This document shows positions 1-64,000 of a stretch of DNA of 64,000 bases, in pieces. The notes below the pieces were generated by a model. That model made no database searches. It was not told the origin of the DNA and was given only the letters and a program-made list of their open reading frames with translations. Numbering within the stretch: the first letter of the stretch is position 1; each line of letters begins with the position of its first letter. Origin of the DNA: Bdellovibrionota bacterium (lineage in GTDB: Bacteria > Bdellovibrionota_G > JALEGL01 > DATDPG01); contig DATDPG010000019.1 in the NCBI GenBank assembly GCA_035292885.1, positions 59,570 through 123,569 of the forward strand, written 5' to 3'. Both the position numbers and the translations under genes were made by a program.

Positions 1-500
1 TAGGGAAGGGAAGAGGCCATGATCGTCGTGTTGATCTGCAGCGGGATGCCGAACTCGTGCGCCCAGTGTGTCGCCTCGATGGTTCGGTCGAAAGCTCCCG
101 GGACCCCGCGGAACTCGTCATGCAGTTCGGCCCTCGGAAAATCGAGACTGAACGCTACCTGATCCAGGCCAGTTTTTTTAAGGTTTCGGATGAGTTCGCG
201 AGTAAGCGTGGGTGCCGCTGCCGGAATCGTTCCCATGCGCAGATCGCGCTTTTTCCCGTGGGCGATCAGCTCGAACAGGTCGGGACGCTTGACCGGATCG
301 CCGCCGCTCAACACCATGATCCGTGTTCCCATATCCGCCACTTGGTCCAGGAGATTTTTCCCTTCATCCGTGGTCAGTTCGTTTCGGGATCGGAGCGGCT
401 GCGCCATCGCCCGGCAATGTTTGCAGACGAGATCGCACGCCTGCGTGGTTTCCCAAATGGCGAGAAACGGAGCGACCGAAAAATCGAGCGGTGCGGGCAT
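1..500 (-). CDS. Radical SAM/SPASM-type enzyme (NirJ/AhbD-related), N-terminal part; gene runs off window start
   Basis: Open-ended, so absent from the ORF track. Reverse translation from ATG 500..498 gives MPAPLDFSVAPFLAIWETTQACDLVCKHCRAMAQ...VLSGGDPVKRPDLFELI...LHDEFRGVPGAFDRTIEATHWAHEFGIPLQINTTI. It has the CX3CX2C radical-SAM motif and the GGDP SAM-binding motif. The ATG shares one base with the TGA of the upstream porin gene. Confidence 0.8.
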   Translation of the reverse strand, partial: MPAPLDFSVAPFLAIWETTQACDLVCKHCRAMAQPLRSRNELTTDEGKNLLDQVADMGTRIMVLSGGDPVKRPDLFELIAHGKKRDLRMGTIPAAAPTLTRELIRNLKKTGLDQVAFSLDFPRAELHDEFRGVPGAFDRTIEATHWAHEFGIPLQINTTIMASSLP

Positions 501-1849
501 CATAAGCTGAACTTCACCTGCGTGTAGGCAAAGTAGGCCAGATCAAGGCCGATCACATGATCCATATAGGCTCCGGGGAAGAAGAGGCCGCCCAGAGCTT
601 CGAGATGAACATGATCGTTCACTTTCAGCGCCACGAGGAGATCGAGCTCTTCGCCCGCGTGAAGCCCGGTCTCGGTAGGGGGCGAGGCCTGACCGGCCAG
701 GGGCAATTCCGTCGCAATCGAGTAAAGCACGTCGTTCTGATCCACACGCCAAAACGTATGGAGATCCGATGTGAACGTCCATGCGGCGGTTGGTTTCCAA
801 GAGAGGCGAAAGACGCCGGATTGAACGTTTTGTCTTCCGAGAATATCCATGTACCCGAGCCATCGATGTGCGGTCGGGAAAAGTTGATGGAAGCGGGTGA
901 ACGTCGACGTCGACGAGTCGTCTCCGGAGGCGCGATTGTATTCCAAACCGACACGAAGCCCTTCGCGCACGGCGAACGTATAGCCGGTCTCAAGGTCCAA
1001 CATATACGCCCGCATGTCCTCGCCGCGGTGTTCGCCCACCTGGAACGCTCCTTCAAAGCGGCCGTCGACCAGGCCTACAACAAATTTTGTCCGCGCTCCC
1101 AGCGTGGCGAAGTTAAATGTGGTGGGGGAGCCTGCACGATCGTCACGGAGCCAGAGGGTGTAGAAATCCAGAGCCTTCATCGGCTCGGGAAGCCCGATGC
1201 CGGCGTACGCACCCGCGAAGTCCGAGCCGCCACCGATTCCCGAATCCGCAACATCGCTCTCTCCCAGTTTTGAATAAAATGCGTCGATCCAGTGAGCGTT
1301 CCGGTGAAAGCGAACCAGCGCCGCATCGAACGAGCGACCGACGTTCGAAAAGTCGACGTTTCCGATCACCACGGCATCGCCGTAGTTCATCTCTTGCCGG
1401 CCGACTTTAAGGAGGAGCTCGGGATTCATATCCCACTTCACGTAGGCTTGGTGAAGTGAGAGGTCCCGATCCTTTAAGGCGCCACTGGTCGACGTTCCGC
1501 CTGTGATCGTTCCGCCCCCGCCGATGCCGGCTTCCGTCTGTCCCCAAAAGCCTGAGAATTGCGGTTGGATGAATCCCTCAAGGGTGGCCATGGGGCGCAA
1601 CGTTACGTTCATTCGGATTCGCGATCCGATGAAACGTGATCCGTCATCGGTCGTGTTTGAAAAATCGGAATTCTCCCGGCCTTCATATCGAAAACGCGCT
1701 TCCCCGCCGAGTTCCCACTTGGGCGGTGCCGCGGGTTGCGGAGAAGGAGTGGGCGTCGGAGCCGCAACTTCCTCCAGTGGTTTCGTTTCTTGAGCGTGAA
1801 GACGTGCAGCGATGAACAGGAAAGCAACGAACACTGCGCTGTTGTTCAT
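500..1849 (-). CDS. Outer-membrane beta-barrel, alginate-export (AlgE-like) porin family
   Basis: Likely start is MNNSAVFVAFLFIAARLHAQE (signal peptide), in an ATGA overlap with the upstream CBS gene. Motifs WELGGEARFRYEGRENSDF and VGRQEMNYGDAVVIGNVDFSNVGRSFDA resemble the alginate-export family. Amphipathic strand pattern throughout. Confidence 0.65.
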   Translation of the reverse strand: MNNSAVFVAFLFIAARLHAQETKPLEEVAAPTPTPSPQPAAPPKWELGGEARFRYEGRENSDFSNTTDDGSRFIGSRIRMNVTLRPMATLEGFIQPQFSGFWGQTEAGIGGGGTITGGTSTSGALKDRDLSLHQAYVKWDMNPELLLKVGRQEMNYGDAVVIGNVDFSNVGRSFDAALVRFHRNAHWIDAFYSKLGESDVADSGIGGGSDFAGAYAGIGLPEPMKALDFYTLWLRDDRAGSPTTFNFATLGARTKFVVGLVDGRFEGAFQVGEHRGEDMRAYMLDLETGYTFAVREGLRVGLEYNRASGDDSSTSTFTRFHQLFPTAHRWLGYMDILGRQNVQSGVFRLSWKPTAAWTFTSDLHTFWRVDQNDVLYSIATELPLAGQASPPTETGLHAGEELDLLVALKVNDHVHLEALGGLFFPGAYMDHVIGLDLAYFAYTQVKFSL

Positions 1850-2259
1850 TCGACATCCCAAGACAACGTGAGGAAATCGGCTTCCGTGACAATCCCGACC
1901 AAGCGTTTTTCGTGATTGATGACCGGCAGACAGCCGACTTTGGTGTCGAGCATCAAAGCGGCCACTTCACGCAGATCGGTCTCCGGTGTCGTGGTCAACA
2001 CTTTCTTCCGCATGATCTCTTTCACGATGACATGCGCAAAAATTTCCTCTTGCCGGTTCTTTGGAAGACGGGCCAAACTGGAAACGGCGGCTTTTAGAAG
2101 GTCCCGATGCGTGAGCATTCCGACGACGTGTCTGGACTGATCCACGACCGGAACATGGCGGATCCGCTGCCAGCGCATGAGGTCTTCGGCCAGATCGAGC
2201 TTGTCGTCCGGATGGACGAAGAAAACTTCGGAAGTCATGATGTCTTTGACTTTCTTCAT
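1846..2259 (-). CDS. CBS-pair domain protein
   Basis: 137 aa with two CBS repeats: VKDIMTSEVFFVHPDD...HVPVVDQSRHVVGMLTHRDLL and VKEIMRKKVLTTTPETDL...GCLPVINHEKRLVGIVTEADF. Confidence 0.85.
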   Translation of the reverse strand: MKKVKDIMTSEVFFVHPDDKLDLAEDLMRWQRIRHVPVVDQSRHVVGMLTHRDLLKAAVSSLARLPKNRQEEIFAHVIVKEIMRKKVLTTTPETDLREVAALMLDTKVGCLPVINHEKRLVGIVTEADFLTLSWDVE

Positions 2260-2356
2260 ACGAGTTCCCCGGTATCATGATGTCTCGAGGGTCGGTGCGA
2301 AAGTATGACTTGGATCATGTTGAGAAGAGTGAATCGGACCGCGGAGACACAGGCGA

Positions 2357-3553
2357 ATGAAGCCCATACCCATTACTGAGACCCACGGGACACCGGCTTC
2401 AGAGCACGCCATTGATCCGTACCGCGTCTTTTTCCCATTGGGCGTGGTGGCCGGCCTGGTCGGAGTCGGAATCTGGCCCCTTTATGCGGTCGGGTGGATT
2501 TCGACGATTCCATCGTCCATCCACGTGGAGCTTCAGCTGCAGGGCTTCCTATTCGCGTTCGTGCTGGGTTTCTTGATGACCGCGCTTCCGAGATTTTCGC
2601 TCACGTGGCACGCGACGTGGCCGGAGCTCGCCTGGTTTTCCGGCCTGTTCTTGATCGGAAATGTGGCCACCGCGTTTGGATATTTTCCCATCGGCCGAGC
2701 GGCATATCTGATCAATATGATTTCGCTGGCGATCTACGCCATTCGCCGTTTTCGGAAACGGAAATCGGATCCGCCTCCTGAATTTGTATTTGTAGGCGCG
2801 GCTCTTTTGATCGGTTTGTTCGCCGCGACTCTTCGCGTGGCGGGACTGTTCGGCTTCATGGAGTCCGGCGCCGAAGTTTTCGGGCGCAGATTGATGTCCG
2901 AAGGCATGATGTTGATGCTCGTCCTGGGAATCGGAGGCAAGCTCGCTCCGATGTTTTTCGGTTTCGACGCCACCTCTCCGCTCATTTCGAAGATGGGGGA
3001 GGGCGTCCGTTTTACGCGGAAACATCTTGCCTATCTTGGGATCGCGCTGGTTCTTCTTTTTTCTTTTGTCGCGGAATACGCGGTCTCCGAAAAGATCGGC
3101 CTCTGGCTCCGGGCGATCGCGGCGACACTGATTTTCTTGGGAACCATGAAGCTCCATCGCCGGACAAAAACCAAAGGGGTCCTGGTGGGAGTGCTGAAAT
3201 TTTCGTCCTGGGCGGTCTGCTTGTCGCTCTGGGGTTCCGCCATTCATCCGCGATATCGCGTGGAGGTCTTGCACGTCATGTTTATCGGCGGATTTGGAAT
3301 GATGATTTTGGCGATCGCCACGCGCGTGATCCTGTCCCACGGAAATTATCCTCTGGATCTAGAGCGACGATCGAAGTCTTTGTTCTTCGCCGCGTTTCTT
3401 CTGTTCGGCGCGCTGATTTGTCGTGCGATCGCGCCGCTATTTGTGGACGCGTATTTCCCCCTCCTCGGATTGGCCGGAACCTTCTGGCTTTTCGGCCTCC
3501 TCCTTTGGGGCGCACTCTTTTCGACCCGCACGATCGTCGTTCGGAAAAAATAA
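2357..3553 (+). CDS. nnrS: NnrS-family polytopic membrane protein (haem/copper, NO-stress associated)
   Basis: 398 aa and hydrophobic throughout (about 12 TM). The segment IHVELQLQGFLFAFVLGFLMTALPRF resembles the conserved NnrS N-terminal His...TAxP motif (from memory). Confidence 0.6.
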   Translation: MKPIPITETHGTPASEHAIDPYRVFFPLGVVAGLVGVGIWPLYAVGWISTIPSSIHVELQLQGFLFAFVLGFLMTALPRFSLTWHATWPELAWFSGLFLIGNVATAFGYFPIGRAAYLINMISLAIYAIRRFRKRKSDPPPEFVFVGAALLIGLFAATLRVAGLFGFMESGAEVFGRRLMSEGMMLMLVLGIGGKLAPMFFGFDATSPLISKMGEGVRFTRKHLAYLGIALVLLFSFVAEYAVSEKIGLWLRAIAATLIFLGTMKLHRRTKTKGVLVGVLKFSSWAVCLSLWGSAIHPRYRVEVLHVMFIGGFGMMILAIATRVILSHGNYPLDLERRSKSLFFAAFLLFGALICRAIAPLFVDAYFPLLGLAGTFWLFGLLLWGALFSTRTIVVRKK

Positions 3554-3555
3554 AA

Positions 3556-3583
3556 GGGAGGAAGAGGTTTCCCTCTCCCTCCC
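3556..3583. terminator. Imperfect GC-rich hairpin between convergent genes
   Basis: gggaggaagagg-ttt-ccctctccctccc lies directly after the nnrS stop, between convergent nnrS and hsp20. Pairing is imperfect. Confidence 0.4.
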
Positions 3584-3605
3584 TTCGGAGCATCAGTCAG
3601 TCAAG

Positions 3606-4115
3606 TTACTCAGCGGTTTTCAGATGGATGGTCTTCCGCTCAGTTTTGGCCGCGTCAGTCTTGGGGAGAAGAACCGACAAAACTCCTTTCTTAAATACGG
3701 CTTCCGCTTTATCGGCTTTCACCTCACAGGGAAGCGGAATCGAACGATAGAAAGATCCATAGGCTCTTTCAGCCCAGTAATAATCTTTCCGTTTCTCCTC
3801 GACCTCGGATTTCTTCTCGCCTTTGATGGTCAGCGTTTCGTTGGTGAGAGAAATCTCGATGTCCTTCTCGTCCACTCCCGGAAGTTCAGCCAACACCTGG
3901 ATATCCTTTTCGGTATCCTTGACGTCGATCTTCGGCGTGTAAGCCTCCACGCTCTCCGTCATGTAGCGGAATTGAGTTGGCATGAAGTCGCGATATAACT
4001 CGTCGAACATGCGGCTCATCAGGCGCGGCATAGCGAAGAACGGAGACTCTTCACCGAATCTCTTTCGAGGCGCTTGCGACTCTCGAAGAATCGGGATGAC
4101 ATTGGGTAGTGCCAT
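3606..4115 (-). CDS. Hsp20/alpha-crystallin small heat-shock protein
   Basis: Alpha-crystallin domain: DVKDTEKDIQVLAELPGVDEKDIEISLTNETLTIKGEK...YGSFYRSIPLP...AVFKKGVLSVLLPK. Confidence 0.9.
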   Translation of the reverse strand: MALPNVIPILRESQAPRKRFGEESPFFAMPRLMSRMFDELYRDFMPTQFRYMTESVEAYTPKIDVKDTEKDIQVLAELPGVDEKDIEISLTNETLTIKGEKKSEVEEKRKDYYWAERAYGSFYRSIPLPCEVKADKAEAVFKKGVLSVLLPKTDAAKTERKTIHLKTAE

Positions 4116-4392
4116 TCAAGTCTCCTTTCTTTTCTTTGGTTGACGTTTGACAGCCCGTTACAACCCGCAAACTTTTTCTACGTCCGAAAAGAGAAAATTC
4201 ACTGACATGTGTCATGGTTTTTGATAAATATTAACATCAAATATGTGCCGTAATTTCAACGACGGCGGGCCGAATCGCAGGTAGCTGCACGAATCGCCAC
4301 GTCCTCCGTCCCTAGAACCGAAAAACCGTGAGACAAATCAGTTTTGTTTCTGGCGGGATGCGCAGAATGACTTCAATTACAAGGGAGGTCGT

Positions 4393-4863
4393 ATGTCGAC
4401 GTATCGAGCTCGGGATATAATGAAGCGCGACGTCATGACCGTGCCGGAAGATATGACCGTTCGCGAACTCGCCACTTTTCTGATCGAAAACCAAATCAGC
4501 GGCGCCCCCGTGACCAATAAGAGGGGGAGGATCGTCGGCGTCGTATCGATGCGCGATATCGTTGGCGTGGACGTCGACCGGCCCGACTCGGTGTCCGGCT
4601 CGCGCAACCGCCCGGAATTTTACGACATGTCATGGGACAACATGAATTTGATCGACGAGGTTCCGCAGATGCACATTGAGCGGCAGGGCATGCTGGTCGG
4701 AGACGTCATGAATTCCGCGGTTTACAAGGTTCACCCCGACGCTCCGGTTCGAGACATCGCACAGACGATGCTCCAGGCGAAGATTCATCGGGTGATGGTC
4801 ATGAACGGCGGAGACCGTCTAGAGGGTATCGTCACGACGATGGATCTCCTACCTCTGATCTAG
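4393..4863 (+). CDS. CBS-pair domain protein
   Basis: ARDIMKRDVMTVPEDMTVRELATFLIENQISGAPVTNKRGRIVGVVSMRDIV plus a second CBS repeat VGDVMNSAVYKVHPD...HRVMVMNGGDRLEGIVTTMDLL. RBS AAGGGAGG lies upstream. Confidence 0.85.
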   Translation: MSTYRARDIMKRDVMTVPEDMTVRELATFLIENQISGAPVTNKRGRIVGVVSMRDIVGVDVDRPDSVSGSRNRPEFYDMSWDNMNLIDEVPQMHIERQGMLVGDVMNSAVYKVHPDAPVRDIAQTMLQAKIHRVMVMNGGDRLEGIVTTMDLLPLI

Positions 4864-4873
4864 TTGATCACGC

Positions 4874-4912
4874 AAAAATAGCCTTGGGCTCCTGCCACCC
4901 AAGGCTATTTTT
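4874..4912. terminator. Bidirectional rho-independent terminator
   Basis: Perfect 15-bp stem aaaaatagccttggg / cccaaggctattttt with a 9-nt loop and A/T tracts on both sides. It sits between convergent genes. Confidence 0.8.
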
Positions 4913-4953
4913 GTGTCAGCTTAGCCCGACTAGTTCCCCCTTGTATTACCGGA

Positions 4954-5436
4954 CTAGGCCGCTTCTTTTTCGGCGTTGTGGACCTGGAACTTATGCCACC
5001 GGACCGTGAGCACCGGGCACAGGGCGTTTCGCACCACCCTTTCGGCTACGCTGCCCATCACAAAGCGGTCGATTCCCGTTCGTCCGTGCGTTGACATCAC
5101 GATCCAGTCGGCTCCGGAGTCGTCCGCTTCGTCACAAATCATCTGCGGAACCGAACGATTCGTGGATACGACCACCGACGTCACCTTTACGGGCGCCTTT
5201 AACTCCTGAATGTACTTGTCCATTTCTTTCCGCGCCGTATCGTTTGTCTTTTGTTCCAGATTTCGTCCCGGCCAGAGCGAATCCTCGCCGTAGATCACCA
5301 AACCGCTCAAATCCCGGACGTGAACCAGGCGCAATTCGGCGTTAAAGGCTTTACATAACTCCATCGCTTGTTCGGCCGCTTCTTTTGAAGCATCGGAAAA
5401 ATCAATGGGTACCAAAATTTTCTGGATCATGGTCAT
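4954..5436 (-). CDS. Universal stress protein (UspA family)
   Basis: KILVPIDFSDASKEAAEQA...LRLVHV...WIVMSTHGRTGIDRFVMGSVAERVV is the classic Usp ATP-binding signature. Confidence 0.9.
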   Translation of the reverse strand: MTMIQKILVPIDFSDASKEAAEQAMELCKAFNAELRLVHVRDLSGLVIYGEDSLWPGRNLEQKTNDTARKEMDKYIQELKAPVKVTSVVVSTNRSVPQMICDEADDSGADWIVMSTHGRTGIDRFVMGSVAERVVRNALCPVLTVRWHKFQVHNAEKEAA

Positions 5437-5875
5437 GGGAGGCTCCTTTCTGTAGATTAAGTTTCTTTCCGAGCGCCGCCTGAACGAGGGCTACAAAATC
5501 GACCTCAGTGACGATTCCCACGAGCTTCCCGTTCTCAATTACCGGAAGGCAACCCACCTTCTCCTTAGCGATCAGTTCCGCGGCCATCTCGAGCGGCATA
5601 TCCGGACTTGCGGTTACGACATGGCTTCGCATCAGATCACGAACAGGAATGTGCGCGTTTAGATTCTTTTGATGATCGGGATGGGGATTCGCAAAACAAG
5701 AAATGGCCCCCCGCAATAGGTCCCGGTGAGTGACCAGGCCGACCAACCGACGATTGTCGTCGATGACGGGAATGTGGCGGATTCGATGCCATTTCATAAT
5801 CTCCTCCGCCATGTCGAGCGTTTGATTCTCGAGCAGTGTAAAGAGATTCGTGGTCATGATGTCGGAAACTTGCAT
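5402..5875 (-). CDS. CBS-pair domain protein
   Basis: VSDIMTTNLFTLLENQTL...HIPVIDDNRRLVGLVTHRDLL and VRDLMRSHVVTASPD...GCLPVIENGKLVGIVTEVDF. Its end overlaps the usp start. Confidence 0.85.
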   Translation of the reverse strand: MQVSDIMTTNLFTLLENQTLDMAEEIMKWHRIRHIPVIDDNRRLVGLVTHRDLLRGAISCFANPHPDHQKNLNAHIPVRDLMRSHVVTASPDMPLEMAAELIAKEKVGCLPVIENGKLVGIVTEVDFVALVQAALGKKLNLQKGASHDHDPENFGTH

Positions 5876-5983
5876 CGTATACCCAGAGATAGAATCCCGC
5901 TTCGGGCTCGGTATACTATGATCCCCATCATAGACGGATGACTGCAGCGCGTTAGAAAGAGAAATTCCTATAGGAGGTGTGAA

Positions 5984-6427
5984 ATGAGATGCAAAGATCT
6001 CATGAACGGCAACGTTCGTTTCTGCCGAGAATTAGACCCCATTCATCTCTGCGCAAAGCTGATGCGCGATCATAATATCGGTTTTGTCCCGGTTCTGGAT
6101 GTGAACGATCGGGCGGTTGGAGTGGTCACCGATCGGGACATTACGTGCCGCGTTGTGGCCGTACAAAAATCGTTCGCACTTCCGGTGCGCGAGATCATGA
6201 CGCGACATCTGTTATCGTGCGGCGCGGAAGACGAACTCGGGTACGCCGAGGCCAAGATGAGCCAGCAAAGAAAGTCGAGAATCCTCGTCATGAACGAGGA
6301 AGGCAAAGCGGTGGGCGTGATCAGTCTGTCCGATATCGCCCGTGCGGAGCCTCATCGGCGTTCCGGGCGCGTGCTGGAAGAAGTCACGCGCCGAGAGGGC
6401 AGTTCGCGCCCGGTCGTCGTGATCTGA
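5984..6427 (+). CDS. CBS-pair domain protein
   Basis: CKDLMNGNVRFCRELDP...GFVPVLDVNDRAVGVVTDRDI and VREIMTRHLLSCGAED...ILVMNEEGKAVGVISLSDI. RBS AGGAGG lies upstream. Confidence 0.85.
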   Translation: MRCKDLMNGNVRFCRELDPIHLCAKLMRDHNIGFVPVLDVNDRAVGVVTDRDITCRVVAVQKSFALPVREIMTRHLLSCGAEDELGYAEAKMSQQRKSRILVMNEEGKAVGVISLSDIARAEPHRRSGRVLEEVTRREGSSRPVVVI

Positions 6428-6489
6428 CAAGGCTATTGCGGCATCCCTTCGACATGGGCCCAAGCGCCCTTGCCGAGGGGATATCGATA

Positions 6490-8175
6490 TCAAGAAGGAC
6501 CCGAAAACTGGCTGACGAGCGTTTCTAGTTGCTCTGGTTTCATCTCGAGATGCAAGCTGACGCTATGTTTCCGCTGGTCGACGGGCTGGCAGACGACAAC
6601 TTTTCCTTTCAATAGAATCCGCTGAAACGTGTGAGGAAGGTGGATTCGAACGAAAACCGTTTCACCGGTCTCTACGAAACGTTCCGACTCTATGAACATT
6701 CCGCCATGTTTCATGTTCCTTTCGAATTCCACCCGAAGCGCGTCGGCGGTCATAAAAAAAACATCCAGGACAACAAGATCAGGTTCATTTCGTTCCTGTT
6801 GTTCGGACGGGTCGTGGTCTTGAAGGTGGTTTTGGATGTAATGATTCAGAGCGGCAATGCCGGATTGTGGAATCTCCGTGAACCGGAGCGCGGCGAATGT
6901 TTTTTTGTCTTTCGAGACCTCATAAAGAAGCCGGCCGACGCCACGAACCTGGGCGTATCCGGCGCCCAGGTGAACGACGACGGGATATTCCTGCCCACGC
7001 CGGGGGACCAACCCTTCCCACTTTACGAGCATTCCGCCGCAACTTAGCTCGCGAACTTCGAATTGAACCTTTGCCCGCTGGACCGTGTCGATGAGGTCCG
7101 TTTGGATCGCCGCCGTTTCCGTGGAAATGCGCGGATGCTTTCGGCGGTCGGCTTGGGCGAGCAAAGATTCCAGATTGGAAGAAGCGTTGGCGGCAGCCCT
7201 ATCGGCTTTGTCCGAAGTTCGAAACTCATTCAATTTAGCCGTCCATTCTGCATCCAGGACTCGTAAGCGATTTGTAAAACGCTCATGAAAATAACCGGTT
7301 ACTTCCGTAAGTTCCGTCAACGGCTGCTGGGAAAAGTGAACGTGAAATAAATGCCGCTCAAACTCGTCCACGGTTTTGAAACGCATCTCCAGTTCTTTGC
7401 CCAATGCACGATTGAAAAAGATCCGAAGAACGTTTTCATCATTTGAGCTTCGAACCAGATCTTTGCAGGGAAGGCGAGGGATCGAACCCTCCTCGATCGC
7501 GCGCGTTAGGTCAATTTTGCTGGTCCCTTCGAAGGGGCGTTGACCGAAGAAGAGATAGAACGCCAAGACGCCAAGCGAGTAGATGTCCGTTCCGGTGCTG
7601 GGTGCCGCACCTTTGAAAACCTCAGGGGGAAGAAAAGCGAGCTTTCCAAAGTGTCGGTGTGTGGCATCGGCAAAGCTTTCCTGCCCGGCGCTTCCAAAAT
7701 CGACGATGCGGATCGTGCCGTCCTGAGCGATCATCACGTTGTCCGACGATAAATCGCCATGGAACAGAACGGAATTCGAGTTCTCAAAGATGGACGTTCG
7801 GTGAAGATAACGGAGGGCCTGGCAACAATCTCGGATCAAATAAAGGGAAAGCGGCAGGGGCACTTTTTGTCCCGCCTGCTGATAATCGTCGATCAGTTGC
7901 TGAACGCTTCCGCCAAGCAAAAGCTCCATGACCAGGAAGTACGTGTCGTTTATCCGTCCTTGATCGAGAATGGGAAGGATGTTGGGATGGCGCAATTTCG
8001 AACCGATCCGAACTTCACGAATAAAGTCCGCCACGGCCTGAGGTTCATGAACTCGTTCGGCTTTCAGGCATTTAACCGCATACGGCTGTTGATCCTTTAC
8101 TCCAAGGTAAACATTGGAGAGCCCCCCTTCGCCGATCTTGTGGATTAGATGGTATCTGCCGAGACGAGGGGGCAT
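6490..8175 (-). CDS. Hanks-type Ser/Thr protein kinase fused to two C-terminal PilZ-like domains
   Basis: Kinase motifs: IGEGGLSNVY (G-loop), YAVKCLK, HGDLSSDNVMI (atypical catalytic loop), VDFGSAG, LPPEVF. C-terminal region: RRKHPR...ELSCGGMLV (PilZ RxxxR / DxSxxG-like), then a second PilZ-like beta-barrel segment HGGMFIESERFVETGETVFVRIHLP. Confidence 0.8.
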   Translation of the reverse strand: MPPRLGRYHLIHKIGEGGLSNVYLGVKDQQPYAVKCLKAERVHEPQAVADFIREVRIGSKLRHPNILPILDQGRINDTYFLVMELLLGGSVQQLIDDYQQAGQKVPLPLSLYLIRDCCQALRYLHRTSIFENSNSVLFHGDLSSDNVMIAQDGTIRIVDFGSAGQESFADATHRHFGKLAFLPPEVFKGAAPSTGTDIYSLGVLAFYLFFGQRPFEGTSKIDLTRAIEEGSIPRLPCKDLVRSSNDENVLRIFFNRALGKELEMRFKTVDEFERHLFHVHFSQQPLTELTEVTGYFHERFTNRLRVLDAEWTAKLNEFRTSDKADRAAANASSNLESLLAQADRRKHPRISTETAAIQTDLIDTVQRAKVQFEVRELSCGGMLVKWEGLVPRRGQEYPVVVHLGAGYAQVRGVGRLLYEVSKDKKTFAALRFTEIPQSGIAALNHYIQNHLQDHDPSEQQERNEPDLVVLDVFFMTADALRVEFERNMKHGGMFIESERFVETGETVFVRIHLPHTFQRILLKGKVVVCQPVDQRKHSVSLHLEMKPEQLETLVSQFSGPS

Positions 8176-8220
8176 CTTCGATGCATTATACCCCCGCTTA
8201 AGACGGAGAGGATATCGTAC

Positions 8221-9888
8221 TTAAACGTAGTTCAGATACGTCGGCCGGTACTGTTTGGCCTGAACGAAGCTCGGAATATCGGACGGCTTCGGTTCTCGCG
8301 CAAGCTCCCGCCGATGAGCGATCTCCATAACGGCCCCTGCAATAGCCGCCGAGACTTCCCGGATTTTCGATAGAGGCGGATAAATCGATCCACGCTCCAG
8401 GTCCTCCTTCGATACGTGCTGCGCCAACGTCTTCGCCGAGGCGAAAAACATTTCATCCGTCACGAATCTTGCTCCGCTAAGAACGACGCCCAAGCCGACG
8501 CCGGGGAAAATGTACGCGTTGTTTCCCTGGCCGGGAGCGAAACGCTTGCCTTCGTACGTCACCGGATCGAACGGACTGCCGCTGGCGAAGATCGCCCTCC
8601 CTCGGGTGTGAACGTATGCTTCTTCGGCCGTACATTCCGCCTGGGAGGTCGGATTCGACAGAGCAAATACGACCGGCCGCTCGTTGAGCTTGGCCATTTC
8701 TTCCAATATCTCCTTGGTAAACTGCTTCGGATGACCCGATACGCCCACAAGCGCCGTCGGTCGCAATGAACGAACGGCCTGGAAAAGATCCGCCATCGGC
8801 GCGTGGGAATGTGCGTACGGACGTTTATGTTCCTGAAGATCTTTGCGAGAGCTTTCTACGAGTCCCTTGGAGTCGACGAACCAGCATCGTGATATCGCTT
8901 CCGGTTTGGCTAACCCGCCCTCCATAATCGCGCTGACGATCAAGTCGCCGATCCCGATGGCGGCTTCACCCGCTCCATGCATCAAAATTGTCTGGTCCGT
9001 CAGCTTTTTCTGCGTGATCTTCATGGCCGAATAAATTCCCGCCACGGTTACGGCGGCGGTTCCCTGAATGTCGTCGTTGAAGCAGCAAACCCGCTCCCGG
9101 TATTTGTTCAAAAGCCGGAAAGCGTTGTGATTGGCGAAGTCCTCGAATTGAAGAAGGGCCTTCGGGAAGATATCCTGGACCGCACTGACGAACTCTTCTA
9201 TGAGATCGTCGTATTCCTTCCCTTTCAATCTTGGCGCTTGCGTTCCCAAATAGAGCGGATCTTTCAAGAGTTCCTGATTGTTCGTGCCGACGTCCAGCGT
9301 GATCGGCAGCGATTGCCTGGGGTGGACGCCCGCGCACGCGGTGTAGAGGGCCAGTTTTCCCACCGGAATCCCCATGCCGTTGGCGCCCAGATCACCCAAA
9401 CCGAGGATTCGCTCGCCGTCCGTCACGACGATGACGCGAACATCCTTCTCCGGCCAATTTTTGAGAACTTGGCGGAAGCGGCTGCGTTCATGGCGGGTGA
9501 GGAACATGCCGCGCGACCGCCGGAAGATATGGCCGTACAGCTGGCAAGCCTTTCCCACGACGGGCGTGTAAATAACCGGCATCATCTCTTCGATGTGATC
9601 TTGAATGACGCGGTAGAAAAGGGTCTCGTTCCGGTCTTGGAGACCTCCCATATGAATGAATTTCTCGAGTTCATTCGGTTTTTTTCGGTAGTTTTCCAAG
9701 ACTCGAGCCACCTGTTCGTCTTGCGAACAGATCCGGGGAGGTAGAAGCCCCTCCAGGCCGAGTCTTCGCCGTTCATCGGCGGTGAATGCCGTGCCTTTGT
9801 TCAACCCCGGGTCGTGAAGCAGTTCGTCACCCGTATAGGCGACGCGAAGCGTGTGCTCATCCAGGGATCGATGTTTGCTCGATGACAT
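8221..9888 (-). CDS. maeA: NAD-dependent malic enzyme
   Basis: 555 aa with LHDPGLNKGTAFTADERRRLGLEGLLPP, VVTDGERILGLGDLG, FNDDIQGTAAV and LSNPTSQAEC. Textbook malic-enzyme signatures. Confidence 0.95.
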   Translation of the reverse strand: MSSSKHRSLDEHTLRVAYTGDELLHDPGLNKGTAFTADERRRLGLEGLLPPRICSQDEQVARVLENYRKKPNELEKFIHMGGLQDRNETLFYRVIQDHIEEMMPVIYTPVVGKACQLYGHIFRRSRGMFLTRHERSRFRQVLKNWPEKDVRVIVVTDGERILGLGDLGANGMGIPVGKLALYTACAGVHPRQSLPITLDVGTNNQELLKDPLYLGTQAPRLKGKEYDDLIEEFVSAVQDIFPKALLQFEDFANHNAFRLLNKYRERVCCFNDDIQGTAAVTVAGIYSAMKITQKKLTDQTILMHGAGEAAIGIGDLIVSAIMEGGLAKPEAISRCWFVDSKGLVESSRKDLQEHKRPYAHSHAPMADLFQAVRSLRPTALVGVSGHPKQFTKEILEEMAKLNERPVVFALSNPTSQAECTAEEAYVHTRGRAIFASGSPFDPVTYEGKRFAPGQGNNAYIFPGVGLGVVLSGARFVTDEMFFASAKTLAQHVSKEDLERGSIYPPLSKIREVSAAIAGAVMEIAHRRELAREPKPSDIPSFVQAKQYRPTYLNYV

Positions 9889-9974
9889 GATTTTCTCCTT
9901 TTCCGGCGCGGCTTTAAGCGGCGCGATTCAGGGCATTTTCTACCGCGATTCGGCGCATGACAAGATGATTCGGA

Positions 9975-10421
9975 TCAGCGATTCGGAACGAGAAGAATCT
10001 CACCCGCGACATCGGAATCCAGCGCTAACGTCGTCTCGTCAATCTGTATAACGACGGACGGCCTGAGCTGTTTCAGTCGGAGTCGGGTCCCCGGAAGAAT
10101 GCCTAGGGAAGAGAGTTCATTGAGTCGCGTGGGATGACTCACTTGAAGCGCCGCGACTTCACCACATTGTCCGGGTTGCAGATCCAACAAGCGGGTCATG
10201 CCTCCTTCGCCGTTGATTCTTGGATGTTGGTGCGTTCCGAAAATGCGGCTCAGCCATCGCGCGGCGATCGATCGAGAGGGATCCGGAAATTCATAACCGC
10301 ACGTAGGACAGCGGATCAAGCCGCATTTTCCGGCAAACGGGCAGGCACACGTTTCCGCTTGCGGCGAGAACGCTTTGTTGCATAGAGGACAGCGAAGGGA
10401 AACTTCCGGTGTCAGAGCCAT
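9975..10421 (-). CDS. feoA: FeoA-domain protein with N-terminal Cys-rich zinc-ribbon
   Basis: Start chosen at MALTPEVSLRCPLCNKAF (10-nt overlap with the feoB stop). The CPLC...CAC...C...CPTC cluster is followed by the FeoA SH3-like domain LLDLQPGQCGEVAALQV...LGILPGTRLRLKQLRPSVVIQIDETTLAL. Confidence 0.75.
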   Translation of the reverse strand: MALTPEVSLRCPLCNKAFSPQAETCACPFAGKCGLIRCPTCGYEFPDPSRSIAARWLSRIFGTHQHPRINGEGGMTRLLDLQPGQCGEVAALQVSHPTRLNELSSLGILPGTRLRLKQLRPSVVIQIDETTLALDSDVAGEILLVPNR

Positions 10422-12463
10422 GCGGACCTCATGGCGAGATTGACCATTCCACCCACGAAAAACGCGAGAGGAAAAATCAGGGCCGTCATCCAAGCCGCTG
10501 TTTTGAGGCCATGTTCTTTAATCACCACAAAGAAGTTGGCGATACATGGAATGAAAAGCGTCATTGTCACCATCGCAACCACCACTTGAATCTCCGTTTC
10601 CGGCGCCACGCGCCCGGCCGCCAATCCCGGCCGGAATAGATCGTAAAGGCCGGCGGCGCCGTAATCCCGGCGGAGAAACCCGATCAAAAAAGCGTCCGTG
10701 GCTTTCGCCGGGAGATCGAGCCACCCGGTCACTAAGGGAGAAGCTGCTTGCTGCAGCCAACGAAGCGCGGAAAGGCGGTCCAGAAACCACAATATAAATG
10801 TGCCCAGAAAAAAGAGCGGGACGGCTTCGCGCAGATACCACTCGATTCGAGCGGCTGTTTTAATCAAGACGTTTGAGCCCAACGGTTTGCGCAAGGGGGG
10901 TATTTCGAGGATGAAATCGCTCCCGCGTCCCGGATAGAGTTTCCCGGCTAAAAAACCCACGACCATCATGACGGCGACGACGGTTCCCACCCACCAGAGC
11001 GTGGCCGCCAGGCTCAGCTGAGCGAGGAGCCCGAGGATGACGCCGAGCTGGGCCGAGCACGGAATGGCGAGCGCCAGGAGCAGCGTGACGATGATCCGTT
11101 CTTTTCGGCTGGTGAGCGTTCGTGTAGTGATCGTGGCCATGGTGTCGCATCCCAGGCCGAGAACCATCGGCATCACGGCTTGGCCGTTGAGGCCGAACAG
11201 ACGGAAAAATCGATGCAACAGAATTGCGAGCCTCGGCAGGTAGCCGCTGTCCTCCAAAATCGAAAACGCGATGAAGAAAAAACCGACGATCGGAAGGACG
11301 ATGGCGACAGAGTAGGAAAGCGCCATGGAAAAGAGGCCGTAGTCGCCGATCAAAAGGCCGGGACCCGTCCCGATCTCCACGCCTTTCGCGCCGATGAAAA
11401 AGGGTTCCCACGATGCCGGCAGAAGTACTCGGAGCGTCCAATCGAAAGCCGGCGTCAGAAATTTTGCGAAGACGGTGTTTTCAAGGAAATCCACCGCTTT
11501 TCCGGCTCCCAATACGCCGACGAATAGATAGATGCCATAAAGCACGGCGAGAGCCAGAGGGAAACCCCAAACCGAGTGTGTCGTTATTTCGCCCAATCGC
11601 GTGAGCCACGTCTGCGACTGTGTGATCTTTTGGCGACGGACGACGCTCAAGACGCGATCGACCCATTCAAACCGGCAACGTGCGACTTCCGCTAAAAGCC
11701 CGGGGCCGAGTTCTTCTCGCAATTGATTCGCGGTAGTCTCGGCCTCCCTCGCCCGGTCGTGGAGCCACGATTTCGCGCGGCCGGGCAACGAACCGTTTCC
11801 AATCAAAAGCAGCAGCGCTCGCCCCCGGCGCCCCGGCATTTCAGCCGGCATCAAGGACGCGATCCGGTGGAGCGCGGATTCAATCGCCGGCGGATACGAA
11901 AGACGGATTCGTCCGCGCTGGTAGCGAAGCTTGAGGTCCAATAGCTCTTCAAGTCCCTTATTCTGAGTAGCCACGGTACCCAGTACGTGAACGCCGAGTT
12001 CCTCGCGGAAAGCCTTGAAGTCGATTTCAAATCCGGCTGCGAGCGCCTCGTCCATCATGTTACATACAAGGACGGTGGGTGCCTCCAATTCAAGCAACTG
12101 AATCGTCAGGAAAAGAGCCCGCCGAAGGTTTTTAGCGTCGCAGACCTGAATGACTTCCAGGCCGGGGTGGTCCAATCGGTCGAGGAGCGCATCCCGAGCG
12201 ACGCGATCCGCGTCGGAAACGGCGAATAGACTGTTCGTTCCCGGCAGATCGAGGATTTTGGTATTCCGGCCTTTGAAAATACCCTGGAGAATTTCGACGG
12301 TCGTCCCCGGGTAATTCGACACATGGGCGTAATGGCCGGTCAGATGCCCGAATATCGCGCTCTTCCCTACGTTGGGATTTCCGACCAAGAGCGTCGAGGT
12401 CGTGGGCGTGGGCGCCGGTGCCTCCGCTATCGCGGCCCCGGCGCATTGCGAGTGGGCAATCAC
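10412..12463 (-). CDS. feoB: Ferrous iron transporter FeoB
   Basis: GNPNVGKSAIFGHLTG (G1), NYPGTTVE, DLPG, NMMD, then a long polytopic permease domain. 683 aa. Confidence 0.95.
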   Translation of the reverse strand: MIAHSQCAGAAIAEAPAPTPTTSTLLVGNPNVGKSAIFGHLTGHYAHVSNYPGTTVEILQGIFKGRNTKILDLPGTNSLFAVSDADRVARDALLDRLDHPGLEVIQVCDAKNLRRALFLTIQLLELEAPTVLVCNMMDEALAAGFEIDFKAFREELGVHVLGTVATQNKGLEELLDLKLRYQRGRIRLSYPPAIESALHRIASLMPAEMPGRRGRALLLLIGNGSLPGRAKSWLHDRAREAETTANQLREELGPGLLAEVARCRFEWVDRVLSVVRRQKITQSQTWLTRLGEITTHSVWGFPLALAVLYGIYLFVGVLGAGKAVDFLENTVFAKFLTPAFDWTLRVLLPASWEPFFIGAKGVEIGTGPGLLIGDYGLFSMALSYSVAIVLPIVGFFFIAFSILEDSGYLPRLAILLHRFFRLFGLNGQAVMPMVLGLGCDTMATITTRTLTSRKERIIVTLLLALAIPCSAQLGVILGLLAQLSLAATLWWVGTVVAVMMVVGFLAGKLYPGRGSDFILEIPPLRKPLGSNVLIKTAARIEWYLREAVPLFFLGTFILWFLDRLSALRWLQQAASPLVTGWLDLPAKATDAFLIGFLRRDYGAAGLYDLFRPGLAAGRVAPETEIQVVVAMVTMTLFIPCIANFFVVIKEHGLKTAAWMTALIFPLAFFVGGMVNLAMRSAWL

Positions 12464-12624
12464 CTTTTGAATTCTGCTCGGGTTGGCTTAAGCAAAACAT
12501 GATATGGAACAGGGTCGGGCTTAGGGGTCGGGCGAATCTTTCGCGAAACGGCGGAGTCATGTAAAAGACTGCGCGCTAAGATCGTGAGGTTGTTGTCGTC
12601 AGAAATTCAATCAGGAGGATCAGA

Positions 12625-12975
12625 ATGAAATCGCTTGTTGTGGTTTTGGGTGTTCTTTTCGCGTCGAGTGCCATGGCGCAAGACAAACTCGCCTCGCAGA
12701 AGGCGTTGTTCGATAAGTATTGCAAGAAATGTCATGCCGAGGATGGGAGTGGGAAAAAGCCCACCGGTGAATGGCTGCCGGTCGTAAAGACGCTTAAATT
12801 GGAAAAGCCGGAAATGTTGAGCATCATCTCGGATGAAGCCAAGAAGAAGACGGACGACGACATCAAGAAAATGATCCTGGAAGGAAAAGACAAGATGAAG
12901 GCGACCAAAGCGACGCCGGAAGAGGCGATTGAACTGGTCGCATACGTTCGTCATTTGCAGGGCGGCACGAAGTAA
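12625..12975 (+). CDS. Small periplasmic monohaem cytochrome c
   Basis: Signal peptide MKSLVVVLGVLFASSAMA and a single CKKCH. RBS AGGAGG. About 60% identical by eye to the protein at 45214..45588. Confidence 0.85.
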   Translation: MKSLVVVLGVLFASSAMAQDKLASQKALFDKYCKKCHAEDGSGKKPTGEWLPVVKTLKLEKPEMLSIISDEAKKKTDDDIKKMILEGKDKMKATKATPEEAIELVAYVRHLQGGTK

Positions 12976-13011
12976 CAAAGACCGTTTTTAGGCTGTTCAA
13001 AGCCGGTCAGT

Positions 13012-13311
13012 TTAGAGGCCGTTTGTGCCGTGGCAACCGGCGCAGGCGGCCTCGCCCTGTGTGCGGACGATTTCCTGTATCGCGTCCAGATCGATCCCGG
13101 CAAGCGAACTCTGATTACTCTGGTGGATGTTCTTCGGAAGGTGGCACCCGAAGCAATCTGAACGCTGCCACCCCGGCTGATGCTCTTCTTCCGTGAGAAT
13201 CAACGACTGCGGCGAGTTAATAATGTCTCCATAATTTTCGCCCGGACTGTCATGACCGCAGCCGCTCATGAGGACCGCGAGGAAGAAAAGGATGTACGTT
13301 GGGCGGGTCAA
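13012..13311 (-). CDS. Dihaem cytochrome c lipoprotein
   Basis: I moved the start to TTG 13311 (TTGA overlap with the upstream stop; RBS GAAAGGA 8 nt upstream). This gives MTRPTYILFFLAVLMSGC (lipobox). Two motifs, CFGCH and CAGCH. Confidence 0.7.
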   Translation of the reverse strand: MTRPTYILFFLAVLMSGCGHDSPGENYGDIINSPQSLILTEEEHQPGWQRSDCFGCHLPKNIHQSNQSSLAGIDLDAIQEIVRTQGEAACAGCHGTNGL

Positions 13312-13910
13312 AAGGAGATTCCTTTCTTCGTATGGCAATCCCGGCAAAACTGAATCTGATGGCACGAACCGCACGAATGAGGATTCGCCCGCGCTTCGAC
13401 GGAATGGACGTAAAGGAACGTGCGCGGATGGACGGTCTGAAGGATCGAATCACGCTGCATGTGGCAATCGACACAGCTCGATCGATCGTGGCACGTGGCG
13501 CAGGAAAACTCGTCCAATCGGGCGAAGACGGCGTGCCGCTGCGTCCAATCGAGACGATGGTCCGCCGGGATTAGCGGCCGGACATCCTTGTGACAGAGAA
13601 AACATCTTTGGGTGGCCTGCGCGGCCATCTCCGGTTTGCGATGACAGTCATGGCACTTCCATACCGGGCCGGCTTCGCTCGTTATTACGAGCGGTTTTAG
13701 GGCGTCGCGCTGCGGATGACAGCTCAAGCAATGGAGATTCTTCTCCTGAATTACAGGCGCATGAACGGCGTGGTTAAACAAAATGGATGGATGAACGGTT
13801 TGCTTGGGTGTGACCTGGCGCCAGTCCCCGGTGCGGACGCATCCGCCGATGATCGTAACGGCGATCGGCGCGATCCAGAAAAAATGTTGGCGTAGTTTAG
13901 AAATAAACAT
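13308..13910 (-). CDS. Heptahaem cytochrome c, probable lipoprotein
   Basis: MFISKLRQHFFWIAPIAVTIIGGC (lipobox-like). Seven motifs: CLSCH, CHDCH, CFLCH, CATCH, CVDCH, CGSCH, CRDCH, including paired CxxCH-x4-CxxCH units. The start overlaps the barrel gene stop by 14 nt. Confidence 0.85.
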   Translation of the reverse strand: MFISKLRQHFFWIAPIAVTIIGGCVRTGDWRQVTPKQTVHPSILFNHAVHAPVIQEKNLHCLSCHPQRDALKPLVITSEAGPVWKCHDCHRKPEMAAQATQRCFLCHKDVRPLIPADHRLDWTQRHAVFARLDEFSCATCHDRSSCVDCHMQRDSILQTVHPRTFLYVHSVEARANPHSCGSCHQIQFCRDCHTKKGISF

Positions 13911-15126
13911 AACGAGCCGAGACTCCCACGCGAACATCCGCCGTTTGATCGATGTTCGAATTGATTTCGCCGTTTACGCCGAGCTCAAGTCCCCATCGCC
14001 ATGCGTACAAGCATCCCAGGCCGGTGTGAAGAGCGTAATCTTCCGACCCGGTCACCTTGTCATATCGAGCGACGGCGAAAGATCCTCTGGCCCGCCATCC
14101 GAGCGAGATCTGTTTTTCGAGCGAGCTCGTGAATCCTCCGGATCGTCCGCCGTAACTATCCTGAAAGAATGCTCGGACGGAGGCGATCCAGGGGCGAACC
14201 CCCTCGATCCATTGAAACCCGCCATCCACCATATGGCCGTCCTCGGATCGGGTGGTCAGAACTTCATAACGTTGAAAACTGTACCCCGCCTGAACCGAAA
14301 GTTTCGAAGAGACTCGGTACGCCGCTGCACCTCTCCCTTGCCATTCCTCCCCCTGGGAAAAGAGCGTAAAAATCCGGTCCTGCCATTCGAAATTATCGCG
14401 GGATTCGTTGTATCGGGCGAACTCTCCGGAGAGGAGCAAGGCATCCATGGGGAAGAGTTCAAGTCCTGCACGACCTGATCCGAAAAGGGTTTTGTCCGCC
14501 AGGTAATCGATCGAACCATATAATAGAGGCGTCCAAAAAAACGGGAGCGCTTGTTTGGCTCCGGCCACGATCCATTGCCGGTGGACTGTCTCCAGATCGT
14601 CTTCATACCGATACCCCATCGTCAGTGTGGTCGAGGAGAACGGTTGCAGCGTCAGGTCGGCGCCGATCAACGTGGATTCTTCGTCGAAATCGGAAATTTC
14701 AGGATGCCTTCGCAAGCCGCCGAAGAGACGTCCCGATATTCGTCTCCGGGTACCCAGAGAAACTTGCGCGCCGTCGAGAAGGATCAGCGACTCGAACGGG
14801 TTCGCCAGAAATCTCCCCGCCTGGGCGTTCATTCCCCATTCGGGCCGATTCCACGAAACACTCGCTTGGTAAAGATCGGCCTTGTTGTCCGGATTTATCA
14901 GATTGGACAAAATCTGGCCGTCCATTGAAAATTCCCCTTGCAGCGGGGAAATTGGGGCGCTCAGGCGAAGGCGATTCACCCACGGGAGTTCCCGGTCTCC
15001 GATCAGATTTTCCCGGATCTGATTATACGATCTGAGTTCGACGGTCGGACCGGCCCAAGAGAGTGTTGGAGCAAGAATGACCATCCATCCCAGCGTCCGA
15101 TACACCCCTCGAAAAAGAAATGGCAT
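13897..15126 (-). CDS. Outer-membrane beta-barrel (porin component of a porin-cytochrome module)
   Basis: Signal peptide MPFLFRGVYRTLGWMVILAPTLSWA, alternating amphipathic strands, and a C-terminal ...VSARYVYF (aromatic terminus). Paralogous by eye to 49972..51312 (AGRFLANPFESLILLDG vs AGRQFRQEFESLYFDG). Confidence 0.65.
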   Translation of the reverse strand: MPFLFRGVYRTLGWMVILAPTLSWAGPTVELRSYNQIRENLIGDRELPWVNRLRLSAPISPLQGEFSMDGQILSNLINPDNKADLYQASVSWNRPEWGMNAQAGRFLANPFESLILLDGAQVSLGTRRRISGRLFGGLRRHPEISDFDEESTLIGADLTLQPFSSTTLTMGYRYEDDLETVHRQWIVAGAKQALPFFWTPLLYGSIDYLADKTLFGSGRAGLELFPMDALLLSGEFARYNESRDNFEWQDRIFTLFSQGEEWQGRGAAAYRVSSKLSVQAGYSFQRYEVLTTRSEDGHMVDGGFQWIEGVRPWIASVRAFFQDSYGGRSGGFTSSLEKQISLGWRARGSFAVARYDKVTGSEDYALHTGLGCLYAWRWGLELGVNGEINSNIDQTADVRVGVSARYVYF

Positions 15127-15203
15127 ATGGATATTTTAGTGTTCGTCTCCCGAAGAATAAGAACCATGATATGCATCATGCCGGGATAATTCCCGTCAAG
15201 GGC

Positions 15204-16301
15204 ATGATCAAAGAAATGCGCGCTCGGCATCCATTGGGGTTGTGGAGTCTTATTTTCACGTTGCTGAGTGTTTCCCCGGCGCTGGCGGAAAAGGAGAAAC
15301 CTAAGAGCGGCTGTATCGCCGAGGGATGCCATGCCGTTCTCATGAACGCGAAAGTCGTGCATTCGGCGATCGAGGATGGCGCATGCGACGGATGCCATAC
15401 ACCTTCGGAGGGGAGCAGTCCCGACCAGGCGGGTGCCAAACATAAATTCGAGAAGATCGACGTCGGCCAGGCCTGCGGAGATTGCCATGAGGCCGCGAAA
15501 GACAAATCGATTCACAAGCCGTACGGCGAAGCGAAGTGCACCGCTTGCCACAATCCGCACTCGTCCGACCAGCCGGCTTTGTTGCGGGAAGAGTCGCCGG
15601 CACTTTGCCAGCCATGCCACGAAAAGATCGCCGCAATTTCCTCGCGAGGTTCGAGCGATCATCTGGTGGCCGACGGAAAACTCGCCTGCCTGAGCTGTCA
15701 CGAAGGTCACCTGTCGAAAATACCGAAACTTCTCCGAAAATCGCCGAAAGAACTCTGCTTGGGATGTCACAACAAGGAAATCTCGACACCTCAGGGAACT
15801 CTGGTCGATATCGCCGGTAAGCTCACCGACAAAAAAGCGACCGTCCATGACCCCGTCGCCGATGGGTGCGTCTCTTGCCATAATCCGCATGGGAGCGAAC
15901 TCCCGCGGCTCCTCGTCCGTTCGTATCCGACGGCCTGGTACGGCAATCCATCGATTTCTGCGTACGGCCTCTGTTTTGAGTGCCATGAAGCGGCCGGTTT
16001 TGAAGCCAAGGAGACCGAGGAGGGGACGGCGTTTCGAAACGGCAAGAAAAATCTCCATGCGGTCCACATCTTGAACGATCCGCTGGGCCGCTCCTGTTCC
16101 GCCTGCCACGACGTGCATGCGGCGGCGGGAGAGCACCTCATTCCGTCGCAAGTTCCCTTTTTCGGTTTCTTGGTTCCCACGAATTTCAAGACGGCGGAGA
16201 ACGGCGGCAGCTGTTTCCCGGGTTGCCATGAAGCGAGAGCCTACGATCGCTTGGAGGCTGTGCCTCTATCTAAGCCGGACTCGGGACACCCGAAACCTTA
16301 A
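15204..16301 (+). CDS. Periplasmic multihaem cytochrome c (9 canonical + 2 non-canonical motifs)
   Basis: Start taken at MIKEMRARHPLGLWSLIFTLLSVSPALA. Canonical motifs: CDGCH, CGDCH, CTACH, CQPCH, CLSCH, CLGCH, CVSCH, CFECH, CSACH. Non-canonical: CIAEGCH (CX4CH) and CFPGCH (CX3CH). Repeated CHNPH signature. Confidence 0.85.
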   Translation: MIKEMRARHPLGLWSLIFTLLSVSPALAEKEKPKSGCIAEGCHAVLMNAKVVHSAIEDGACDGCHTPSEGSSPDQAGAKHKFEKIDVGQACGDCHEAAKDKSIHKPYGEAKCTACHNPHSSDQPALLREESPALCQPCHEKIAAISSRGSSDHLVADGKLACLSCHEGHLSKIPKLLRKSPKELCLGCHNKEISTPQGTLVDIAGKLTDKKATVHDPVADGCVSCHNPHGSELPRLLVRSYPTAWYGNPSISAYGLCFECHEAAGFEAKETEEGTAFRNGKKNLHAVHILNDPLGRSCSACHDVHAAAGEHLIPSQVPFFGFLVPTNFKTAENGGSCFPGCHEARAYDRLEAVPLSKPDSGHPKP

Positions 16302-16406
16302 GAACCAAACGGCATCCGGTCAAAATAGTTTCCGTACGAGAACTGATACAAATCATGGTTCACAAGGAGGCGTTCTGTTCTCCTAATTCTAGTAACCGGA
16401 ATTCAT

Positions 16407-16910
16407 TTGGAACCGAACGGAAGATGGCTTTTGTATGCGTGTTGTTGCGTAGGGTCGGCACTGATCGTCTCCGGATGTCAGAGCGGGAGCGGTCAGCCGA
16501 TTCAATACAATCATAAAGTTCACGTGGAAGAGGCGGGAATGGATTGCGTGTCGTGCCACGTCAACGTCCAGAGCGGCGCCCGCGCCACGATTCCGAACAT
16601 CGACGTATGCCAGGATTGCCATTCCGAGGAGCCTTCGGCGGATAAAACGGAACTGAAGAAGTTATTCTCTTATACTTCGTCGAATAAAAAGATTCCTTGG
16701 CGGAAGGTTTACCGTGTGGACGCGCATATCTTTTTTTCGCATCGAAGGCACGCGGTTCTCGGGAACATTTTGTGTGAAACATGTCACGGAAAGGTTGGGG
16801 AGAAAATGACTCCGGTGACCGGACGGGCCGTGGCCATCACGATGAAAGGTTGCATGGATTGCCATGAGAAGAGGGGGGTAGCTAATGACTGCCTTCTTTG
16901 TCACCGGTGA
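16407..16910 (+). CDS. Pentahaem cytochrome c lipoprotein (ActA/QrcA-like)
   Basis: TTG start. LLYACCCVGSALIVSGC lipobox. Motifs CVSCH, CQDCH, CETCH, CMDCH, CLLCH. Sits directly upstream of the molybdopterin-family subunit. Confidence 0.8.
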   Translation: MEPNGRWLLYACCCVGSALIVSGCQSGSGQPIQYNHKVHVEEAGMDCVSCHVNVQSGARATIPNIDVCQDCHSEEPSADKTELKKLFSYTSSNKKIPWRKVYRVDAHIFFSHRRHAVLGNILCETCHGKVGEKMTPVTGRAVAITMKGCMDCHEKRGVANDCLLCHR

Positions 16911-16939
16911 GGCGGAGCGGACAGGAGACCTGAAACGAC

Positions 16940-19444
16940 ATGGCGAATATTGACCGAAGAAAATTCCTGAAGATCCTCGGCGCGAGCGCGACTGGAACGG
17001 CGCTGGGGGGTACGGCAACGGGCGCCATGGCCTGGCTTTGGAAGGTCCCGGACCACCTAATTGAAGAAGCGTTGCGTGGACCCGGGTTCGAGACGTTCAA
17101 GAATTCCGTCTGTCAATTGTGCCCGGCGGGTTGCGGCATACGGGTCCGACTGATCGATAACATCCCCGTCCGGATCGACGGGAATCCGACACACCCGATC
17201 AATCGTGGAGGCATCTGCCCGCAGGGCGCGGCCGGCCTCGATTTTCTGTTCCATCCCGATCGGATTCAGACGCCGCTCATCCGTGTGGGGCCGAGGGGGA
17301 AGGGGGAATTCAAAGCGATCGGTTGGGACGAGGCGCTGGGCAAATTGGCTGAACGTTTGGGAACCCTACGACAGAAAAGAACCCCCGAGCAGCTGGCCTG
17401 CTTCGTTTACGAAAAACGCGGGTTGATGCACGAAACGATCGGTCGATTCATGGACGGATTCGGATCGCGAAATTTGATCGCAACGGACGACGGGGAGCAC
17501 GATTATCTGCCCTATCAGCTCCTCTTCGGCTGGAAGAACCTGCCGGCGTACGACATCGAGAATGCGCGCTACCTGCTGAGTTTCGGCGCGAACATTCTGG
17601 ACGACGGCGTTTCTCCGCTGCACGCGATTCACGGATACCGGAAAATGAGGGAAGGCGCCGCCGGGGAACGGGGAAAGTTTGTTTTCGTGGATTCCCGGCA
17701 TTCCGTGACCGCCGCCAGCGCGGATGTTTATCTGCCGATCCTGCCCGGAACCCACGGAGCGTTTGCGCTTGCCGTGGCGTATGTGTTGATCAAAGAACGG
17801 CATCTCGATACGGCGTTTCTCCGCGACCACGTCGACGGCTTTGAGTCCTGGACCGACGACCGGGGGAATCGTCACGCGGGCTTCAAGGACTATGTCCTCG
17901 CGGACTTCTATCCCGAACGCGCCGCGAAGATCACCGGAGTTCCCGCGGAGAGAATCATCGACGTGGCCCGGAACTTCGGAAGAACGCGCCTGTCGTTGGC
18001 AGTCGTGGGAAATTTGGGCACCGATACGACCAACGGCCTCTGGAACGCGCTCGCGGTTCTCTCGCTGAACGTTCTCGTCGGGAATATCGAAACCAAGGGG
18101 GGCCTTCTTGTTCCGCGGGCGGCACCGTTTTCAAAACTCCCGGTCGTTCGTCCGGATGAAATCGCGAAGCGAGGGCTGAACAAACCTCTCCTCTTCGAAG
18201 CCGAGAATCGCCAGGCTCCCTTGGTTTCCGACTCCATGGGCCTCGCGTGCGAACGGATGGCCAAAGGCGAACCGTATTCCATCGATACGCTCTTGGTCTA
18301 TGGCACCAACCCTGCGTTTGACCACCCGTACGCGAAGAGTGTTCGCAAAGCGCTCGAGAAGATTCCGTTCATCGTCTCGTTTTCGGGAATTCGGGACGAG
18401 ACTGCGGAATATGCCGATCTGATCCTCCCCGATCATGCGTTTCTCGAAAAATGGTTCGATAGTGCCGACACGCCCGGCATCAAGTTCGCTCACGCGTCGG
18501 TCGGTTCCCCGGTAGTGAATCCCCTTTATCAAACCCGGCACACGGGAGATGTCCTGACGGAAGTTGCGGCGAAGCTGGGAGGGAGTGTGGCCCAGGCATT
18601 TCCACAATCGGATTTCCTTTCGGCCTTGCAGCAAAAGTTCAAGGGGATTTTCGCTTCCGGCGAGGGAACCGTCGTATCGGGCTCGTTCGAGGAATCGTGG
18701 GCGCAGTTCCTTAAAGAGCGGGGCTGGCAGAACCTCGTCTACGAGTCCTTCGAAGGTTTCTGGAAGGTATTGGCGGAGCGCGGCGGGTGGTGGGATCCGA
18801 CGCAGGATGTGATGTCTATCAAAGAAGCGATTCAGACGCGCACGGGGAAAATTATGCTCCGGCTCGACGAGCTTCAATCCAAAGCAAGTGAAGCGGCACG
18901 ATCCGTGGGTAAGGAAAATACCTCCCCTGAAGCCGCAAGCCGGATACTGGCTGCCTGGGGAATTCGAGAAACCGCTGACGCCGCCTTTCTTCCACACTAC
19001 GAGGAGCCCACGTTCACGGGCGAAGTAAAAGAGTTCCCGTACGTGTTGGTCACGTTCGGCTTGCTTTCAAATCGCAGAGGTTTCGGCTCATTTTCGCCGT
19101 TGCTCCAGGAAATGTTTGGTTATCCCGAGCGGATTTACTGGGATTCTTGGGTGGAATTGAATCCCCATACGGCGCACGAGCATCATCTTGTTTCGGAAGA
19201 CTGGGTGAAAATCTCGTCGCCGGCGGGGTCGCTTCGCGCGCGGGTTGTTTTCAATGAAGCGTTGGAGCCCCATACGGTGGCCGTACCGTTCGGCATGGGT
19301 CATACGTCCGGCGGGCGTTACGCCAAGGGCGTGGGTGTGAATCCCTATGAGATTCTGACGGAAGTGAGCGACGTCTTGCGGGGAAAGCCGGCGAAAGTCG
19401 CGACGCGCGTGAAAATTGAGAAATCCGAAAGGAAGGTCCGCTAA
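16940..19444 (+). CDS. Molybdopterin-oxidoreductase-family large subunit (PsrA/ActB1/QrcB-like), Tat-exported
   Basis: Twin-arginine signal MANIDRRKFLKILGASATG. FS0-type motif CQLCPAGC-x27-C. 834 aa with family-typical blocks (GWDEALGKLAERL, LLSFGANILD, LVYGTNPAFDHP). Confidence 0.85.
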   Translation: MANIDRRKFLKILGASATGTALGGTATGAMAWLWKVPDHLIEEALRGPGFETFKNSVCQLCPAGCGIRVRLIDNIPVRIDGNPTHPINRGGICPQGAAGLDFLFHPDRIQTPLIRVGPRGKGEFKAIGWDEALGKLAERLGTLRQKRTPEQLACFVYEKRGLMHETIGRFMDGFGSRNLIATDDGEHDYLPYQLLFGWKNLPAYDIENARYLLSFGANILDDGVSPLHAIHGYRKMREGAAGERGKFVFVDSRHSVTAASADVYLPILPGTHGAFALAVAYVLIKERHLDTAFLRDHVDGFESWTDDRGNRHAGFKDYVLADFYPERAAKITGVPAERIIDVARNFGRTRLSLAVVGNLGTDTTNGLWNALAVLSLNVLVGNIETKGGLLVPRAAPFSKLPVVRPDEIAKRGLNKPLLFEAENRQAPLVSDSMGLACERMAKGEPYSIDTLLVYGTNPAFDHPYAKSVRKALEKIPFIVSFSGIRDETAEYADLILPDHAFLEKWFDSADTPGIKFAHASVGSPVVNPLYQTRHTGDVLTEVAAKLGGSVAQAFPQSDFLSALQQKFKGIFASGEGTVVSGSFEESWAQFLKERGWQNLVYESFEGFWKVLAERGGWWDPTQDVMSIKEAIQTRTGKIMLRLDELQSKASEAARSVGKENTSPEAASRILAAWGIRETADAAFLPHYEEPTFTGEVKEFPYVLVTFGLLSNRRGFGSFSPLLQEMFGYPERIYWDSWVELNPHTAHEHHLVSEDWVKISSPAGSLRARVVFNEALEPHTVAVPFGMGHTSGGRYAKGVGVNPYEILTEVSDVLRGKPAKVATRVKIEKSERKVR

Positions 19445-20131
19445 ATGCCGCGATGGGGAATGGTGATCGATCTCGATAAGTGCACCGGCTGCGGCGCTTG
19501 CGTGGCCGGGTGCAAAGTGGAGAACAATGTCGCCGTCGGCTCGGCTGAACTCGGGCGGGAAAACCGAGCCATGTTCTGGATGGAGATGGTGAAGTTCGTG
19601 GAAGGGGAACACTATCCCGATGTGCGGATTCGGTACGTGCCGCGGCCTTGCTTTCAATGCGACAACCCACCGTGCACCCGTGTTTGTCCCGTCCGCGCGA
19701 CGTATCTCTCCGATGAGGGGATTGTGGCCCAAATCTACGCCCGCTGCATCGGATGTCGCTATTGCCAAGCGGCCTGCCCGTACACCGTCAAGTCTTTCAA
19801 CTGGTACGAGCCGAAGTGGAGCCAAGAACGGTCCAGTTGCTTGAATCCCGATGTGTCTCAGCGGCCGAAAGGGGTCGTGGAGAAGTGCACGTTTTGTCAC
19901 CACCGCCTGCAGGTGGCGCGGGAGAAAGCACGGGCCGAAAACCGATCTCTCCGCGAGGAGGATTACAAAGTGGCTTGCCAGGACGCCTGTCCGGCCGGAG
20001 CGATATTGTTCGGAGACTTGGAAGACAAGTCGACGCAGGTGTTCAAGCTCAGCAAGAGTCCGCGTGCCCAACGTCTCATGGAAGATCTCGGAACCGAGCC
20101 GAAGGTCTTCTACCTTTCGAGGGGAGGATGA
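19445..20131 (+). CDS. 4Fe-4S ferredoxin-type subunit (PsrB/NrfC/ActB2-like)
   Basis: WGMVIDLDKCTGCGACVAGCKVENN, RPCFQCDNPPCTRVCP, CIGCRYCQAACPY, KCTFCHHR. The start abuts the upstream stop (TAAATG). Confidence 0.9.
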   Translation: MPRWGMVIDLDKCTGCGACVAGCKVENNVAVGSAELGRENRAMFWMEMVKFVEGEHYPDVRIRYVPRPCFQCDNPPCTRVCPVRATYLSDEGIVAQIYARCIGCRYCQAACPYTVKSFNWYEPKWSQERSSCLNPDVSQRPKGVVEKCTFCHHRLQVAREKARAENRSLREEDYKVACQDACPAGAILFGDLEDKSTQVFKLSKSPRAQRLMEDLGTEPKVFYLSRGG

Positions 20132-20132
20132 C

Positions 20133-21485
20133 ATGAAAGCCCGGCCGGAAGATCTGGGAGCGGAGGAACATCTCCTCAAACCGCTTCATCGGGTTTCCCC
20201 GAAGCTTCTCGTTCTTTGCGGCCTGCTTTTCCTGGCGGTTCTCAACATGCTCTTCGCCTTCGCGGGACAGGTTTGGTTCGGTCTCGGTGTCACCGGAATG
20301 AATCAGCCGGTGACGTGGGGTTTCTATATCGTCAACTTCGTCTTCTTCATCGGGATCAGCCACGCGGGGACGCTCATTTCCGCGATCCTGCGCTTGTCAC
20401 AGGCTGAATGGAGGCGGCCCATCACGCGAATGGCGGAAGTCATTACGGCCCTCGTTCTTGCGATCGGCGGTATCCAGCCGATCATCGATCTGGGAAGGCC
20501 GGACCGGGTCTTCAATATCTTTACGTCGGGCAGACTCCAGTCGCCGCTTTTGTGGGATGTGACGTCGATATCGGCCTATTTTATGGCCAGCACGGTCTTT
20601 CTCTATTTGCCCCTCATTCCGGATATCGCGCTTCTTCGGGACCGGGGAGGAAAGCTTCGCTGGGCCTACGACCTGATGTCCTGGGGATATCGCGGGACGG
20701 AACGCCAGAAGCACGTGCTGGAACGAGCCATGACGATCATGATGATCATTGTCATCCCGATCGCCGTATCCGTTCATACGGTGATCTCCTACATCTTCGC
20801 CATGACGATTCAGCCGGGGTGGCACAGCACGATCTTCGGCCCTTATTTCGTGTGCGGGGCGATCTTTTCCGGAATCGCGGCGCTCTTGATCGTCATGATC
20901 GCCTTTCGGAAGGCCTATCACCTGGAGGACTACTTAAAACCCATTCACTTCTCCTACCTGGGACAACTTCTTTTGATCATGTCGCTCCTCTGGTTTTACT
21001 TCACGTTTTCGGAATACCTTACGGCCTTCTTCGGGAACGAACCGCAGGAACTTCGTGTCGTGAATTATAAATTTACGGGGGCATACTGGCCGCTCTTCTG
21101 GGGGATGATCGTCGCGAACTTCGTCATTCCGGTGGCTCTTTTGAGTTCACCCAAAATCCGAACCATCCCGAACATCTTGGTGGCGTCGATCTGCGTGGTG
21201 ATCGGAATGTGGCTGGAGCGATTAAACATCGTGGTTCCGTCGCTCGCGAATCCGAGGCTCCCATACGCGACGGGCTTCTATATTCCCTCGTACACCGAAT
21301 GGTCCCTTTTCTTAGGGATGGCGGCGCTTTTCGTCTTGATGTTCATCGGCTTCTCCAAGTTTTTCCCGCTCATCTCGGTTTGGGAAATTCAGGAAGGGAG
21401 GACGCACGGCGTGAAAGAGGTGACCGAAAGGGTCGAGAGCTACCTTCCTCCGATGGCGCTCGAAGGAAAGGGGCGGGATTCATGA
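20133..21485 (+). CDS. NrfD/PsrC/ActC-like polytopic quinone-interacting membrane subunit
   Basis: The track ORF 19851.. is an extension overlapping the FeS gene. The real start is MKARPEDLG at 20133, 1 nt after the FeS stop. 450 aa with about 10 TM helices (GFYIVNFVFFIGISHAGTLISAILRL etc). Confidence 0.8.
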   Translation: MKARPEDLGAEEHLLKPLHRVSPKLLVLCGLLFLAVLNMLFAFAGQVWFGLGVTGMNQPVTWGFYIVNFVFFIGISHAGTLISAILRLSQAEWRRPITRMAEVITALVLAIGGIQPIIDLGRPDRVFNIFTSGRLQSPLLWDVTSISAYFMASTVFLYLPLIPDIALLRDRGGKLRWAYDLMSWGYRGTERQKHVLERAMTIMMIIVIPIAVSVHTVISYIFAMTIQPGWHSTIFGPYFVCGAIFSGIAALLIVMIAFRKAYHLEDYLKPIHFSYLGQLLLIMSLLWFYFTFSEYLTAFFGNEPQELRVVNYKFTGAYWPLFWGMIVANFVIPVALLSSPKIRTIPNILVASICVVIGMWLERLNIVVPSLANPRLPYATGFYIPSYTEWSLFLGMAALFVLMFIGFSKFFPLISVWEIQEGRTHGVKEVTERVESYLPPMALEGKGRDS

Positions 21486-21715
21486 CGAAAAAGAAAATTC
21501 TTTTTTTCAGCCAGCTCGTCTCTCTGGCGGGGATCTGGGTCTTCGTCTTGGGAATCAGCGTCTGGATTCTCCATCTCATCCGGATGGCCAACAAGCTTCA
21601 TGACGCTCCGACGGCGTCCGTATCGATCAGCCTGGTGGCCATTCCCGTCTTTCTCACAGGCGCGAGCGTGCTGACATATGTCTTCGTCGGCATACAGAGA
21701 GGTGGAAAGGAATAA
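21482..21715 (+). CDS. Small two-TM membrane protein (ActD-position subunit)
   Basis: ATGA overlap with the NrfD-like stop. MTKKKILFFSQLVSLAGIWVFVLGISVWIL...ISLVAIPVFLTGASVLTYVFVGI. Confidence 0.55.
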   Translation: MTKKKILFFSQLVSLAGIWVFVLGISVWILHLIRMANKLHDAPTASVSISLVAIPVFLTGASVLTYVFVGIQRGGKE

Positions 21716-21719
21716 TGCG

Positions 21720-22931
21720 ATGAACGGGCGGATTCCGATGGCCGTGTTCACCGTCGTTTTGGGCGCATCCTTCATGCTCGGCGGCTTCGCTCGGAGTGAG
21801 GAGGAGAATTGGCTTCCATCGGAGCCGCTCAAGGGGCGAGTTGTCTTCGAGCAAAAGCACTGCCCGCAGTGCCATTCGATCGGAGGCGCGAAAGGCGGGG
21901 TCGGTCCCGATTTAGCCGAAGCGGGAACGTATTTTCACGGGAGCTTTCTCCAGCTCTCATCCATTTTATGGAACCACATTCCGGACATGCTGGTGGAATA
22001 CAAAACGCGAAATCTTTCTTGGCCGAGTTTCTCCGAGGACGAGGTCGGCTATCTGATTTCCTATCTGTACTATCTGCGATACTTGGGAAGCCCGGGCGAT
22101 GTCGCCAACGGCCAGCGCCTCCTCCAGACGAAAGGGTGCGTCGCCTGTCATGCCGTCGGGAAACAAAAAAAGGCGGGGGACGCGCCTCCGCTGGATCAGC
22201 TCAAGAAATATGTTTCGCCGCTCTACCTGGTGCAGGCGGTTTGGAATCACGGGCCCCGGATGCAGCGGATGATCGAACAAAAGGGAATCAAGCGGCCGAC
22301 ATTCGACGGTCAGGAAATCAGCGACATGAGCGCGTACATCCGCAACGTAAGCCGCTGGAACACCGAGGAGAAAGTGTATCTCTCCCCGGGCGATCCGAAG
22401 AACGGAGAACGGGTGTTTGAAAGCAAGGGGTGCGTCAAGTGTCACTCCGAACAAAGGGGGAGGAAGCGGGCGCCGTCGCTGGAGAAGTCGAGCCTGAATG
22501 AGAGCGCGGCGGGCATCGCGGCGCTGATGTGGAACCATGCGGATGTCATGATGAGTTCGATGAAAGAGGAGAAAATCAGCTGGCCGACGTTCGAAGGGCG
22601 CGAGATGCCCGATCTGGTCGCATACCTGTTCTTTCTGGATTTTCTGGAACCGCCGGGAAACGCCGCAAAGGGCAAGGAGCTATTCGGCCAGAAACAATGT
22701 TCCTACTGTCATTCGATCCACGGAGCCGGGGGTACCATCGGACCCGATCTCGCGGTCGTCGGTTCTCTTTCCTCCACCCGGTCGATCCTCCGGATGATGG
22801 TGAATCACGCGGAAAACATGTCGGAAGCCGTCCTGGGCGCCGGGAAAGCCTGGCCGGTTCTGGGCGGTGACGAGATGAATAACATCTTCGCGTACTTAAA
22901 AAGCGTCGAACGGAAAGAAAAAAAGAAATAG
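21720..22931 (+). CDS. Tetrahaem cytochrome c built from four tandem class-I-like domains
   Basis: Start MNGRIPMAVFTVVLGASFMLGG (RBS GGAAAGGA). CPQCH, CVACH, CVKCH, CSYCH, each about 100 aa apart and each followed by a (W/V)NHxxxM motif. Paralog at 37130..38365. Confidence 0.85.
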   Translation: MNGRIPMAVFTVVLGASFMLGGFARSEEENWLPSEPLKGRVVFEQKHCPQCHSIGGAKGGVGPDLAEAGTYFHGSFLQLSSILWNHIPDMLVEYKTRNLSWPSFSEDEVGYLISYLYYLRYLGSPGDVANGQRLLQTKGCVACHAVGKQKKAGDAPPLDQLKKYVSPLYLVQAVWNHGPRMQRMIEQKGIKRPTFDGQEISDMSAYIRNVSRWNTEEKVYLSPGDPKNGERVFESKGCVKCHSEQRGRKRAPSLEKSSLNESAAGIAALMWNHADVMMSSMKEEKISWPTFEGREMPDLVAYLFFLDFLEPPGNAAKGKELFGQKQCSYCHSIHGAGGTIGPDLAVVGSLSSTRSILRMMVNHAENMSEAVLGAGKAWPVLGGDEMNNIFAYLKSVERKEKKK

Positions 22932-22945
22932 CCCCTATTAAATGG

Positions 22946-23512
22946 CTACCTTCGCAATTTAGACAGAAGGGAGGCCAGTGTTCGAGCTTCCCCGGCGCCA
23001 TACCGGCGGGTCAATTTCTTCAGGAGCGGGAGATCCAGCTTTTCACGCGAGACCTCCAATACCCCTCGCACGTCATCCATATCTTTAGGTCCCCCGGCGA
23101 AGATTTTCATCGCAATAAAATCCTCCGCCCCAATGATCCGTATGTGGCCTCCCATAAAGGCGGCCTCCAGAGCTCTGGACAGAGCTCCCGCTTCCATCCC
23201 TCGAATTCCCAACAACAAATCCACTCGGTTTTCGTAGGCATCCGCAAGCATGAGTACCGCCGTCACCGGGTCATCGACATCTCCTTTACTCAATTCCACA
23301 AGAAAACCCGCCCGATGCATCTCCTTTTCAAGTTCAGGCAAGTCGCCTGATGGCAGCGAAATGACTACATCCGCGTCTTGGCTGGCGCGAACCAGACCAT
23401 GGAAAGCGGCAGCAATCGCACCCACCACGGCATACGGAATCTTCAAATGATTCAAGATGTCGACCGCGTCCAAGAGGAGCAGCGTGGATTGTCCAGGTCC
23501 CGTTGTCTTCAT
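22946..23512 (-). CDS. Nucleotidyltransferase-fold protein (MNT/AbiEii-like), probable TA-type component
   Basis: VVGAIAAAFHGLVRASQDADVVI (hG-x-n-DxD NTase motif) and C-terminal IIGAEDFIAMKIFAGGPKDMDDVRGVL. Paralog at 42597..43094. Confidence 0.55.
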   Translation of the reverse strand: MKTTGPGQSTLLLLDAVDILNHLKIPYAVVGAIAAAFHGLVRASQDADVVISLPSGDLPELEKEMHRAGFLVELSKGDVDDPVTAVLMLADAYENRVDLLLGIRGMEAGALSRALEAAFMGGHIRIIGAEDFIAMKIFAGGPKDMDDVRGVLEVSREKLDLPLLKKLTRRYGAGEARTLASLLSKLRR

Positions 23513-23691
23513 GGAAATCGATCTCGCTCTGCCTTTCGGTTAGAGCGAAAGGACTTCCCGATCCTGTGGATCTCCATCACAAGACGGGAATGTTCCGCAT
23601 AGGCGATCAGGCGCTGCTCCGGCGACATACGCCGGGCACTTTCGATAAGCTTTCGCCGCATCCGTTCGCCGAGTCTGGATCTCTTTTTCAC
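23509..23691 (-). CDS. Small basic protein, putative partner of the NTase-fold protein
   Basis: 60 aa in an ATGA overlap with the downstream NTase gene. SPEQRLIAYAEHSRLVMEI resembles TPEQIILWLEGYRRMIFEV in the small ORF at 42449..42604. Confidence 0.4.
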   Translation of the reverse strand: MKKRSRLGERMRRKLIESARRMSPEQRLIAYAEHSRLVMEIHRIGKSFRSNRKAERDRFP

Positions 23692-23835
23692 ACGATGAGC
23701 ATATATCCAATTCGGAAAGGGCGGATAACTTTTCAGCGTAATTCTAGTCCTGGAACTACCTGAGTTCTGAAATCACGAGATCGGCGTCGTATACGGCGCC
23801 GGAGGAGATGGCGGAGGGACTTCCGCCGGGGTATG

Positions 23836-25218
23836 TCAGTCGCCGACCTCGCACTCCTGGAGGCTCCATGCGGGAAGCGAAGAATTACTTTCCTTGCCGA
23901 TCGACCGAAGCCTATAAAGGACGTCGCTCACCTGGACGACCTCGTATCCCCTGTAGTCCCAGCCCATCCGGCAGCGGGAATCTCCCGGGCATGTCATCCA
24001 TTCGGCGCAGCCGCCTTCGGGATCTCTCCTGTAGCATTCCGGGTGAGGACGCATCAACGGACATTGGTAGTCTCCGCTCAAACCGACCTTGGTCTCGAGG
24101 CATCCGTCCCAATTGGGATCGCCACCAAAAGCCTGAGTATCGTACGTTGGGGAAGAGGAGTAGTTGTTCGTATACGTCCCCGGGTTGAATGTGACTTTCG
24201 CGGTGTAACCCAACGCGTGGGTGGTTTGGCATTCAACGACGTCCGGTTTGCAGTTCTTGTCCATGCCATTGCCAAAAACATCCGGAGCCGTGGAATAGAC
24301 CGTCGGATCGTCGTCCTTGCAGTCGGTTCCCCCCGAAGTCATGTTCGCCTCTCCGTCTCCATCGTTATCCGCGTTGGTCGGATCGGTCAGCGGCTGCGTT
24401 GTCACCTCCTCGTAATCGGTCCGGCCGTCGCGATCCGTGTCTTTCGCCAAAGGGTCGGTCCTATAGGTGTGGACTTCCACGCCGTCATGAAGTCCGTCCC
24501 CATCCGTGTCGACGGACGCCGGGTCGGTTCCATAGGTCGACTCTTCGGGATCGCTCAGACCGTCGCCGTCCGAATCCGGGGGGCCGTACAAAAATCCACC
24601 TTCGAGGACGGACGAGCAACCGTCGGGATTTGCAGCCACAACATCCACCTTGCACGTGCCGGCACAGACGTGGTCTAGGCTTGGGACCGCTACGCCGATC
24701 GTCGAGTGGCTTACGGTCCCCTCGTACCTTGCTCGTTCGCCGCCGATGGAAACGATGGCCGAACCAGCTAAATCGACCACAAAATTTTCCCCCGATACAT
24801 CGACGTGCGTGTCCATCCTTCCGGAATTTGGAGTTAATGCCGTAATTTTCGGACGGGTCGTGCAGAGGGTCGCTCGCGTGTATGTGAAAGCATCAAAAAA
24901 ATCAGCCTTCCGCCCCTGAGCGTCGACCAAGGACACATCGACGGCTCCGACACTGTCACCGGCCGGCACCTGGACTTCAATCGCCGAGTCTTCGGCATGC
25001 AGGATCGCCGCCTCTCTTGAGGCGAAAAGAACCTTGCGAACCTCCCCGAAGCCCTTCCCGAGGATGGTGACCACCGATCCGCCTTCCCCCGAACCGGGCT
25101 CAATTCCAAGAAACGTCACGCTTTGCTGGAAGGACGTTGTTTCGCCATCGGGAGATGAACAGAAACAAAGCAAGAGACAGAGGGGGGCTACCCCAGCGAT
25201 CAGGTTCGGCTTCCGCAT
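23836..25218 (-). CDS. Secreted/lipoprotein with two IPT/TIG-like domains, TSP3-type Ca-binding repeats and a Cys-rich C-terminal domain
   Basis: Signal MRKPNLIAGVAPLCLLLCFCSS. IPT-like ITALTPNSGRMDTHVDVSGENF. Repeats DSDGDGLSD, DTDGDGLHD, DTDRDGRTD, DNDGDGE. MopE-like segment DCKDDDPTVYSTAPDVFGNGMDKNC. Confidence 0.7.
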   Translation of the reverse strand: MRKPNLIAGVAPLCLLLCFCSSPDGETTSFQQSVTFLGIEPGSGEGGSVVTILGKGFGEVRKVLFASREAAILHAEDSAIEVQVPAGDSVGAVDVSLVDAQGRKADFFDAFTYTRATLCTTRPKITALTPNSGRMDTHVDVSGENFVVDLAGSAIVSIGGERARYEGTVSHSTIGVAVPSLDHVCAGTCKVDVVAANPDGCSSVLEGGFLYGPPDSDGDGLSDPEESTYGTDPASVDTDGDGLHDGVEVHTYRTDPLAKDTDRDGRTDYEEVTTQPLTDPTNADNDGDGEANMTSGGTDCKDDDPTVYSTAPDVFGNGMDKNCKPDVVECQTTHALGYTAKVTFNPGTYTNNYSSSPTYDTQAFGGDPNWDGCLETKVGLSGDYQCPLMRPHPECYRRDPEGGCAEWMTCPGDSRCRMGWDYRGYEVVQVSDVLYRLRSIGKESNSSLPAWSLQECEVGD

Positions 25219-25497
25219 GTCAGTCTTTGCTTAAAGGGAACCCCCTTTGTTTCAGCTGCTACGATCCACCGACGACAGGTTTGTTGTATCCCCATACCTT
25301 CTCCGGGGGCCAATGCAGCAACCGGTGTGCCAGGTATATATTATGTTGGAAGTTTAAGAAGTTACGTAAAATCGTTCGTCAAAAGGCCGCAAAGTTTGAA
25401 TGAAGTTCTGCGCTGCTTGGGCAGAATGTCGGCGACGAACGTTGCGTTATCCAAGGCACGTAGCAATCGGCTTCACACACTCTTATAGTTCACGACG

Positions 25498-26397
25498 GTG
25501 TTGATCGTTTCGATACTGACTGGGGTAGCGATATCGGCTGCCGCCCCCGCTTCCACCAAGGTCGCGTTTTTGGCCGATCATGGGTACAGCGAAACAACCG
25601 ATGCCGTTTTCCGGATGGTTCGAAACGAAGGCGCTTCCCTGCTCGTGATTCAAGGCGATCTCGACTACAAGAGCGACGCCCAACAATGGGAGGAAATGAT
25701 CAACAGGACGTTGGGAGAGAATTTTCCGGTCCTCGTGGCTCCCGGCGACGAGGAATTTAAGCGCTGGAAAGACTACCAAACTGTCTTCCGCCGCCGCCTC
25801 GAACGAGCCAAAGAAGTTTCATGCGAGGGTGACCCTGGAATCCGTTCCACGTGCACGTTCCGCAATCTTCGGGTTCTGTTGCTCGGGGTGGGGTTGACCG
25901 GCGACGACTATTCTTCCTACATCCGCAATCCGGCTATCCATGGGAAGGAACCGTGGAAAATCTGCTCCTGGCATCTTAACCAGCGCCTCCTTCAGATCGA
26001 GAAGAAACCGGACGAAGCCGGATGGGACGCCTATGAAGCCTGCCGTGAGATCGGCGCGATCGTGGCAAACGGCCACGCGCACGTCTATGCCCGGACACAT
26101 CTATTGTCGAAAATGAATCCGCCGACCATCCTCTCGAAGGAACCGGTTCTTACGATCGCGCCCGGTCAGACGTTTCTCTTCATCAGCGGCATCGGCGGAA
26201 AATCAATCCGAAAGCAAAAGGACACCCTGGCCGCCAACCCCTGGTGGGCTACTGTTTATACCCGAAAACAACATGCCGATTTCGGTGCGCTCTTTTGTTC
26301 GTTCGGCGCCCAAGAGAAAAAGCCCAAAGGAGACTGCTACTTCAAAGACATTCAAGGCCGAGTCGTAGACCGTTTCGAGCTTCTCAGTCTTTTGTAG
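25498..26397 (+). CDS. Metallophosphoesterase (calcineurin-like), secreted
   Basis: GTG start with a hydrophobic N-terminus. FLADHGY, VIQGDLDY, ANGHAHVYAR (GHxH). The GNHE block is degenerate (APGDEE). Confidence 0.6.
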   Translation: MLIVSILTGVAISAAAPASTKVAFLADHGYSETTDAVFRMVRNEGASLLVIQGDLDYKSDAQQWEEMINRTLGENFPVLVAPGDEEFKRWKDYQTVFRRRLERAKEVSCEGDPGIRSTCTFRNLRVLLLGVGLTGDDYSSYIRNPAIHGKEPWKICSWHLNQRLLQIEKKPDEAGWDAYEACREIGAIVANGHAHVYARTHLLSKMNPPTILSKEPVLTIAPGQTFLFISGIGGKSIRKQKDTLAANPWWATVYTRKQHADFGALFCSFGAQEKKPKGDCYFKDIQGRVVDRFELLSLL

Positions 26398-26427
26398 CGT
26401 AGCTCCGGGTCGGATACGATCCCAGGC

Positions 26428-28017
26428 GTGAAGCGTTCGGCCCAGGTCGTTCAACCGGTACCGCCTTCTGGGGAGGTGGGGCGGGAGTATCCGGGCTTAT
26501 ACGAAGAACTCGACCAGCTGCGACGAAAGCGGTTGACGCTGGTGGCTACCGTCGGCGCGTTGATGTGCCTCACGATTCAAGTGATCAACTTCTGGACCCA
26601 AGCCGGCCCGCGGATCTATCCGCGGATGGAACCGGAGATCCTCGATCGGGCCACACTGCTCTTTCACGCCGCTTCGTTTCTTTCAGCCGCTTTCCTGTTT
26701 CGAATTCGTTCGCTTCAGACACAGACGGTTCTCGCTCTCGATCTCCTCTTGTTTGGGTTGAACATTCTCGCTCGATCCCTTGCGACGATCTGCATCGTTG
26801 AAACGGGCGATCATTTTCCGGGAATCGAGGGTATTTCCCTTGCGGTGATTTTGCATGGGGTATTCGTTCCGACCGGTATCACGATACCGATTGTGCTCGG
26901 CGCCTTGGCCACGATCTCCTTCCCGTTGGCCCAAATCGCGGGTTTACACTGGTTCGACTCGATCGCCGCACATTGGCAACAAGTAAGTGGGGCGGAGCCG
27001 TTTGCGTTCTTGCTTACTTTGAACACGCTTACGATCGCCTTTTTCGCCTTTCTCGGCGTTCTGGCCAACCGCGTTTTTTACGGCCTCGCCCGGGACGCCT
27101 ACCGCGCCAAACAGCTTGGGAATTATCTCATTGAAGGGGAACTCGGTTCGGGCGGGATGGGAAAAATTTTGATCGGACGGCATCGTCTGATGCGCCGGCC
27201 GACGGCGATCAAAGTTTTGCGGGCCGAGTTTTTGGGCGGGCCGGAAGCCTTGGCTCGTTTCGAGCGCGAAGTCGAACTGGCGTCAAAGCTTACGCATCCC
27301 AACACAATCGCCATATATGATTTCGGACGTTCGGCCGACGGAACCTTTTACTACGCCATGGAAATGCTCAAGGGGTTAAACCTCCAGGAACTCGTGGATC
27401 AATACGGTCCTCTTCCCTCGCCGCGGGCCGTGCATATCGTAAAGCAAATTTGCGGATCGCTGGCGGAAGCGCATTCGATGGGTGTCGTCCATCGCGACAT
27501 TAAACCGAGCAATATTTTTCTCACGCAGCGCGGAGGTCTGGACGACTTCGTCAAAGTCATCGATTTCGGTTTGGCCAAACAGGTCGCCACGCCCGACGTG
27601 CCGGGTGAGGGCCTTACGGAGGCCGGGCGTCTGTTCGGCACGCCGCATTTTATGGCGCCGGAGACGGCATACGGAGCCGATCGAGCGAGTCCTCAGTCCG
27701 ATATCTACAGCCTGGGCGCGGTCGCTTATTGGCTTGTAACCGGAAAGCGGCTCTTCGACGGCACTCCGGCGGAAATATTGGCCGCGCATGTGAAGACGGT
27801 ACCGAAGCCGCCTTCAAAAGTTTCAGAGGTTCAGATTCCGGCCTCACTCGAACAGACGATACTTACCTGCCTAAAGAAAAAACCGGAGGAGCGACACAAA
27901 TCGGCGATGGAAATCTTCACCGCGCTGGACGGCATCGAAGGGACATCACGTTGGTCAAACGCACAAGCGAGAGAGTGGTGGGAGATCCACCATCCGGGTC
28001 TGTTCACGCATCTTTGA
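26428..28017 (+). CDS. Membrane Ser/Thr protein kinase (N-terminal ~6-TM domain + Hanks kinase)
   Basis: LGSGGMGKILIG, AIKVLR, HRDIKPSNIFL, DFGLAK, GTPHFMAPE. Paralog of 30270..31850. Its 3' end overlaps the convergent gene by 14 nt. Confidence 0.85.
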   Translation: MKRSAQVVQPVPPSGEVGREYPGLYEELDQLRRKRLTLVATVGALMCLTIQVINFWTQAGPRIYPRMEPEILDRATLLFHAASFLSAAFLFRIRSLQTQTVLALDLLLFGLNILARSLATICIVETGDHFPGIEGISLAVILHGVFVPTGITIPIVLGALATISFPLAQIAGLHWFDSIAAHWQQVSGAEPFAFLLTLNTLTIAFFAFLGVLANRVFYGLARDAYRAKQLGNYLIEGELGSGGMGKILIGRHRLMRRPTAIKVLRAEFLGGPEALARFEREVELASKLTHPNTIAIYDFGRSADGTFYYAMEMLKGLNLQELVDQYGPLPSPRAVHIVKQICGSLAEAHSMGVVHRDIKPSNIFLTQRGGLDDFVKVIDFGLAKQVATPDVPGEGLTEAGRLFGTPHFMAPETAYGADRASPQSDIYSLGAVAYWLVTGKRLFDGTPAEILAAHVKTVPKPPSKVSEVQIPASLEQTILTCLKKKPEERHKSAMEIFTALDGIEGTSRWSNAQAREWWEIHHPGLFTHL

Positions 28018-30256
28018 GTAATTCTTTGAGAGCAGATCGTTCTTCGTCCGAGGCAAAGAGCGTGGCTCCGGTCTTTAGAAGGTCGGAAACGACATGGTCG
28101 ATCGGTCGAACGGTTTTTCGCTTTTGTTCATCGCTCAGATCGCCGATAAACGGCCACAGTCCCTTTTTCAGATCGGCGGGAAGGACCTGCTCCAGATATT
28201 CGAGGGCGAAGCTCCTGAGCTTTTCGTTCTCGAGAAGAATTCCATAATAGGCCGCCCGAACCGCCTCGGGCTCCAGCACCAGCGCCAACATACGGAAGGT
28301 ATGCTCGATCCCGAGCTCCCCTCGGCGTCCCACCCGTTCGGACACGAGATCATCCTCTTCCGGCTCGGTTTCATCCAAAAGCCGGTGCAGTTCCCAGACC
28401 GGCTTTCCACGGCTGACTTCCCCTTTCAAGGCTTCCCACACACCCGTCTTCCAATTTGTCTCCGACACCGGAAGGCCATGCTTTCGGCGGTTGGCTAAAG
28501 CGATCGCCGAACGATATCGAACTTCGAACCGTGAGTCTCCCAGAGCCACGACAAGCGCCTCATCCGCTTTGGCGATCGGAACTTTCGCCAGGACACGGGG
28601 GATTCTCCTGCGGATGACGAAATCGTTGTTTTCGTCCCGGAGAATCCCCGCCAACACGTGGAATCCGCCAGCCCCGACTCGAACCAAAGCGTGCGTGACA
28701 AGATCCTGAAGATCTTTTTGTGCCAGGAGACGGACGAGAGTCTCCGCATGGCTTTCATTCCAGTCCGTTTTCTCCATCAGCGCTTTTCGAACCTCGGTGG
28801 GATTTTTGGATTGAATCCGTTCCAATGTCGTGCTCTTCGTTGGCGTGACCGGCGCTTGAGAGACTTTGGCTGCACCCGAGGGTGGAAGGAGACCTCGGGC
28901 CTCCAAGTCGGCGGCTATACCCAGCCGGCTGAAGGTCGCCGTCAAAAGCCCTCTCCCCTCAAATCGGGCATCCGCCAGCATTCGTTCCGGTTCCGCCTTA
29001 TCCCGCAGCTGTTGAACGAGCGTCTCAAAATACTTCCTTCCGATTTGCCGGCTCAGCCCCAAGAAACCGAGGGCTGAGACTCCCACAAGAATCGAAAGGT
29101 ATTTGGAGGGAAGGCCTCCCAAGGTGATGCATAGAAAAATGAGTCCCGATCCGGCCCCTTCGGCAGCCGCGTCGACCAAAGAATCAATGAAGGTCTTCGT
29201 TTTTCGCCGGACCTGCGTGGGAAGAGGGATGTACACAACTTCGACGGCCGACCGAAAAATGGATTTCCGGATCGAATTGTCCGCGCCGCGCGCCAACGTG
29301 GCCGCTATTAATCCGGGCAAGAGAAAAAGCCCGGTGGAGCCGGCCAGCAAAACCATCGGCAGAACTGCGAACGTGGTCCCGACACCCGTCCTCGCCAAAA
29401 GCGGCGCTGTAACAACGACCTGAAGAAGAAGAGAAATAAGGCCGGTCCAACCGTAGAAGCTCCCGAAAAACCCGGCCAGCTGTTCCCTCGACTGCAAGGA
29501 AGCTCGAACTTGTTCCTTGAATTGATAGTCGAGGAGCGTGCTCGCTAACGTTGCCGCGAAAACGATTGAAGCCAACGTCCGCAGATGCTCGTTCCGCCAT
29601 ACGAGATGCAAGCTCTCACGCGTACTGGTCCGTTCGCCCTCCTTTTCCTTAGGGTCCATGTCCTTTCGCGCCGGAAGCAGGACTTGCAGAAGCAAAAAGA
29701 GGCCGACAAGCCCAATTAACGCCGGGATCATTTGAACGAGGCCGATCTGTTTGATCAGCGGCTTGATGGACGTACCCAGAGTGAGGGCGCCGATGGTCCC
29801 TCCGGCGCTGATTAACGCAAACAAACGCTTGGCGCGGCGAATCGGAAAAAATTCCGCCGTGACCACCCAGAAGCCGGAGGTCAAGACGAATGCGCCCAGC
29901 GCCGTCCAGAGGTAAAAGACAACCACGGCGGAAGCATTTTGCGTCGCAACCGGCCAAAGTGCGAGAAGGCCCATCGCGAATAGAAACACCGCGTAACGAA
30001 GGACACGTTGAGCTCCGTACCGGGCCATAAGTTTGGAAAACGTCCCAATCGTTGGCAACGCCAGAACCACGACGGCGGTCGTGATATACGGGAGCGTCTT
30101 GACGTCGAATGTGCCAAGGTAGAGGGCCTCACGAAGGGAGCGCCCGAGAATCATCATTCCGACGACGAAAAACGCGCCGAGAAAACAGAGAGCAACCGTA
30201 GGGAACTCGCCCGGCCTTATGTCAAGCCAACTTGTGAGCCGCTGGGCGGGTTTCAT
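28004..30256 (-). CDS. MFS/TLC-like (nucleotide-transporter-like) permease fused to a C-terminal HEAT-repeat domain
   Basis: N-terminal region of about 420 aa with about 12 TM helices (IRPGEFPTVALCFLGAFFVV...LREALYLGTFDVKTLPYI). C-terminal soluble region has HEAT-like repeats (IPRVLAKVPIAKADEALVVALGDSRFEVRYRSAIALA). Confidence 0.55.
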   Translation of the reverse strand: MKPAQRLTSWLDIRPGEFPTVALCFLGAFFVVGMMILGRSLREALYLGTFDVKTLPYITTAVVVLALPTIGTFSKLMARYGAQRVLRYAVFLFAMGLLALWPVATQNASAVVVFYLWTALGAFVLTSGFWVVTAEFFPIRRAKRLFALISAGGTIGALTLGTSIKPLIKQIGLVQMIPALIGLVGLFLLLQVLLPARKDMDPKEKEGERTSTRESLHLVWRNEHLRTLASIVFAATLASTLLDYQFKEQVRASLQSREQLAGFFGSFYGWTGLISLLLQVVVTAPLLARTGVGTTFAVLPMVLLAGSTGLFLLPGLIAATLARGADNSIRKSIFRSAVEVVYIPLPTQVRRKTKTFIDSLVDAAAEGAGSGLIFLCITLGGLPSKYLSILVGVSALGFLGLSRQIGRKYFETLVQQLRDKAEPERMLADARFEGRGLLTATFSRLGIAADLEARGLLPPSGAAKVSQAPVTPTKSTTLERIQSKNPTEVRKALMEKTDWNESHAETLVRLLAQKDLQDLVTHALVRVGAGGFHVLAGILRDENNDFVIRRRIPRVLAKVPIAKADEALVVALGDSRFEVRYRSAIALANRRKHGLPVSETNWKTGVWEALKGEVSRGKPVWELHRLLDETEPEEDDLVSERVGRRGELGIEHTFRMLALVLEPEAVRAAYYGILLENEKLRSFALEYLEQVLPADLKKGLWPFIGDLSDEQKRKTVRPIDHVVSDLLKTGATLFASDEERSALKELLKDA

Positions 30257-30269
30257 TCAGAGGTGTTTA

Positions 30270-31850
30270 CTACGCCGCCTCGGCGAAGTCGACCGGCTGG
30301 CGATGAAGCGACCACCACTCCCTCGCCTGATTCTGCGTCCAGAGTCTGTTGGGTTCACAGGTTTCAAGCGCACCGAGGAACTCGTCCATATTTTGAAAGC
30401 GATCTTCGGGCTTCTTGGCCAGACACCGAAGAACGAACCGGTCCAACGCTTCGGGAATGGCGATCTCGGAGAGTTCGGAAGGTGGTTTAGGGTCGGTCTT
30501 GGCGTGATCGACGAGAAGCTCGACGTTGGACGACGCGGCAAAAAGCGGCTGTCCCGTGAGCAACCAGAAGGTCACCGCTCCCAGATTATAGATATCGGCA
30601 CGATGATCCACTTTCGATGAGCCGTACACCATCTCCGGCGCGATGTACCGAGGGGTCCCGAAAATCACTCCGGTCTTCGTCAAGTGGGAGGCTCCGTCAA
30701 TTTTCATCTCTTTGGCCAGACCGAAATCCAGAACCTTTACGAAATCGTAAATGCCACCCCGTTCCGTCAGAAAAATATTCGCCGGCTTGATATCGCGGTG
30801 AATGATGTCCTTGTTGTGAGCTTCACCGAGCGAGCCGGCGACCTGACGGAGAATATGAATGGTACGAGCGGCCGGCAGGGGACCGTATTTCTCGACGATC
30901 TCCTGAAGGTTTAGGCCGTCCAGGAACTCCATCACGTAAAAAAATTTGTTGTCGTCCGTCCGTCCGAAATCATAAATTGAAATCGTATTGGGATGACTGA
31001 GTGTCGAGGCCAGTTGAACCTCCCGTTCGAAACGTTGGATCGCCGCTCCGGAATCGTCGTCGCCCGGCACAAGCATCTTTAATGCGGTCGGCCGGTGCAT
31101 CATGGCGTGATGGGCGATATAGACCTTTCCCATGCCGCCGCTCCCGATCTCTTTTTCCAGGATGTAATTGCCGACTTGCTTCGCTTGATGGAGGTCCTTT
31201 CGCATGTTGTAAAGCGTCTTTGTGACCAGAGCCGAGACAAGACCATATATCGCGATTTGAATCGCTTGCGCCGGTGTGGCTCCGACCATCGCGTCGTATC
31301 CTCCACGCGTCTCCCAAAAGGTTTGGACGGAAGGGAACCAGAGATAGGACAAGAATCGCATGACGACGAAACCGAGTGTTGCCCAAACGCCCATGCTGAT
31401 CTGGCAACTCAAGAGACAGGGAACAAATGCCGCGTGTACGAAAAGTATCAATGAAATCGGAAAAAGTGGAGCCTCGGCCGGAAATGCGATGGCCCCAACC
31501 CACGTAGCCAGCAAAAGGTTGAAATGGAATACAACGTTATCGATCGTGCGGAGGGTCCCCGCTCGCCAATCCTTCAAGGAACGTAGAAAAAGCAGTGCTC
31601 CGGCAAAAGAAGCGGCATGAATCCATTTGGAAATCAGAACCCAATTCGGCGCGATCACACTTTCCCATTGAACCGGGCCCCACAAGTATTTTGTAATAAC
31701 CCAGCCGATCACACTGAGCGTCAGGCCCAAATAGGAGACGAGAATCAGGCGCTGATGAAGAAGCCCGCACCTCTCCTTCTGAAACGAGTCGCTCGTCTGG
31801 GCGGGCGACGGTTCCTTTTTCTTACAGCAAAGGGGCATCGTGATCGGCAT
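30270..31850 (-). CDS. Membrane Ser/Thr protein kinase (paralog of 26428..28017)
   Basis: IGSGGMGKVYIA, ALKMLV, HRDIKPANIFL, DFGLAK, GTPRYIAPE. The N-terminal polytopic domain is collinear with the other kinase. Lies 13 nt upstream of the transporter-HEAT gene. Confidence 0.85.
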   Translation of the reverse strand: MPITMPLCCKKKEPSPAQTSDSFQKERCGLLHQRLILVSYLGLTLSVIGWVITKYLWGPVQWESVIAPNWVLISKWIHAASFAGALLFLRSLKDWRAGTLRTIDNVVFHFNLLLATWVGAIAFPAEAPLFPISLILFVHAAFVPCLLSCQISMGVWATLGFVVMRFLSYLWFPSVQTFWETRGGYDAMVGATPAQAIQIAIYGLVSALVTKTLYNMRKDLHQAKQVGNYILEKEIGSGGMGKVYIAHHAMMHRPTALKMLVPGDDDSGAAIQRFEREVQLASTLSHPNTISIYDFGRTDDNKFFYVMEFLDGLNLQEIVEKYGPLPAARTIHILRQVAGSLGEAHNKDIIHRDIKPANIFLTERGGIYDFVKVLDFGLAKEMKIDGASHLTKTGVIFGTPRYIAPEMVYGSSKVDHRADIYNLGAVTFWLLTGQPLFAASSNVELLVDHAKTDPKPPSELSEIAIPEALDRFVLRCLAKKPEDRFQNMDEFLGALETCEPNRLWTQNQAREWWSLHRQPVDFAEAA

Positions 31851-31927
31851 ACGCTCGCATCTCCCGGTGGGGCCTATCTAGCGATGATAATGATCATTGT
31901 CCAGGAGGTCCCCGTATCTCCTTTATA

Positions 31928-33238
31928 TTGATTCAGTCCGGAGGAAGGTCTAAAAATTACAAATTGATTCCAAGGGCTTACACGGTTCTTTTGGGGATCC
32001 TCTGCACGATGACGCCTGCGGTCGCGGAAACCGTACCCGCGCCGATCTCCGGAACAGAACCGGAAACCCCGGTCGTCATCCAGGAAAAGGAACCTCGCTG
32101 GCCCAAAATCCTCGCTTTTCCCTTGGATCTTCCACCGACGGTTGTTCGCGGCGTCGGTCTCCCTTTCTCCATGTTCGCGAATTGGGCCGAGGAGACGAAC
32201 CTGCCCCTTCGGGCGCTGGAGTTTTTTTCCAACGATGACCGAACGGCGTATTGGTACCCGACCTTTCGAATCGGCGGTAAGGGAGGCGCATTTTTCGGCG
32301 CCGGAGGAAAGCACCGAGACCTTTTCGGGAGGGGATACAGCGGTTCGGCGCTCGCGAATGTTTCGTTAGGCCTCGATCTCGATGCCAAACTTTCCTTCAC
32401 GCATCCTCATCTCGGAAACAGCGATGTCGCCGGAGGTTTGGCCGCAACGTATTACCGGCGGCAACTGGAGGAATACTACGGCATCGGCAACGATTCCCGG
32501 GCGGAAGATTCCCGGAAATTCGAAGGGCGTCTTTTATATTTGTCCGCGCCGCTTGGCGGACAATGGGGTCGTCATTTCAATTGGGACGCGGCGGCGAAGT
32601 ACGCGGTTCTTGAGCAAGATGAGGCTTTCCCTGGAGATTTAAGCGGCAATTTTCCGTCCAACGAACTCTTCGGATTGGGCGAGTCGATCTCGGGGGGAGA
32701 CTTCGGCTTTGGTCTTCGTTGGGACGACCGGGATTTTAAAGGAGCGCCCGGGAAAGGGACGGTGATCAAGGGTTCGTTCAACGGCTTTGTTGGAGAGAAC
32801 GATTTTCGTTTTATTCGGACCAAAGCGGCGTTCAGCCGTTTTCTGACGCTCCGAAAACGAGGGCGAACGCTCGGTTTCGGCGGACGGTTTGAGTGGGCGG
32901 CTACGCCCGGGGGCGGCGAAATTCCGTTCACTTTCGTTCCATACTTGGGCGGAAGCGGAAATTTTCGCGCCTACGACGATTTTCGGTTCCGAGACAACGC
33001 GCTGTTTATGCTGATTAGCGAGTACCGTTATCCGCTCTGGCGGTACGCCGACATGGCGCTCTTTTTTGAAAGCGGCCGTGTCGCGGGCAGCCCGAGAGAT
33101 CTAAGTTTCCACGATCTGCACTACTCGTACGGCGCTGAAATTCGTTTTCGGACGCTCGACATCGCCTTTTTTCAAATTCTCATCGCTCACGGGGAGGACG
33201 GGTTCCGCGCGACGATGTCTCTGAACCAAAGTCTATGA
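31928..33238 (+). CDS. Omp85/BamA-superfamily-like outer-membrane barrel (short, without an obvious POTRA array)
   Basis: Signal-like AYTVLLGILCTMTPAVA. PYLGGSGNFRAYDDFRFRDNALFMLISEYRYPLW...FFESGRV resembles the lGG..lRGY loop-6 region of surface-antigen barrels. Confidence 0.5.
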   Translation: MIQSGGRSKNYKLIPRAYTVLLGILCTMTPAVAETVPAPISGTEPETPVVIQEKEPRWPKILAFPLDLPPTVVRGVGLPFSMFANWAEETNLPLRALEFFSNDDRTAYWYPTFRIGGKGGAFFGAGGKHRDLFGRGYSGSALANVSLGLDLDAKLSFTHPHLGNSDVAGGLAATYYRRQLEEYYGIGNDSRAEDSRKFEGRLLYLSAPLGGQWGRHFNWDAAAKYAVLEQDEAFPGDLSGNFPSNELFGLGESISGGDFGFGLRWDDRDFKGAPGKGTVIKGSFNGFVGENDFRFIRTKAAFSRFLTLRKRGRTLGFGGRFEWAATPGGGEIPFTFVPYLGGSGNFRAYDDFRFRDNALFMLISEYRYPLWRYADMALFFESGRVAGSPRDLSFHDLHYSYGAEIRFRTLDIAFFQILIAHGEDGFRATMSLNQSL

Positions 33239-34989
33239 ACGCACCCTTTTTTCGCACGGTCCTGATCGTTTTATCCGTCACGGGTTGCACGCATCATTCG
33301 CCTGCGCCGATTCTCACGCAGCACCAAATCGCCGACGATCGGAAGCCGATCGCCCCGGTCAAGGAGCGAACCGACTTGAAATATGGCGAAGTCGCCGATC
33401 GAAACACGTTCGAGCGACTTGCACGGGTCGCGGACGTTCGAACCTACCTAACGGGCGTAGGAAATAGCCTGGGCGGTGACTGGGGCCCCGAAGCCCTCAA
33501 CGCGAACTCGTTCGACGAAGTCGCCGACTCCAGCTGGTTTACGAATCGGAATGCACGCCAGGAGGTCGCTCTCGATATTCTTCGAGACGGCCCGCCGCCG
33601 GCGATTCACCTGTCGACCGTAGGGCCACTCGCCATTATCAGCGGCAAGGGATCGGGGGATATTCCGGGATTCATCGTGGCGGACCCAAACAACCAGCGGT
33701 TCCTTCTGAAGTTCGATTCGAGCGAATATTGCGGCCTATCGACGTCGACCGACGTCATCTCCAGCCGTTTCTTGTATGCCGCCGGTTACAATACTCGGGA
33801 AACACGGATCGAGCATATCGATCCGGCTCGATTCGTTCTCGATCCGAAAGCAAAAACCAAAGACCGCTTCGGGAAGAAGGTTCCGATGGATCAGGAGGCG
33901 TTTGCTCGCCTGATCGCCCGGCTTCCCGGCTGCCGGAAAGACGGAAAAGTTCGAACGATGGCCAGTCGCTTTTTGGAAGGGAAACCTGCCGGCCCGTTCT
34001 CCTATCAGGGTCGACGCGCCGACGACCCCAATGACAGGCTTCCCCATCAACACCGGCGGGAGTTGCGCGGTCTCGTGGTTCTGGCGTCATGGATCAACAA
34101 CACCGACTTTCAGGATTACAACACGCTCGACATGTTCAAGGAGGCGGGCGATGGGAATGGGCATCTCGTCCATTACTTGCTCGACTTCGGCGGATCCTTC
34201 GGCCACGGGACGCTCCACCCGAAACAAAATTACCAGGGCCATATTCATTTTATTGATTTCGAGGAAGCAGGATTAAATCTTCTGACGTTCGGACTTCGCG
34301 ATCCCGTCTGGGCGCAAGATTTCCCAATTCGGTATCGGTCGATCGGAAACTTTCGGGCCGACAACTTCGACCCATCGGAGTGGCGGCCGAGCAATCCCCA
34401 TCCGGCCCAGCAACAAATGACCGAACGAGACGGATTCTGGGGGGCGAAGCTGGTGGCCTCTTTTTCCGATGAACAGATCCGCACCGCCGTCCGGGCCGCC
34501 GAGCTTCCCGAAGATGGGGCCGAAGAGGAGATGGTTCGAATTCTAAAAAGTCGGAGGGACACGATCGCGAAGTACTGGTTTTCAAAGGTCGGAGCTCTCG
34601 ATCGTTTTGTCATCGAAGGGGACGTCCCCACCGTCCGATTTGTAGACTGGAACCAGGCGGGGCTCTGGCGGCCGACGCAGGCTGTGTCGTATCGCTGGCA
34701 TCTTCGAGGGAGGAAAATCTATCGTAGCGGTACGACACTCAAACCTCGGATCGAATTATTCGCAACGAAGGAGGCATTCGAAACTTGGCAGAAACAGATC
34801 CGTAAGAGCGCCGATCGTTACCTGCGACTGAACATCACGCCGATGATCGAAGATCCCGTCAGCCTGCCGTACGAGAAAGTTGCAACAACCGCTCGCGCGG
34901 CGGGCCACTCGACCGAGGCGAGCATTTTCCTCCATGATGACGGTCGATTCTATTGGGTTGGAACCGATCGAAAGCGATCGTCGAACTAA
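33235..34989 (+). CDS. Lipoprotein of unknown function with protein-kinase-like catalytic motifs
   Basis: ATGA overlap with the upstream barrel gene. MNAPFFRTVLIVLSVTGC lipobox. RFLLKFD, WINNTDFQDYN (D-x4-N) and LLDFGGSFG (DFG). Confidence 0.6.
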   Translation: MNAPFFRTVLIVLSVTGCTHHSPAPILTQHQIADDRKPIAPVKERTDLKYGEVADRNTFERLARVADVRTYLTGVGNSLGGDWGPEALNANSFDEVADSSWFTNRNARQEVALDILRDGPPPAIHLSTVGPLAIISGKGSGDIPGFIVADPNNQRFLLKFDSSEYCGLSTSTDVISSRFLYAAGYNTRETRIEHIDPARFVLDPKAKTKDRFGKKVPMDQEAFARLIARLPGCRKDGKVRTMASRFLEGKPAGPFSYQGRRADDPNDRLPHQHRRELRGLVVLASWINNTDFQDYNTLDMFKEAGDGNGHLVHYLLDFGGSFGHGTLHPKQNYQGHIHFIDFEEAGLNLLTFGLRDPVWAQDFPIRYRSIGNFRADNFDPSEWRPSNPHPAQQQMTERDGFWGAKLVASFSDEQIRTAVRAAELPEDGAEEEMVRILKSRRDTIAKYWFSKVGALDRFVIEGDVPTVRFVDWNQAGLWRPTQAVSYRWHLRGRKIYRSGTTLKPRIELFATKEAFETWQKQIRKSADRYLRLNITPMIEDPVSLPYEKVATTARAAGHSTEASIFLHDDGRFYWVGTDRKRSSN

Positions 34990-35075
34990 GTCAGGCGCCA
35001 CGTAAGCTGCTGGAATTACTTACGATTTAAATACCTTAAAAGTCAGCCGCATAAATCGTAAAATAGAAATACTCC

Positions 35076-35861
35076 TTGTTCCGCCATTCCAATACGGGTC
35101 GTATTCTGCTGTTTTTGACAGTCCTGATCTCCATCACTTCGGCGCAGGCGGCGGAAGATTTTTCACCGGGATCCTTTGAACTGCCGCCCCATCCTCGTTT
35201 TACGGCATTCAGACAGAGCCTATTGGCCGAACAAGCAGCCCTCATCGCCGGAACAACCTTCGCCGCATCGTTTCTGGCGTATCGCCTGGTGGATACACCG
35301 CTCGGGGTCGACGGAAGCGCCGGCGCTTTAGGACCCGCCAGTCAATGGATCTCGGATATCGGCAACTATCTTCCGTTTGCGCTGCCGGTCGGGTTTTTTG
35401 CCGCGGGCCAGTTTTTCGAAAAGGGAAGTCTGGAGAGGTCCGAGGCATTTAAGACGGCCCAGGAGTTGGCCGAAGCGATCGCCCTAACCTACGGAACGAC
35501 GATAGGACTCAAGTACGCCGTGGGCCGAACGAGACCGAACGGTCAGGATGATGCATCGTTCCCCTCCGGTCACGCGTCGATGGCCTTTGCTGCGGCCGGC
35601 GTCCTCGCGCAACGATTTCCTTGGTACGTTGGCGTCCCCTCCGTGGCGTTCGCCAGCGCAGTTGGGTTCACCCGGTTGGACCTGGGCAAACACTACCTCT
35701 CCGATGTCGCTGTCGGAGCAGGATTGGGTCTCTTCTTCGCCACCACGGTTCACCTCTACCATTCCAATTTGTCTTTTATGGCCCATAAGCCATCGCAGCA
35801 GACGGTTGTCCCGATGGTGGCAAAAAACATTTTAGGTCTCAGCTTCACGGGGACCTTTTAG
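35076..35861 (+). CDS. PAP2-family (acid) phosphatase, membrane/periplasmic
   Basis: KYAVGRTRP, PSGH and TRLDLGKHYLSDV give the three PAP2 motifs. N-terminal signal ILLFLTVLISITSAQA. Confidence 0.85.
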   Translation: MFRHSNTGRILLFLTVLISITSAQAAEDFSPGSFELPPHPRFTAFRQSLLAEQAALIAGTTFAASFLAYRLVDTPLGVDGSAGALGPASQWISDIGNYLPFALPVGFFAAGQFFEKGSLERSEAFKTAQELAEAIALTYGTTIGLKYAVGRTRPNGQDDASFPSGHASMAFAAAGVLAQRFPWYVGVPSVAFASAVGFTRLDLGKHYLSDVAVGAGLGLFFATTVHLYHSNLSFMAHKPSQQTVVPMVAKNILGLSFTGTF

Positions 35862-35955
35862 TCTTCGATTTGGAAATCGGCCGACGTCGCTGCTGACTCA
35901 GGTGATCAAGTAAACCCGCTTGATTTTAGCGGTTTATGTGGTATAACGCCTTGCG

Positions 35956-37113
35956 TTGGTATCCACAAAAAAAATCATCTTTTTCTTATTCGCTTTGATA
36001 ACCTTTGCACCCCCCTCCCAGGCGGAGGGGCCGGTCCTGGGTATCGGCGATGTCTTAAATCTTCTTACCGAGCTGCGTAGGTTCCATCAGAATTGCATTC
36101 CGGACGATGGCAGAGAGGTTTCCGAGGATACCCACGCGTTTTTAAATGAATGGAACAACCTCTCCACTCTGCCGTTCAACGCAATCGACTACCCGGCTCT
36201 GGCCGCAAAGATGGGGCCGAGTCTCTTACGAATGGGGAAGCTTCTCCACAGATACACCTATGGCGGGTCCTATGACGAACTGAATCCCGGTCATTCACGG
36301 GAGTTCGGCAACGGTACAAGGAGTCGCAATTTCAGGGGACGCCGCAATCATGAACTCAGAGATCCGGAGAATTGCGGCCCGCCGGTCGTCGACAGAATTC
36401 TCGCTGAGAAACAATGGGACAGAGTCCCCGGTTTCGACCCCAGCGTTTGGCGGCAACGTAATTCATTGGTAACGCAAGCCAGATCGCTCCTTCAACCGAG
36501 TCTAATCGTAACGGCGACGACAGCAGCGGCTGTCGCTGCGCTCTCTAGTCTCGCTTTACGTCAACCATCCGCTCTCCTCTCTCAAGCGAGTTCACCAATA
36601 ATTATGCCCAGGCTAACGGACCAGATCGTTCCAGACGCCGAGATACGACGTGACCCACCAGAAGTGTTCCTCGCTCTTTGCAGCGCTATCACATCGAATG
36701 GCCGGTGCGAACCGGAGCTCGATATAAACTGGCAAAAGCTTTACGTGTTGTATGCCTCGCGGGCGATCAACGACTTTTCCGAAGTGGTGACGAAGGAAAT
36801 CGAATTCCGGGAGAAAATCCTACAAGGTTACCGACCGACTCTCGCCCAACTGCTGGAGATGTACGCGCGCCGAGATGTTCTGGGTCAGATCAAGATCTGC
36901 GACGGAAACATCGAGAGCTGTTTGCCTCCTGAAAAGGGTTTTCATTATCAAAAGGCCGCACAGATTCTTCAATGTCTTGATAACGATGCGGAAGGCTGTC
37001 GTGAACTTCCGGAAGGCTTCGGGAAGCTCAGCCGGGGCTACGTTGATAAAGCGATCAAACGACAGTTCGGAATAAGACCTTTTCCATCTCGCCTTCCTCC
37101 GAAGTGGAGCTAA
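35956..37113 (+). CDS. Secreted hypothetical protein
   Basis: 385-aa ORF with a TTG start and signal peptide KKIIFFLFALITFAPPSQA. No motif recognised. The region looks more AT-rich than its flanks. Confidence 0.5.
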   Translation: MVSTKKIIFFLFALITFAPPSQAEGPVLGIGDVLNLLTELRRFHQNCIPDDGREVSEDTHAFLNEWNNLSTLPFNAIDYPALAAKMGPSLLRMGKLLHRYTYGGSYDELNPGHSREFGNGTRSRNFRGRRNHELRDPENCGPPVVDRILAEKQWDRVPGFDPSVWRQRNSLVTQARSLLQPSLIVTATTAAAVAALSSLALRQPSALLSQASSPIIMPRLTDQIVPDAEIRRDPPEVFLALCSAITSNGRCEPELDINWQKLYVLYASRAINDFSEVVTKEIEFREKILQGYRPTLAQLLEMYARRDVLGQIKICDGNIESCLPPEKGFHYQKAAQILQCLDNDAEGCRELPEGFGKLSRGYVDKAIKRQFGIRPFPSRLPPKWS

Positions 37114-37129
37114 ACAACAGAATATGCGT

Positions 37130-38365
37130 CTACGGTAAGTGCTTCGCATTCGGACTCGCCGGAGCCAGGCTCGTCAGAAACGCATAGAGATCCGCCATCT
37201 CCCGGCCCGTCAGTTTGGGCCACTTCAAGTGTTGCTCGGTATGCTTCTCTTGCATCTCGGTGGAGTGGTTCCACATCGCCGCGACCATGCCCATGGGGGA
37301 GTTCAATTTGCTGATGGCGGCGAAATCTTTCGCCGCGTTTCGTCCCTTGCCGTTTAAGGAGTGGCACGTCAGGCATTCTCGGTCCCTAACGAGATTCTCC
37401 CCTGTGGCGGGGCTCCCCGGTGCGTCCTCCAGTTTCATGCTGTAGAGATACGCGATGACGTGCGCCATCTCCCCCTCCTTGAAATCCGGGAACGTGAGTT
37501 TCTTTTCTTTCATCATCTCCCACATGGCGGGGCCGTGATTCCACATCTTGGCCGCGATCTCGGTCACGGGATAGTTGAAATCGACCTCAGCGAAATCGGG
37601 CGCCGTGGTTGGTGGTTTGGCACGGAACGAATGGCAATGCATGCACCCTTTTTCGGTCAAGAGTTCCTTCCCCTTTGAGGGATCGCCGAGGTCATAGTCG
37701 CTGGCCGGGAAGACGGTCGGGGCCATATACGAACGGATTCCGGCGGCCAGGGCGTCCATCTCGTCCTCTTCGATGACGGGCCGATCGATCTTGTACTTCT
37801 CAAAAAGCGCCAGCATTTTCGGGCCATGGTTCCACATCGCTTCCGCCAGTCGGATGGGGGAGATGTATTCCTTTTTCGCGCTGATGTCGGGAGCGATTCG
37901 GGCGCCTTCCCCTCCAAATTGATGACAAGAGAAGCATCCCTTTTCCTTCAGCACCTTTCTTCCCATCGATTCCCTCACCGGTTCCGCCATGTACCGGATG
38001 AAAGAGAGATAGCGAACCAGCTCGGACATCTCCTTCGGCGTGAACTTCGGAAAGGCATACCCTTTGGTCTCGATCTTCTTCGCCATTCTCGGAAGGTGAT
38101 TCCACATGACGGAAGAAAGCTCGAGGTATGTACCGTAAAACTTGCGGTTGCCCAGGTCGGGACCGCCGCGGCCCCCCCTCCCGTACACGGAATGGCACTG
38201 CGCGCATCCCTTCTGATGGAAGACTTCCCGACCCGGCCACGGTGAGGCCGAAGTGGCTGCTTCCTGCGCCCGAAGGGCGAAAATGGAGCCGGATGACATC
38301 AGGAGATACGCGAGAATGAATTGCAGGAGGCGGATGCAGTTTCTCCGGGTAGTGGACATAGTCAC
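37130..38365 (-). CDS. Tetrahaem cytochrome c built from four tandem class-I-like domains (paralog of 21720..22931)
   Basis: Signal LLQFILAYLLMSSGSIFALRA. CAQCH, CFSCH, CMHCH, CLTCH, each followed by MWNHxxxM. Confidence 0.85.
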   Translation of the reverse strand: MTMSTTRRNCIRLLQFILAYLLMSSGSIFALRAQEAATSASPWPGREVFHQKGCAQCHSVYGRGGRGGPDLGNRKFYGTYLELSSVMWNHLPRMAKKIETKGYAFPKFTPKEMSELVRYLSFIRYMAEPVRESMGRKVLKEKGCFSCHQFGGEGARIAPDISAKKEYISPIRLAEAMWNHGPKMLALFEKYKIDRPVIEEDEMDALAAGIRSYMAPTVFPASDYDLGDPSKGKELLTEKGCMHCHSFRAKPPTTAPDFAEVDFNYPVTEIAAKMWNHGPAMWEMMKEKKLTFPDFKEGEMAHVIAYLYSMKLEDAPGSPATGENLVRDRECLTCHSLNGKGRNAAKDFAAISKLNSPMGMVAAMWNHSTEMQEKHTEQHLKWPKLTGREMADLYAFLTSLAPASPNAKHLP

Positions 38366-38516
38366 CTCGTCGTTTCTTGTGAGATTAAAGCCCTGCTCCG
38401 TTTATCTCATGCATGACAAGAGGGTGAACGGCTGTATATGATTTAGATCAGCTGCCGGCGGACAACCGTCTGGAGAGCAATCGACGTTGCGCTCGTGGGG
38501 TCGGCCACGAGACAAG

Positions 38517-38768
38517 CTACTTTGCGGTGCCTTTCTTCCGAAAGATTCGAATAGGAGTTCCCAGCTTGTATAGCTCGCCCACTTTGCAGATGTCTTCGCA
38601 TTGGACGGAGATGCTCGCGCCCACGACTTTTTCGACGTCCGGGATTTCCTCCCATTCCTCCTCCAGGCCGCTGATTTCGGTCGCGACGCGGTCGAGTGTT
38701 GCGTCCGGAACGAGCTTTCCGAAGTGTTTCGTCAAAACCGTTCGGATTTTATCGGCGTCCCGGGGCAT
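38517..38768 (-). CDS. Small acidic hypothetical protein
   Basis: 83-aa ORF between vapC and the tetrahaem gene. No recognisable motif. Confidence 0.4.
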   Translation of the reverse strand: MPRDADKIRTVLTKHFGKLVPDATLDRVATEISGLEEEWEEIPDVEKVVGASISVQCEDICKVGELYKLGTPIRIFRKKGTAK

Positions 38769-38828
38769 AGAATCTCTCCTTCGCTTTCCATTCTCACCGT
38801 TGTTTGCGTATTTTAAATATGACCAGGA

Positions 38829-39257
38829 TCATTCTTTGAAGGGATTGAGGATTCGCAAGTCCTCTACGTGAAAACCATGCTGCAGGTCTTCGGTATAGAG
38901 CGCGTCACAATTCGAGGCCAGTGCCTGAGCCACAATGGCCGCATCCCAGAAAGACCAGCGATAACGATGCCGAAGGCGACACGCGTGGACGAAGATTTCC
39001 TGAGTTGTCACGACCGGGTCCCATGAAAAGTAACTACGACAGACATCGACGGCATCCTCGAAGGAAAGAGGTTTCGGGATCTTGGTCGCGACCGTGACGA
39101 GAAATTCCTGCAACACCTGCAGGCTCGTCGCAGCCGATTGGTTTTCCCAATGGGCCTTTACGAGATCCGAAGATCGATTTGATTTACCGGAATCACTTCG
39201 ATCATACGCATAGACGAGAATATTCGTGTCAAAGAAAGCGCGCCTATTTTCGGACAT
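38829..39257 (-). CDS. vapC: PIN-domain toxin VapC
   Basis: RAFFDTNILVYAYD (N-terminal acidic PIN motif), plus a later FWDAAIVAQA and ...YTEDL. Overlaps the upstream antitoxin gene by 14 nt. Confidence 0.85.
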   Translation of the reverse strand: MSENRRAFFDTNILVYAYDRSDSGKSNRSSDLVKAHWENQSAATSLQVLQEFLVTVATKIPKPLSFEDAVDVCRSYFSWDPVVTTQEIFVHACRLRHRYRWSFWDAAIVAQALASNCDALYTEDLQHGFHVEDLRILNPFKE

Positions 39258-39489
39258 GCAGGGCGTCCCTCGACCAGGTCACCTTTCCCACTTCATACAG
39301 GCCCTTCGCCATTCTTCGCATTTCCTTGCGAAACGCACGTTGATGAAGCGATTTCCGCGAAATGAGTTCGTGGGCGTATTTGGCAAGAAGCCTGGAGACA
39401 GACTGGTTGGCTTCGGCCGCGGCGATTCGGAGCTTTCGCAACAACGGGCGGGGGAGGGTCAACGTGATGTTTTCGAGATCTCTCTTCAT
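39244..39489 (-). CDS. vapB: Ribbon-helix-helix antitoxin VapB
   Basis: Start at MKRDLENITLTLPRPLLRKLRIAAAEANQSVSRLL (RHH beta-strand + helix pattern). Confidence 0.7.
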   Translation of the reverse strand: MKRDLENITLTLPRPLLRKLRIAAAEANQSVSRLLAKYAHELISRKSLHQRAFRKEMRRMAKGLYEVGKVTWSRDALHVRK

Positions 39490-39551
39490 TACACTATTAT
39501 CGTGTAACACGATTATCGTGTCAATGCCTCGACCGGGTGGTGCCAAGACAG

Positions 39552-40793
39552 TTACTTGCGCGGCGGAGGAAGCGAACGGATTTTGAGAGCCAGAGCGATG
39601 ACCAACAACGTGAGGAATATTGTGCTGATTCCGAGGCCGACTCGGCGGGTTTTGTTTTCGCGGAGAGCGGCTTTCCCCAAAGCGATGGCTTGATCCACAG
39701 CTTTTCGTCCCTCCGTGATCTTCGCCTCCACCCCCGGCATGGAAAAGGAGTGAATCTCGGTTCGTGCCTGAATCAACGCCTGCCGGGCATTTTGCATGCT
39801 GTCCTCGGCTTCGGTGACGTCCATTCCCTTGTCCCTCGCTTCTTCGATAATCTTCGAAGCTTCGGCCGAATAATTCTTCAAAGAGCCGATCATCTTGGAG
39901 AACGCCATGGCCACGGCGGCGCCTTTATCCCCCTCTTTGTGGCACTTGGCGCAGATCGCGCCTTGCTGCGTCCCGATCCGGTCATCTGAGATGTGAACGA
40001 TCAGATGATTGCCGTGGCAGGAAATGCATTCGCCGTAGGGATCCTTCTGCAGGGCTTTCGCCATGGGACTCTTGAGAAACAGCTCGGCGTTGTGGACGTG
40101 GCAGGAGCCGCAAATATGGGCGATGGATTTCAGTCCCGGCGGTGTGGCGCCGTGGTTGCCGTGACAATCGTTGCAGGCGGGAGCGCCCCGGACATCTCCT
40201 TTTTCAAGCAGAGCTTTCCCATGCACACTTTTCGCGTACTCGGCATAGACGGTCGTCGAGATCTTGTACGGCTTCATATATTCGGGGTCGGCGTGGCAAT
40301 GGGCGCACATCGTCGGCAGGTTCACCGCGTAAACCGGAGACTTCGCGTCGTTGACTTTCCGGATGTTGTGCACGCTGTGGCAGCTGACGCATTCGGCGAC
40401 TTTGGTGTCCCCCTGTTTCAGTTTCTTGCCGTGCTGGCTGGTCAGGTAGAGCTCATACTGATCGACCCGAAGCATCGGGTTGTATTTCTTCATGAAGACC
40501 GGGTTGCTGTGGCATTTCGCGCAAAGTTTCGGAATGTCCGCCCTCTTCGGCGCCCCTTTGAAGCCTTTCTTCGGGTCCATTGAGATATCTTGGTCGTCCG
40601 AGGTCGGATCTCCGCCGTGGCATTCGTTGCACCCGATTCCCGCCGTGGCGTGCACGTCATCCTTCCAGCGGGTGGAGGGCTCATCTTCCATCGACTGATG
40701 GCAGATAAGGCATTGGCCGCCGGGCAGCGCAGCAGCTTCTTCGGCGTATGCCGACGAAAGTACGTTCAGCAGAATGAATAAAATCCAACTCAT
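39552..40793 (-). CDS. Nonahaem cytochrome c with C-terminal TM anchor (partner of the Rieske/cyt b complex)
   Basis: Start MSWILFILLNVLSSAYA in an ATGA overlap with the cyt b stop. CLICH, CNECH, CAKCH, CVSCH, CAHCH, CNDCH, CGSCH, CISCH, CAKCH. C-terminal GLGISTIFLTLLVIALAL. Confidence 0.85.
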   Translation of the reverse strand: MSWILFILLNVLSSAYAEEAAALPGGQCLICHQSMEDEPSTRWKDDVHATAGIGCNECHGGDPTSDDQDISMDPKKGFKGAPKRADIPKLCAKCHSNPVFMKKYNPMLRVDQYELYLTSQHGKKLKQGDTKVAECVSCHSVHNIRKVNDAKSPVYAVNLPTMCAHCHADPEYMKPYKISTTVYAEYAKSVHGKALLEKGDVRGAPACNDCHGNHGATPPGLKSIAHICGSCHVHNAELFLKSPMAKALQKDPYGECISCHGNHLIVHISDDRIGTQQGAICAKCHKEGDKGAAVAMAFSKMIGSLKNYSAEASKIIEEARDKGMDVTEAEDSMQNARQALIQARTEIHSFSMPGVEAKITEGRKAVDQAIALGKAALRENKTRRVGLGISTIFLTLLVIALALKIRSLPPPRK

Positions 40794-41881
40794 GCGAGTA
40801 CGTGTCCGGCGATGGTCATTCCTATAAAAAAAAGCAATAGCGCCATCCCGATGCCGCGGAGAATCTTTGTGGTCGATTTCTTTTTTCCGCAGTCGATCCA
40901 TGGAATAAGCAGCCAAAACACGCCGATCCCGCCGAAGATCATGTGTCCGACCAGCTCCCCGTCAATCGGCCCCACCTTGGCGGGCAAGAACTTGAGCGTC
41001 TGGAACATGAAAAGGAAATACCACTCCGGTTTGATTCCGGCCGGGGCGGAGGCGAAAGGATCGGCTTTCCTTCCCAGTTCCCAGGGGAAGAAGACCGCCA
41101 GGATCGCCAAAATATCGAGAATGATAAACCAAAGTAAAACGTCCCGGAGAAAGAAGTGCGGGAAAAACGGGATACTCTTCCGGTTTTCCGGGTGGCGTTT
41201 CCAATCTTCGGGCTCGTGCATTCCCTGGATCTGCACGAACAGCAAATGAATACCCAGAACGGAAGTGAAGATCGCCGGGAGGAGGGCGACATGCAAAGCG
41301 AAGAAGCGGGTCAGCGTAGAGCCGGTGACTTCTTCTCCGCCGCGGAGAACATGCATGAGGGTTTTCCCGATGTACGGCACGACGCCGATCATGTCGGTGC
41401 CGACCTTGGTGGCGAAGAAGGAAAGTTCGTTCCACGGCAGCAGGTAACCCGAAAACCCGAACGTCATGACGATTCCCAGAAGGGCGAGCCCCGTGACCCA
41501 GCTGAGTTCGCGGGGTTTCCTGTAAGCTCCCATGAAAAAGACGCTGAACATGTGGATGATGACGGCCAGGACCATCAAATTGGCCGACCAGCTGTGGATC
41601 GACCGGATCAGCCAGCCGAAAGGCACTTTCGATGTGATAAATTGAACGCTCTCGAAGGCCGCGTCGGCGCTCGCCTTGTAATAGAACATCAGGAGAATGC
41701 CGGTGGAGAGTTGGACGATGAAGAGAAAGAGGGAAACTCCGCCGAAGTAATACCAGATCGCGGTCTTTCCCATCGGCACTTCTTTGTGCCGCCCCCACTC
41801 AATCAGCTGTGCGATGGGATATCGGTCGGACAGCCATTCGATCGCGAGAGCGGCCCTACGCTTTAAGTGAGATGTAAACAT
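40790..41881 (-). CDS. Cytochrome b (fused b6 + subunit-IV-like) of a bc-type complex
   Basis: YYFGGVSLFLFIVQLSTGILLMFYY, RSIHSWSANLMVLAVIIHMF, GYLLPWNELSFFATKV and the PEWYFLFMFQTLK (PEWY) motif. Confidence 0.9.
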   Translation of the reverse strand: MFTSHLKRRAALAIEWLSDRYPIAQLIEWGRHKEVPMGKTAIWYYFGGVSLFLFIVQLSTGILLMFYYKASADAAFESVQFITSKVPFGWLIRSIHSWSANLMVLAVIIHMFSVFFMGAYRKPRELSWVTGLALLGIVMTFGFSGYLLPWNELSFFATKVGTDMIGVVPYIGKTLMHVLRGGEEVTGSTLTRFFALHVALLPAIFTSVLGIHLLFVQIQGMHEPEDWKRHPENRKSIPFFPHFFLRDVLLWFIILDILAILAVFFPWELGRKADPFASAPAGIKPEWYFLFMFQTLKFLPAKVGPIDGELVGHMIFGGIGVFWLLIPWIDCGKKKSTTKILRGIGMALLLFFIGMTIAGHVLA

Positions 41882-42308
41882 CTTCTCCCTGAACGTGGAC
41901 TTCGTACGTGTCGAGCGGGTGAGGCGGCGGGCCGGCCACATTGTTTCCGTTCAAATCGTATTGACCGTTGTGACAAGCGCACCAAATGCGCTCCATGTCG
42001 GGCCGGTACTGGACGATGCAGTCGAGGTGCGTGCATTTTCCCGTGAACGCGGCGAAACTGCCGTCCTTCTTGCGGACCAGCAGCGCCGGTTTGTTTCCGA
42101 ACTTGCAGATTTTCCCGCTGTTCGGGGGAATCTCGGAGACCGCAGCGACTTTCGCCGAAGAGACTTTGGCTTCGGTCTCCGCGACAGGAGTGAGGTAGCG
42201 AACGATCGGATAAAAGACGGACCCCACCCAGGCGAAACCGCTGGCCCCTAAAAGGGTGTTCAAGAATCCGCGTCGGGAGGTTTCGGTCGAGCTTCGAATC
42301 GGTTTCAT
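41856..42308 (-). CDS. Rieske [2Fe-2S] protein, Tat signal
   Basis: SRRGFLNTLLGASG. CTHLDC...CACHNGQY Rieske boxes. Confidence 0.9.
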   Translation of the reverse strand: MKPIRSSTETSRRGFLNTLLGASGFAWVGSVFYPIVRYLTPVAETEAKVSSAKVAAVSEIPPNSGKICKFGNKPALLVRKKDGSFAAFTGKCTHLDCIVQYRPDMERIWCACHNGQYDLNGNNVAGPPPHPLDTYEVHVQGEDVYISLKA

Positions 42309-42448
42309 TGAATTACAGTAACGAGATTTCGCCCCAAGAAAATGGAGGAGATTTTAGAGTGTTCCCTTGCTTCAATCCAGTTTTGAGGTCGACGAAGCGG
42401 AGTTTCGCAGGATCGGAAAGGTCGACCATGATCCAAATCAGCTTGAAA

Positions 42449-42604
42449 TTACGACGAACGGTTGATTTTTAACCACCGGTCTCGGAGCGCGGGGTTATTT
42501 CTCCAGACCTCAAAGATCATCCTTCGGTATCCTTCGAGCCAAAGAATAATCTGTTCAGGCGTGAGTTTGGGTGTTCGTCCCCAGTCATGAGTTGTTTTAG
42601 GCAC
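42449..42604 (-). CDS. Possible 51-aa small ORF downstream of the NTase-fold gene (below track cutoff)
   Basis: GTG start overlapping the NTase stop. Hand translation gives MPKTTHDWGRTPKLTPEQIILWLEGYRRMIFEVWRNNPALRDRWLKINRSS. It resembles the small protein at 23509..23691. Confidence 0.25.
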   Translation of the reverse strand: MPKTTHDWGRTPKLTPEQIILWLEGYRRMIFEVWRNNPALRDRWLKINRSS

Positions 42605-43094
42605 TTTCTTGCCCTGTAAGTTTTCTCAATTCCGCTGCGTCGAAAAGGTCCTTGTCTCTGCCGGCTCTGTCCTTCATTTCAATCAGGTCCATTTTGCCGA
42701 TCACTCTAATTTTAATTCCAAAGGCATCGACCAACAATTGCCTGCCCGCAAGTTCCTGAAATGGCTTGGGTTCTTGTGAAAAGACATCGATGACTTCAAA
42801 TGGATTTCCCGGGTGAATGAAAGAGAAAACCATCATTCCCTTTTCCTCTATCCATTCTTTGCGTTTATGCGCATCGGCGAAATCTTTTGCATCAACCGGC
42901 AGGCGGGGCTTGAAACCAAGATGCGAGACCATTTCTACAAATGCCAGGACATTTTTGCGCTCAAGGTGCACGATGAGATCAAGATCCACGGTCGCTCGTT
43001 GGACCTGATGAAAATTCACGGCGAATCCGCCTGCGACGAGATACTCGATTTTTCTTCGGTCAAGCTCAATGAAAAGTTCTTTGTACGGAACCAT
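42597..43094 (-). CDS. Nucleotidyltransferase-fold protein (paralog of 22946..23512)
   Basis: LVAGGFAVNFHQVQRATVDLDLIV and VIGKMDLIEMKDRAGRDKDLFDAAEL. AT-richer than its flanks. Confidence 0.55.
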   Translation of the reverse strand: MVPYKELFIELDRRKIEYLVAGGFAVNFHQVQRATVDLDLIVHLERKNVLAFVEMVSHLGFKPRLPVDAKDFADAHKRKEWIEEKGMMVFSFIHPGNPFEVIDVFSQEPKPFQELAGRQLLVDAFGIKIRVIGKMDLIEMKDRAGRDKDLFDAAELRKLTGQESA

Positions 43095-43236
43095 CGTTCG
43101 ATACTGTAACGAATCTGGGTAGAAATTCCCATTCGTCGCCTTGGGAGGATGGCGAAGGCCTCATCGGCGTGTAAAACCGATCGGACGGCGTCCCGCGGAA
43201 TCAAAGACTTTCCAAGATTCTCTCTCTAAGTATGGG

Positions 43237-45168
43237 TTAAGGGTTGGGGCGATCGAGTTCGCGCGGATGATCCCGTTCCATTTCATGGCGGGTCACTTTG
43301 CCCGTGAGCCACGTTACGTTCATCGGATATTCATCCGGATGGAATATCACGAAGAAGAGGTGCCACACGAGAATGGCCAGCGTCGCCAGCCACGCCTCAA
43401 AATAGTGAATCAACTCCGCCAGCGGGATGCCCCAAACGGGAAGGAATCTTGAAAACAGTTCTGGAAACCAGAGCGCAAAGCCCGTGACCGACATCACGAT
43501 CGTTCCCCAAATGAGCGCCCAATATTCCGCCTTGTGAATGTACGTGTACCGGCCGAGCTTCGGTGCCGTGGCTGCGCGCGCCCGGACGAGTTTAACGTAA
43601 TAAAAGATGTTGGCCGATAAATCCCGGACATCCGTGAGACGCGGAAGAAGCTCCCGAATCTCCTTTCGGCCCTGACGTGTGAAGATCGAATGGAAAATGT
43701 GAAGGACTCCCGCGCTTAACATGATCACCGCGCTGGTACGATGGATGACGCCGCGAGCGTGTTCACCCAAATGAACCCAATCCAAAATCACCGTCCAGCC
43801 GGCGCGAGAAAAATGAAGCGCGAAGCCGGTGATGACAAGCGTCGTAAAGCTCACCAGGAGCAGGCCGTGAGCCACGAGCTGAATCGTTGTGAATCGGGTG
43901 TAGACGACTTCTTCCCGGTGTGAGCGGATCTTTTTCACGACGGCCGCTGCATAAATGAGCAAGTTATGAAGAAGCATCAGGCCGATCGTGCTGACAATCA
44001 TCCAGAGATAGAGAATGCGAACCCAGTAGAGAATGGGGCTGGCTGTCGGAGAGGTGTCCAAGTGCACGGGAACGCGGCTGAACGCCTGCGTTGCATCGGG
44101 GTGGCACTTGCCGCAGGTCTTGGCCAGGTTGTCCGGATGAATCGAGGAGCGGGTATCGGAAGAGGGGAGAATCCGGTGCGTTTCATGGCAGCTGGAACAG
44201 TTTGCGACGGTGACCGAGCCGCGCCGGACGGCCATGCCATGATAACTCTGCATGTACGTTGAAAGCCGTTGAATTGAAAATCCGTATCGCTGGGCCAGAG
44301 TAAGATCGGAATGACAGTGGCCGCACGTCTTCGTTGTCAGCTGTGCAGGCGACACAGGCGATTCAGGCGATTTCGTGTCGACGATGGCGTGTTCGCCGTG
44401 GCAGTCCGTGCAGGCGGGGGCGTCCGTAATCCCGCGAGCGACGGCCTGTCCGTGCACGGAGACCTTATAATCTTCTAAGATATCGCTGTGGCATCTTCCA
44501 CATGTTGCGGGAATTTGTTTCTTCGAAACCGCGGACATCATTTCACGTCCCGGCTGGATCGTGTGATAGCCGTGACAGTCGGTACAGACGGCGGCTTTCA
44601 GATTACCAGCCGCAATGGCACGACCGTGGACGCTGTTTTTATACGCGCCGACAGGGTCGGACACGGGGATGTCGTATTTCTTGGCGAGTTTGATGTCGGC
44701 GTGACACTTGGCGCACAAAGCGGGGACGTTGGCTTTGCTGTGTCTCGCGGTTTCGCTGGTGAACGGCTGAATCAAATGCGCGTCGCCGTGGCAATCGACA
44801 CAAGAAGGCGCATCTGAAATCCCATTGTTCTTTGCAGTGCCGTGCGTGCTGCCGCGGTACTCCTTTTCGGCATCTTCATGACAGCTTCCGCAATTTACTT
44901 TTTGTGGAGCTTCCTCATGCTCGCCGAAGGGCCCGCCGGCGTGGCAGTCGGTGCAGGCTAGTTCGCCGTGGACGGAAGCCTTGAAAACTTTGGGATCCAC
45001 GACGTCATGGCAATCAACACACTTTTTCGGATCGATTCGGTTCGCGGCAAAAACCGACGAAATCGCAAACATTGCGCAGCCGACGAATGCCAAGCCCGAT
45101 TTTGTAAAGGGAACCCCGGTCGGTTTCAAAAATTGGACACTCATCCGATGAAAACGCCCGCCAAGCAT
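43237..45168 (-). CDS. CbcL-like inner-membrane fusion: 11-haem cytochrome c domain + HydC/FdnI-type cytochrome b domain
   Basis: Eleven CXXCH motifs: CVDCH, CTDCH, CGSCH, CVDCH, CAKCH, CTDCH, CGRCH, CTDCH, CGHCH, CSSCH, CGKCH. These are followed by a 4-TM b-type domain (YTRFTTIQLVAHGLLLVSFTTLVITGFAL...IHKAEYWALIWGTIVMSVTGFALWFP) with conserved His. The start may be the internal MSVQF at 45144. Confidence 0.8.
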   Translation of the reverse strand: MLGGRFHRMSVQFLKPTGVPFTKSGLAFVGCAMFAISSVFAANRIDPKKCVDCHDVVDPKVFKASVHGELACTDCHAGGPFGEHEEAPQKVNCGSCHEDAEKEYRGSTHGTAKNNGISDAPSCVDCHGDAHLIQPFTSETARHSKANVPALCAKCHADIKLAKKYDIPVSDPVGAYKNSVHGRAIAAGNLKAAVCTDCHGYHTIQPGREMMSAVSKKQIPATCGRCHSDILEDYKVSVHGQAVARGITDAPACTDCHGEHAIVDTKSPESPVSPAQLTTKTCGHCHSDLTLAQRYGFSIQRLSTYMQSYHGMAVRRGSVTVANCSSCHETHRILPSSDTRSSIHPDNLAKTCGKCHPDATQAFSRVPVHLDTSPTASPILYWVRILYLWMIVSTIGLMLLHNLLIYAAAVVKKIRSHREEVVYTRFTTIQLVAHGLLLVSFTTLVITGFALHFSRAGWTVILDWVHLGEHARGVIHRTSAVIMLSAGVLHIFHSIFTRQGRKEIRELLPRLTDVRDLSANIFYYVKLVRARAATAPKLGRYTYIHKAEYWALIWGTIVMSVTGFALWFPELFSRFLPVWGIPLAELIHYFEAWLATLAILVWHLFFVIFHPDEYPMNVTWLTGKVTRHEMERDHPRELDRPNP

Positions 45169-45213
45169 ATCTCAGCTTGGCGGGCGCCGAAACATGAACT
45201 CATTCTGAGCCTG

Positions 45214-45588
45214 TTATTTCGCCTTTGACTGCAGGTCTCGCGTGTATTCCGTCAACGCCGTAATGTCGGCGTCCGACAGTCCTTCCAACTTCTTCATCTT
45301 CCCTTTGCCCTCTTTCATCGACTTCTTAATGTCGTCGTCGGTGATTTTCTTGGCTTCGGGGGAAAGGATGCTGAGCCCTTCCGGCTTTTCGAGCTTCAGG
45401 GTTTTAGCTACCGGCATCCAGGAGCCGTCCGCCTTCTTTCCGCCGCCGTCTTCCGCGTGGCATTTCTTGCAATGCTTGTCGTACAGCGCCTTTTTCGCGG
45501 CGTCATCCGCCGCGAATGCGGACGCGGCAAACATCAAAGCGGGCACAACCAGGATTCCGATCAGTCCAATCAACGTCTTCTTCAACAT
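45214..45588 (-). CDS. Small periplasmic monohaem cytochrome c (paralog of 12625..12975)
   Basis: Start MLKKTLIGLIGILVVPALMFAASAFA behind RBS GGAGGA. Single CKKCH. Confidence 0.85.
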   Translation of the reverse strand: MLKKTLIGLIGILVVPALMFAASAFAADDAAKKALYDKHCKKCHAEDGGGKKADGSWMPVAKTLKLEKPEGLSILSPEAKKITDDDIKKSMKEGKGKMKKLEGLSDADITALTEYTRDLQSKAK

Positions 45589-45650
45589 AGGCTTCCTCCA
45601 GTGTTTCTTTTTAGATGATGCCAAATTTACGAACATGATTCGGATCAATG

Positions 45651-45685
45651 AAATGAAAAGAGGGCCGGCCCGTATGGGCCGGCCC
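45651..45685 (-). terminator. Rho-independent-type hairpin inside the cytochrome gene string
   Basis: Perfect 10-bp GC stem gggccggccc / gggccggccc with a 4-nt loop (45662..45685). On the minus strand it is followed by TCTTTTCATTT. Confidence 0.6.
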
Positions 45686-45719
45686 CGTCAATCGCTCTGG
45701 ACGGTTCAAACTCTCGCGC

Positions 45720-48700
45720 TTAACGCAACGTCGCGTTCGGAACCGCCACGCCGGTGATTACCTTATACGTCCCTTGGAGGACGCCGACCTCGTATCCGGC
45801 GTTATGGACGCCCATGCTGCCGTCTCGAACCACCAGATTGTGGTTCCAGATCGCCCGGCGGATCTTGTCGGATCGGGCCCACTTGAAGGCCCCGCCGGCG
45901 GGATAGACGCTAACGCCGGGGTTGCAGTCCGCGGCGTTCGTGCAGGCCGTAGTAAGGTCGTTGTCGCACTTGCCGGCAATGTACGCCCCGCACGTGCTGA
46001 GGCACTTGTCGTGCGTCGGCGTCGGATCCAAAGGATCGACCGTACCACACGAGATGGTCGTATCTTCTTTGCACCGGTTCTTGCTCGAACCCGAGGTATT
46101 GCACGGACGCGCATCCGCGCCTGCACCGTTGAAGTTCGAGTAACCCAGAGCGTCCGGAACGATGCAGTCGTTGTCCGTGGAACACTCGATCTCATCCGTA
46201 CTCCCGGCGGTGGACCTCGGTTTTGCGATGGTGCACTTGTTGGTCGCAGTGACACAGGGGCCGAAGTACATCGTCCCCGTCGTCGCAATTTTGCAGTCCT
46301 CGTCCTTGGAGCAACTATAGGCCGAACGTTGATCACACTTTCCGGCTGTGATCGTCCCGCACGGTCCGTAGTTCGTCGCTGATACGGTCGTCACATTCAC
46401 CTTCTTCAGGTTGCATCCGGCATCCGAAGTGCAGAATTGAGCGTCGGCCACAATCGTAGTACTTGCTGCCGAGCAAGTCTTGACCGCGTCGCAACTCGTG
46501 TCACCAGCCGCCGTGCAACTGATGTAGGGCGCCAGCGTACACTTCTTGTTTGCGTTGCAGTCACCCGCGTCCAGTGTAGTGACACTGCACGTTCCCAGGT
46601 TCACGTCGTCGTACGCTTTGATGGCGTCCGACAAGAGGAGCGCAAGCCCCGTGACTTCGTCCTGGATCCCCTCGATCGTCCCATCGCCGTCGTAATCGCC
46701 GCGAGCCTCACGGTTAATCTCCGTGAGATCCGTGTGACATGGCGTGCACGCGCTGATGTTCGCGAGCTCACCCGCTTCACCGGCTACGGTCTCCTCTTCC
46801 TCGGCACCGACTAGATGGCCGACGCCGTGACCGCTCATAATGTTGAAAGAGTGACCGCCCAAGTGGCGGAACCCATCCTCCGTCGCATCCGGCCCCTCGG
46901 CCATGTGGCACGTGAGGCACTTCCGGTTCTCCGTCGGCAATGTCGGGTCACCCGAAACATCCGCCAGAATAAATCCCGGCTCGGAATGGAACGAATTCCC
47001 CGTTGTGAAGACATCGTCGATTCCGTTTTTGTCGAGGTCGAGAAGAGCCCCCTTTCCTTCGAGAACGGGAGCCTGCGGATTGTAGTGGACCTGTCGCGTG
47101 TAATAGTCCGCGTTTTGCTCCAACGTCTCGCAGAGCGTATCTGAAACGCCGTCGCGATTCGTGTCGCACGAAAACTCTCCGAAACTGTAGAGGCCGTCGT
47201 GGCACTTGTAACAAACGGCCGCCTTCCCGGCATCCACTGTCGATTCGTCGATGATCATCTCGAGCTCTCCGTGCATTCGAAGCTGGTCCTCGTTTGTCGC
47301 GTCGTGCGGGTCATGACACCCAGCGCACCCGATACCGACGAAAGCCTCCTGTTCCGTGATCGGCGTGAGGGCTTCCTCGCCCCCCTCCACATAATTGATG
47401 AAGCCCTTGGAGGTATGGCAGCGTGTACAGGCTGCGTTCGTGAGCCATGAAACCTGATAGCTGGCGGAGCCGTGCGAGACGCCGGTCATGTTGTGCGAGG
47501 AGTTGATCCATTCGGCCTCTTGCGTATGACACTGGCCGCAGATACCGGTCTGAGAAGCGGAGACACCGATCTTCGTGGCGTCGCCGTTGTGTCCCGAACC
47601 CGGGCCATGGCAATTCTCACACTGAACACCGCTTAGAGCGGCCACGGAAGGCGCATCCGCCAAGAAATCGGCGTATGTGCCCGGCTGGGTGGAAACGTCA
47701 AAGCCGGTCGAGGCCACGGCCTCGTCAAATCCGCCGTTTGCGGCGGACGTATTGTAACCGACCGTTTCAAAGCCCCACAGATAGGGCTCGGGTGCCAGCG
47801 ATGACATGGCCAGATACGAATTTTCGTAGAGCTTTGAGTGATTTGTTCCCTGCCACTCGCCGACTTTGTCCGGCATCGCCGAACCGTCATGGCATCCGGC
47901 GCACTCGGGCCTCGCCGCGTCGCCGGTGATACTTCCGATGCCTACATACGTCCCGGCATACATCCGGAACGAACCCACGATCGTGCAATGATCCACGCCG
48001 CCGTCCGAGGTGTATTTACAATTGGGCGCGACACGGCCGCACGCCCGTACACCATCCGCATCGGGTCCCACAGCCGATTCATCGACCGTCGCCGTGTAGG
48101 CCACCGTGTAATACCCCTCGACATCCGGCGTGAACTTGGGGAGCTGAAGCGCTGAGGCTACGGTTCCGGAATCGGCAAAAACGGCTGCAGATCCATCCGG
48201 GGGTGTCAGCGTCCAAGACCAGTCATCGTTGATGGGCTTGGCGCGCCTCGTGGTCGGCGTGCTCGTCGAAGGCAACGAACCGTTACACGCTGTCGAAGTG
48301 GATGTGTACTCCAATATGACCGAACTGTTCGGTCCCTGCAGGTAGAGGGGAACATTCAGCGGAACGGTCCAAAGACCGCTCGACCGCTGAATCTCGGCAC
48401 CGGCGTCCTGAACATAGACCACCTGTGTCGTGCTGTCGCTGTTCCCGGCACCGTCGTCCACCGTCAACCTGAAATAGAGTTTCGTATCTTCGATCGAAAC
48501 AGGGAGCGGTTGCCACTTGTACTCATCACTTTGTCCGCCGTGCGCGGCGTTCTCCTCAGCTTCCCTCAAACCGACGGTCAGAAAATCCTTAAGCGCGGGA
48601 GCGGTGAACGGAAGAGTTGAGGACGTGCTCCCGGCCGTCGCGGTCGCGAAGGGGCCGGAGACCTGCTGCCAGCTGTAGTTCACGACACTTCCGCGGCTGT

Positions 48701-49163
48701 TTTCGCCGGAGAGAATTCCACCCGCGTCTTCCAAATCGATGGCCAGTTCATCCGTTCCGAATCGTGTGCGTGTGGTGATGGTGGAACCGGAACCGTTCGT
48801 GATGACCGCAAGAATCGTCTTGGCCGTGACGCTGACCGTGTCGGTGCTTTCGGCATCGTGGAGAGAGAGTTTCAACACGTACGTGCCGGCCGCGTCCGCG
48901 ACAAAGCTGGTCGCGATTTCGGAACCGCCCGTCAGAGCGGCGGAAGAACCGTCGGGTTTCGATTCAAGCGTCCATATAATATTGCCGACGACCGTGCTTC
49001 CGGAACCGTCCAAATTCACGGTGTCGCCGATCAGGACCTTCTGGTCCTCGCCTGCGTTAGCGGCGGCGGTCCCTTCCGGATCGTCGTCGCATGCCGAAAC
49101 ACTGATCGCCACGGCGGCAGCCGCGAGAAGATTGATCATCCAAAGTCCCTTCGTGCTTTTCAT
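45720..49163 (-). CDS. Giant surface lipoprotein octahaem cytochrome c with PKD-like domains and Cys-rich C-terminal repeats
   Basis: Start MKSTKGLWMINLLAAAAVAISVSAC (lipobox; RBS GAGGGAGAG). Motifs CAGCH, CENCHGPGSGH, CGQCH, CTRCH, CAGCHDPH, CYKCH, CLTCH, CTPCH. PKD-like DTVNLDGSGS...AGTYVLKLSLHD. C-terminal 4-Cys modules. Confidence 0.85.
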   Translation of the reverse strand: MKSTKGLWMINLLAAAAVAISVSACDDDPEGTAAANAGEDQKVLIGDTVNLDGSGSTVVGNIIWTLESKPDGSSAALTGGSEIATSFVADAAGTYVLKLSLHDAESTDTVSVTAKTILAVITNGSGSTITTRTRFGTDELAIDLEDAGGILSGENSRGSVVNYSWQQVSGPFATATAGSTSSTLPFTAPALKDFLTVGLREAEENAAHGGQSDEYKWQPLPVSIEDTKLYFRLTVDDGAGNSDSTTQVVYVQDAGAEIQRSSGLWTVPLNVPLYLQGPNSSVILEYTSTSTACNGSLPSTSTPTTRRAKPINDDWSWTLTPPDGSAAVFADSGTVASALQLPKFTPDVEGYYTVAYTATVDESAVGPDADGVRACGRVAPNCKYTSDGGVDHCTIVGSFRMYAGTYVGIGSITGDAARPECAGCHDGSAMPDKVGEWQGTNHSKLYENSYLAMSSLAPEPYLWGFETVGYNTSAANGGFDEAVASTGFDVSTQPGTYADFLADAPSVAALSGVQCENCHGPGSGHNGDATKIGVSASQTGICGQCHTQEAEWINSSHNMTGVSHGSASYQVSWLTNAACTRCHTSKGFINYVEGGEEALTPITEQEAFVGIGCAGCHDPHDATNEDQLRMHGELEMIIDESTVDAGKAAVCYKCHDGLYSFGEFSCDTNRDGVSDTLCETLEQNADYYTRQVHYNPQAPVLEGKGALLDLDKNGIDDVFTTGNSFHSEPGFILADVSGDPTLPTENRKCLTCHMAEGPDATEDGFRHLGGHSFNIMSGHGVGHLVGAEEEETVAGEAGELANISACTPCHTDLTEINREARGDYDGDGTIEGIQDEVTGLALLLSDAIKAYDDVNLGTCSVTTLDAGDCNANKKCTLAPYISCTAAGDTSCDAVKTCSAASTTIVADAQFCTSDAGCNLKKVNVTTVSATNYGPCGTITAGKCDQRSAYSCSKDEDCKIATTGTMYFGPCVTATNKCTIAKPRSTAGSTDEIECSTDNDCIVPDALGYSNFNGAGADARPCNTSGSSKNRCKEDTTISCGTVDPLDPTPTHDKCLSTCGAYIAGKCDNDLTTACTNAADCNPGVSVYPAGGAFKWARSDKIRRAIWNHNLVVRDGSMGVHNAGYEVGVLQGTYKVITGVAVPNATLR

Positions 49164-49189
49164 GTTTTCTCTCCCTCTCATGAAAGTTC

Positions 49190-49984
49190 TTACTGCGTAT
49201 GACATATGATGCAAGCCTGTCCATTGTCCGGATGCCGAAGCGGCGTATGGCAGCCCCGGCAATCCGCGTTAGGTAGATGGTTGACGTTGCTCGGTCGCCT
49301 CGGCGTGGCCATGTGAGCCGAGCTCGTTTGGTGGCACACCACGCACCTCTGTGCCCCATACGATTCCAGCGGGTAATGACAGTTCAGGCAGTGCCGATTT
49401 TGGGACGCCCCGAACCCGGCCATGTGATCGATCGGCTTCGTTTCCATATGGCACCGCTGGCAGAAGTCGGTCCGGTGGCACGTCATGCACTGCGATCGGT
49501 CGAAGCCCACCTGGAGCGCATGGCCGCGGAGGCGGAAGAATTGGTTGTGATTCGCCGGCGGCGTGATCTGGTGGCATTCCGAGCAGCTGGACTGCGTGTG
49601 GCAGAGGTTGCAGCTGTTCTTCGTGTCGAACCTAAACCGCTGCACCAGCGCGCCGTGCTCATGCTTGAACGTCAAATCGTGCCAGGCCGGTTTCGTGTCT
49701 TTGGTCATCCCGCCTTCGTGACATTCCGAACAGTCGCTGTCTCGCGCAACATCCGGGTGCTCCCACGTTGTGCCTTCGTCGCACCCTTTGTTGCCGAGAA
49801 AAAATGGGACCGCGAGCATTATTGTTAAAACAGACAACGATCGTCTGATGGGGTGCCAAGAAAATACGTTCGGGCTCCGGTCCCGACGGTACCCCCCAAG
49901 TCCATGCTCGAGACTGCGCGTGGACTTGGGTGTCCCCGTCGGGCCACCCGAACGTATTTTCTTGGCACCCTTCAAAAGTTCCAA
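49190..49984 (-). CDS. Nonahaem cytochrome c (periplasmic/barrel-inserted component)
   Basis: CSECH, CNLCH, CSECH, CMTCH, CQRCH, CLNCH, CVVCH, CRGCH, CIICH, with paired CxxCH-x4-CxxCH units as in 13308..13910. Hydrophobic segment LSVLTIMLAVPFFLGNKGC. The exact start is uncertain. Confidence 0.85.
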   Translation of the reverse strand: MELLKGAKKIRSGGPTGTPKSTRSLEHGLGGYRRDRSPNVFSWHPIRRSLSVLTIMLAVPFFLGNKGCDEGTTWEHPDVARDSDCSECHEGGMTKDTKPAWHDLTFKHEHGALVQRFRFDTKNSCNLCHTQSSCSECHQITPPANHNQFFRLRGHALQVGFDRSQCMTCHRTDFCQRCHMETKPIDHMAGFGASQNRHCLNCHYPLESYGAQRCVVCHQTSSAHMATPRRPSNVNHLPNADCRGCHTPLRHPDNGQACIICHTQ

Positions 49985-51312
49985 GCGACCCTCACATCCA
50001 ACGTATGGAAATTGTCCAGGTCACTGGTTTCAAATTCGTACCCGAGCCGCCCCTCAAAGTCTTTGAGAAACTTCACGGTTCCCCGCGCATAGTACGTTTG
50101 GACGTTGTCCGATTCGTTCCCGGCTAAAAGGTTATATCGATAGAGGTAGAAAGCTGTTCCGGCCGTCAGCCGCAGCTTCCGCTTCAACAGGTCTTGGGCG
50201 ATGGAGAAAGATGTCCCGTACGTATCGTTCTGAAGTTCGTTGTCCTGTCCCAAATAGTAATCGCCGGTTAACGAAAGGCTCATGCCGTCGAGCGGCCATT
50301 CGATCGTTGACCCCGTCAAAAAGAACCGCTGAAAACCGTGATTGAACGCACTGGCGACCTGCTCTTCAATCAAAATACGGAATGCATACCCCGCATCCAG
50401 GGCAAAATGCTCGCCGATCCCCTTCATCCCGGTGAAGGCCATTTCGTAATACGGTTTGTATTCCCCGGCGAACGAATACGGATCCAGATCGATCACGCGG
50501 ACACCGTACGACTCGAGGAGACTGAAGAAGTGAAACTGGAGAGAAAGGTTCTGTTCGATGAATCGGTACCGGGTGTCGAGGGCCAAGTCCCGGACTTGAT
50601 CCAAGAACGATGTAAACCTCGAGGAAATCATGAGCCCCGGCTGGGCGTCCCACCAAACGCTCAGGCCGAAGAGATCATCTTCGATGTCACCGACGTTCGC
50701 CCGGAAGCCGGTGAAGTCATCCTTCAAATGAACGTAATCGAAACGGGCCCGAACCACCTTGACCGGATCGATCTCAAACGCTCCGCCGGCGACAAAATCG
50801 CCGCTGTCGGAACCGGTTTCCGTTTCGTAGAAATGGACCGGAACGCCGCCGTACGACATCAGCTTGAACCCTTTGGCTTCCCGCCACTGAAGGGAGAGGC
50901 CGTCGAAGTACAGCGACTCGAATTCCTGCCGGAACTGCCGTCCCGCGCGAAGCCGATCGAATACGCCGAGGTTGTTGGCGTCGAGGTAGGCGTGGTAGAT
51001 CCGCCCCGCGGCGCCGGTGTTGAAGGAGTCGTACACGCCATTGAACGTGGAATCCGAACTGTCGCCGTCCAGGTCGAAAATCCCGCCGGCCTGCAGGGAA
51101 ACCGCCACGCGGTCGTTCAAAGGCTCGCCCATGTTGAGCGAAAGAAGCGTTTCAAGATCCTGATCGCTGGTATCGGCGGTGGCGCGCAGTTTGTAACGGG
51201 TGCTGATGGAACCGAAAATATTGGAGTCTTCCGCGATCGCCGCATCGCAATAGACATACGCCCCAAAAAGGAGAAGCGTACATCCCAACCGACGGCGGCG
51301 AGAGGCGAGCAT
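49972..51312 (-). CDS. Outer-membrane beta-barrel (porin component of a porin-cytochrome module)
   Basis: Signal MLASRRRRLGCTLLLFGAYVYCDAAIA, amphipathic strands, and C-terminal ...LDVRVAWNF. Paralogous by eye to 13897..15126. Confidence 0.65.
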   Translation of the reverse strand: MLASRRRRLGCTLLLFGAYVYCDAAIAEDSNIFGSISTRYKLRATADTSDQDLETLLSLNMGEPLNDRVAVSLQAGGIFDLDGDSSDSTFNGVYDSFNTGAAGRIYHAYLDANNLGVFDRLRAGRQFRQEFESLYFDGLSLQWREAKGFKLMSYGGVPVHFYETETGSDSGDFVAGGAFEIDPVKVVRARFDYVHLKDDFTGFRANVGDIEDDLFGLSVWWDAQPGLMISSRFTSFLDQVRDLALDTRYRFIEQNLSLQFHFFSLLESYGVRVIDLDPYSFAGEYKPYYEMAFTGMKGIGEHFALDAGYAFRILIEEQVASAFNHGFQRFFLTGSTIEWPLDGMSLSLTGDYYLGQDNELQNDTYGTSFSIAQDLLKRKLRLTAGTAFYLYRYNLLAGNESDNVQTYYARGTVKFLKDFEGRLGYEFETSDLDNFHTLDVRVAWNF

Positions 51313-51718
51313 GATAAATCAACCTACAATGTGAATCGTCCCCATACGGATTCCATGACGTAAATCAAGTTGCTGAATATTTCTCAACTTCTTGATGATT
51401 CCAAGAATAATCTCACAATCAACGCGGGCAGCCGCAAAGGATCCAGAATTTCCTCTCTTGGCGGTTTCGACGAAATCCCGCGTGATGGCGGCAGGGAGCG
51501 GGTGGATTTTCGATACAGGCGGGCGAACCGCCGAGCGGGCAATCTTCGCGCAAAGCTGTGGAAAAAGGGTCTTCCGGCCGCATCAGCTGAAGAACGCCGT
51601 TGAAGGCGAAACCGTGCGTCGCCAAAACAACGACCTTTCCTTCTTTTTCGGCCATGCGGGTTCCCGGTTTCTCGAAAACTCATTATCACCGATCATCACG
51701 CCGAAGAATAGGACTGAA

Positions 51719-51947
51719 ATCAGGATTGGAACGCTTGGACCGCCGACCAAAGGGCGAACCCGAAAAAAAGCGCCGCGGCCACCCATCGGACCCACTTCAT
51801 TTTGATCTTTTCGGCCATTCGGTCGCCCAAATAGACGGCCAGACCGCCAGCTCCGACGACCGGGCGGAATTCGTGCGTAGGAACGTCAACTCGTCCGATT
51901 TTCTCAAATCCGTACTCATTTGAGAGGCGTCGAAGGCTCTCATTGTG
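51719..51947 (-). pseudogene. Possible remnant of a UPF0016/GDT1-like membrane protein C-terminus
   Basis: Open frame between an upstream TAG and a TGA reads ...FRPVVGAGGLAVYLGDRMAEKIKMKWVRWVAAALFFGFALWSAVQAFQS. No start codon lies upstream of the internal Met, and the ExGDKT motif is missing. Confidence 0.3.
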
Positions 51948-51973
51948 CTACTCTCCACTCGACGACGAATCCC

Positions 51974-52660
51974 ATGGGCCAGAACGAACGACGAATCCAC
52001 ACACGGCTTCAGCTGAGCGAGGAGGTCCGGGCCTCCACTCCCAAAGGCTTTCTGACAGGCTACCTCCGAGATGTCTCCAAAGGGGGCGCGGGAGTCGTCT
52101 TCGAAGAGAGCGTCGGGGATGTCGGGGAAACGATCGAGATTTTTCTCCCCTTCCCCGGCGGCGTGGAGATCGCCGTGATGGCGGAGATTGTCCGAATCCA
52201 AGAAACCCAGGGCGGTCTCTTGCACGGCCTCTGCTTCAGCCTCGTTGAACCTTCGATGCAGGAAAAACTTCTGACGCTCGTCGAGACCCTCCTCGCCGGA
52301 TCGGGGGGAAAGCGACGGGAGCACCCGCGCGTCTCCAAGAGAATTCCGATCCGCTACGGGAACCAGGCGGAGTTTCAAGCCGGCCTCCAAACGATCTCCA
52401 TGGGTGGGTTGTCGATGATGATCGACACTCCCGTGGTTCTCTTCCAAGAGGTCGAAGTCTCCATTCCGGACGTCAGCGGTCGCGAACTTCTCATCCTCCC
52501 CGCCCGGGTGATCTACCAGCACAACCTCGAGAAAAGTGGAAAGAAGCAGTATGAGGTCGGTCTTCAGTTCCGTGAACTGACGGGTCCGCAGAAGGCCTGC
52601 CTCGCCGAACTCCTCCGCTACGTGATGGATACACCGGCCGACGCCACAGGTTCCAAGTGA
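51974..52660 (+). CDS. Tandem PilZ-domain protein (c-di-GMP receptor-type)
   Basis: Start MGQNERRIHTR. Two RxxxR...D/NxSxxG pairs: RRIHTR...DVSKGG and RREHPR...TISMGG. Confidence 0.8.
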   Translation: MGQNERRIHTRLQLSEEVRASTPKGFLTGYLRDVSKGGAGVVFEESVGDVGETIEIFLPFPGGVEIAVMAEIVRIQETQGGLLHGLCFSLVEPSMQEKLLTLVETLLAGSGGKRREHPRVSKRIPIRYGNQAEFQAGLQTISMGGLSMMIDTPVVLFQEVEVSIPDVSGRELLILPARVIYQHNLEKSGKKQYEVGLQFRELTGPQKACLAELLRYVMDTPADATGSK

Positions 52661-52960
52661 CTCCGTAAGCCATTTTGCGACGGCGTCCGCCTGGCCTCAC
52701 CGGGCCAAGCTTCGAACTCGGGAATTTCTAACGACCCTATACATGATGAAGATCATGTACAGACTCTCCCGACGAGAGTGTTATTGCGCGCAGGTTTAGT
52801 AGCTTCGGAGGCGTACGTCGGCTTGGGAGAAGCTGATCCACAAGATTGACTTTGAGACCCAAGAGGCATACGCCTTCGCGCGATCCGTGTGGAACGCCGA
52901 TGGCGGCCCGCACGATATTTTTCAATAAAACTCAATATTTGATTTTGGAGGAACGTACAA

Positions 52961-54211
52961 ATGCCAGAGCTCAATCCGTTTAAAATTGCTCAGCAACAGT
53001 TCGATGAGGCGGCCGAAAAGCTCGGCCTCGACAGCGCTACGCGAGAACTTCTCCGGTGGCCGATGACCGAAACGATCGTCAGCATCCCCGTCCGGATGGA
53101 CGACGGAACGACGAAAGTGTTTCGGGGGTATCGCGTTCAATACAACGGGTCCCGTGGGCCGACAAAAGGCGGCCTTCGGTGGCATCCGGAAGAGACGATC
53201 GACACCGTGCGAGCCCTGGCGGCATGGATGACCTGGAAGACCGCGTGCGTCGATATTCCTCTCGGCGGCGCAAAAGGCGGCGTTACCTGCAATCCGAAGG
53301 CGATGTCGACGAATGAAAAAGAGCGTCTGGCGCGCGGCTATATCCGCGCCGTCTCTCGTCAGCTGGGCGTCATGAAGGATGTTCCGGCGCCCGACGTCTA
53401 CACGACGCCGCAAATCATGGGTTGGATGATGGATGAGTTCGAGACGATCGTCGGCGAGCATCATCCGGGCGTCATCACCGGGAAACCGTTGCCGTTAGGC
53501 GGCTCCGAAGGTCGCGGCGATGCAACGGCTCGCGGCGGAATTTATTGCGTCCGCGAAGCGGCCAAGAAAATCGGCCTCGATCCAGCCAAGGCGACTTACG
53601 CCATCCAGGGATTCGGCAACGCCGGCCAATTTGCGGCGACGTTGCATAAGGAAGTCCTCGGCGGCGGCCGGCTGCTCGCGGCCAGCGACTCCCGCGGCGG
53701 CGTCACGAGCCCGGACGGCATGAATCCGGAGGCTCTGGTGAAGTTCAAGAATGAAACCGGCAGTGTCGTCGGATTCCCGAATACGAAGCCGATTTCGAAC
53801 GAGGAACTTCTGGTCATGAAATGCGATGTCCTCTATCCGTCGGCGCTGGAGAATGTCATCACGAGTCAAAACGCCGCGAACATCAAGGCGAAGATCGTTT
53901 GCGAGCTGGCGAACGGCCCGACGACGCCGGAAGCGGACACGATTCTGTTCAAGAATAATGTGTTCGTTCTCCCGGACTTCATGGCCAATGCCGGAGGCGT
54001 GACGGTCTCTTATTTTGAGCAGGTCCAGAATACGTACAACTATTACTGGCCGATCCAAGACGTCCATCAGCAGTTGGATCGAAAGATGACCGACGCGTTC
54101 AACGCGGTGTACGAGACCTCGCAGAAGAAAAAAGTCCACATGAGGCTGGCTGCATATATGGTGGCCGTGGCGCGCGTGGCGGAGGCCTGCAAGCTGCGCG
54201 GCTGGGTCTAA
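52961..54211 (+). CDS. gdhA: Glutamate dehydrogenase
   Basis: KGGLRWHPEETIDTVRALAAWMTWKTACVDIPLGGAKGGV, IQGFGNAGQFAA. 416 aa. RBS GGAGGA. Confidence 0.95.
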   Translation: MPELNPFKIAQQQFDEAAEKLGLDSATRELLRWPMTETIVSIPVRMDDGTTKVFRGYRVQYNGSRGPTKGGLRWHPEETIDTVRALAAWMTWKTACVDIPLGGAKGGVTCNPKAMSTNEKERLARGYIRAVSRQLGVMKDVPAPDVYTTPQIMGWMMDEFETIVGEHHPGVITGKPLPLGGSEGRGDATARGGIYCVREAAKKIGLDPAKATYAIQGFGNAGQFAATLHKEVLGGGRLLAASDSRGGVTSPDGMNPEALVKFKNETGSVVGFPNTKPISNEELLVMKCDVLYPSALENVITSQNAANIKAKIVCELANGPTTPEADTILFKNNVFVLPDFMANAGGVTVSYFEQVQNTYNYYWPIQDVHQQLDRKMTDAFNAVYETSQKKKVHMRLAAYMVAVARVAEACKLRGWV

Positions 54212-54217
54212 TTAAGC

Positions 54218-54378
54218 GTCCCGAGCCCGACATATCTTGATAGTCGGCCGCCGCTGCATCCCGGTTGGCTGCGTTGCTCCCCCTCGACGTACAGCTTTGC
54301 AAGTACGCCGTCGTCGTCGCGCCTTGCCAACCGGGCGCATCGGCGTCCTTTGTTATCAATCTATCTCGGGCTCGGGAC
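54218..54378 (+). mobile_element. 161-bp palindromic MITE-like element, copy A
   Basis: Terminal inverted repeats GTCCCGAGCCCGAcATAtcTTGATA / TATCAAtcTATcTCGGGCTCGGGAC (22/25 match; outer 13 bp perfect). Internal arms are also self-complementary. 152/161 identical (hand count, no gaps) to the reverse complement of 63143..63303. Confidence 0.7.
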
Positions 54379-54442
54379 GCTAGCGTTCCATAAGGGAACA
54401 CGGCGTTCTTTGCGGCGCCGGGTGGAATGTTATCATGCCGAT

Positions 54443-56827
54443 ATGCCCACCCGGCGCCGTCGTTTATCTCCTTCGAAATCGGCTCGTAAACGGCCTCCTC
54501 AGACTGAATCGAGTCGAGTCATTCAGCGCTATCTGCGCCGGTATCCGGGGCTCCGCGCCCGAATCATTCAGAATTTTCTCGTCCGCCTTCATTCCCAAGG
54601 GATCGTTTCGGTGGACGAAGTCTACCGGATTGCACTCGGGAAATCGGCGCTTCGGCAGCAGATCAAACACCGAGTCGCCATGAACATCGATACGGCCGTT
54701 CAATGGACGCGGACGGAACGGAACGCCGTATGGAAAACCGTTTTGTCGTACGCCGAGCGGCACTTTTCTCCGGAAGAAATTCACGATCTGGTCGGCGTGA
54801 CGGTCAAACGGGAAGAAGCGCAGAATCTTCAAGACATCGCCGGTCTTCCGGGAATTTCCTTCGAAATTCTTAAACGCAGGGTCGCGGATTTCTGCAAGCT
54901 TCCGCGGACCATCATTTCCCTGCCGCCTTCCGATCTGGTGGCGACCCGCGTCGCCCTCATGCGGCAGTTTGTCAGCGATCACATTGATTTTCTTACGGTC
55001 GCACGAAACTACGTCCAGGTGCGGGACCTGGACGTCGTCGCCCAGCGAATCATCGGTCCGAGGGAAGGAATGGGGCGGATCGGCGGGAAAGCGGCCGGCC
55101 TGCTTCTGGCCGACAAGATTTTACGCCAGCATTACCAGAACGCGGGAAGAGAGCCTCTGATGCCGCTCAAGACACCCGACTCATATTATTTGCGGTCCGA
55201 TTTGAACGACGAGTTCGTCCGCCGGAACGGCCTCATGGAATACGCGAGCCAGAAATACAAATCGCAGGAGGCGATCGAAGCCGATTACCCCCTGCTCCGG
55301 GAGCTTTTTCACGCCGGTTCATTCCCTCCCGAAGTCGTCTCCCGCATTCGAAAATTGCTGGAGAAACTCGGACCCACGCCGTTGATCGTCCGTTCCTCCA
55401 GTTTGTTGGAAGACAGCCTCGGCGCCGCGTTTTCCGGGAAATACCGGAGCATCTTTCTGGCGAATCAGGGCTCCCTTTCCAATCGACTGATTCGCTTTTT
55501 GAGCGCCGTAAAGGAGGTTTACGCGGGCGTGCTCTCGGCCGATCCACTGGTCTACCGGCGGGAGCGGGATCTAATCGACTACGACGAATTCATGGCGATT
55601 CTGATTCAACCGGTCGTGGGAAGGACGTATCGGCACTATTATTTTCCACTTTTCGCCGGCGTGGCGTTTTCGCGAAACGATTACTACCGGTGGGACCGCC
55701 GAATTCGCCGCGAGGACGGCTTGGTCCGCCTCGTCGCGGGGCTCGGCACACGCGCCGTGGACCGTGTCAGCGCGGAGTATCCGAGAATGATCGCCCTCAC
55801 GGTCCCGTCGCTCCGTCCCCAAGGGGACGTGGACGAGATCTGTCGCCAGTCTCAGCGCCGCGTGGATGTCGTGAATCTTAGAACGAACAGATTTGAAACA
55901 CTCAATTTTACCGACGCGATCGAGGCGGAACCCCCGCCGAATTTCGATCTGGTGGCTTCCATTGTAGAAGAGGAAGCCTTGCGACCGATCGTCGGAAATT
56001 TCGTGGATACCTCCCGACAATCGATCTGCCTGACGTTTGACAAATTGATTGAATCGACGCCGTTCGCGCCTCACATGCGTGAGGTGTTAAGCGTCTTGGA
56101 AAAGGGCTACGGATGCCCGGTGGACATCGAGTTCGCCAGCGATGGAAAAGATTTTTATCTGCTTCAATGCCGGCCGTTGGCGCAGAAAATCGAAGCTAGC
56201 CGTGTGCGCGTTCCGACGGACGTCGAGCCGAAGCGGGTTCTGTTCAACGCCCAGCGTGACGTGATGAACGGCATCGTGCGAAATATTGAATACATTGTTT
56301 ATGTTCCGGCCGAAGCGTACGACGACGTCTCTGATCTGACGACGAAACAGATGATCGGCCGCGTGGTGGGGCAGCTGAACCAGAAACTGCACGGCTCCAG
56401 ATTCATCTTGCTCGGTCCGGGACGCTGGGGATCCAACGACATCAATCTGGGCGTGCGCGTGAATTACGCCGACATTCGAAACAGCCGCGCTCTCATCGAG
56501 GTGGCTCATGAGAAGGACGGTTACGTTCCCGAAGTTTCGTTCGGCACACACTTCTTTCAAGATCTTGTGGAATCCGGAATCAGTTACCTGCCGCTCTATC
56601 CGGATGAGCCGGGCGGAATCTTCAATGCGGATTTTCTTCTGAATTCACCGAACCGCTTGCCGAAACTGTTGCCCAACCACAAGAGTTTTGCCCCGATAGT
56701 GCGGGCCATTCATGTCCCTGAAGTGGCGGAAGGCGAGTACGCCCATTTGCTGATGGACGGCGAGAATGAATTGGCGCTCTGTTATCTGGGCCCGATGCAG
56801 AGGGAAGAGGCGTCGACGCAGGCGTAG
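54443..56827 (+). CDS. PEP/pyruvate-binding (PEP synthase / PPDK N-terminal ATP-grasp-like) domain protein
   Basis: Start moved to MPTRRRR (the track ORF start at 54350 lies inside the repeat element). GRIGGKAAGLLLA and LIVRSSSLLEDSLGAAFSGKYRSIFL match the PPDK_N-type signature. I did not see a phospho-His swivel motif. Confidence 0.75.
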   Translation: MPTRRRRLSPSKSARKRPPQTESSRVIQRYLRRYPGLRARIIQNFLVRLHSQGIVSVDEVYRIALGKSALRQQIKHRVAMNIDTAVQWTRTERNAVWKTVLSYAERHFSPEEIHDLVGVTVKREEAQNLQDIAGLPGISFEILKRRVADFCKLPRTIISLPPSDLVATRVALMRQFVSDHIDFLTVARNYVQVRDLDVVAQRIIGPREGMGRIGGKAAGLLLADKILRQHYQNAGREPLMPLKTPDSYYLRSDLNDEFVRRNGLMEYASQKYKSQEAIEADYPLLRELFHAGSFPPEVVSRIRKLLEKLGPTPLIVRSSSLLEDSLGAAFSGKYRSIFLANQGSLSNRLIRFLSAVKEVYAGVLSADPLVYRRERDLIDYDEFMAILIQPVVGRTYRHYYFPLFAGVAFSRNDYYRWDRRIRREDGLVRLVAGLGTRAVDRVSAEYPRMIALTVPSLRPQGDVDEICRQSQRRVDVVNLRTNRFETLNFTDAIEAEPPPNFDLVASIVEEEALRPIVGNFVDTSRQSICLTFDKLIESTPFAPHMREVLSVLEKGYGCPVDIEFASDGKDFYLLQCRPLAQKIEASRVRVPTDVEPKRVLFNAQRDVMNGIVRNIEYIVYVPAEAYDDVSDLTTKQMIGRVVGQLNQKLHGSRFILLGPGRWGSNDINLGVRVNYADIRNSRALIEVAHEKDGYVPEVSFGTHFFQDLVESGISYLPLYPDEPGGIFNADFLLNSPNRLPKLLPNHKSFAPIVRAIHVPEVAEGEYAHLLMDGENELALCYLGPMQREEASTQA

Positions 56828-56828
56828 C
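56732..56828 (+). repeat. 97-bp direct repeat, copy 1 (authentic 3' end of the PEP-binding gene including its TAG)
   Basis: 92/97 identical (hand count) to 57486..57582. Confidence 0.9.
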
Positions 56829-56861
56829 GGCAAGCGTGGAGTTCGCGATCGGGAAACCCGG

Positions 56862-57143
56862 TCAGCTGATTTTTTCTTTCTCCGCCATCCGCCCGCTTAC
56901 AAACTTGTAAAGTACGCTTGAAATCAGCGTCTGATAAGGTATCCCTTCTTCCGCCGCCTTCACCCGAAGCCGCTCCAGCACCTGAGACGGAATTCTTATA
57001 TTCACCCTCTTGTCTTTGGCGAGCGTAGCGCGGGCGTATTTTTGGTATTTAGATTTTTCCCTTCTCAGTGAACGAACGGAACGCCATTCGTCTCGATCAT
57101 AAGAATCAAGAATCTCCTTCTCCTCTATATTTGGATGCTTCAT
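56862..57143 (-). CDS. brnA: BrnA-type (CopG/RHH) antitoxin
   Basis: RVNIRIPSQVLERLRVKAAEEGIPYQTLISSVLYKFVSG. 4-nt overlap with brnT. Confidence 0.8.
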   Translation of the reverse strand: MKHPNIEEKEILDSYDRDEWRSVRSLRREKSKYQKYARATLAKDKRVNIRIPSQVLERLRVKAAEEGIPYQTLISSVLYKFVSGRMAEKEKIS

Positions 57144-57421
57144 TTGCGTCCCTTTCGTATATATATTCGGGTAGCCTTACGACTCGGAATGATGGTTTTA
57201 AACACGATTTCTGCGCCCTTTTCTTCAAAGGGGACCAAACATGCGTAACCGTTGATATCGAGGACGAAAATTCGCTGAAAAGGGTACTTCGCCTTATTGG
57301 GATGTTCCAAGATATCGAGAACACCTCCTCTTTCAATGACCAAAACCGCTTCCTCGAAGGAAATTTCTCGTTGGCTCTTAAGGCTCGCATTCTTCCCCGG
57401 ATCCCACGTAAAAACCTTCAC
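57140..57421 (-). CDS. brnT: BrnT-type (DUF497) toxin
   Basis: MKVFTWDPGKNASLKSQREISFEEAVLVI... is the characteristic BrnT N-terminus. Confidence 0.85.
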   Translation of the reverse strand: MKVFTWDPGKNASLKSQREISFEEAVLVIERGGVLDILEHPNKAKYPFQRIFVLDINGYACLVPFEEKGAEIVFKTIIPSRKATRIYIRKGRK

Positions 57422-57485
57422 TGTTGCTAATTGTAAGACAATGTGTGCCTAACGTCAACAACACTCTGGGCTAGTCGTCGCAGCC

Positions 57486-57582
57486 GGCGAGTACGCCCAT
57501 TTGCTGATGGACGGCGAGAATGAATTGGCGCTCTGATATCTGGGCCCTGTGCAGAGGGAAGAGACGTCGACGCAGGCCTAGC
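57486..57582 (+). repeat. 97-bp direct repeat, copy 2 (non-coding relic of the gene 3' end)
   Basis: ggcgagtacgcccatttgctgatggacggcgagaatgaattggcgctctg... repeats 56732..56828 with 5 substitutions. Confidence 0.9.
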
Positions 57583-57651
57583 TGCAGGCTTGGACTGATT
57601 CAGATCATAGTAATTGTGCGTGCCGGCAATCATGATCCAGAATAGGAAATT

Positions 57652-58734
57652 ATGACCCAAATCCGAGCCTGGAAGTTCCAAAAAGCGGGGGAGCCGTTTT
57701 CGTTTGCGGAATCCGCCATGCCCAAACCGGCGCCGGGAGAAGTGTTGGTGCGAGTCGCGGGTTGCGGGGTTTGCCACACGGATCTCGGATACGTCTACGA
57801 CTCCGTTCGGACCGTCAAACCCCTTCCGCTGACGCTCGGTCACGAAATCAGCGGATTCGTGGAGGAGGTCGGCGCCGGGGCAAAAGAATGGATGGGAAAA
57901 GCGGTGATTATTCCGGCCATCCTTCCCTGCGGCGAATGTGATCTTTGCAAGAAGGGGAGACGATCGATCTGTCGGCGGCAGAAAATGCCTGGGAACCATA
58001 TCGACGGTGGTTTCGCAAGTCACATTGTTGTTCCCTCCCGTTTTCTGTGCGCCGTGCACGTTCGAAACGAAAATGAACATTTCGGCGATTCCGGCGTCAC
58101 GCTGAAGGAGCTCTCCGTCGTGGCGGATGCCGTTACCACGCCGTACATGGCGATTAAAAGGAGCGGCTTGGCAAAGGGCGATTTGGCGATCTTCGTCGGT
58201 GTCGGCGGAATTGGGGGTTTTGGTGTTCAGCTCGCCGCCGCTTTGGGCGCAACGGTTGTGGCCGTCGACATCTCGGACAAACGTCTTCAATTCATGAAGG
58301 AACATGGCGCCGAGGCCATTTTCAATTCGAAAGAGATCAACGGAAAGGAACTCCGAAGGGCGATCGGCGCGTTCGCGGCCGAACGAAAACTTCCGTCGTA
58401 CGAATGGAAGATTTTTGAAACCTCGGGGAGCGCCGCCGGGCAAGAACTAGCGTTTGGGCTCTTGACCTTCGGCGCTCATTTGGCCGTCGTCGGTTATACG
58501 ATGGAACAACCCGCCCTGCGCTTAAGCAATTTGATGGCGTATGACGCCCAAGCTTCGGGAAATTGGGGATGTGATCCGGTCTATTACCGGGAGGTGCTGG
58601 ATCTGGTAAAGAGCGGAAAGATCAAGCTTGCGCCGTTCGTGGAGCTGCACCCATTGAACCAGATCAACGAGATTTTCAACTGGGCGCACCACAAGAAACT
58701 GGAACGGCGCGCCGTTCTGATACCGGAAAAATAA
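57652..58734 (+). CDS. had: Zn-dependent alcohol-dehydrogenase-family enzyme, probable 6-hydroxycyclohex-1-ene-1-carbonyl-CoA dehydrogenase
   Basis: GEVLVRVAGCGVCHTDLGY, LTLGHEISGFV, structural-Zn cluster CGECDLCKKGRRSIC, and GVGGIGGFGVQ. The function is assigned from its context next to oah/dch/bcr. Confidence 0.65.
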   Translation: MTQIRAWKFQKAGEPFSFAESAMPKPAPGEVLVRVAGCGVCHTDLGYVYDSVRTVKPLPLTLGHEISGFVEEVGAGAKEWMGKAVIIPAILPCGECDLCKKGRRSICRRQKMPGNHIDGGFASHIVVPSRFLCAVHVRNENEHFGDSGVTLKELSVVADAVTTPYMAIKRSGLAKGDLAIFVGVGGIGGFGVQLAAALGATVVAVDISDKRLQFMKEHGAEAIFNSKEINGKELRRAIGAFAAERKLPSYEWKIFETSGSAAGQELAFGLLTFGAHLAVVGYTMEQPALRLSNLMAYDAQASGNWGCDPVYYREVLDLVKSGKIKLAPFVELHPLNQINEIFNWAHHKKLERRAVLIPEK

Positions 58735-58744
58735 AGGAGGACCG

Positions 58745-59845
58745 ATGTCGCCGTTTAAAGATCATGATTTGGTTCCGAATCCGAAGTTCACGCAGATCCT
58801 TTACGAATTAAAGCCGTGTCGGAACCCGAAAGGGTCGTCCGTTGCCGACCTTTTCAACGCGTGGATCACGCTGAACAATCCGGAGCAGTTCAATTCGTAC
58901 ACGACGCAGATGGTGAAAGAGACCATTTTGGCGTTTCGGACCGCGTCGAATCAGCGCAATGTGGTCGCGGTCGTCTTGACGGGCGCGGGCGAAAAAGCCT
59001 TCTGTACGGGGGGGAACACGAAGGAATACGCGGAGTACTACGCGGGCCAGCCGGACGAATATCGCCAATACATGAGGCTGTTCAACGACATGGTGACGAC
59101 GATTCTCCAGTGCGACAAGCCGGTGATCTGCCGGGTCAACGGCATGCGGATCGCCGGAGGCCAGGAAGTCGGCATGGCGTGTGACTTCTCGATCGCGAGC
59201 GACCGCGCAGTTTTCGGACAGGCCGGACCGAAGCACGGCTCCGTTCCGGACGGCGGCTCGACGGATTTCTTGCCTCTTTTCGTCGGCGTGGAGCGGGCGA
59301 TGGAAAGTTGCACGCTCTGCGAGACCTGGAGCGCCTATCAGGCGTATCGGCTCGGATTGATCACCGACGTCGTTCCGGTGCTGAAACGGAATGGAACGTT
59401 TATTTCGAACCCGGCGGTCATTACGGGCCGCTGGATCGATGAGGCCGGAAAGATCGTCTACGGCCAATTCAAGACGGGAGAGGACCGATCGAGCGCCGAA
59501 AAGATCGTTCGCGAATGCAAGGTGGATCTGTCGGCGCTCGATCGTGCGGTCGAAAGTATGTGCACGTCCCTTCTAATGACGATGCCGGGGTGCCTCTCCA
59601 AGACGCTCAGCTCCGTTCGAAAGCATAAGCTGGAACATTGGGACCGGAACCGAGAGACCAACCGCGACTGGCTCGGCCTGAACATGATGACCGAAGCGAA
59701 GGTCGGGTTCCGGGCGTTCAACGAAGGAACGAAGGAAAACCGCGAGGCCGATTTTATCGAGCTGCGCCGGAGACTTGCCCGCGGCGAGCGATGGAGCGAC
59801 ACGTTGGTCGAGGCGGTCCTCCCGTCGAAGAAGGAGAAGATTTAG
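58745..59845 (+). CDS. oah: Crotonase-superfamily enzyme, probable 6-oxocyclohex-1-ene-1-carbonyl-CoA hydrolase (Oah/BamA-like)
   Basis: 366 aa, long for a crotonase. VVLTGAGEKAFCTGGN, VNGMRIAGGQEVGMACDFSIA. Confidence 0.6.
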   Translation: MSPFKDHDLVPNPKFTQILYELKPCRNPKGSSVADLFNAWITLNNPEQFNSYTTQMVKETILAFRTASNQRNVVAVVLTGAGEKAFCTGGNTKEYAEYYAGQPDEYRQYMRLFNDMVTTILQCDKPVICRVNGMRIAGGQEVGMACDFSIASDRAVFGQAGPKHGSVPDGGSTDFLPLFVGVERAMESCTLCETWSAYQAYRLGLITDVVPVLKRNGTFISNPAVITGRWIDEAGKIVYGQFKTGEDRSSAEKIVRECKVDLSALDRAVESMCTSLLMTMPGCLSKTLSSVRKHKLEHWDRNRETNRDWLGLNMMTEAKVGFRAFNEGTKENREADFIELRRRLARGERWSDTLVEAVLPSKKEKI

Positions 59846-60616
59846 ATGGTCCCCTTCAAGAAGATCAAAGTCGACAAACTCTACGACGGCCAGGTTTGGT
59901 GGATTACGTTGAATGTTCCCAAGGGTAACGTTCTGGACCGGGAGATGATGTTGGAGATCGAAGACTCCGCGAGATCGGCCCGCATTCCGTCGGTGAAGGC
60001 GCTTGTTTTCGAGGGGGCGGGGGATCATTTCTCGTTCGGCGCCAGCGTGGCCGAACACACCAAAGAAGCGGCGCCGAGCATGCTGGCGGCGTTCCATCAA
60101 CTCTTCCGAACGTTGATCGATTCATCGAAACCTCTGGTTGCCGTCGTACGGGGTCAATGTCTCGGAGGAGGAATGGAATTGGCGACGTTTTGCCACTGGG
60201 TGTTCGCTTCCGAAAACGCCATGTTCGGCCAGCCCGAGATTCAGCTCGGCGTTTTTCCGCCGGTCGCATCGATCGTGCTTCCAGCCAAGGTCGGCCAGGC
60301 GGCCGCGGACGATCTCATCCTGACGGGTCGGTCGATTCCGGCGCGCGAAGCCAAGGAAATCGGCCTCATCACTTCCGTTTCCGGCGATCCAAAGGCGGAA
60401 GCGACGAACCTGCTCGACAAACAGATTCTCCCCAAGAGCGGTGCGGCGCTGGAATTCACCGTAAAAGCGAGCCGGTATGAATTTCATGAAGCCTTCCGCC
60501 GTGGAATCGAGCGGCTGGAGAAGACGTATGTTCGTGAATTGATGGAAACCGCCGACGCCAACGAGGGAATCGCATCCTTCCTGGAGAAACGGAAACCGGC
60601 CTGGAAAAATCGATGA
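59846..60616 (+). CDS. dch: Crotonase-superfamily enzyme, probable cyclohexa-1,5-diene-1-carbonyl-CoA hydratase
   Basis: The start abuts the upstream stop (TAGATG). LVFEGAGDHFSFGASVAEH, VVRGQCLGGGMELATFCH. Confidence 0.6.
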   Translation: MVPFKKIKVDKLYDGQVWWITLNVPKGNVLDREMMLEIEDSARSARIPSVKALVFEGAGDHFSFGASVAEHTKEAAPSMLAAFHQLFRTLIDSSKPLVAVVRGQCLGGGMELATFCHWVFASENAMFGQPEIQLGVFPPVASIVLPAKVGQAAADDLILTGRSIPAREAKEIGLITSVSGDPKAEATNLLDKQILPKSGAALEFTVKASRYEFHEAFRRGIERLEKTYVRELMETADANEGIASFLEKRKPAWKNR

Positions 60617-60624
60617 GGAATTCG

Positions 60625-60695
60625 GGGGACACACGACTGGACCCAAACTCCAATTGCTTCTCAAGAAGCCAATTCGGGTCCATACATGTGTCCCC
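60625..60695 (+). promoter_or_regulatory. 71-nt extended three-segment hairpin in the dch-bcrC spacer
   Basis: GGGGACACA/TGTGTCCCC (9 bp), TGGACCC/GGGTCCA (7 bp) and AATTGCTTCT/AGAAGC(C)AATT (10 bp with one bulge), nested. No U-tract follows. Confidence 0.5.
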
Positions 60696-60706
60696 TTAAT
60701 TAAGAG

Positions 60707-61870
60707 ATGACCGTCGAGCAGATCATCGGGCGCTGTCAGGTGCTCTACGACGATCTGGAATTCAAATACGTCCGAGAATGGAAATCGAAAAAAGCCGGGC
60801 GCAAAGCGGTGGGTTACATGCCGATCTATATCCCCCGGGAGCTGGTGCGGGCGGCCGGTATTCTTCCCGTCGGCCTGATGGGCGGGGGGGACCAGCTGGA
60901 AATCATCCGCGGAGATTCGTACTTTCAGTCATACATCTGCCACATTCCGCGAAGCACGATCGAACTGGGTCTCCTCAAGAGATTCGATGACCTCGATGGT
61001 TTGATCTTTCCGAGCACGTGCGACGTCATCCGAAACCTGTCGGGGATGTGGAAGCTTCTGTTTCCCGACCGGTACGTGAAATATTTTGATGTTCCGCAGA
61101 ATTTCGACCGAAATACGGCGGGAACGTATTACCGCCACGAGCTTCAGACGCTGCAAACGGATTTCGAACGGTTGTCCGGACAAGAGATTTCGGCGGAAGG
61201 ACTTCGAAAGGCGATCCGGCTCTATAACGAGAACCGGCGCTTGATTCGGGAGCTGTACGATCTTCGCTGCGAGCGGCCCTGGCTCGTTCCAACGACCGAG
61301 AGCTACCTGCTCCTTCGAGCGGGAAATCTCCTGGACGTCGAAGAGCACAATCGAATGCTGGCGGACTACCTCCGAGCCGTCATTCGCGTCGACCGCCGTC
61401 CTCTGGACAACAGCCGGGTCGTGATCCGGGGCGTTTTCTGCGAGCAGCCGCCGCTCAACCTGATCAAGACCTTGGAACGTTCGGGCTGTTACATCGTGGA
61501 AGACGATTTCGTCCTGGTCTCCCGCTGGATTCGAGGAGACATCCCCACCGAGGGGGACCCGCTCGAGAATCTGGTTCGCGCCTTTTTGGAGGACAGCGTG
61601 GAAACCGCCGTTCGGTACGACAGCGCGGACGAAAAAGGAACCCGATTGATCGAAATCGTCCGAAAGCGAAAAGCGGACGGCGTGATTTTTTGTGCGCCCA
61701 GTTTCTGCGATCCGGCACTTCTGGACCAGCCGATGTTGACGGCGGCTCTGGAAAAAGAGGAGATTCCTTATACGCACTTCAAGTTCGCCGAGAACACCGG
61801 GCAGTTTCAGGTCATCCGGGAGCAGGCCGGAACCTTTTCGGACTCCGTGAAACTTTGGGGGACCCTATGA
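60707..61870 (+). CDS. bcrC: Benzoyl-CoA reductase / 2-hydroxyacyl-CoA dehydratase family subunit (BcrC/BadD-like)
   Basis: 387 aa. KAVGYMPIYIPRELVRAAGILPVGLMG...YICHIPRSTIE...FPSTCDVIRN is an HGD-D-type fold signature. Confidence 0.7.
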   Translation: MTVEQIIGRCQVLYDDLEFKYVREWKSKKAGRKAVGYMPIYIPRELVRAAGILPVGLMGGGDQLEIIRGDSYFQSYICHIPRSTIELGLLKRFDDLDGLIFPSTCDVIRNLSGMWKLLFPDRYVKYFDVPQNFDRNTAGTYYRHELQTLQTDFERLSGQEISAEGLRKAIRLYNENRRLIRELYDLRCERPWLVPTTESYLLLRAGNLLDVEEHNRMLADYLRAVIRVDRRPLDNSRVVIRGVFCEQPPLNLIKTLERSGCYIVEDDFVLVSRWIRGDIPTEGDPLENLVRAFLEDSVETAVRYDSADEKGTRLIEIVRKRKADGVIFCAPSFCDPALLDQPMLTAALEKEEIPYTHFKFAENTGQFQVIREQAGTFSDSVKLWGTL

Positions 61871-63141
61871 GCGGAAAAATTCAAAAAGAACAGAGCATGG
61901 TCGTTCAAAAAGAAATGATCGCCGACTATTACAGCCGTCTTTCCCGGGCGCACGACGAAGGGAAGAAGGTCGTCTACACGTTTGTCCCCGGAAATTTGAT
62001 TGAATTGATCGACGCGCTCGGATTTTTGCCCGGTCTACCCGAGATCAACGCTCTTCAATCGGGGATGCGCGGCAAGTCGGCGGGGTACATCGCCGAGGCG
62101 GAAAAGGCGGGACATTCGGAAGATGTCTGCACGTACGTCAAGTGCGACATCGGGATGAAAAAATCGGGAAACATCGGTCCGACCGGCGAGAAAATTCCCG
62201 AACCGGATCTGTTGCTCCTGTCGTACACCGGCTGCTTCACCTTCATGAAATGGTTCGAGCTTCTCCGGAAGGAATACAACTGCCCGGTGGCGATGCTCCA
62301 CGTTCCCTACCAAGCGGACGGCGTCATCACCGACAACATGCGCAACTACGTCGTCGACCAGTTAAAAAACAACATTATCCCGACCATGGAAAAGGTGGTC
62401 GGTCGAAAGCTCGATCTGGACGAATTGTCGGCCCGCATGGCTCGCTCGGCGAAGGCGGAAGACGATTTGGTAAGCGTGTTCCAGTCGGCCAAGAAACGGC
62501 CGTCGCCGATCGACGCGTATTTCGGGGGCGTCTATTATATCGGGCCGATCTTCACGGCGTTCCGGGGCAGCGAAGCGTGCCAGACCTATTACCGCGTTCT
62601 CCGCGGTGAAGTGGAAGAGCGGATCGAGGAGCACAAAGGGCCGGTGACGCCCGAAGGGGACATTTCGCAGGAAAAATACCGTCTCGTCGTAGAGGGGCCT
62701 CCCAATTGGACCAACTTCCGGGAGTTCTGGAAGATGTTTTACGATGAGGGGGCGGTCGTTGTCGCCTCGACCTATACGAAAGTCGGGGGCGTCTACGACC
62801 GAGGCTTCCGGCACGATCCGAATCGTCCGCTCGAATCGCTCGCCGAGTACTGTCTCGGCTGTTACACGAACTTGAATCTCCCGTCGCGGATTTCGATGCT
62901 GGAAAAATATGTGAAGGAGTACGACGCGGACGGCTTTCTCATCAATTCGGTCAAGAGCTGCAATTCCTTCTCGGCCGGACAGCTTTTGATTTTGAGGGAA
63001 CTCGAAGCCCGCACGGGAAAGGCGGGAGCGTTCATCGAGACGGACCTCGTCGACCCCCGGTACTTCTCGGCGTCGAACGTGAAGACTCGACTTGAGTCGT
63101 ACTTTCGAATGATCGACATGAAAAGGGCAAGGGCAGCCTAG
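61867..63141 (+). CDS. bcrB: Benzoyl-CoA reductase / 2-hydroxyacyl-CoA dehydratase family subunit (BcrB/BadE-like)
   Basis: Real start MSGKIQKEQ in an ATGA overlap with the bcrC stop (the track ORF start 61690 is an extension). KKVVYTFVPGNLIELIDALGFLPGLPE...CTYVKCDIG...SYTGCFTFMKW...VKSCNSF. Confidence 0.7.
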   Translation: MSGKIQKEQSMVVQKEMIADYYSRLSRAHDEGKKVVYTFVPGNLIELIDALGFLPGLPEINALQSGMRGKSAGYIAEAEKAGHSEDVCTYVKCDIGMKKSGNIGPTGEKIPEPDLLLLSYTGCFTFMKWFELLRKEYNCPVAMLHVPYQADGVITDNMRNYVVDQLKNNIIPTMEKVVGRKLDLDELSARMARSAKAEDDLVSVFQSAKKRPSPIDAYFGGVYYIGPIFTAFRGSEACQTYYRVLRGEVEERIEEHKGPVTPEGDISQEKYRLVVEGPPNWTNFREFWKMFYDEGAVVVASTYTKVGGVYDRGFRHDPNRPLESLAEYCLGCYTNLNLPSRISMLEKYVKEYDADGFLINSVKSCNSFSAGQLLILRELEARTGKAGAFIETDLVDPRYFSASNVKTRLESYFRMIDMKRARAA

Positions 63142-63142
63142 T

Positions 63143-63303
63143 GTCCCGAGCCCGAAATAGATTGATAACAAAGGTCGCCGATGCGCCCGGATGGCAAGGC
63201 GCGACGACGAAGGCGTACTTGCAAAGCTGTACGTCGAGGAGGAGCAACGCAGCCAGCCGGGATGCAGCGGAGGCCGTCTATCAAGATATGTCGGGCTCGG
63301 GGC
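63143..63303 (-). mobile_element. 161-bp palindromic MITE-like element, copy B (inverted relative to copy A)
   Basis: The reverse complement aligns gap-free with 54218..54378 (9 mismatches). Fills the bcrB-bcrA spacer. Confidence 0.7.
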
Positions 63304-63309
63304 ACTAAG

Positions 63310-64000
63310 GTGGAGTGCTTTATCGGAATTGACTTGGGATCGACCACCACAAAAGCGGTCATCATCGATCGAAACCGGAATATTTTGGGCAGTGGAATTA
63401 CGAACAGCCGGAGTAATTATGACGTCGCCTGCAAGATCGCCCGCGAGGAGGCGTTCACAAACGCCCGCTTCTCTCTGATTCGCGGTAAGGCAAAGCAGCG
63501 GGGCTTGCTGAATTCGGAGGGAGAGAAGGCCCTGGTCCGACTCGGAAACGAATTTTTCGTCCAAGACTTTTTGATCCAGTTGTGGAACCTTCGCGATTTA
63601 GCCACGGAACGGCTTCGGAACGAGCGCTATGCAACTTCCCGATTGACACTGCAAAAAATTCTCAGAGAAATATTTGAAGATATTGAAGAAAAGGCGATGA
63701 AAGACGTCGGGGGAGGGGGGAGACGAAAATCGGACTTTTTCCGAGATCTGGCCGGAGCCTATTATCAAGAATCGGCGGAACGTTACGCCCGGGAGGGAAA
63801 AATCCCCTTCGAGCTGCTGATGAGCGTGTTCGACGGCGTGATTTTTCTTGTCGAGAATTCGATGGAGGAAAAAGGATTCGCTGAAATCATGAAAGGTCTC
63901 TTCGACCGGGTCGGCTTCGGCATCTTCCCGAAGGAACGGGAAACCGATTGGCGGGAGTTGATCGAGGCAACGGCCTCCACGCCTTTCAATGAAGCGGGAA
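63310..64000 (+). CDS. bcrA: BcrA/BadF/BzdQ-type ATPase subunit (BadF/BadG/BcrA/BcrD family), 5' part; runs off window end
   Basis: Open-ended, so absent from the track. Hand translation from GTG 63310 gives VECFIGIDLGSTTTKAVIIDRNRNILGSGITNSRSNYDVACKIAREEAF... (acetate/sugar-kinase-fold phosphate-1 motif). Confidence 0.75.
   Translation, partial: MECFIGIDLGSTTTKAVIIDRNRNILGSGITNSRSNYDVACKIAREEAFTNARFSLIRGKAKQRGLLNSEGEKALVRLGNEFFVQDFLIQLWNLRDLATERLRNERYATSRLTLQKILREIFEDIEEKAMKDVGGGGRRKSDFFRDLAGAYYQESAERYAREGKIPFELLMSVFDGVIFLVENSMEEKGFAEIMKGLFDRVGFGIFPKERETDWRELIEATASTPFNEAG

Follow-up and report, generated by a model that had tools for sequence, protein, structure and literature searches.

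The proteins P1 and P2, which are encoded in the window (the whole stretch of 64,000 nucleotides of Bdellovibrionota DNA analysed here), belong to a family of tetrahaem cytochromes that, judged from the sequences, would be new in two respects: its class I cytochrome c domains appear to carry a displaced methionine ligand of the haem iron, and they are part of a Qrc/ACIII-type operon that appears to be undescribed. The potential and the reactivity of a c-type haem are determined by which residue serves as the sixth ligand and by where it sits.

Two paralogous proteins with four class I cytochrome c domains

Both open reading frames are real. P1 is encoded on the forward strand (21678/21720-22931); a deposited 403-aa 'c-type cytochrome [Bdellovibrionota bacterium]' matches at 100% identity the product read from the ATG at position 21720 (21720..22931, 403 amino acids), which has a signal or anchor helix at its N-terminus. 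By sequence scan, a lipobox cysteine is absent from its signal region. P2 (37130..38365, reverse strand, 411 amino acids) is a paralogue and shares 35% identity with P1. The initial annotation had described both as consisting of four class I domains, and at these coordinates each protein indeed gives four matches to the Pfam family PF00034 (106.8 bits for P1 and 88.5 bits for P2; cut-off 21.3). The scores with the SoxX and TIGR02603 models of NCBIfam reach the cut-offs as well, but they are sums over the repeated domains and membership was not accepted.

Every domain carries one CxxCH near its N-terminus, and both proteins, when scanned directly, contain CxxCH four times and (W/V)NHxxxM four times. 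The core of three helices, N-terminal, middle and C-terminal, is present in the family domains. In P1 (forward strand), the core of domain 1 (21861..22031) contains CPQCH (21861-21875), WNHIPDM (21969-21989) and, at the former ligand site, WPSF (22020-22031); domain 2 (22137..22304) has CVACH (22137-22151), WNHGPRM (22242-22262) and RPTF (22293-22304), domain 3 (22431..22592) CVKCH (22431-22445), WNHADVM (22530-22550) and WPTF (22581-22592), and domain 4 (22698..22862) CSYCH (22698-22712), VNHAENM (22800-22820) and WPVL (22851-22862). The corresponding elements of P2 (reverse strand) are CAQCH (38192-38206), WNHLPRM (38084-38104) and FPKF (38042-38053) in domain 1 (38042..38206), CFSCH (37922-37936), WNHGPKM (37814-37834) and RPVI (37772-37783) in domain 2 (37772..37936), CMHCH (37631-37645), WNHGPAM (37523-37543) and FPDF (37481-37492) in domain 3 (37481..37645), and CLTCH (37361-37375), WNHSTEM (37253-37273) and WPKL (37211-37222) in domain 4 (37211..37375).

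When the eight repeats are aligned, CxxCH, (W/V)NHxxxM and W/F/R-Pro are found in eight out of eight, the W/F/R-Pro site lying 17 residues past the first residue of the motif and 11 residues past the motif Met in each of them. Every motif and every xP string quoted in the initial annotation is present at exact spacing; the flanking consensus proposed along with them holds only approximately, as several repeats read LL, VL or LV in place of [LV]F, APPL, APSL or AKDF in place of the GPDL-like turn, and RYL, AGI or AFL in place of the terminal [AS]YL. The motif Met is the sole Met common to all eight repeats, which thus contain no other conserved Met that might serve as the ligand; a second Met, located in the C-terminal helix, occurs in seven of the eight. 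A haem-free AF2 model of the four tandem P1 domains is compact (pTM 0.86) and places the motif Met inside the long middle helix of each domain (residues 76-96, 178-188, 263-283 and 364-373), in two domains four residues past a one-residue helix break at the motif His.

Replacement of the canonical Met-Pro site

The ligand Met of the M-P-x-F/Y segment that precedes the C-terminal helix is absent from all eight repeats of the window, which have W, R or F in its place. NorC (3o0r_C) and CcoO (3mk7_B / 6xkw_o) match the P1 and P2 domains in fold and in domain length. The alignment of the family HMM with NorC is free of gaps between CxxCH and the ligand loop, with the Trp of WPxF falling on Met112-Pro113, and in CcoO the distance from Trp120 to Met137-Pro138 is 17 residues, which equals that from the motif Trp to W/R/F-Pro in eight of eight window repeats. 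The best single-domain sequence match in the PDB is cytochrome c of Rhodothermus marinus (3cp5; 33 bits, full length). Alignment of the HMM with a sequence of this cytochrome (32.3 bits as compared to 33.1 bits for the 3cp5 match, at a constant offset of +7) sets the Trp of WPxF on Met100 and the motif Met on Met89, with the same 11-residue spacing. Met112 of NorC, Met137 of CcoO and Met100 of the Rhodothermus cytochrome are known as the axial ligands, and the residue numbering is consistent with this.

Hence, whereas NorC and CcoO have the Met of MPxF/Y on the iron, the tetrahaem family has W, R, Y or F there and an invariant Met 11 residues earlier. Similarly, a helix of the Rhodothermus cytochrome (3cp5 / 6cun) starts at 'HPVM89' and the ligand site follows 11 residues on, a spacing shared with the tetrahaem family; there, however, Met100 is the ligand and Met89 is not, whereas the family has Trp, Arg, Tyr or Phe at the position of Met100 and the invariant Met at that of Met89. 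Since the comparisons with NorC, CcoO and the Rhodothermus cytochrome agree, we conclude, as far as sequence alignment allows, that the canonical ligand site has been replaced in this family, as the initial annotation had proposed, and that the conserved Met resides on the preceding helix.

A different placement is obtained with actinobacterial QcrC, the dihaem cytochrome c of bc1; scores with the QcrC model (NF050122) are 43-49 bits against a cut-off of 200 and fall short of membership. In a profile search of PDB sequences, the alignment with QcrC sets the motif Met on a canonical Met, namely on 'NMPKF' in QcrC domain 2 and on 'RMPAM' in QcrC domain 1, where a long segment ending 'PPHF' follows. 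If it were correct, nothing would have moved: the motif Met would be the canonical ligand, and the roughly 12 residues after it, including WPxF, would be an insertion before the C-terminal helix as in QcrC domain 1. Yet the alignment yields ~18 bits per domain and needs a six-residue deletion in domain 2, and it is contradicted by the NorC, CcoO and Rhodothermus comparisons, which are mutually consistent. We therefore did not adopt the QcrC-based placement and regard it as quite unlikely that the motif Met is the canonical one.

The likeness to NorC and CcoO does not extend to the level of protein family. Both are single-domain, membrane-anchored subunits of haem-copper enzymes, whereas the tetrahaem family is four-domain and belongs to a Qrc/ACIII-like operon; the scores with the FixO and ccoO models (21.8 bits against a cut-off of 29.6 and 18.5 bits against 200, respectively) are below family-level membership, and no gene for a haem-copper oxidase or NOR was seen in the annotated parts of the window. 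The Met of Aquifex aeolicus c555 (2zxy) is part of an extra helix and keeps its usual place in the sequence (M-K-P), and both this protein and Sideroxydans MtoD (4xxl) lack WNHxxxM. Matches in a whole-protein sequence search of the PDB ended upstream of the motif, and a profile of the motif half gave no significant match there (best E 0.19, covering the generic C-terminal helix alone). Full-text literature searches for the WNH motif together with cytochrome c axial ligands, and literature searches on the QcrC haem ligands and on the Met89 position of the Rhodothermus cytochrome, found nothing. The motif could have turned out to be a common feature of an already described family; it occurs in no solved structure or searchable paper.

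Conservation in the family and identity of the sixth ligand

The family of P1 and P2 is large, widespread and unnamed. A word-indexed search returned 707 relatives at E <= 1e-5, all of them generically labelled, and an exhaustive profile search about 577 clusters (50% identity) at E <= 1e-30, nearly all of ~400 amino acids. Relatives occur in 498 or more species genomes; the best-matching 80 are all MAGs and come from Latescibacterota, Calditrichota, KSB1, Ignavibacteria, Fidelibacterota, Acidobacteriota, Gemmatimonadota, Rokubacteria, Rhodothermales and others.

In an alignment of 49 domains with a mean column identity of 41%, the invariant columns are solely Gly, Cys, Cys, His and the motif Met. 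The pattern is kept across homologues: NHxxxM is present in 462 of 477 domains from the 120 best matches and in 289 of 318 domains from the best 80 species genomes. The former ligand position, on the other hand, is never Met in 461 out of 461 domains of close homologues but W (254), R (108), Y (59) or F (19), and is followed by Pro in 454 of the 461. Its residue is specific to the domain across the family (Tyr, Trp or Phe in domain 1, Arg in domain 2, and Trp in both domain 3 and domain 4), which suggests distinct roles of the four haems, for instance in the tuning of potentials or at interfaces between domains or with partners.

Which residue, then, binds the iron? The initial annotation had implied a relocated axial ligand, either the His of the motif or the Met at +4, and these two are the only conserved candidates. 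Conservation favours the Met, because it is still there in domains where the His has given way to Lys, Arg, Gln, Ser or Ala. We consider it reasonably probable that the invariant motif Met is the sixth ligand, so that His/Met ligation would be achieved from a non-canonical helix position. Arg, Lys and Gln at the position of the motif His are suited to a hydrogen bond or salt bridge with a haem propionate, which makes the His an unlikely iron ligand; going by these substitutes the His, which precedes the Met by one helical turn, is most likely a second-sphere residue, for example a propionate partner.

Then again, MtoD is a structural neighbour of the family domains, and by analogy the motif His could sit on the iron, be it at all times or only when redox state or pH switches the haem from His/Met to bis-His ligation. 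MtoD is a bis-His class I cytochrome. That the haems of the family are bis-His is, however, difficult to reconcile with the minority of domains in which Lys, Arg, Gln, Ser or Ala replaces the His and the Met is retained. Moreover, in the two sets of closer homologues the motif Met is lost in 2 of 477 and 3 of 318 domains, far less often than the His. Among the 50%-identity representatives, which form the most diverse set, loss of the Met is about as frequent as loss of the His, but here too the Arg, Gln and Lys substitutes suit propionate binding rather than iron ligation. We thus hold bis-His ligation to be unlikely.

The motif Met is present in 490 of the ~531 placed domains of that most diverse set. 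The ~8% of placed domains that lack it mostly have Ile or Val, and some domains must therefore be ligated differently or not at all. Together with the loss of the canonical ligand from every domain, these few domains could be taken to indicate that some or all of the haems, being five-coordinate or weakly ligated, take up a small molecule, in which case the protein would be a sensor or an enzyme rather than a simple carrier. However, a ligand role is the simplest explanation of a near-invariant Met, the model of the four tandem domains is compact, and membership in an operon with electron-transfer subunits fits a haem wire, so that we find a sensor or enzyme hardly probable at all. A further reading, in which the His and the Met, one turn apart on the WNHxxxM helix, are alternative ligands and redox- or pH-driven switching between His/Met and bis-His would gate or rectify the wire between the Qrc/ACIII-type and the multihaem Rieske/cytochrome b complexes of many uncultivated phyla, is decidedly improbable.

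The operon of P1

The initial annotation had placed one of the two genes at the end of an ACIII-like operon, and P1 is indeed the last gene of a tightly packed Qrc/ACIII-like operon on the forward strand. The operon is headed by the gene for a cytochrome of the DmsE/MtrA decahaem family (15120-16301, forward strand). There follow, on the same strand, the genes for a QrcA-like c7/c3-type cytochrome of 167 amino acids with five CxxCH (16407..16910), a QrcB-like subunit of the molybdopterin family with a twin-arginine motif and an Fe4S4 domain (16940..19444), a QrcC-like 4Fe-4S subunit (19445..20131), a DsrP/QrcD-like membrane subunit of the NrfD family (20133..21485; start codon approximate) and, in the position of ActD, a small membrane protein of 77 amino acids with two hydrophobic helices (21482..21715), for which no family match was found. 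The ATG of the small gene overlaps the stop codon of the NrfD gene (ATGA, 21482-21485) and P1 starts 4 bp past the small gene, which indicates translational coupling of the last three genes.

From the QrcA-like gene to P1, the order of genes mirrors that of ActA, ActB1, ActB2, ActC, ActD and ActE of alternative complex III (PMC5928083). In ACIII of Rhodothermus marinus, ActE is a class I cytochrome c encoded after the multihaem c, the molybdopterin-like/FeS, the NrfD and the 2-TM subunits (PMC5928083), and P1 takes the same position in its operon. ActE and the tetrahaem protein probably both form the exit end of a haem wire. The 167-aa cytochrome, a candidate counterpart of the pentahaem ActA, has five CxxCH, but its best family match, below the cut-off, is QrcA; the 77-aa protein, a candidate counterpart of the small 2-TM subunit ActD, has the right position and two hydrophobic helices but no family match. 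There are clear differences. ActE is a monohaem lipoprotein, whereas P1 has four haem domains and no lipobox Cys; ActB is a fusion of the molybdopterin-like B1 and the FeS B2 parts, which here are two genes (16940-19444 and 19445-20131); and ACIII has two NrfD-like subunits, ActC and ActF, whereas there is one here and no ActF, the tetrahaem gene being followed by a convergent gene.

For the QrcA-, QrcB- and QrcC-like proteins the best family match is to Qrc, the menaquinone reductase of sulfate reducers, whose genes come in the same order (cytochrome c, molybdopterin-like, FeS, NrfD). Scores with the Qrc equivalog models are nevertheless all below the cut-offs (95 vs 180 bits for QrcA, 320 vs 440 for QrcB, 306 vs 400 for QrcC and 39 vs 570 for QrcD), Qrc contains neither a 2-TM subunit nor an in-operon class I tetrahaem cytochrome, and the QrcA-like protein here has five haem motifs. 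A survey of NrfD complexes from 2021 reports QrcD solely in Deltaproteobacteria and does not describe the P1-type operon. In the Caldithrix genome paper, the tetrahaem cytochrome mentioned is NapM, a different protein.

The decahaem-like cytochrome (15120-16301) has nine CxxCH and two variant motifs, and a gene of this kind lies beside the tetrahaem gene in one of 80 loci, that is, it is not conserved. Divergent from it is an open reading frame of 409 amino acids (13897-15126, reverse strand) with a weak DUF2490 match, whose product might be an outer-membrane barrel; the two could form a porin-cytochrome conduit.

The locus of P2

In line with the initial annotation, which had put the second gene next to a bc complex, a Rieske/cytochrome b/multihaem operon ends ~1.2 kb upstream of P2 on the same strand, and this association recurs in other phyla. 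The bc-type module upstream of P2 comprises a Rieske iron-sulfur protein (41856..42308), an ExtP-like cytochrome b of the fused b6 plus subunit IV type (40790..41941) and a multihaem cytochrome c with nine CxxCH (39552..40916), all on the reverse strand. It is separated from P2 by three reverse-strand open reading frames, which encode a PIN-domain toxin-like protein judged as such from its sequence (38829-39257), an antitoxin-like protein of 100 amino acids that overlaps it and has no Pfam match (39244-39546), and a protein of 83 amino acids with no assigned family (38517-38768). These three may have interrupted an ancestral bc-tetrahaem operon. A small transmembrane protein was looked for upstream of P2 and none was found there.

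Further upstream of the bc-type module, on the reverse strand, are encoded a protein of CbcL-like architecture, in which a multihaem cytochrome c is joined to a membrane domain of the cytochrome b561 type (43237-45168), and a multihaem protein of 1,180 amino acids that contains a PKD domain (45720-49262). The region around the module looks like an electron-transfer island.

Synteny across genomes

Neighbours were counted within 8 kb of the tetrahaem gene in the best 80 of the at least 498 species genomes. NrfD genes are found in 72 of these 80 loci, QrcB-like genes in 68, QrcC-like in 66, QrcA-like in 65 and cytochrome b in 27, and a small transmembrane protein is encoded directly upstream of the tetrahaem gene in 58. 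Where at least 6 kb is available on both flanks (35 loci), Qrc-like genes are present in 33 and a bc module also in 12. The order cytochrome c, molybdopterin-like, FeS and NrfD subunit is kept in most of the 80 loci; the usual arrangement, and the norm of the family, is pentahaem QrcA-like, QrcB-like, QrcC-like, NrfD, 2-TM protein and tetrahaem cytochrome. In one Acidobacteriota and one Bacteroidota contig the tetrahaem gene is located exactly between the Qrc-like and the bc modules. The survey of genomic contexts that the initial annotation had called for thus identifies the Qrc-like operon as the rule and a Rieske/cytochrome b/multihaem module as a frequent neighbour.

Proposed function

We suggest that P1 and P2 would act as periplasmic four-haem electron wires made of four NorC/CcoO-like class I domains. 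In every domain the Met of Met-Pro-x-Phe has been swapped for Trp, Tyr, Phe or Arg, and the motif Met, located in the first turn past the kink in the long middle helix and 11 residues upstream of the former ligand site, would take the sixth position. P1, as the counterpart of ActE, would be the terminal cytochrome subunit of a quinone-interacting complex of the Qrc/ACIII type, and P2 a diverged paralogue beside the Rieske/cytochrome b/multihaem-c complex, the tetrahaem protein being either shared with the bc-type module or duplicated for it. The family probably links quinone-pool modules by electron transfer to a partner in the periplasm or the membrane, and its role is most likely that of a four-haem wire at the cytochrome end of the quinone-interacting complex. 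Since His/Met haems would favour this direction, our guess is that electrons flow from quinol to the tetrahaem cytochrome, as they do in ACIII. The gene neighbourhoods of the family suggest that it is a conserved subunit of a respiratory complex, as yet undescribed, that is akin to Qrc and ACIII.

If true, the family-wide loss of the Met-Pro ligand and its replacement by a helix Met would represent a natural experiment in the tuning of class I cytochromes, and would call for caution in annotation pipelines that infer ligation from the MP motif. The shift of the ligand is a neat but incremental point of haem-protein chemistry, and the unrecognised, widespread complex may be of greater value as a lead. 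The conserved operon of six genes that the family marks has features of both Qrc and ACIII, often adjoins an unusual bc-type complex, and is frequent in Ignavibacteria, Calditrichota, Latescibacterota, Acidobacteriota, Gemmatimonadota and other poorly cultured groups. This operon is in neither the 2021 NrfD survey nor any paper found by literature search, and a search for the combination of Qrc, Rieske, tetrahaem and NrfD found nothing either. For many environmental bacteria, characterisation of the complex would close a gap in the respiratory chain that is predicted for them.

Further observations

Some members of the family depart from the usual length. Some are doubled, as two representatives have eight CxxCH and P0121 (768 aa) gives two full-length matches; P0198 (972 aa) contains four matched stretches and many CxxCH of the multihaem type, and P0002, P0010 and P0033 (667-689 aa) are among those with an unannotated C-terminal extension of ~200-270 amino acids.

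A DUF6036 nucleotidyltransferase gene (22946-23512, reverse strand) converges on the end of P1, and a DUF6036/AbiEii gene also lies near the homologous cluster of a Bacteroidota contig (18880-19461). This proximity may be coincidence or may reflect a recurrent mobile toxin-antitoxin neighbour. The window also contains three genes for Ser/Thr protein kinases, one of them with a PilZ domain (6490-8175, reverse; 26428-28017, forward; 30270-31850, reverse), and, between the two cytochrome loci, a gene for a 750-aa TLC/MFS-type transporter-like protein (28004-30256, reverse), all unrelated to the cytochromes described here.

Follow-up and report, generated by a model that had tools for sequence, protein, structure and literature searches.

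The known proteins closest to the kinase-like protein described below are the HipA/CtkA Ser/Thr kinases (HipA_C, PF07804; H. pylori CtkA, PDB 3akj), to which no member of its family is significantly matched (best E = 0.0046), and Fam20C/Fam20B and the bacterial CotH, with which it has no detectable sequence homology. Unlike HipA and CtkA, it is exported as a Sec substrate or a lipoprotein, is paired with an outer-membrane barrel, has no HipB-type antitoxin, and adds an N-terminal region, an invariant DDPNDRxxHxxRRELRG block and a C-terminal FN3-like domain. From Fam20C/Fam20B and CotH it differs also in domain context, in compartment, here the bacterial envelope, and in its proposed ATP supplier, which belongs to the unrelated TLC/NTT family. 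The barrel has its counterparts in the TpsB/TpsA and BamA/TamA systems, which share with this locus a 16-stranded Omp85 barrel, the lid-lock between L6 and strand 13 and a partner in the same operon; here, however, the barrel lacks POTRA domains and the partner lacks a TPS domain. A transporter encoded nearby resembles, as do its relatives, the NTT-HEAT fusions of Major et al. (2017, PMC5381601) in joining a TLC domain (PF03219) to HEAT repeats, with or without a cNMP-binding domain, but that account gives neither a function nor a gene context for the free-living bacterial clade. Finally, a PAP2 phosphatase at the locus has the three catalytic motifs and the extracytoplasmic signal of LpxT/LpxE/PgpB-type enzymes, and differs from them in a conserved C-terminal strand that is OMP-like and ends in Phe. 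We know of no LpxT/LpxE/PgpB-type enzyme with such a strand.

The periplasm is usually regarded as a compartment without ATP. The widespread gene pair described here, found in double-membraned bacteria, suggests that phosphorylation takes place outside the cytoplasm. The reading we favour, with a confidence that falls a little short of even, is that envelope components are phosphorylated by a barrel-paired exported kinase which is fed by NTT-exported ATP. The analysis started from the window, a stretch of 64,000 nucleotides from a Bdellovibrionota MAG; a literature search found no earlier account of the module, in agreement with an earlier note on this DNA that knew of no described equivalent.

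The barrel and its coupled partner

The Omp85 barrel gene (31928-33238, + strand; 436 aa, TTG start) is followed by the gene of the kinase-like lipoprotein (33235-34989, +; 584 aa), and the stop codon of the first and the start codon of the second share the ATGA at 33235-33238 (+), an overlap that can be read from the sequence and that marks translational coupling. Both open reading frames were confirmed, and the other sequence-level statements of the earlier note, on the overlap, the lipobox, the kinase-like motifs and the PAP2 motifs, proved accurate as well. The linkage seen in the window recurs widely. In a survey of 80 related loci centred on the kinase-like gene, 79 had a barrel homolog, which in about 75 immediately precedes the kinase-like gene on its strand, and the naive gap between the two genes was -4 in 9 of the 80 loci, -1 in 6 and 0 to +6 in 14; the contig of the closest relative has the overlap of 4 nt too. 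The adjacency is near-obligate and spans many diderm phyla. The two genes form a conserved two-gene envelope module in which the kinase-like gene is translationally coupled to that of the barrel.

The predicted structure of the barrel protein has 16 strands at residues ~105-436, preceded by ~100 residues of low confidence (pLDDT <50), for which a plug could not be modelled. In this N-terminal part there is no beta-alpha-alpha-beta-beta unit, and the protein has no match to the POTRA profile PF07244, which bears out the description of an Omp85-type barrel too short for a POTRA array. The L6-like loop carries LGGSGNFRAYDDFRFRDN, corresponding to the (L/M)RG(Y/F/W) motif of Omp85 proteins, and its lid-lock partner FFESGRV lies on strand 13 at the position of FxDxG. 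Assignment to BamA, TamA or TpsB was rejected on the missing POTRA domains and on a BamA profile score of 34.9 bits against a cutoff of 297. The barrel belongs to the POTRA-less 'noNterm' class of the Omp85 superfamily, a class that is poorly understood (PMC4104836, PMC11358297). Its signal peptide is cleaved at about AVA|ET. The public gene call, of 409 aa, misses the true start further upstream; TTG 31928 or the in-frame TTG 31964 is right, since only the extended reading frame has the signal peptide of the homologs.

Such a barrel might serve to translocate the kinase-like protein, which would then act on external targets such as other cells, prey, host or environmental polymers, as the secreted CtkA, CotH and Fam20C do, the links to transporter and phosphatase being secondary. 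Protein assembly or translocation is the task of every characterised Omp85/TpsB member, and in Leptospira, where noNterm barrels also precede lipoprotein genes, translocation has been proposed (PMC11358297); the Bdellovibrionota origin of the window would fit as well. We regard this as unlikely. The barrel has no POTRA, two-partner secretion itself was rejected on the lack of an N-terminal TPS domain in the partner (Pfam and model), there is little ATP outside cells, and the family often turns up in free-living organisms, lithotrophs as well as heterotrophs, such as Nitrospira, Salinibacter and Acidobacteriota.

Fold and active site of the exported protein

The kinase-like protein begins with MNAPFFRTVLIVLSVTGC, in which the lipobox LSVTGC (33271-33288, +) places its Cys at residue 18, with Thr at +2. 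A signal-like hydrophobic N-terminus was found in 109 of 120 homologs and a lipobox in 52 of the 120, as expected of the extracytoplasmic protein that the earlier note had predicted; the lipid anchor is absent from more than half of the homologs, a point in favour of release to the surface. After the signal come an N-terminal region (~19-125), modelled as helical or extended, an atypical protein-kinase-like domain (~126-450) and an FN3-like beta-sandwich (~455-584), none of which was recognised in a Pfam search with the window protein.

The active site was examined in 206 homologs at 32-51% identity. A glycine-rich loop, GKGSGDIPGF (residues 137-146), and the beta3 strand RFLLKFD with K159 (together 33643-33717, +) are followed by an acidic alphaC residue, the catalytic-loop equivalent WINNTDFQDYN (residues 286-296; 34090-34122, +), whose D291 and N296 follow the D-x4-N pattern of HipA and PI4K, and H313 with the DFG equivalent LLDFGGSFG (residues 315-323, with D317; 34177-34203 within 34171-34203, +). 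K159, D291, N296, H313, D317 and G323 are each present in 206/206 homologs. The glycine-rich loop is conserved at more than 98% (K138 203/206, G141 205/206, G145 202/206), D161 is found in 202/206, and alphaC has E or D in 193/206. The beta3 Lys, catalytic Asp, metal-binding Asn and DFG Asp thus occur in canonical order on a bilobal fold, as the earlier note had read them, and these kinase motifs are far beyond chance. The fold of the barrel, the kinase-like fold, the invariance of the active site and the export signals are established. Peculiar to the family is an Arg/His-rich block, DDPNDRLPHQHRRELRG (residues 263-279; 34021-34071, +), with D264 in 204 of the 206 homologs, N266 in 200, D267 in 205, H271 in 204, R274 in 204 and both R275 and R278 in all. 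We infer from this conservation a candidate binding site for an anionic substrate; the invariant Arg/His cluster suggests that an envelope protein, LPS, a lipid head group or a glycan may be what is modified.

Structure comparison supports the kinase-like fold of the PI3/4K/HipA type claimed for the lipoprotein, with CtkA as the closest structural relative and PI4K-II, MavQ and Fam20 xylosylkinase among the others; CtkA being a secreted kinase, the first of these also favours surface display. Membership in the HipA family was nevertheless rejected. The window protein has no match to the HipA profiles (PF07804/PF20613) at E<=1, the matches among 52 members stay below threshold (HipA_C in 7/52, best E 0.026; HipA_2 in 5/52, best E 0.0046), a signal peptide or lipobox is present, and the neighbour is an Omp85 barrel and not an HTH antitoxin. 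Fam20, CotH and PI3/PI4 kinase membership was discarded as well, there being no significant match to PF06702, PF08757 or PF00454. Within the kinase superfamily, the exported enzyme forms a new branch distantly akin to HipA and CtkA.

The kinase fold has elsewhere been turned to AMPylation and to glutamylation, and pseudokinases serve as scaffolds (SelO, SidJ, Fam20A). The protein could accordingly be an accessory or regulatory component that binds nucleotide within a specialised Omp85 assembly machine, or carry out another chemistry such as AMPylation; BamA works with accessory lipoproteins, and translational coupling at 1:1 speaks for a stable complex. To this we give little credence, as all residues for Mg-ATP binding and catalysis are invariant in 206/206 homologs, which is atypical for pseudokinases, and the phosphatases that keep recurring beside the module indicate a phosphate ester as the product.

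Phosphatase and transporter partners

The PAP2 gene (35076-35861, +; 261 aa, confirmed) encodes the signal-peptide phosphatase that had been reported, with a PF01569 score of 51.9 bits (cutoff 27.2) and the motifs KX6RP, PSGH and SRX5HX3D represented by KYAVGRTRP at residue 146, PSGH at 163 and TRLDLGKHYLSD at 199. Its six moderately hydrophobic helices (Kyte-Doolittle 1.0-1.5) are compatible with a soluble periplasmic or a membrane-embedded protein. The C-terminus, ...NILGLSFTGTF, resembles an OMP beta-signal, and a final Phe occurs in 19/23 module-linked PAP2 proteins against 7% of background ORFs. The earlier note had joined barrel, kinase-like lipoprotein and PAP2 into a possible system for remodelling lipid or glycan phosphates. 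Taken strictly, this would be an obligate three-part machine of the outer membrane that alters the phosphates of lipid A, phospholipids or glycans. The usual substrates of PAP2 enzymes are lipid phosphates, this one is weakly similar in NCBIfam to SepP, PgpB and LpxE (far below every equivalog cutoff), its terminal strand suggests outer-membrane association, and lipid and glycan kinases (PI4K-II, MavQ, Fam20 xylosylkinase) are among the structural relatives of its proposed partner. PAP2 is indeed enriched near the module, being present in 13/80 loci and directly adjacent in about 7, but it is missing from the other 67. The same slot is taken in 20/80 loci, and in the contig of the closest relative, by a secreted metallophosphoesterase, unrelated to PAP2 and without preference for lipid phosphates, mostly with a lipobox or signal peptide; a phosphatase of either family accompanies the module in 29/80 loci (36%). 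As HipA and CtkA, which come closest to the kinase-like protein in sequence and fold, are protein kinases and no LPS or lipid A genes recur in the neighbourhoods, the three-part machine seems distinctly improbable. PAP2 is an accessory, lineage-variable partner and not part of the core, so that its place in a fixed triad is lost, while the idea of a partner phosphatase survives.

On the other side of the barrel gene lies a TLC/NTT(-HEAT) ATP/ADP-transporter homolog (28004-30256, - strand; 750 aa), with a PF03219 score of 61.7 bits (cutoff 21), ~12 hydrophobic segments by hydropathy and a C-terminal HEAT-repeat region; the HEAT_2 match is weak in the window protein (E = 0.015) and strong in its relatives (about 1e-18, with TLC at 47-78 bits), and the protein belongs to the NTT-HEAT clade. 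PF03219 homologs, all above the Pfam cutoff, were found in 37/80 kinase-centred loci, mostly directly downstream, and the transporter adjoins the pair both in the window and in the closest relative. In about half of the 80 loci there is no TLC gene within 6 kb; the transporter must therefore be dispensable there or encoded elsewhere. In the reciprocal test, 19 of 37 TLC-HEAT-centred loci with at least 5 kb upstream contain barrel and kinase-like gene, in the order barrel, kinase, (Metallophos), TLC, where random placement in a ~4 Mb genome would give roughly 0.5%. The NTT link is both more frequent than the PAP2 link and reciprocal, and is the stronger of the two; surface display would leave it unexplained. 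A connection of NTT-HEAT proteins with the Omp85 barrel and its exported kinase is first reported here. The earlier note, which did not extend to this gene, had missed it.

It is worth pointing out that NTT-HEAT proteins are widespread in free-living bacteria with no known function, that no member of the clade has been characterised, and that all characterised NTTs are importers (PMC5381601). The transporter might import a nucleotide or a phosphorylated product, with the kinase-fold enzyme and the phosphatases making or processing it on the periplasmic side; metallophosphoesterases and acid phosphatases of the periplasm are classic nucleotide-processing enzymes (PMC7432876). Such scavenging appears very unlikely to us: a kinase in the periplasm would have no less need of a phosphoryl donor, Omp85 barrels do not serve as nutrient channels, and nucleoside-salvage genes do not recur in the neighbourhood.

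A model of envelope phosphorylation

In the favoured model, phosphorylation in the envelope, the kinase-like enzyme would be an active ATP-dependent phosphotransferase outside the cytoplasm, as its motifs suggest, and the barrel its dedicated outer-membrane partner, either an anchor for it on the inner side of the outer membrane or its way to the surface. ATP would be supplied by the co-encoded inner-membrane TLC/NTT(-HEAT) protein, working as an ATP-out/ADP-in exchanger, and a co-encoded extracytoplasmic phosphatase (in the window PAP2, in many other genomes a metallophosphoesterase lipoprotein) may reverse the modification or recycle phosphate or nucleotide. Control of the transporter could come from the cytoplasm, by way of its HEAT or cNMP-binding domains and of nearby genes for a Ser/Thr kinase or two-component proteins. 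How ATP reaches the periplasm is acknowledged to be a gap in present knowledge (PMC7432876). Several points stand against the model: ATP in a porin-leaky periplasm would be lost, the periplasm is usually regarded as free of ATP, characterised NTTs import nucleotides, about half of the loci have no TLC gene nearby and only 36% a phosphatase, and a kinase fold can do other chemistry (AMPylation, glutamylation) or act as a scaffold. More tentatively still, and with clear doubt, the system may be seen as a diderm counterpart of the eukaryotic secretory-pathway kinases, with ATP/ADP exchange by NTT-HEAT, a kinase docked to the POTRA-less barrel and a modification reversible by phosphatase. If that is true, there would be regulated, ATP-dependent phosphorylation in a compartment where ATP is generally believed to be missing, and both the NTT-HEAT proteins of free-living bacteria and a large class of 'noNterm' Omp85 barrels would gain a function.

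The anti-phage models of PADLOC gave no match for the barrel, the kinase-like protein, PAP2 or TLC, and those to the neighbouring Ser/Thr kinase are of the generic Hanks type only. This Hanks-type kinase gene (30270-31850, -) starts the divergent arm of the locus and is separated by 13 nt from TLC-HEAT, which follows it in the same direction; its product (PF00069, E = 3e-46) is membrane-anchored by N-terminal TM segments. A role as cytoplasmic regulator is possible, and its membership in the system is the weaker one, with homologs in 11/80 loci. The contig of the closest relative has one too, and a Nitrospira locus (L002) brings together PAP2, barrel, kinase-like gene, TLC-HEAT (E = 6e-134) and the Ser/Thr kinase (E = 2e-146).

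The barrel and the kinase-like lipoprotein

The three open reading frames named in the earlier note are present as it gave them, all on the forward strand: a barrel gene at 31928-33238 (436 aa), a lipoprotein gene at 33235-34989 (584 aa), which overlaps it by ATGA at 33235-33238, and a PAP2 phosphatase gene at 35076-35861 (261 aa). Its motif coordinates were also exact, with K159 in RFLLKFD, WINNTDFQDYN at residues 286-296 and LLDFGGSFG at 315-323, and the N-terminus of the 584-aa protein, MNAPFFRTVLIVLSVTGC, carries the lipobox with Cys18. The longer reading frame proposed for the barrel is a better model than the public gene call P0121 (409 aa, start ATG 32009), because the signal peptide of the closest barrel homolog, P0122, aligns with an upstream extension that is absent from P0121, a call without a signal peptide. 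Homologs place the true start upstream of ATG 32009, at TTG 31928 or at the in-frame TTG 31964.

The lipoprotein has no sequence match in Pfam, NCBIfam or the PDB, even when the family profile is used. At a permissive threshold, 52 family members gave only sub-significant matches to HipA_C (7/52, best E 0.026) and HipA_2 (5/52, best E 0.0046), and none to any other Pfam family. The kinase-like fold suspected from the motifs emerged in the AlphaFold2 model built from a 52-sequence alignment (pLDDT 90.3, pTM 0.90), whose structural relatives include CtkA (score 13.9), PI4K-IIalpha and Fam20 (12.4 each), CotH (12.1), actin-fragmin kinase (11.2), HipA-like kinases (11.0-11.2) and MavQ (10.6). The family forms a new and distant branch whose nearest neighbours are HipA and CtkA. 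One rival reading gives such a protein a scaffold function or some role other than that of a kinase, and it has to be weighed against the conservation measured over 206 homologs of about 32-51% identity. The K/D/N/D residues that the earlier note wished to see conserved (K159, D291, N296 and D317) are each invariant (206/206), as are H313, R105, R275, R278, D399, W402 and R440; K138, G141 and G145 of the Gly-rich loop are at least 98% conserved, and the acidic position of alphaC holds E or D in 193 of the 206. On the model, the lipoprotein represents a new kinase-fold family with a predicted intact active site.

This family is large and unannotated. A word-indexed search gave at least 1458 homologs, every one labelled "hypothetical", and an exhaustive search reached 4300 clusters (50% identity, E<=1e-3), 1590 of them with E<=1e-30. 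Its members occur in at least 566 species (GTDB representatives) from Nitrospirota, Acidobacteriota, Gemmatimonadota, Bacteroidota/Rhodothermota (the cultured Salinibacter among them), Myxococcota, Bdellovibrionota, Latescibacterota, Zixibacteria, Calditrichota, KSB1 and others. Among cultured organisms, Salinibacter, cultured Nitrospira, Ca. Solibacter and relatives of Gemmatimonas are candidates for carrying the module. The predicted extracytoplasmic location holds for the family as well: a signal-like N-terminus is found in 109 of 120 homologs and a lipobox in 52 of 120, so the family is exported and lipidation is not universal.

The partner is, as proposed, an Omp85-type barrel without a POTRA array. 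Its AlphaFold2 model has 16 strands (residues ~105-436, pLDDT mostly >85) and no POTRA unit, the N-terminal ~100 residues being of low confidence. PF01103 is the sole match in 26 of 30 barrel homologs, which had to be collected by a profile search since a word-based one gave only 9 proteins. The L6 motif, with the consensus LRGY followed by FRFRD, is conserved, as is its strand-13 partner FxDxG. These features together assign the barrel to the "noNterm" Omp85 class, which is poorly understood in function and whose Leptospira members likewise adjoin lipoprotein genes (PMC4104836; PMC11358297).

Core and accessory genes

Of 80 kinase-centred loci, 79 contain a barrel homolog; in about 75 it is the immediate upstream neighbour in the same orientation, and in many the two genes overlap by 1-4 nt or lie 0-6 nt apart. 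The barrel and kinase-like genes are the core of the module. The earlier note had suggested that the barrel, the lipoprotein and the PAP2 enzyme could be a system for lipid- or glycan-phosphate remodelling, which as a rival reading amounts to a triad with obligate PAP2. The barrel-lipoprotein half of that linkage recurs elsewhere; PAP2 occurs in only 13/80 loci (about 7 directly adjacent), and we rejected it as a core member.

The accessory partners were obtained by unbiased clustering of all neighbour ORFs in these 80 loci. The most frequent are homologs of TLC/NTT ATP/ADP transporters (PF03219, 47-78 bits against a cutoff of 21), found in 37/80, mostly directly downstream and often with HEAT, sometimes cNMP-binding, domains. 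Calcineurin-like metallophosphoesterases, most with a lipobox or signal peptide, occur in 20/80, at least one of the two phosphatases (metallophosphoesterase or PAP2) in 29/80, and a membrane Hanks-type kinase in 11/80. The use of phosphatases from two unrelated families argues for a functional slot over chance. In the window, the TLC-HEAT gene lies at 28004-30256 and the Hanks kinase gene at 30270-31850, both on the reverse strand, the latter divergent from the barrel gene. The contig of the closest relative carries Metallophos, Pkinase, TLC-HEAT, barrel and kinase-like genes, and a Nitrospira locus (L002) carries PAP2, barrel, kinase-like, TLC-HEAT and Ser/Thr kinase genes.

The link to the transporter was also examined in the reciprocal direction. 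In metagenome contigs, 37 TLC-HEAT loci had 5 kb or more of upstream sequence, and 19 of these contain both barrel and kinase, arranged as barrel, kinase, (Metallophos), (TLC), TLC-HEAT, against a roughly estimated random-placement expectation of ~0.5%. The count holds for the closer TLC-HEAT subgroup, searched with the transporter domain, since the full TLC-HEAT alignment diverged too strongly for patterns to be designed from it.

Functional model and its alternatives

The two folds are directly established, as are the catalytic residues, which are intact, the export signals and the linkages between the genes; on this basis we infer the following model from the genomic arrangement. The barrel would anchor or translocate the kinase, which would act as an ATP-dependent phosphotransferase outside the cytoplasm; the NTT homolog would deliver ATP in exchange for ADP, and the phosphatase would undo the modification or recycle the phosphate. 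An effector kinase displayed at the surface or secreted is an alternative reading of the same exported protein and barrel, and nucleotide import or scavenging is one for the NTT homolog. Among the relatives of the lipoprotein, HipA, CtkA, CotH and Fam20C are protein kinases, and PI4K-II, MavQ and Fam20B have lipid or glycan substrates. The invariant Arg/His block DDPNDRxxHxxRRELRG suggests that the target may be anionic. Clustering of all 160 loci gave no further enzyme partner that would reveal the substrate; the other recurrent clusters were antisense shadow ORFs and, beside TLC-HEAT, genes for signalling proteins (PAS histidine kinases, response regulators, sigma factors).

The periplasm is usually regarded as ATP-free. 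An exported kinase with an intact site, tied to a barrel and reciprocally linked to ATP/ADP-transporter homologs, makes the question of periplasmic ATP directly testable. A review notes that how ATP gets into the periplasm is not known (PMC7432876). NTT-HEAT proteins, widespread in free-living bacteria with no function assigned (PMC5381601), gain a concrete functional proposal, as do the POTRA-less Omp85 barrels (PMC4104836, PMC11358297), and the kinase family delimited here comprises 4300 or more 50%-identity clusters and occurs in no fewer than 566 species. Should ATP export prove wrong, the near-obligate pairing of barrel and kinase would remain an envelope enzyme complex of a new kind.

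It is worth pointing out that every component belongs to a known superfamily. As an assembly, the module departs from HipA toxin-antitoxin systems, Fam20/CotH, two-partner secretion and BAM/TAM in their defining features. The earlier note knew of no described equivalent, and in the literature searched, neither the kinase family nor its association with an Omp85 barrel is described, and no paper connects NTT-HEAT with an exported kinase. A defence system was rejected, as the module has no PADLOC match.

Further observations at the loci

The Hanks kinase at 30270-31850 has a paralog in the window, likewise a membrane-anchored Hanks-type Ser/Thr kinase (529 aa, 26428-28017, forward strand), which shares 42% identity with it from end to end. 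This paralog is convergent with the TLC-HEAT 3' end, with slight overlap, so that the transporter lies between the two kinases. Directly 3' of PAP2, beyond a hairpin at 35916-35932, a 385-aa ORF with a signal peptide (35956-37113, forward strand) has no Pfam, NCBIfam or PADLOC match and no homolog among the 80 related loci, and is therefore probably outside the module. The surrounding respiratory genes (19851-22931 and 37130-49262), encoding an NrfD-like membrane subunit, cytochrome b and several mono-, di- and multi-haem c-type cytochromes (including MtrC-like and Paired_CXXCH), do not recur in related loci. Predicted promoters (2 against 3.9 expected) and terminators (20 against 14.5) were no better than in shuffled sequence, so operon boundaries are not established by the scan.

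Some contigs carry two tandem or nearby barrel-kinase copies (L122/L123, L109) and some loci two barrels (L022, L042); the double copies indicate duplication of the module within genomes. Apparent barrel-kinase fusions (L034, L053, others) were rejected, the large overlaps being an artefact of longest-ORF calling in GC-rich DNA. Tandem transporters are frequent, a TLC-only protein of ~445 aa preceding a TLC-HEAT of ~900-1080 aa, sometimes TLC-HEAT-cNMP (L001, L004, L028, L033, L055, L066, L069, L071, L105, L109, L117, L118, L153, L157), which suggests a two-subunit or two-specificity arrangement. PAS histidine kinases and response regulators lie directly beside TLC-HEAT in many TLC-centred loci, L083, L085, L088 and L154 among them (cluster 4, 62/160 loci). 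Some of these proteins carry fused PP2C-type phosphatase domains, and the arrangement hints at two-component control of the transporter. Directly 3' of the kinase-like gene in Nitrospirota L002, L009, L013 and L023 (about 7600-8700), a secreted protein of ~290 aa (cluster 23, no Pfam match) may be an additional lineage-specific partner.

The C-terminus of the window PAP2 (...NILGLSFTGTF, 35835-35858) is a strand of alternating hydrophobicity that closes with Phe and resembles the C-terminal beta-signal of outer-membrane proteins. Similar strands, with ends such as GLTVHGRF, GLSVQF, GLSLRF and LLITYKF, occur in L002, L009, L015, L023, L028, L033, L069, L086, L109, L135, L148 and others. The terminal Phe is present in 19 of 23 module-linked PAP2 proteins, whereas it is found in 7% of background ORFs and in 0/39 metallophosphoesterases. 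The strand might dock on the seam of the Omp85 barrel, or might mark the outer-membrane association of a helical enzyme.

Follow-up and report, generated by a model that had tools for sequence, protein, structure and literature searches.

A nine-haem cytochrome c encoded with Rieske and cytochrome b subunits in a Bdellovibrionota genome and in many other bacteria

Which protein takes the electron from a Rieske cluster when neither cytochrome c1 nor cytochrome f is found alongside? The question is raised by a 64,000-nt stretch of a Bdellovibrionota genome, hereafter the window, where genes for a Rieske protein and a cytochrome b are followed on the minus strand by a gene encoding a cytochrome c with nine haem-binding motifs. 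The trio is probably a menaquinol-oxidising bc-type complex, in which the nine-haem subunit would stand in place of cytochrome c1/f.

The three-gene operon

ORFs and their translations, Pfam matches and gene calls on three ENA contigs agree in identifying the three genes as Rieske, cytochrome b and multihaem cytochrome. The reading frames overlap at both junctions. The ATG of cytochrome b is at 41881, with GGGAGAAG directly 5', as read from the sequence of the junction; the Rieske stop is a TAG at 41858-41856, and the cytochrome b frame overlaps the Rieske frame by 26 nt. An ATGA at 40793-40790 is common to the cytochrome b stop and to the multihaem start, and through this overlap the nonahaem gene is predicted to be translationally coupled to cytochrome b. 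No promoter or terminator was found inside the three-gene operon. The initial annotation had described a Tat-Rieske gene, a 26-nt overlap, a fused cytochrome b with a PEWY motif, an ATGA and a 413-aa nonahaem cytochrome, and each detail that was checked proved correct.

The Rieske [2Fe-2S] subunit (41856..42308, minus strand, 150 aa; Pfam Rieske 7e-14) features at the N-terminus the Tat motif SRRGFL and an anchor, and contains the cluster boxes CTHLDC (box I) and CACHNGQY (box II). Two boxes, disulfide cysteines and Tat signal/anchor, as expected of a bc-type Rieske protein, are all present. The match to the PetC TM anchor model (TM_PetC, 7.7e-06) is below cut-off (26 bits vs 37.1), as is every match to the NCBIfam b6f and bc1 iron-sulfur models. 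Across the family the boxes fit the consensus CTHLxC and C[AP]CHNGx[YF], and both are kept in 73 related loci. The G-Y signature after CxCH, interpreted by the rule in PMC4122944, predicts about 200 mV. Taken together, the Rieske signatures predict a low-potential cluster, at about +150 to +200 mV, and such a low potential points to a menaquinol enzyme. Signatures of this low to mid-minus type have also been reported from the Chlorobi/NC10/Acidobacteria and heliobacterial clades.

The cytochrome b (40790..41881, minus strand, 363 aa) results from the fusion of a b6-like four-helix part and a subunit-IV-like three-helix part, as indicated by Pfam (Cytochrome_B 3e-52, Cytochrom_B_C 1.4e-9), PDB and NCBIfam matches (cytochrome b6 220 bits, subunit IV 32 bits). 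The top PDB matches are cytochromes b6 (1e-53, residues 14-224), and subunit IV aligns at 254-352. The fusion and the PEWY motif noted in the initial annotation are right, and the cysteine binding haem ci was additionally found to be missing. The protein has seven hydrophobic segments, histidine pairs spaced H-x13-H and H-x14-H, and PEWY at the Qo site; the four histidine ligands in helices B and D and the Qo motif of bc-type complexes are hence in place. The spacing 13 plus 14 was found in 68 of 74 relatives; PEWY, a residue check proposed at the outset, is kept in 73 of them. At the position of the b6 CxGG motif, the cysteine of which binds haem ci/cn (PMC5600118, PMC4122944), the window's protein reads YYFGG, and the cysteine is absent in all 74 relatives compared. 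Haem ci is therefore expected to be absent.

The third gene (39552..40793, minus strand, 413 aa) encodes a protein with a signal peptide and exactly nine CxxCH motifs, at residues 28, 55, 91, 135, 163, 207, 228, 256 and 281. No CxxCK motif is found in it. The haem region (28-285) is followed by a three-helix domain (290-349 plus 352-407), and the only hydrophobic segment, at 385-403, corresponds to a C-terminal TM anchor. This helical/TM domain is family-specific and normally located at the C-terminus, as seen in 389 representatives. In some variants of the family a TerB domain follows the TM, which places the C-terminus in the cytoplasm, as in c1/f. The predicted topology is accordingly that of c1/f, a periplasmic haem domain held by a single C-terminal TM helix. 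A c1/f domain was not detected by Pfam in window ORFs of at least 200 aa between positions 500 and 56827. Topology and scan both support the replacement of c1/f by the nonahaem protein suggested in the initial annotation, and the co-encoded, membrane-anchored c-type cytochrome of bc-type complexes is here a non-canonical subunit.

Nine residues outside the motifs, H48, H121, H142, H191, H214, H263, H348, M101 and M173, are conserved, and are candidate distal ligands, one each for the nine haems. Seven are His and two Met; the CbcL-like paralogue encoded nearby does not keep M101 and M173. Haems with bis-His ligation usually are low-potential, and the seven His candidates, if they are ligands, fit awkwardly downstream of a Rieske cluster with the predicted potential.

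Conservation of the trio

Relatives are encoded in at least 522 species genomes. Carriers include Myxococcota, Calditrichota, KSB1, Acidobacteriota, Ignavibacteria/Bacteroidota and Gemmatimonadota, as well as Zixibacteria, Binatia, Rokubacteria, Sumerlaeota and Verrucomicrobiota. Among the loci that are informative, 77 from about 15 phyla, Rieske and cytochrome b genes adjoin the nonahaem homologue in 75 (97%): gene order is the same in 63, permuted in 8, interrupted by an inserted gene in 1, and cut by the contig end in 3. Such a recurrence is far more than expected by chance. The initial annotation regarded a lack of co-conservation of the nonahaem gene with Rieske/cytochrome b as fatal to its reading, and the reading survives this comparison. 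The number of haems is also constant, exactly nine CxxCH being found in 74 of the 79 loci in which the partner gene was called.

The two exceptions are Ignavibacteria loci (L008, L019), in which the nonahaem gene is found with genes for NrfD and a four-domain cytochrome c, and Rieske and cytochrome b are missing; L019 additionally encodes a 4Fe-4S protein. The nonahaem subunit is thus not exclusive to bc cores. The arrangement could suggest that the protein is an independent anchored cytochrome, co-transcribed with Rieske/cytochrome b but receiving electrons from several quinol oxidoreductases, rather than a stoichiometric subunit. NrfD/4Fe-4S genes flanking the bc operon in 8 loci would fit, as would the CbcL-like protein, where the haem domain is joined to another kind of cytochrome b. 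The near-constant adjacency to Rieske and cytochrome b, and the overlap of start and stop codons with the latter, make independence improbable, as does the single C-terminal TM, for which c1/f and, in models of the anammox complexes, the multihaem subunits offer a parallel (PMC12954380).

Relation to known complexes

The CbcL-like protein is encoded within the window at 43237-45168 (also delimited as 43237..45129; minus strand), and is a quinol oxidoreductase in which eleven CxxCH motifs are fused to a b561/FdnI-type membrane cytochrome b (Pfam Ni_hydr_CYTB, PF01292, 2.1e-9, plus multihaem domains). The initial annotation pointed to motifs common to this and to the nonahaem protein, and proposed that the same haem module had been joined to two quinol-oxidising machines. 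The motifs are real, as they fall inside a BLASTP alignment of the two proteins (26% identity, E 1e-27). Profile comparison by hhalign of the nonahaem haem domain with the CbcL-like protein and 7 relatives gave a collinear alignment over the whole domain (probability 100%, E 2.7e-52, 293 columns), and the two multihaem domains are homologous. Like Geobacter CbcL, the nonahaem cytochrome is an inner-membrane protein with a periplasmic multihaem domain placed to receive electrons from quinol oxidation; the comparison was made with the CbcL-like protein of the window, not with Geobacter CbcL itself. In CbcL the multihaem c domain is fused to a HydC/FdnI-type cytochrome b, whereas the nonahaem protein lacks a b-type domain and any PF01292 match, and has instead a helical domain, a single TM and separate Rieske and cytochrome b partners. 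It was not classed as CbcL-type, because the haem domain is homologous but the HydC/FdnI/b561-type fusion is missing. The CbcL-like protein probably offers electrons a second way out of the quinol pool, in parallel, through a cytochrome b that would not perform a Q cycle and would serve another potential range.

Multihaem-bc complexes are already known in Geobacter and in anammox bacteria, and the nine-haem trio adds a variant to them. The G. sulfurreducens ExtMNOPQS proteins (GSU2930-2935), encoded beside the porin-like ExtI cluster, comprise a Rieske protein (ExtO), a b6-type cytochrome b (ExtP), 10-haem (ExtN) and 12-haem (ExtM) cytochromes and a class-I-type cytochrome (ExtS), with no c1/f (PMC2825233, PMC5877670). 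Rieske and b6-type cytochrome b are in both cases associated with multihaem cytochromes c, and lie near an outer-membrane porin-cytochrome cluster, a putative one in the window. In Geobacter, however, ExtP and a separate membrane protein, ExtQ, divide cytochrome b between them and two multihaem proteins are present; in the operon of the window cytochrome b is fused and the nonahaem protein takes the place of the two. Against the ExtP model the cytochrome b of the window scores 216 bits, below the equivalog cut-off of 290, and the four-domain cytochrome c encoded downstream matches the ExtS model weakly (49 bits vs a cut-off of 100); membership in the Ext equivalogs was rejected, both matches being sub-cut-off. 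No ExtN or ExtM model surfaced in NCBIfam.

In anammox bacteria (Kuenenia Kuste4569-4574 and Kustd1480-1485) cytochrome f is replaced, on a b6-like core, by a membrane-anchored cytochrome c with six or eight haems, and one of the complexes has a HAO-like octahaem partner; in AlphaFold3 models, long helices of one multihaem subunit wrap the complex (PMC12954380). These helices are reminiscent of the helical domain of the nonahaem protein, and the HAO-like partner recalls locus L041, where a HAO-family octahaem gene (PF13447 1.9e-28) lies directly downstream of the nonahaem gene. Haem numbers differ, and several features of the anammox complexes have no counterpart in the trio: b6 and subunit IV as separate proteins, with haem cN, a subunit IV of five helices, and NAD(P) oxidoreductase subunits.

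The HAO-like anammox subunit, and the annotation as nitrite reductase epsilon-Hao of the gene following Rieske/cytochrome b in Caldithrix abyssi (PMC5317091), raise the question of whether the nonahaem protein is itself a catalytic enzyme similar to HAO or ONR, reducing nitrite, hydroxylamine or NO, so that the operon would encode a quinol-driven reductase. This is highly improbable. The protein never matches PF13447, which speaks against membership in the HAO/octahaem family, whereas the separate HAO-family protein of L041 does. Comparison of the profile with PDB sequences shows only a marginal resemblance to HAO (E 2e-3, 44 residues), CxxCK is missing, and with nine His/Met candidates for nine haems no obvious five-coordinate site is left. 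The nonahaem protein further differs from HAO, ONR, NrfA and OcwA because no catalytic site is recognisable, sequence similarity is marginal, and the last helix anchors the protein in the membrane and does not form an oligomer interface.

The cytochrome b shares with b6f and with the Chlorobi/Heliobacteria-type menaquinol bc complexes the b6-like N-terminal half, the H-x14-H pair of helix D and the subunit-IV-like C-terminal half with PEWY. Points of difference are the fusion of b6 and subunit IV and the missing CxGG cysteine; cytochrome f and the small subunits are lacking, and the c subunit has nine haems. The complex was accordingly not assigned to the b6f type, as b6 and subunit IV form one 363-aa ORF instead of two, the CxGG cysteine is absent and no cytochrome f was found. 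A spacing of 13 in helix D, as opposed to 14, is the rule in bc1-type proteins. The bc1 type was similarly discarded, because no c1 is encoded by the scanned ORFs, hydrophobic segments are seven vs eight helices, and the helix D spacing is 14.

Neighbouring genes and electron flow

Other genes of the window suggest where electrons may be delivered. A 409-aa class-I cytochrome c with four domains (37130..38359, minus strand; Pfam Cytochrom_C 7.7e-25, in four stretches) contains four CxxCH, each followed by a MWNH motif. Homologues are encoded in the flanks of 17 of 80 loci by tblastn (E 1e-39 to 2e-101; 11 by ORF clustering), directly beside the nonahaem gene in nine (L008, L019, L038, L044, L052, L055, L066, L076, L078) and immediately upstream in L067. 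The protein is a probable electron acceptor or fourth member of the operon. A monohaem class-I cytochrome c (45214..45588, minus strand; Pfam Cytochrom_C 3.4e-10) is a possible soluble carrier; it did not join, in the ORF clustering of the 80 loci, the cluster of small monohaem class-I cytochromes c which recurs beside the operon in 15 of them. A putative porin-cytochrome conduit (45720..51312, minus strand), recognised by Pfam and translations and assigned to the outer membrane from sequence features, includes a 446-aa protein with a signal peptide, the C-terminal residues VRVAWNF and no family match, a 264-aa multihaem protein, and a PKD plus multihaem protein (ORF of 1180 aa, called as 1147 aa on the ENA contig). 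A strong terminator follows the conduit genes at 45686-45661. In 57 of the 80 loci a further ORF with at least four CxxCH, and up to 23 haems, is found within 6 kb, and recurrent neighbours encode CbcL-like and NapC/NirT-family proteins, putative outer-membrane barrels, and small and giant multihaem proteins.

In the bc-type complex that we favour, quinol would be oxidised at the PEWY Qo site. One electron would pass to the Tat-exported Rieske cluster and from this to a membrane-proximal haem of the nonahaem subunit; the other would travel via haems bL and bH across the membrane and reach a Qi site devoid of haem ci, a crossing that would make quinol oxidation proton-motive by a Q cycle. The nine-haem chain may act as a periplasmic wire and distributor, handing electrons to the periplasmic module encoded nearby. 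Candidate modules are here the four-domain and monohaem cytochromes c and the porin-cytochrome conduit, and in other lineages HAO-like enzymes and other multihaem proteins.

The module need not be directed outwards. In a less favoured reading, to which we give limited credence, the trio is a housekeeping complex III of aerobic or denitrifying respiration, the nonahaem protein passing electrons via high-potential class-I cytochromes c to terminal oxidases or N-oxide reductases, and the vicinity of extracellular genes is coincidental. The family is common in soil Acidobacteriota (Pyrinomonadaceae, Blastocatellia, Bryobacterales) and Gemmatimonadota, and many of these carriers are aerobes. Four-domain and monohaem class-I cytochromes c recur nearby as said above, nuoA/C/D/H are directly downstream of the operon in 5 loci, and the HAO-family gene of L041 may be viewed in the same light. 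Yet no terminal-oxidase cluster was recognised, by Pfam and by eye, among neighbour clusters 3-19, 21, 22 and 27, multihaem genes abound in the flanks, and the operon of the window sits amid the CbcL-like gene, the putative conduit and more cytochromes.

The initial annotation saw in the operon an entry point for extracellular electron transfer. The gene context is favourable, and it is from the context that we infer the role. Poorly crystalline Fe(III) oxides have potentials of about 0 V, and electrons leaving a Rieske cluster close to +200 mV would have to move uphill to reach them; given the predicted potential, an extracellular role would need either high-potential acceptors or inward flow. 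Inward flow would entail that electrons from extracellular Fe(II) or another donor move through conduit, nonahaem protein and Rieske cluster up to the quinone, at the expense of the proton-motive force. The bc1 complex of acidophilic iron oxidisers has been proposed to run in reverse, and high-potential class-I cytochromes c, apt for a branch point, are encoded nearby. The same cluster in Zixibacteria RBG-1 (L030) was read as more likely involved in Fe(II) oxidation (PMC3903129). Reverse operation is nonetheless unlikely in the window, since reverse-operating complexes are tied to APWY (PMC4122944) and PEWY is nearly invariant here, the Rieske signatures are not of high-potential type, and the window showed neither carbon-fixation genes nor obvious genes for lithotrophy.

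Tentatively, the bc-type trio may represent a widespread, unrecognised energy-conserving exit for menaquinol, a Q-cycle enzyme with a nine-haem arm plugging into porin-cytochrome conduits. If so, in Acidobacteriota, Gemmatimonadota, Calditrichota, Zixibacteria, Myxococcota/Bdellovibrionota and other lineages, extracellular electron transfer would be coupled to proton translocation at the step of quinol oxidation, in contrast with oxidases of the CymA/CbcL/ImcH type, in which no Rieske/cytochrome b core is present. Lower-potential acceptors would then be left to the CbcL-like and NapC/NirT-family enzymes encoded alongside.

A toxin-antitoxin cassette, encoding a RHH antitoxin and a PIN toxin (38829..39489, minus strand; Pfam PIN 4.7e-9, weak RHH match), is inserted between the nonahaem and four-domain cytochrome c genes, and is not part of the complex. 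A sigma-70-like promoter, matching at 11 of 12 positions, is located at 39524-39496.

The Rieske, cytochrome b and nonahaem genes

The three genes of the operon (42308-39552, minus strand) are tightly packed. The first (41856-42308) encodes a 150-aa Rieske protein featuring a twin-arginine motif (SRRGFL), box I CTHLDC and box II CACHNGQY; it matches the Pfam Rieske model (7e-14) and, below cut-off, a PetC-type TM anchor model (7.7e-06). The ATG of the second, at 41881 and preceded by GGGAGAAG, gives a 26-nt overlap with the Rieske gene up to its stop codon, and opens a frame for a 363-aa cytochrome b. An ATGA tetranucleotide is common to the TGA of the latter and the start (40793) of the third gene, encoding the 413-aa nonahaem cytochrome, which has exactly nine CxxCH and no CxxCK motifs, a signal-like segment at the N-terminus and a single, strongly hydrophobic stretch (residues 385-403). 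The boundaries (150, 363 and 413 aa) are reproduced by independent gene calls on three metagenome contigs carrying an identical nonahaem protein. ORF reading, overlaps and motifs agree as well, and the three-gene description of the initial annotation is therefore accurate.

The N-terminal 210 residues of the cytochrome b have as best PDB match a solved cytochrome b6 (1e-53), and residues 254-352 match subunit IV of b6f complexes, long bc1-type cytochromes b being close behind. NCBIfam scores are 220 bits for cytochrome b6 and 32 bits for subunit IV, both under the equivalog cut-offs, and 216 bits for ExtP, a b6-type protein encoded in the ext operon of Geobacter. Seven hydrophobic segments, the PEWY motif and histidine pairs at 13- and 14-residue spacing are present in the window protein, the 14-residue spacing in helix D being a b6 trait. 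The cysteine of the b6 CxGG motif binds haem ci (PMC5600118, PMC4122944). YYFGG is found at this position in the window protein, so that, judging from HMM and PDB scores and motifs, this is a fused b6/subunit-IV protein predicted to lack haem ci.

Rieske and cytochrome b genes were extracted from related loci, 74 sequences being available for cytochrome b motifs. PEWY is present in 73 and the 13/14 histidine spacing in 68 of these, and a cysteine at the CxGG position in none of the 74. Box II fits C[AP]CHNGx[YF] in every related locus counted. According to the rule by which the second and fourth residues after CxCH mark the potential of Rieske proteins (PMC4122944), the G-Y signature of the window protein predicts ~200 mV; in the family, 48 signatures are G-Y and 25 G-F (~150 mV predicted). 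The 150-200 mV range is that reported for menaquinol-oxidising clades, such as Chlorobi/NC10/Acidobacteria and Heliobacteria (PMC4122944), and the Rieske proteins of this family are predicted to be low-potential.

On the best reading, the complex would oxidise menaquinol and reduce cytochrome c by a Q cycle, with the nonahaem subunit standing in place of c1/f and handing electrons out to periplasmic partners. The same set of proteins might, less probably, run in reverse when electrons are taken up. This has been suggested for a cluster of Zixibacteria RBG-1, which corresponds to one of the related loci, L030 (PMC3903129); the Qo motif, PEWY and not APWY, speaks against reverse operation.

Conservation of the nonahaem family

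A search across 5.8 billion proteins with the nonahaem query retrieved thousands of relatives. The best 120, all with E <1e-129, fall into two length classes, a nine-haem form of ~413 aa and an eleven-haem form of ~487 aa, distinguished by a 72-residue insertion carrying two extra CxxCH. Both forms end alike, with a helical region and a TM helix. When the alignment was scanned against one genome per GTDB species, at least 522 loci hosting a relative were found, and the best 80 were analysed. They belong to Myxococcota, Calditrichota, KSB1, several Acidobacteriota orders, Ignavibacteria/Bacteroidota, Gemmatimonadota, Zixibacteria, Aminicenantes, Binatia, Rokubacteria, Sumerlaeota, Marinimicrobia and Verrucomicrobiota.

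The organization of these loci was monitored by tblastn, using the window Rieske and cytochrome b proteins as queries. Rieske, cytochrome b and nonahaem genes follow one another on one strand in 63 loci. The order is nonahaem, Rieske, cytochrome b in 8 others, mostly from Gemmatimonadota but also from Binatia and Rokubacteria, and in one locus a DUF2339 membrane gene is located between cytochrome b and nonahaem genes. Three trios are cut by the contig end, the remainder being consistent; the nonahaem gene lies at the contig edge in three uninformative loci, and two loci are genuine exceptions. Among the best 80, Rieske/cytochrome b genes adjoin the nonahaem homologue in 75 of the 77 informative loci. 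Co-conservation, named as the decisive test when the operon was annotated, is borne out by these figures, against which the rival notion that the nonahaem protein is a loosely associated cytochrome, and not a true subunit, has to be weighed.

Nine CxxCH are present in the partner protein at 74 of the 79 loci with the gene called. An apparent eight-haem protein in one locus (L013), suggestive at first of an octahaem or epsilon-Hao form in Caldithrix, is an artefact, as the missing cysteine corresponds to a masked N stretch.

A further ORF with at least four CxxCH is found inside 6 kb in 57 of the 80 loci. Recurrent neighbours are monohaem cytochromes c (15 loci), CbcL-like proteins (13), DUF2339 membrane proteins (12), large multihaem proteins (11), a 744-aa putative barrel with no family match (11), c554-like tetrahaem proteins (10), sigma-54 regulators (10), NapC/NirT-family membrane multihaem proteins of ~500 aa (9), NrfD/4Fe-4S proteins (8) and nuo products (5). 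An alternative reading is that of an ordinary complex III, feeding class-I cytochromes and oxidases. No recurrent terminal oxidase cluster was found among the neighbour clusters inspected in the 80 loci. Directly after the nonahaem gene, five loci from Zixibacteria/Ignavibacteriales (L032, L033, L042, L074 and L080, at ~7400-11000) feature nuoA, nuoC, nuoD and nuoH, which link the complex to the core respiratory chain in these five. Even with no more than a housekeeping role as complex III, this would be the principal, hitherto uncharacterised, bc complex of several abundant soil phyla.

Haem module, fold and topology of the nonahaem protein

The nonahaem protein belongs to no named family, Pfam and NCBIfam giving generic multihaem matches only. 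PDB sequence searches with both the protein and the family profile revealed no solved relative, the matches being generically multihaem (MtrA, 2.6e-7; NrfB, 1.5e-6; NrfA, 6e-5; HAO, 2e-3). A confident AlphaFold2 model built with 120 homologues (pLDDT 90, pTM 0.78) consists of a haem domain at ~25-285 followed by three helices, of which the first two (290-321, 327-349) are long and the last, 352-407, enters the membrane. The top Foldseek hits of the model in the PDB are anammox hydroxylamine oxidoreductases (TM 0.44-0.46 over ~400 columns, probability 1.0, E 0.02). As modelled, the protein may resemble in fold the HAO/ONR/NrfA/OcwA group, the modular evolution of which has been described (PMC9250108).

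A catalytic, HAO-like role is a rival, though unlikely, reading. The HAO model PF13447 never matched the nonahaem family. Outside CxxCH motifs, H48, H121, H142, H191, H214, H263, H348, M101 and M173 are conserved, H348 sitting in the helical domain. As far as residue conservation can tell, these nine His/Met provide one candidate distal ligand per haem, which argues for an electron-transfer chain and not for an enzyme. A true HAO-family octahaem protein matching PF13447 (1.9e-28) is encoded in locus L041 by a separate gene (7387-8634, plus strand), directly downstream of the nonahaem gene; this order resembles that of anammox Kuste4569-4574 and recalls the "epsilon-Hao" annotation in Caldithrix abyssi.

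The C-terminal 128 residues, searched alone against 1.84 billion representatives, were found in 389 proteins, in C-terminal position in nearly all. In a few longer homologues (P0145, P0194, P0240 and P0264, 575-734 aa) one or two TerB (tellurite-resistance) domains follow the TM helix (Pfam 3.5e-26 in P0145). The C-terminus is therefore cytoplasmic and the haems periplasmic, a topology which is that of cytochromes c1 and f. Curiously, selenite/tellurite is also the label attached to the ext operon in Geobacter.

The haem domain is not exclusive to the Rieske complex. The CbcL-like ORF (43237-45168, minus strand; 643 aa, or 630 aa with the start at 45129 given by the ENA contig gene call) carries eleven CxxCH and a b561/FdnI-type membrane domain. 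By BLASTP the CbcL-like and nonahaem proteins are 26% identical (E 1e-27), in alternative registers. The nonahaem family profile aligns with that of eight CbcL-like proteins with a probability of 100% (E 2.7e-52), collinearly across the whole haem domain, and the eleven haems of the CbcL-like protein correspond to those of the eleven-haem variant, insertion included. The earlier proposal that the same multihaem module is mounted on two quinol-oxidising machines is therefore supported.

A third combination is provided by the two exceptions, both from Ignavibacteria and both lacking Rieske/cytochrome b genes. Locus L019 (2437-8970) has genes for 4Fe-4S, NrfD, four-domain cytochrome c and nonahaem proteins, and the same order from NrfD on is found in L008 (92-6039), a short contig; DUF2339 is present in both. 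The nonahaem subunit thus also teams with a NrfD-type quinol module. Consistently, Ignavibacterium album has been reported to be devoid of a Rieske/cytochrome b complex (PMC3362086). The use of one multihaem module on three quinol-oxidising chassis (Rieske/cytochrome b, b561-type cytochrome b and NrfD/4Fe-4S) is a concrete case of modular evolution of respiratory chains.

Possible electron acceptors, known systems and genomic context

With a Rieske cluster at the predicted +150 to +200 mV, electrons leaving the cluster could not reduce low-potential Fe(III) oxides, a consequence absent from the initial annotation. Were the complex to feed the putative porin-cytochrome conduit nearby, it would be expected to use acceptors of high potential, for example Mn(IV), oxyanions or chelated Fe(III), and lower potentials may be left to the CbcL-like and NapC/NirT-type enzymes. 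In Geobacter, the use of ImcH or CbcL depends on potential, and the split proposed here would parallel it.

Rieske/cytochrome b cores joined to multihaem cytochromes are documented in several systems, and the kind is therefore already known. The Geobacter ext cluster encodes a Rieske protein (ExtO), a b6 (ExtP), a membrane protein (ExtQ), a cytochrome (ExtS), 10-haem ExtN and 12-haem ExtM, and adjoins the porin-like ExtI (PMC2825233, PMC5877670). In the anammox Rieske/cytochrome b complexes, the multihaem subunits carry six or eight haems and are joined by an HAO-like partner (PMC12954380). In Caldithrix abyssi, the gene after Rieske/cytochrome b has been named epsilon-Hao (PMC5317091); its identity with a nonahaem gene is at most a possibility, PF13447 being absent from the nonahaem family. 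For Zixibacteria RBG-1, a Mtr-like cluster is mentioned in passing in which a PetAB complex is accompanied by multihaem cytochromes of the inner membrane (PMC3903129). The Tenderiales "undecahaem" UetJ is an unrelated extracellular protein, and was rejected as a relative. In the literature searched, what appears new is the definition of the nonahaem subunits as a family. Also apparently new are the wide spread of this family among phyla, its almost invariable association with a cytochrome b that is fused, has PEWY and is devoid of haem ci and with a Rieske protein predicted to have a low potential, the homology of its haem domain to that of CbcL and, from the model, a possibly HAO-like fold with a helical membrane anchor.

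These data bear on which inner-membrane enzymes join the quinol pool to periplasmic or extracellular multihaem networks beyond Shewanella and Geobacter, and on whether the quinol-to-multihaem step conserves energy. The operon is a conserved and taxonomically broad candidate for this link, at least 522 species genomes encoding a relative of its nonahaem protein. Its features lend themselves to testing, namely a predicted Q-cycle core with a predicted low-potential Rieske protein and no haem ci, a nine-haem subunit homologous to the haem domain of CbcL and a family-specific helical anchor.

In the window, the operon is part of a minus-strand array running from 51312 down to 37130. The array opens with a 446-aa protein, a putative outer-membrane barrel with a signal peptide and a C-terminal ...AWNF, followed by a 264-aa multihaem protein, a PKD and multihaem protein (1180 aa as an ORF, 1147 aa in the ENA contig gene call) and then a strong terminator, a monohaem cytochrome c and the CbcL-like gene. 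A 165-aa ORF (42597-43094) with no Pfam or NCBIfam match separates the latter from the Rieske gene. Two related contigs (L082 and L083) feature at this position an 80-aa ORF on the opposite strand, so the site is a variable insertion spot.

Past the three-gene operon, a RHH antitoxin/PIN toxin cassette (38829-39489), preceded by a near-consensus promoter of its own, separates the nonahaem gene from a gene (37130-38359) encoding four class-I cytochrome c domains; the cassette is found in all three ENA contigs with the identical nonahaem protein. Promoter and terminator sites were overall no more frequent in the scan than in shuffled controls, the only noteworthy ones being the sigma-70-like promoter of the cassette (39524-39496, 11/12 positions matched) and, at 45686-45661, the strong terminator. 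In the four-domain cytochrome, MWNH is conserved in every domain ~40-60 residues past CxxCH, the methionine being a plausible axial ligand, and the protein scores 66.6 bits against the TIGR02603 haem-binding domain, just under the cut-off (68.15). By tblastn, homologues of this protein occur within the flanks of 17 loci and lie directly beside the nonahaem gene in nine; the four-domain gene was therefore probably part of the operon before the cassette inserted.

The window holds other genes as well. The 13308-16229 region (minus strand) is a possible second porin-cytochrome unit, in which a 209-aa c7/c3-like multihaem protein is encoded next to two others, of 409 aa (weak match to DUF2490) and 408 aa (no match). 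At 16940-22931 (plus strand), ~17 kb away from the operon, a further quinone-linked respiratory module is made up of genes for a molybdopterin oxidoreductase of 834 aa, a 4Fe-4S protein of 228 aa, the membrane subunit NrfD and a 417-aa protein containing three class-I cytochrome c domains. The window also encodes NnrS (2357-3553), FeoB (10412-12463), an outer-membrane barrel of the alginate-export type (500-1861) and, within 500-12463 and 26428-31850, a TLC/MFS-type transporter and three Ser/Thr kinases, one of them a PilZ fusion.
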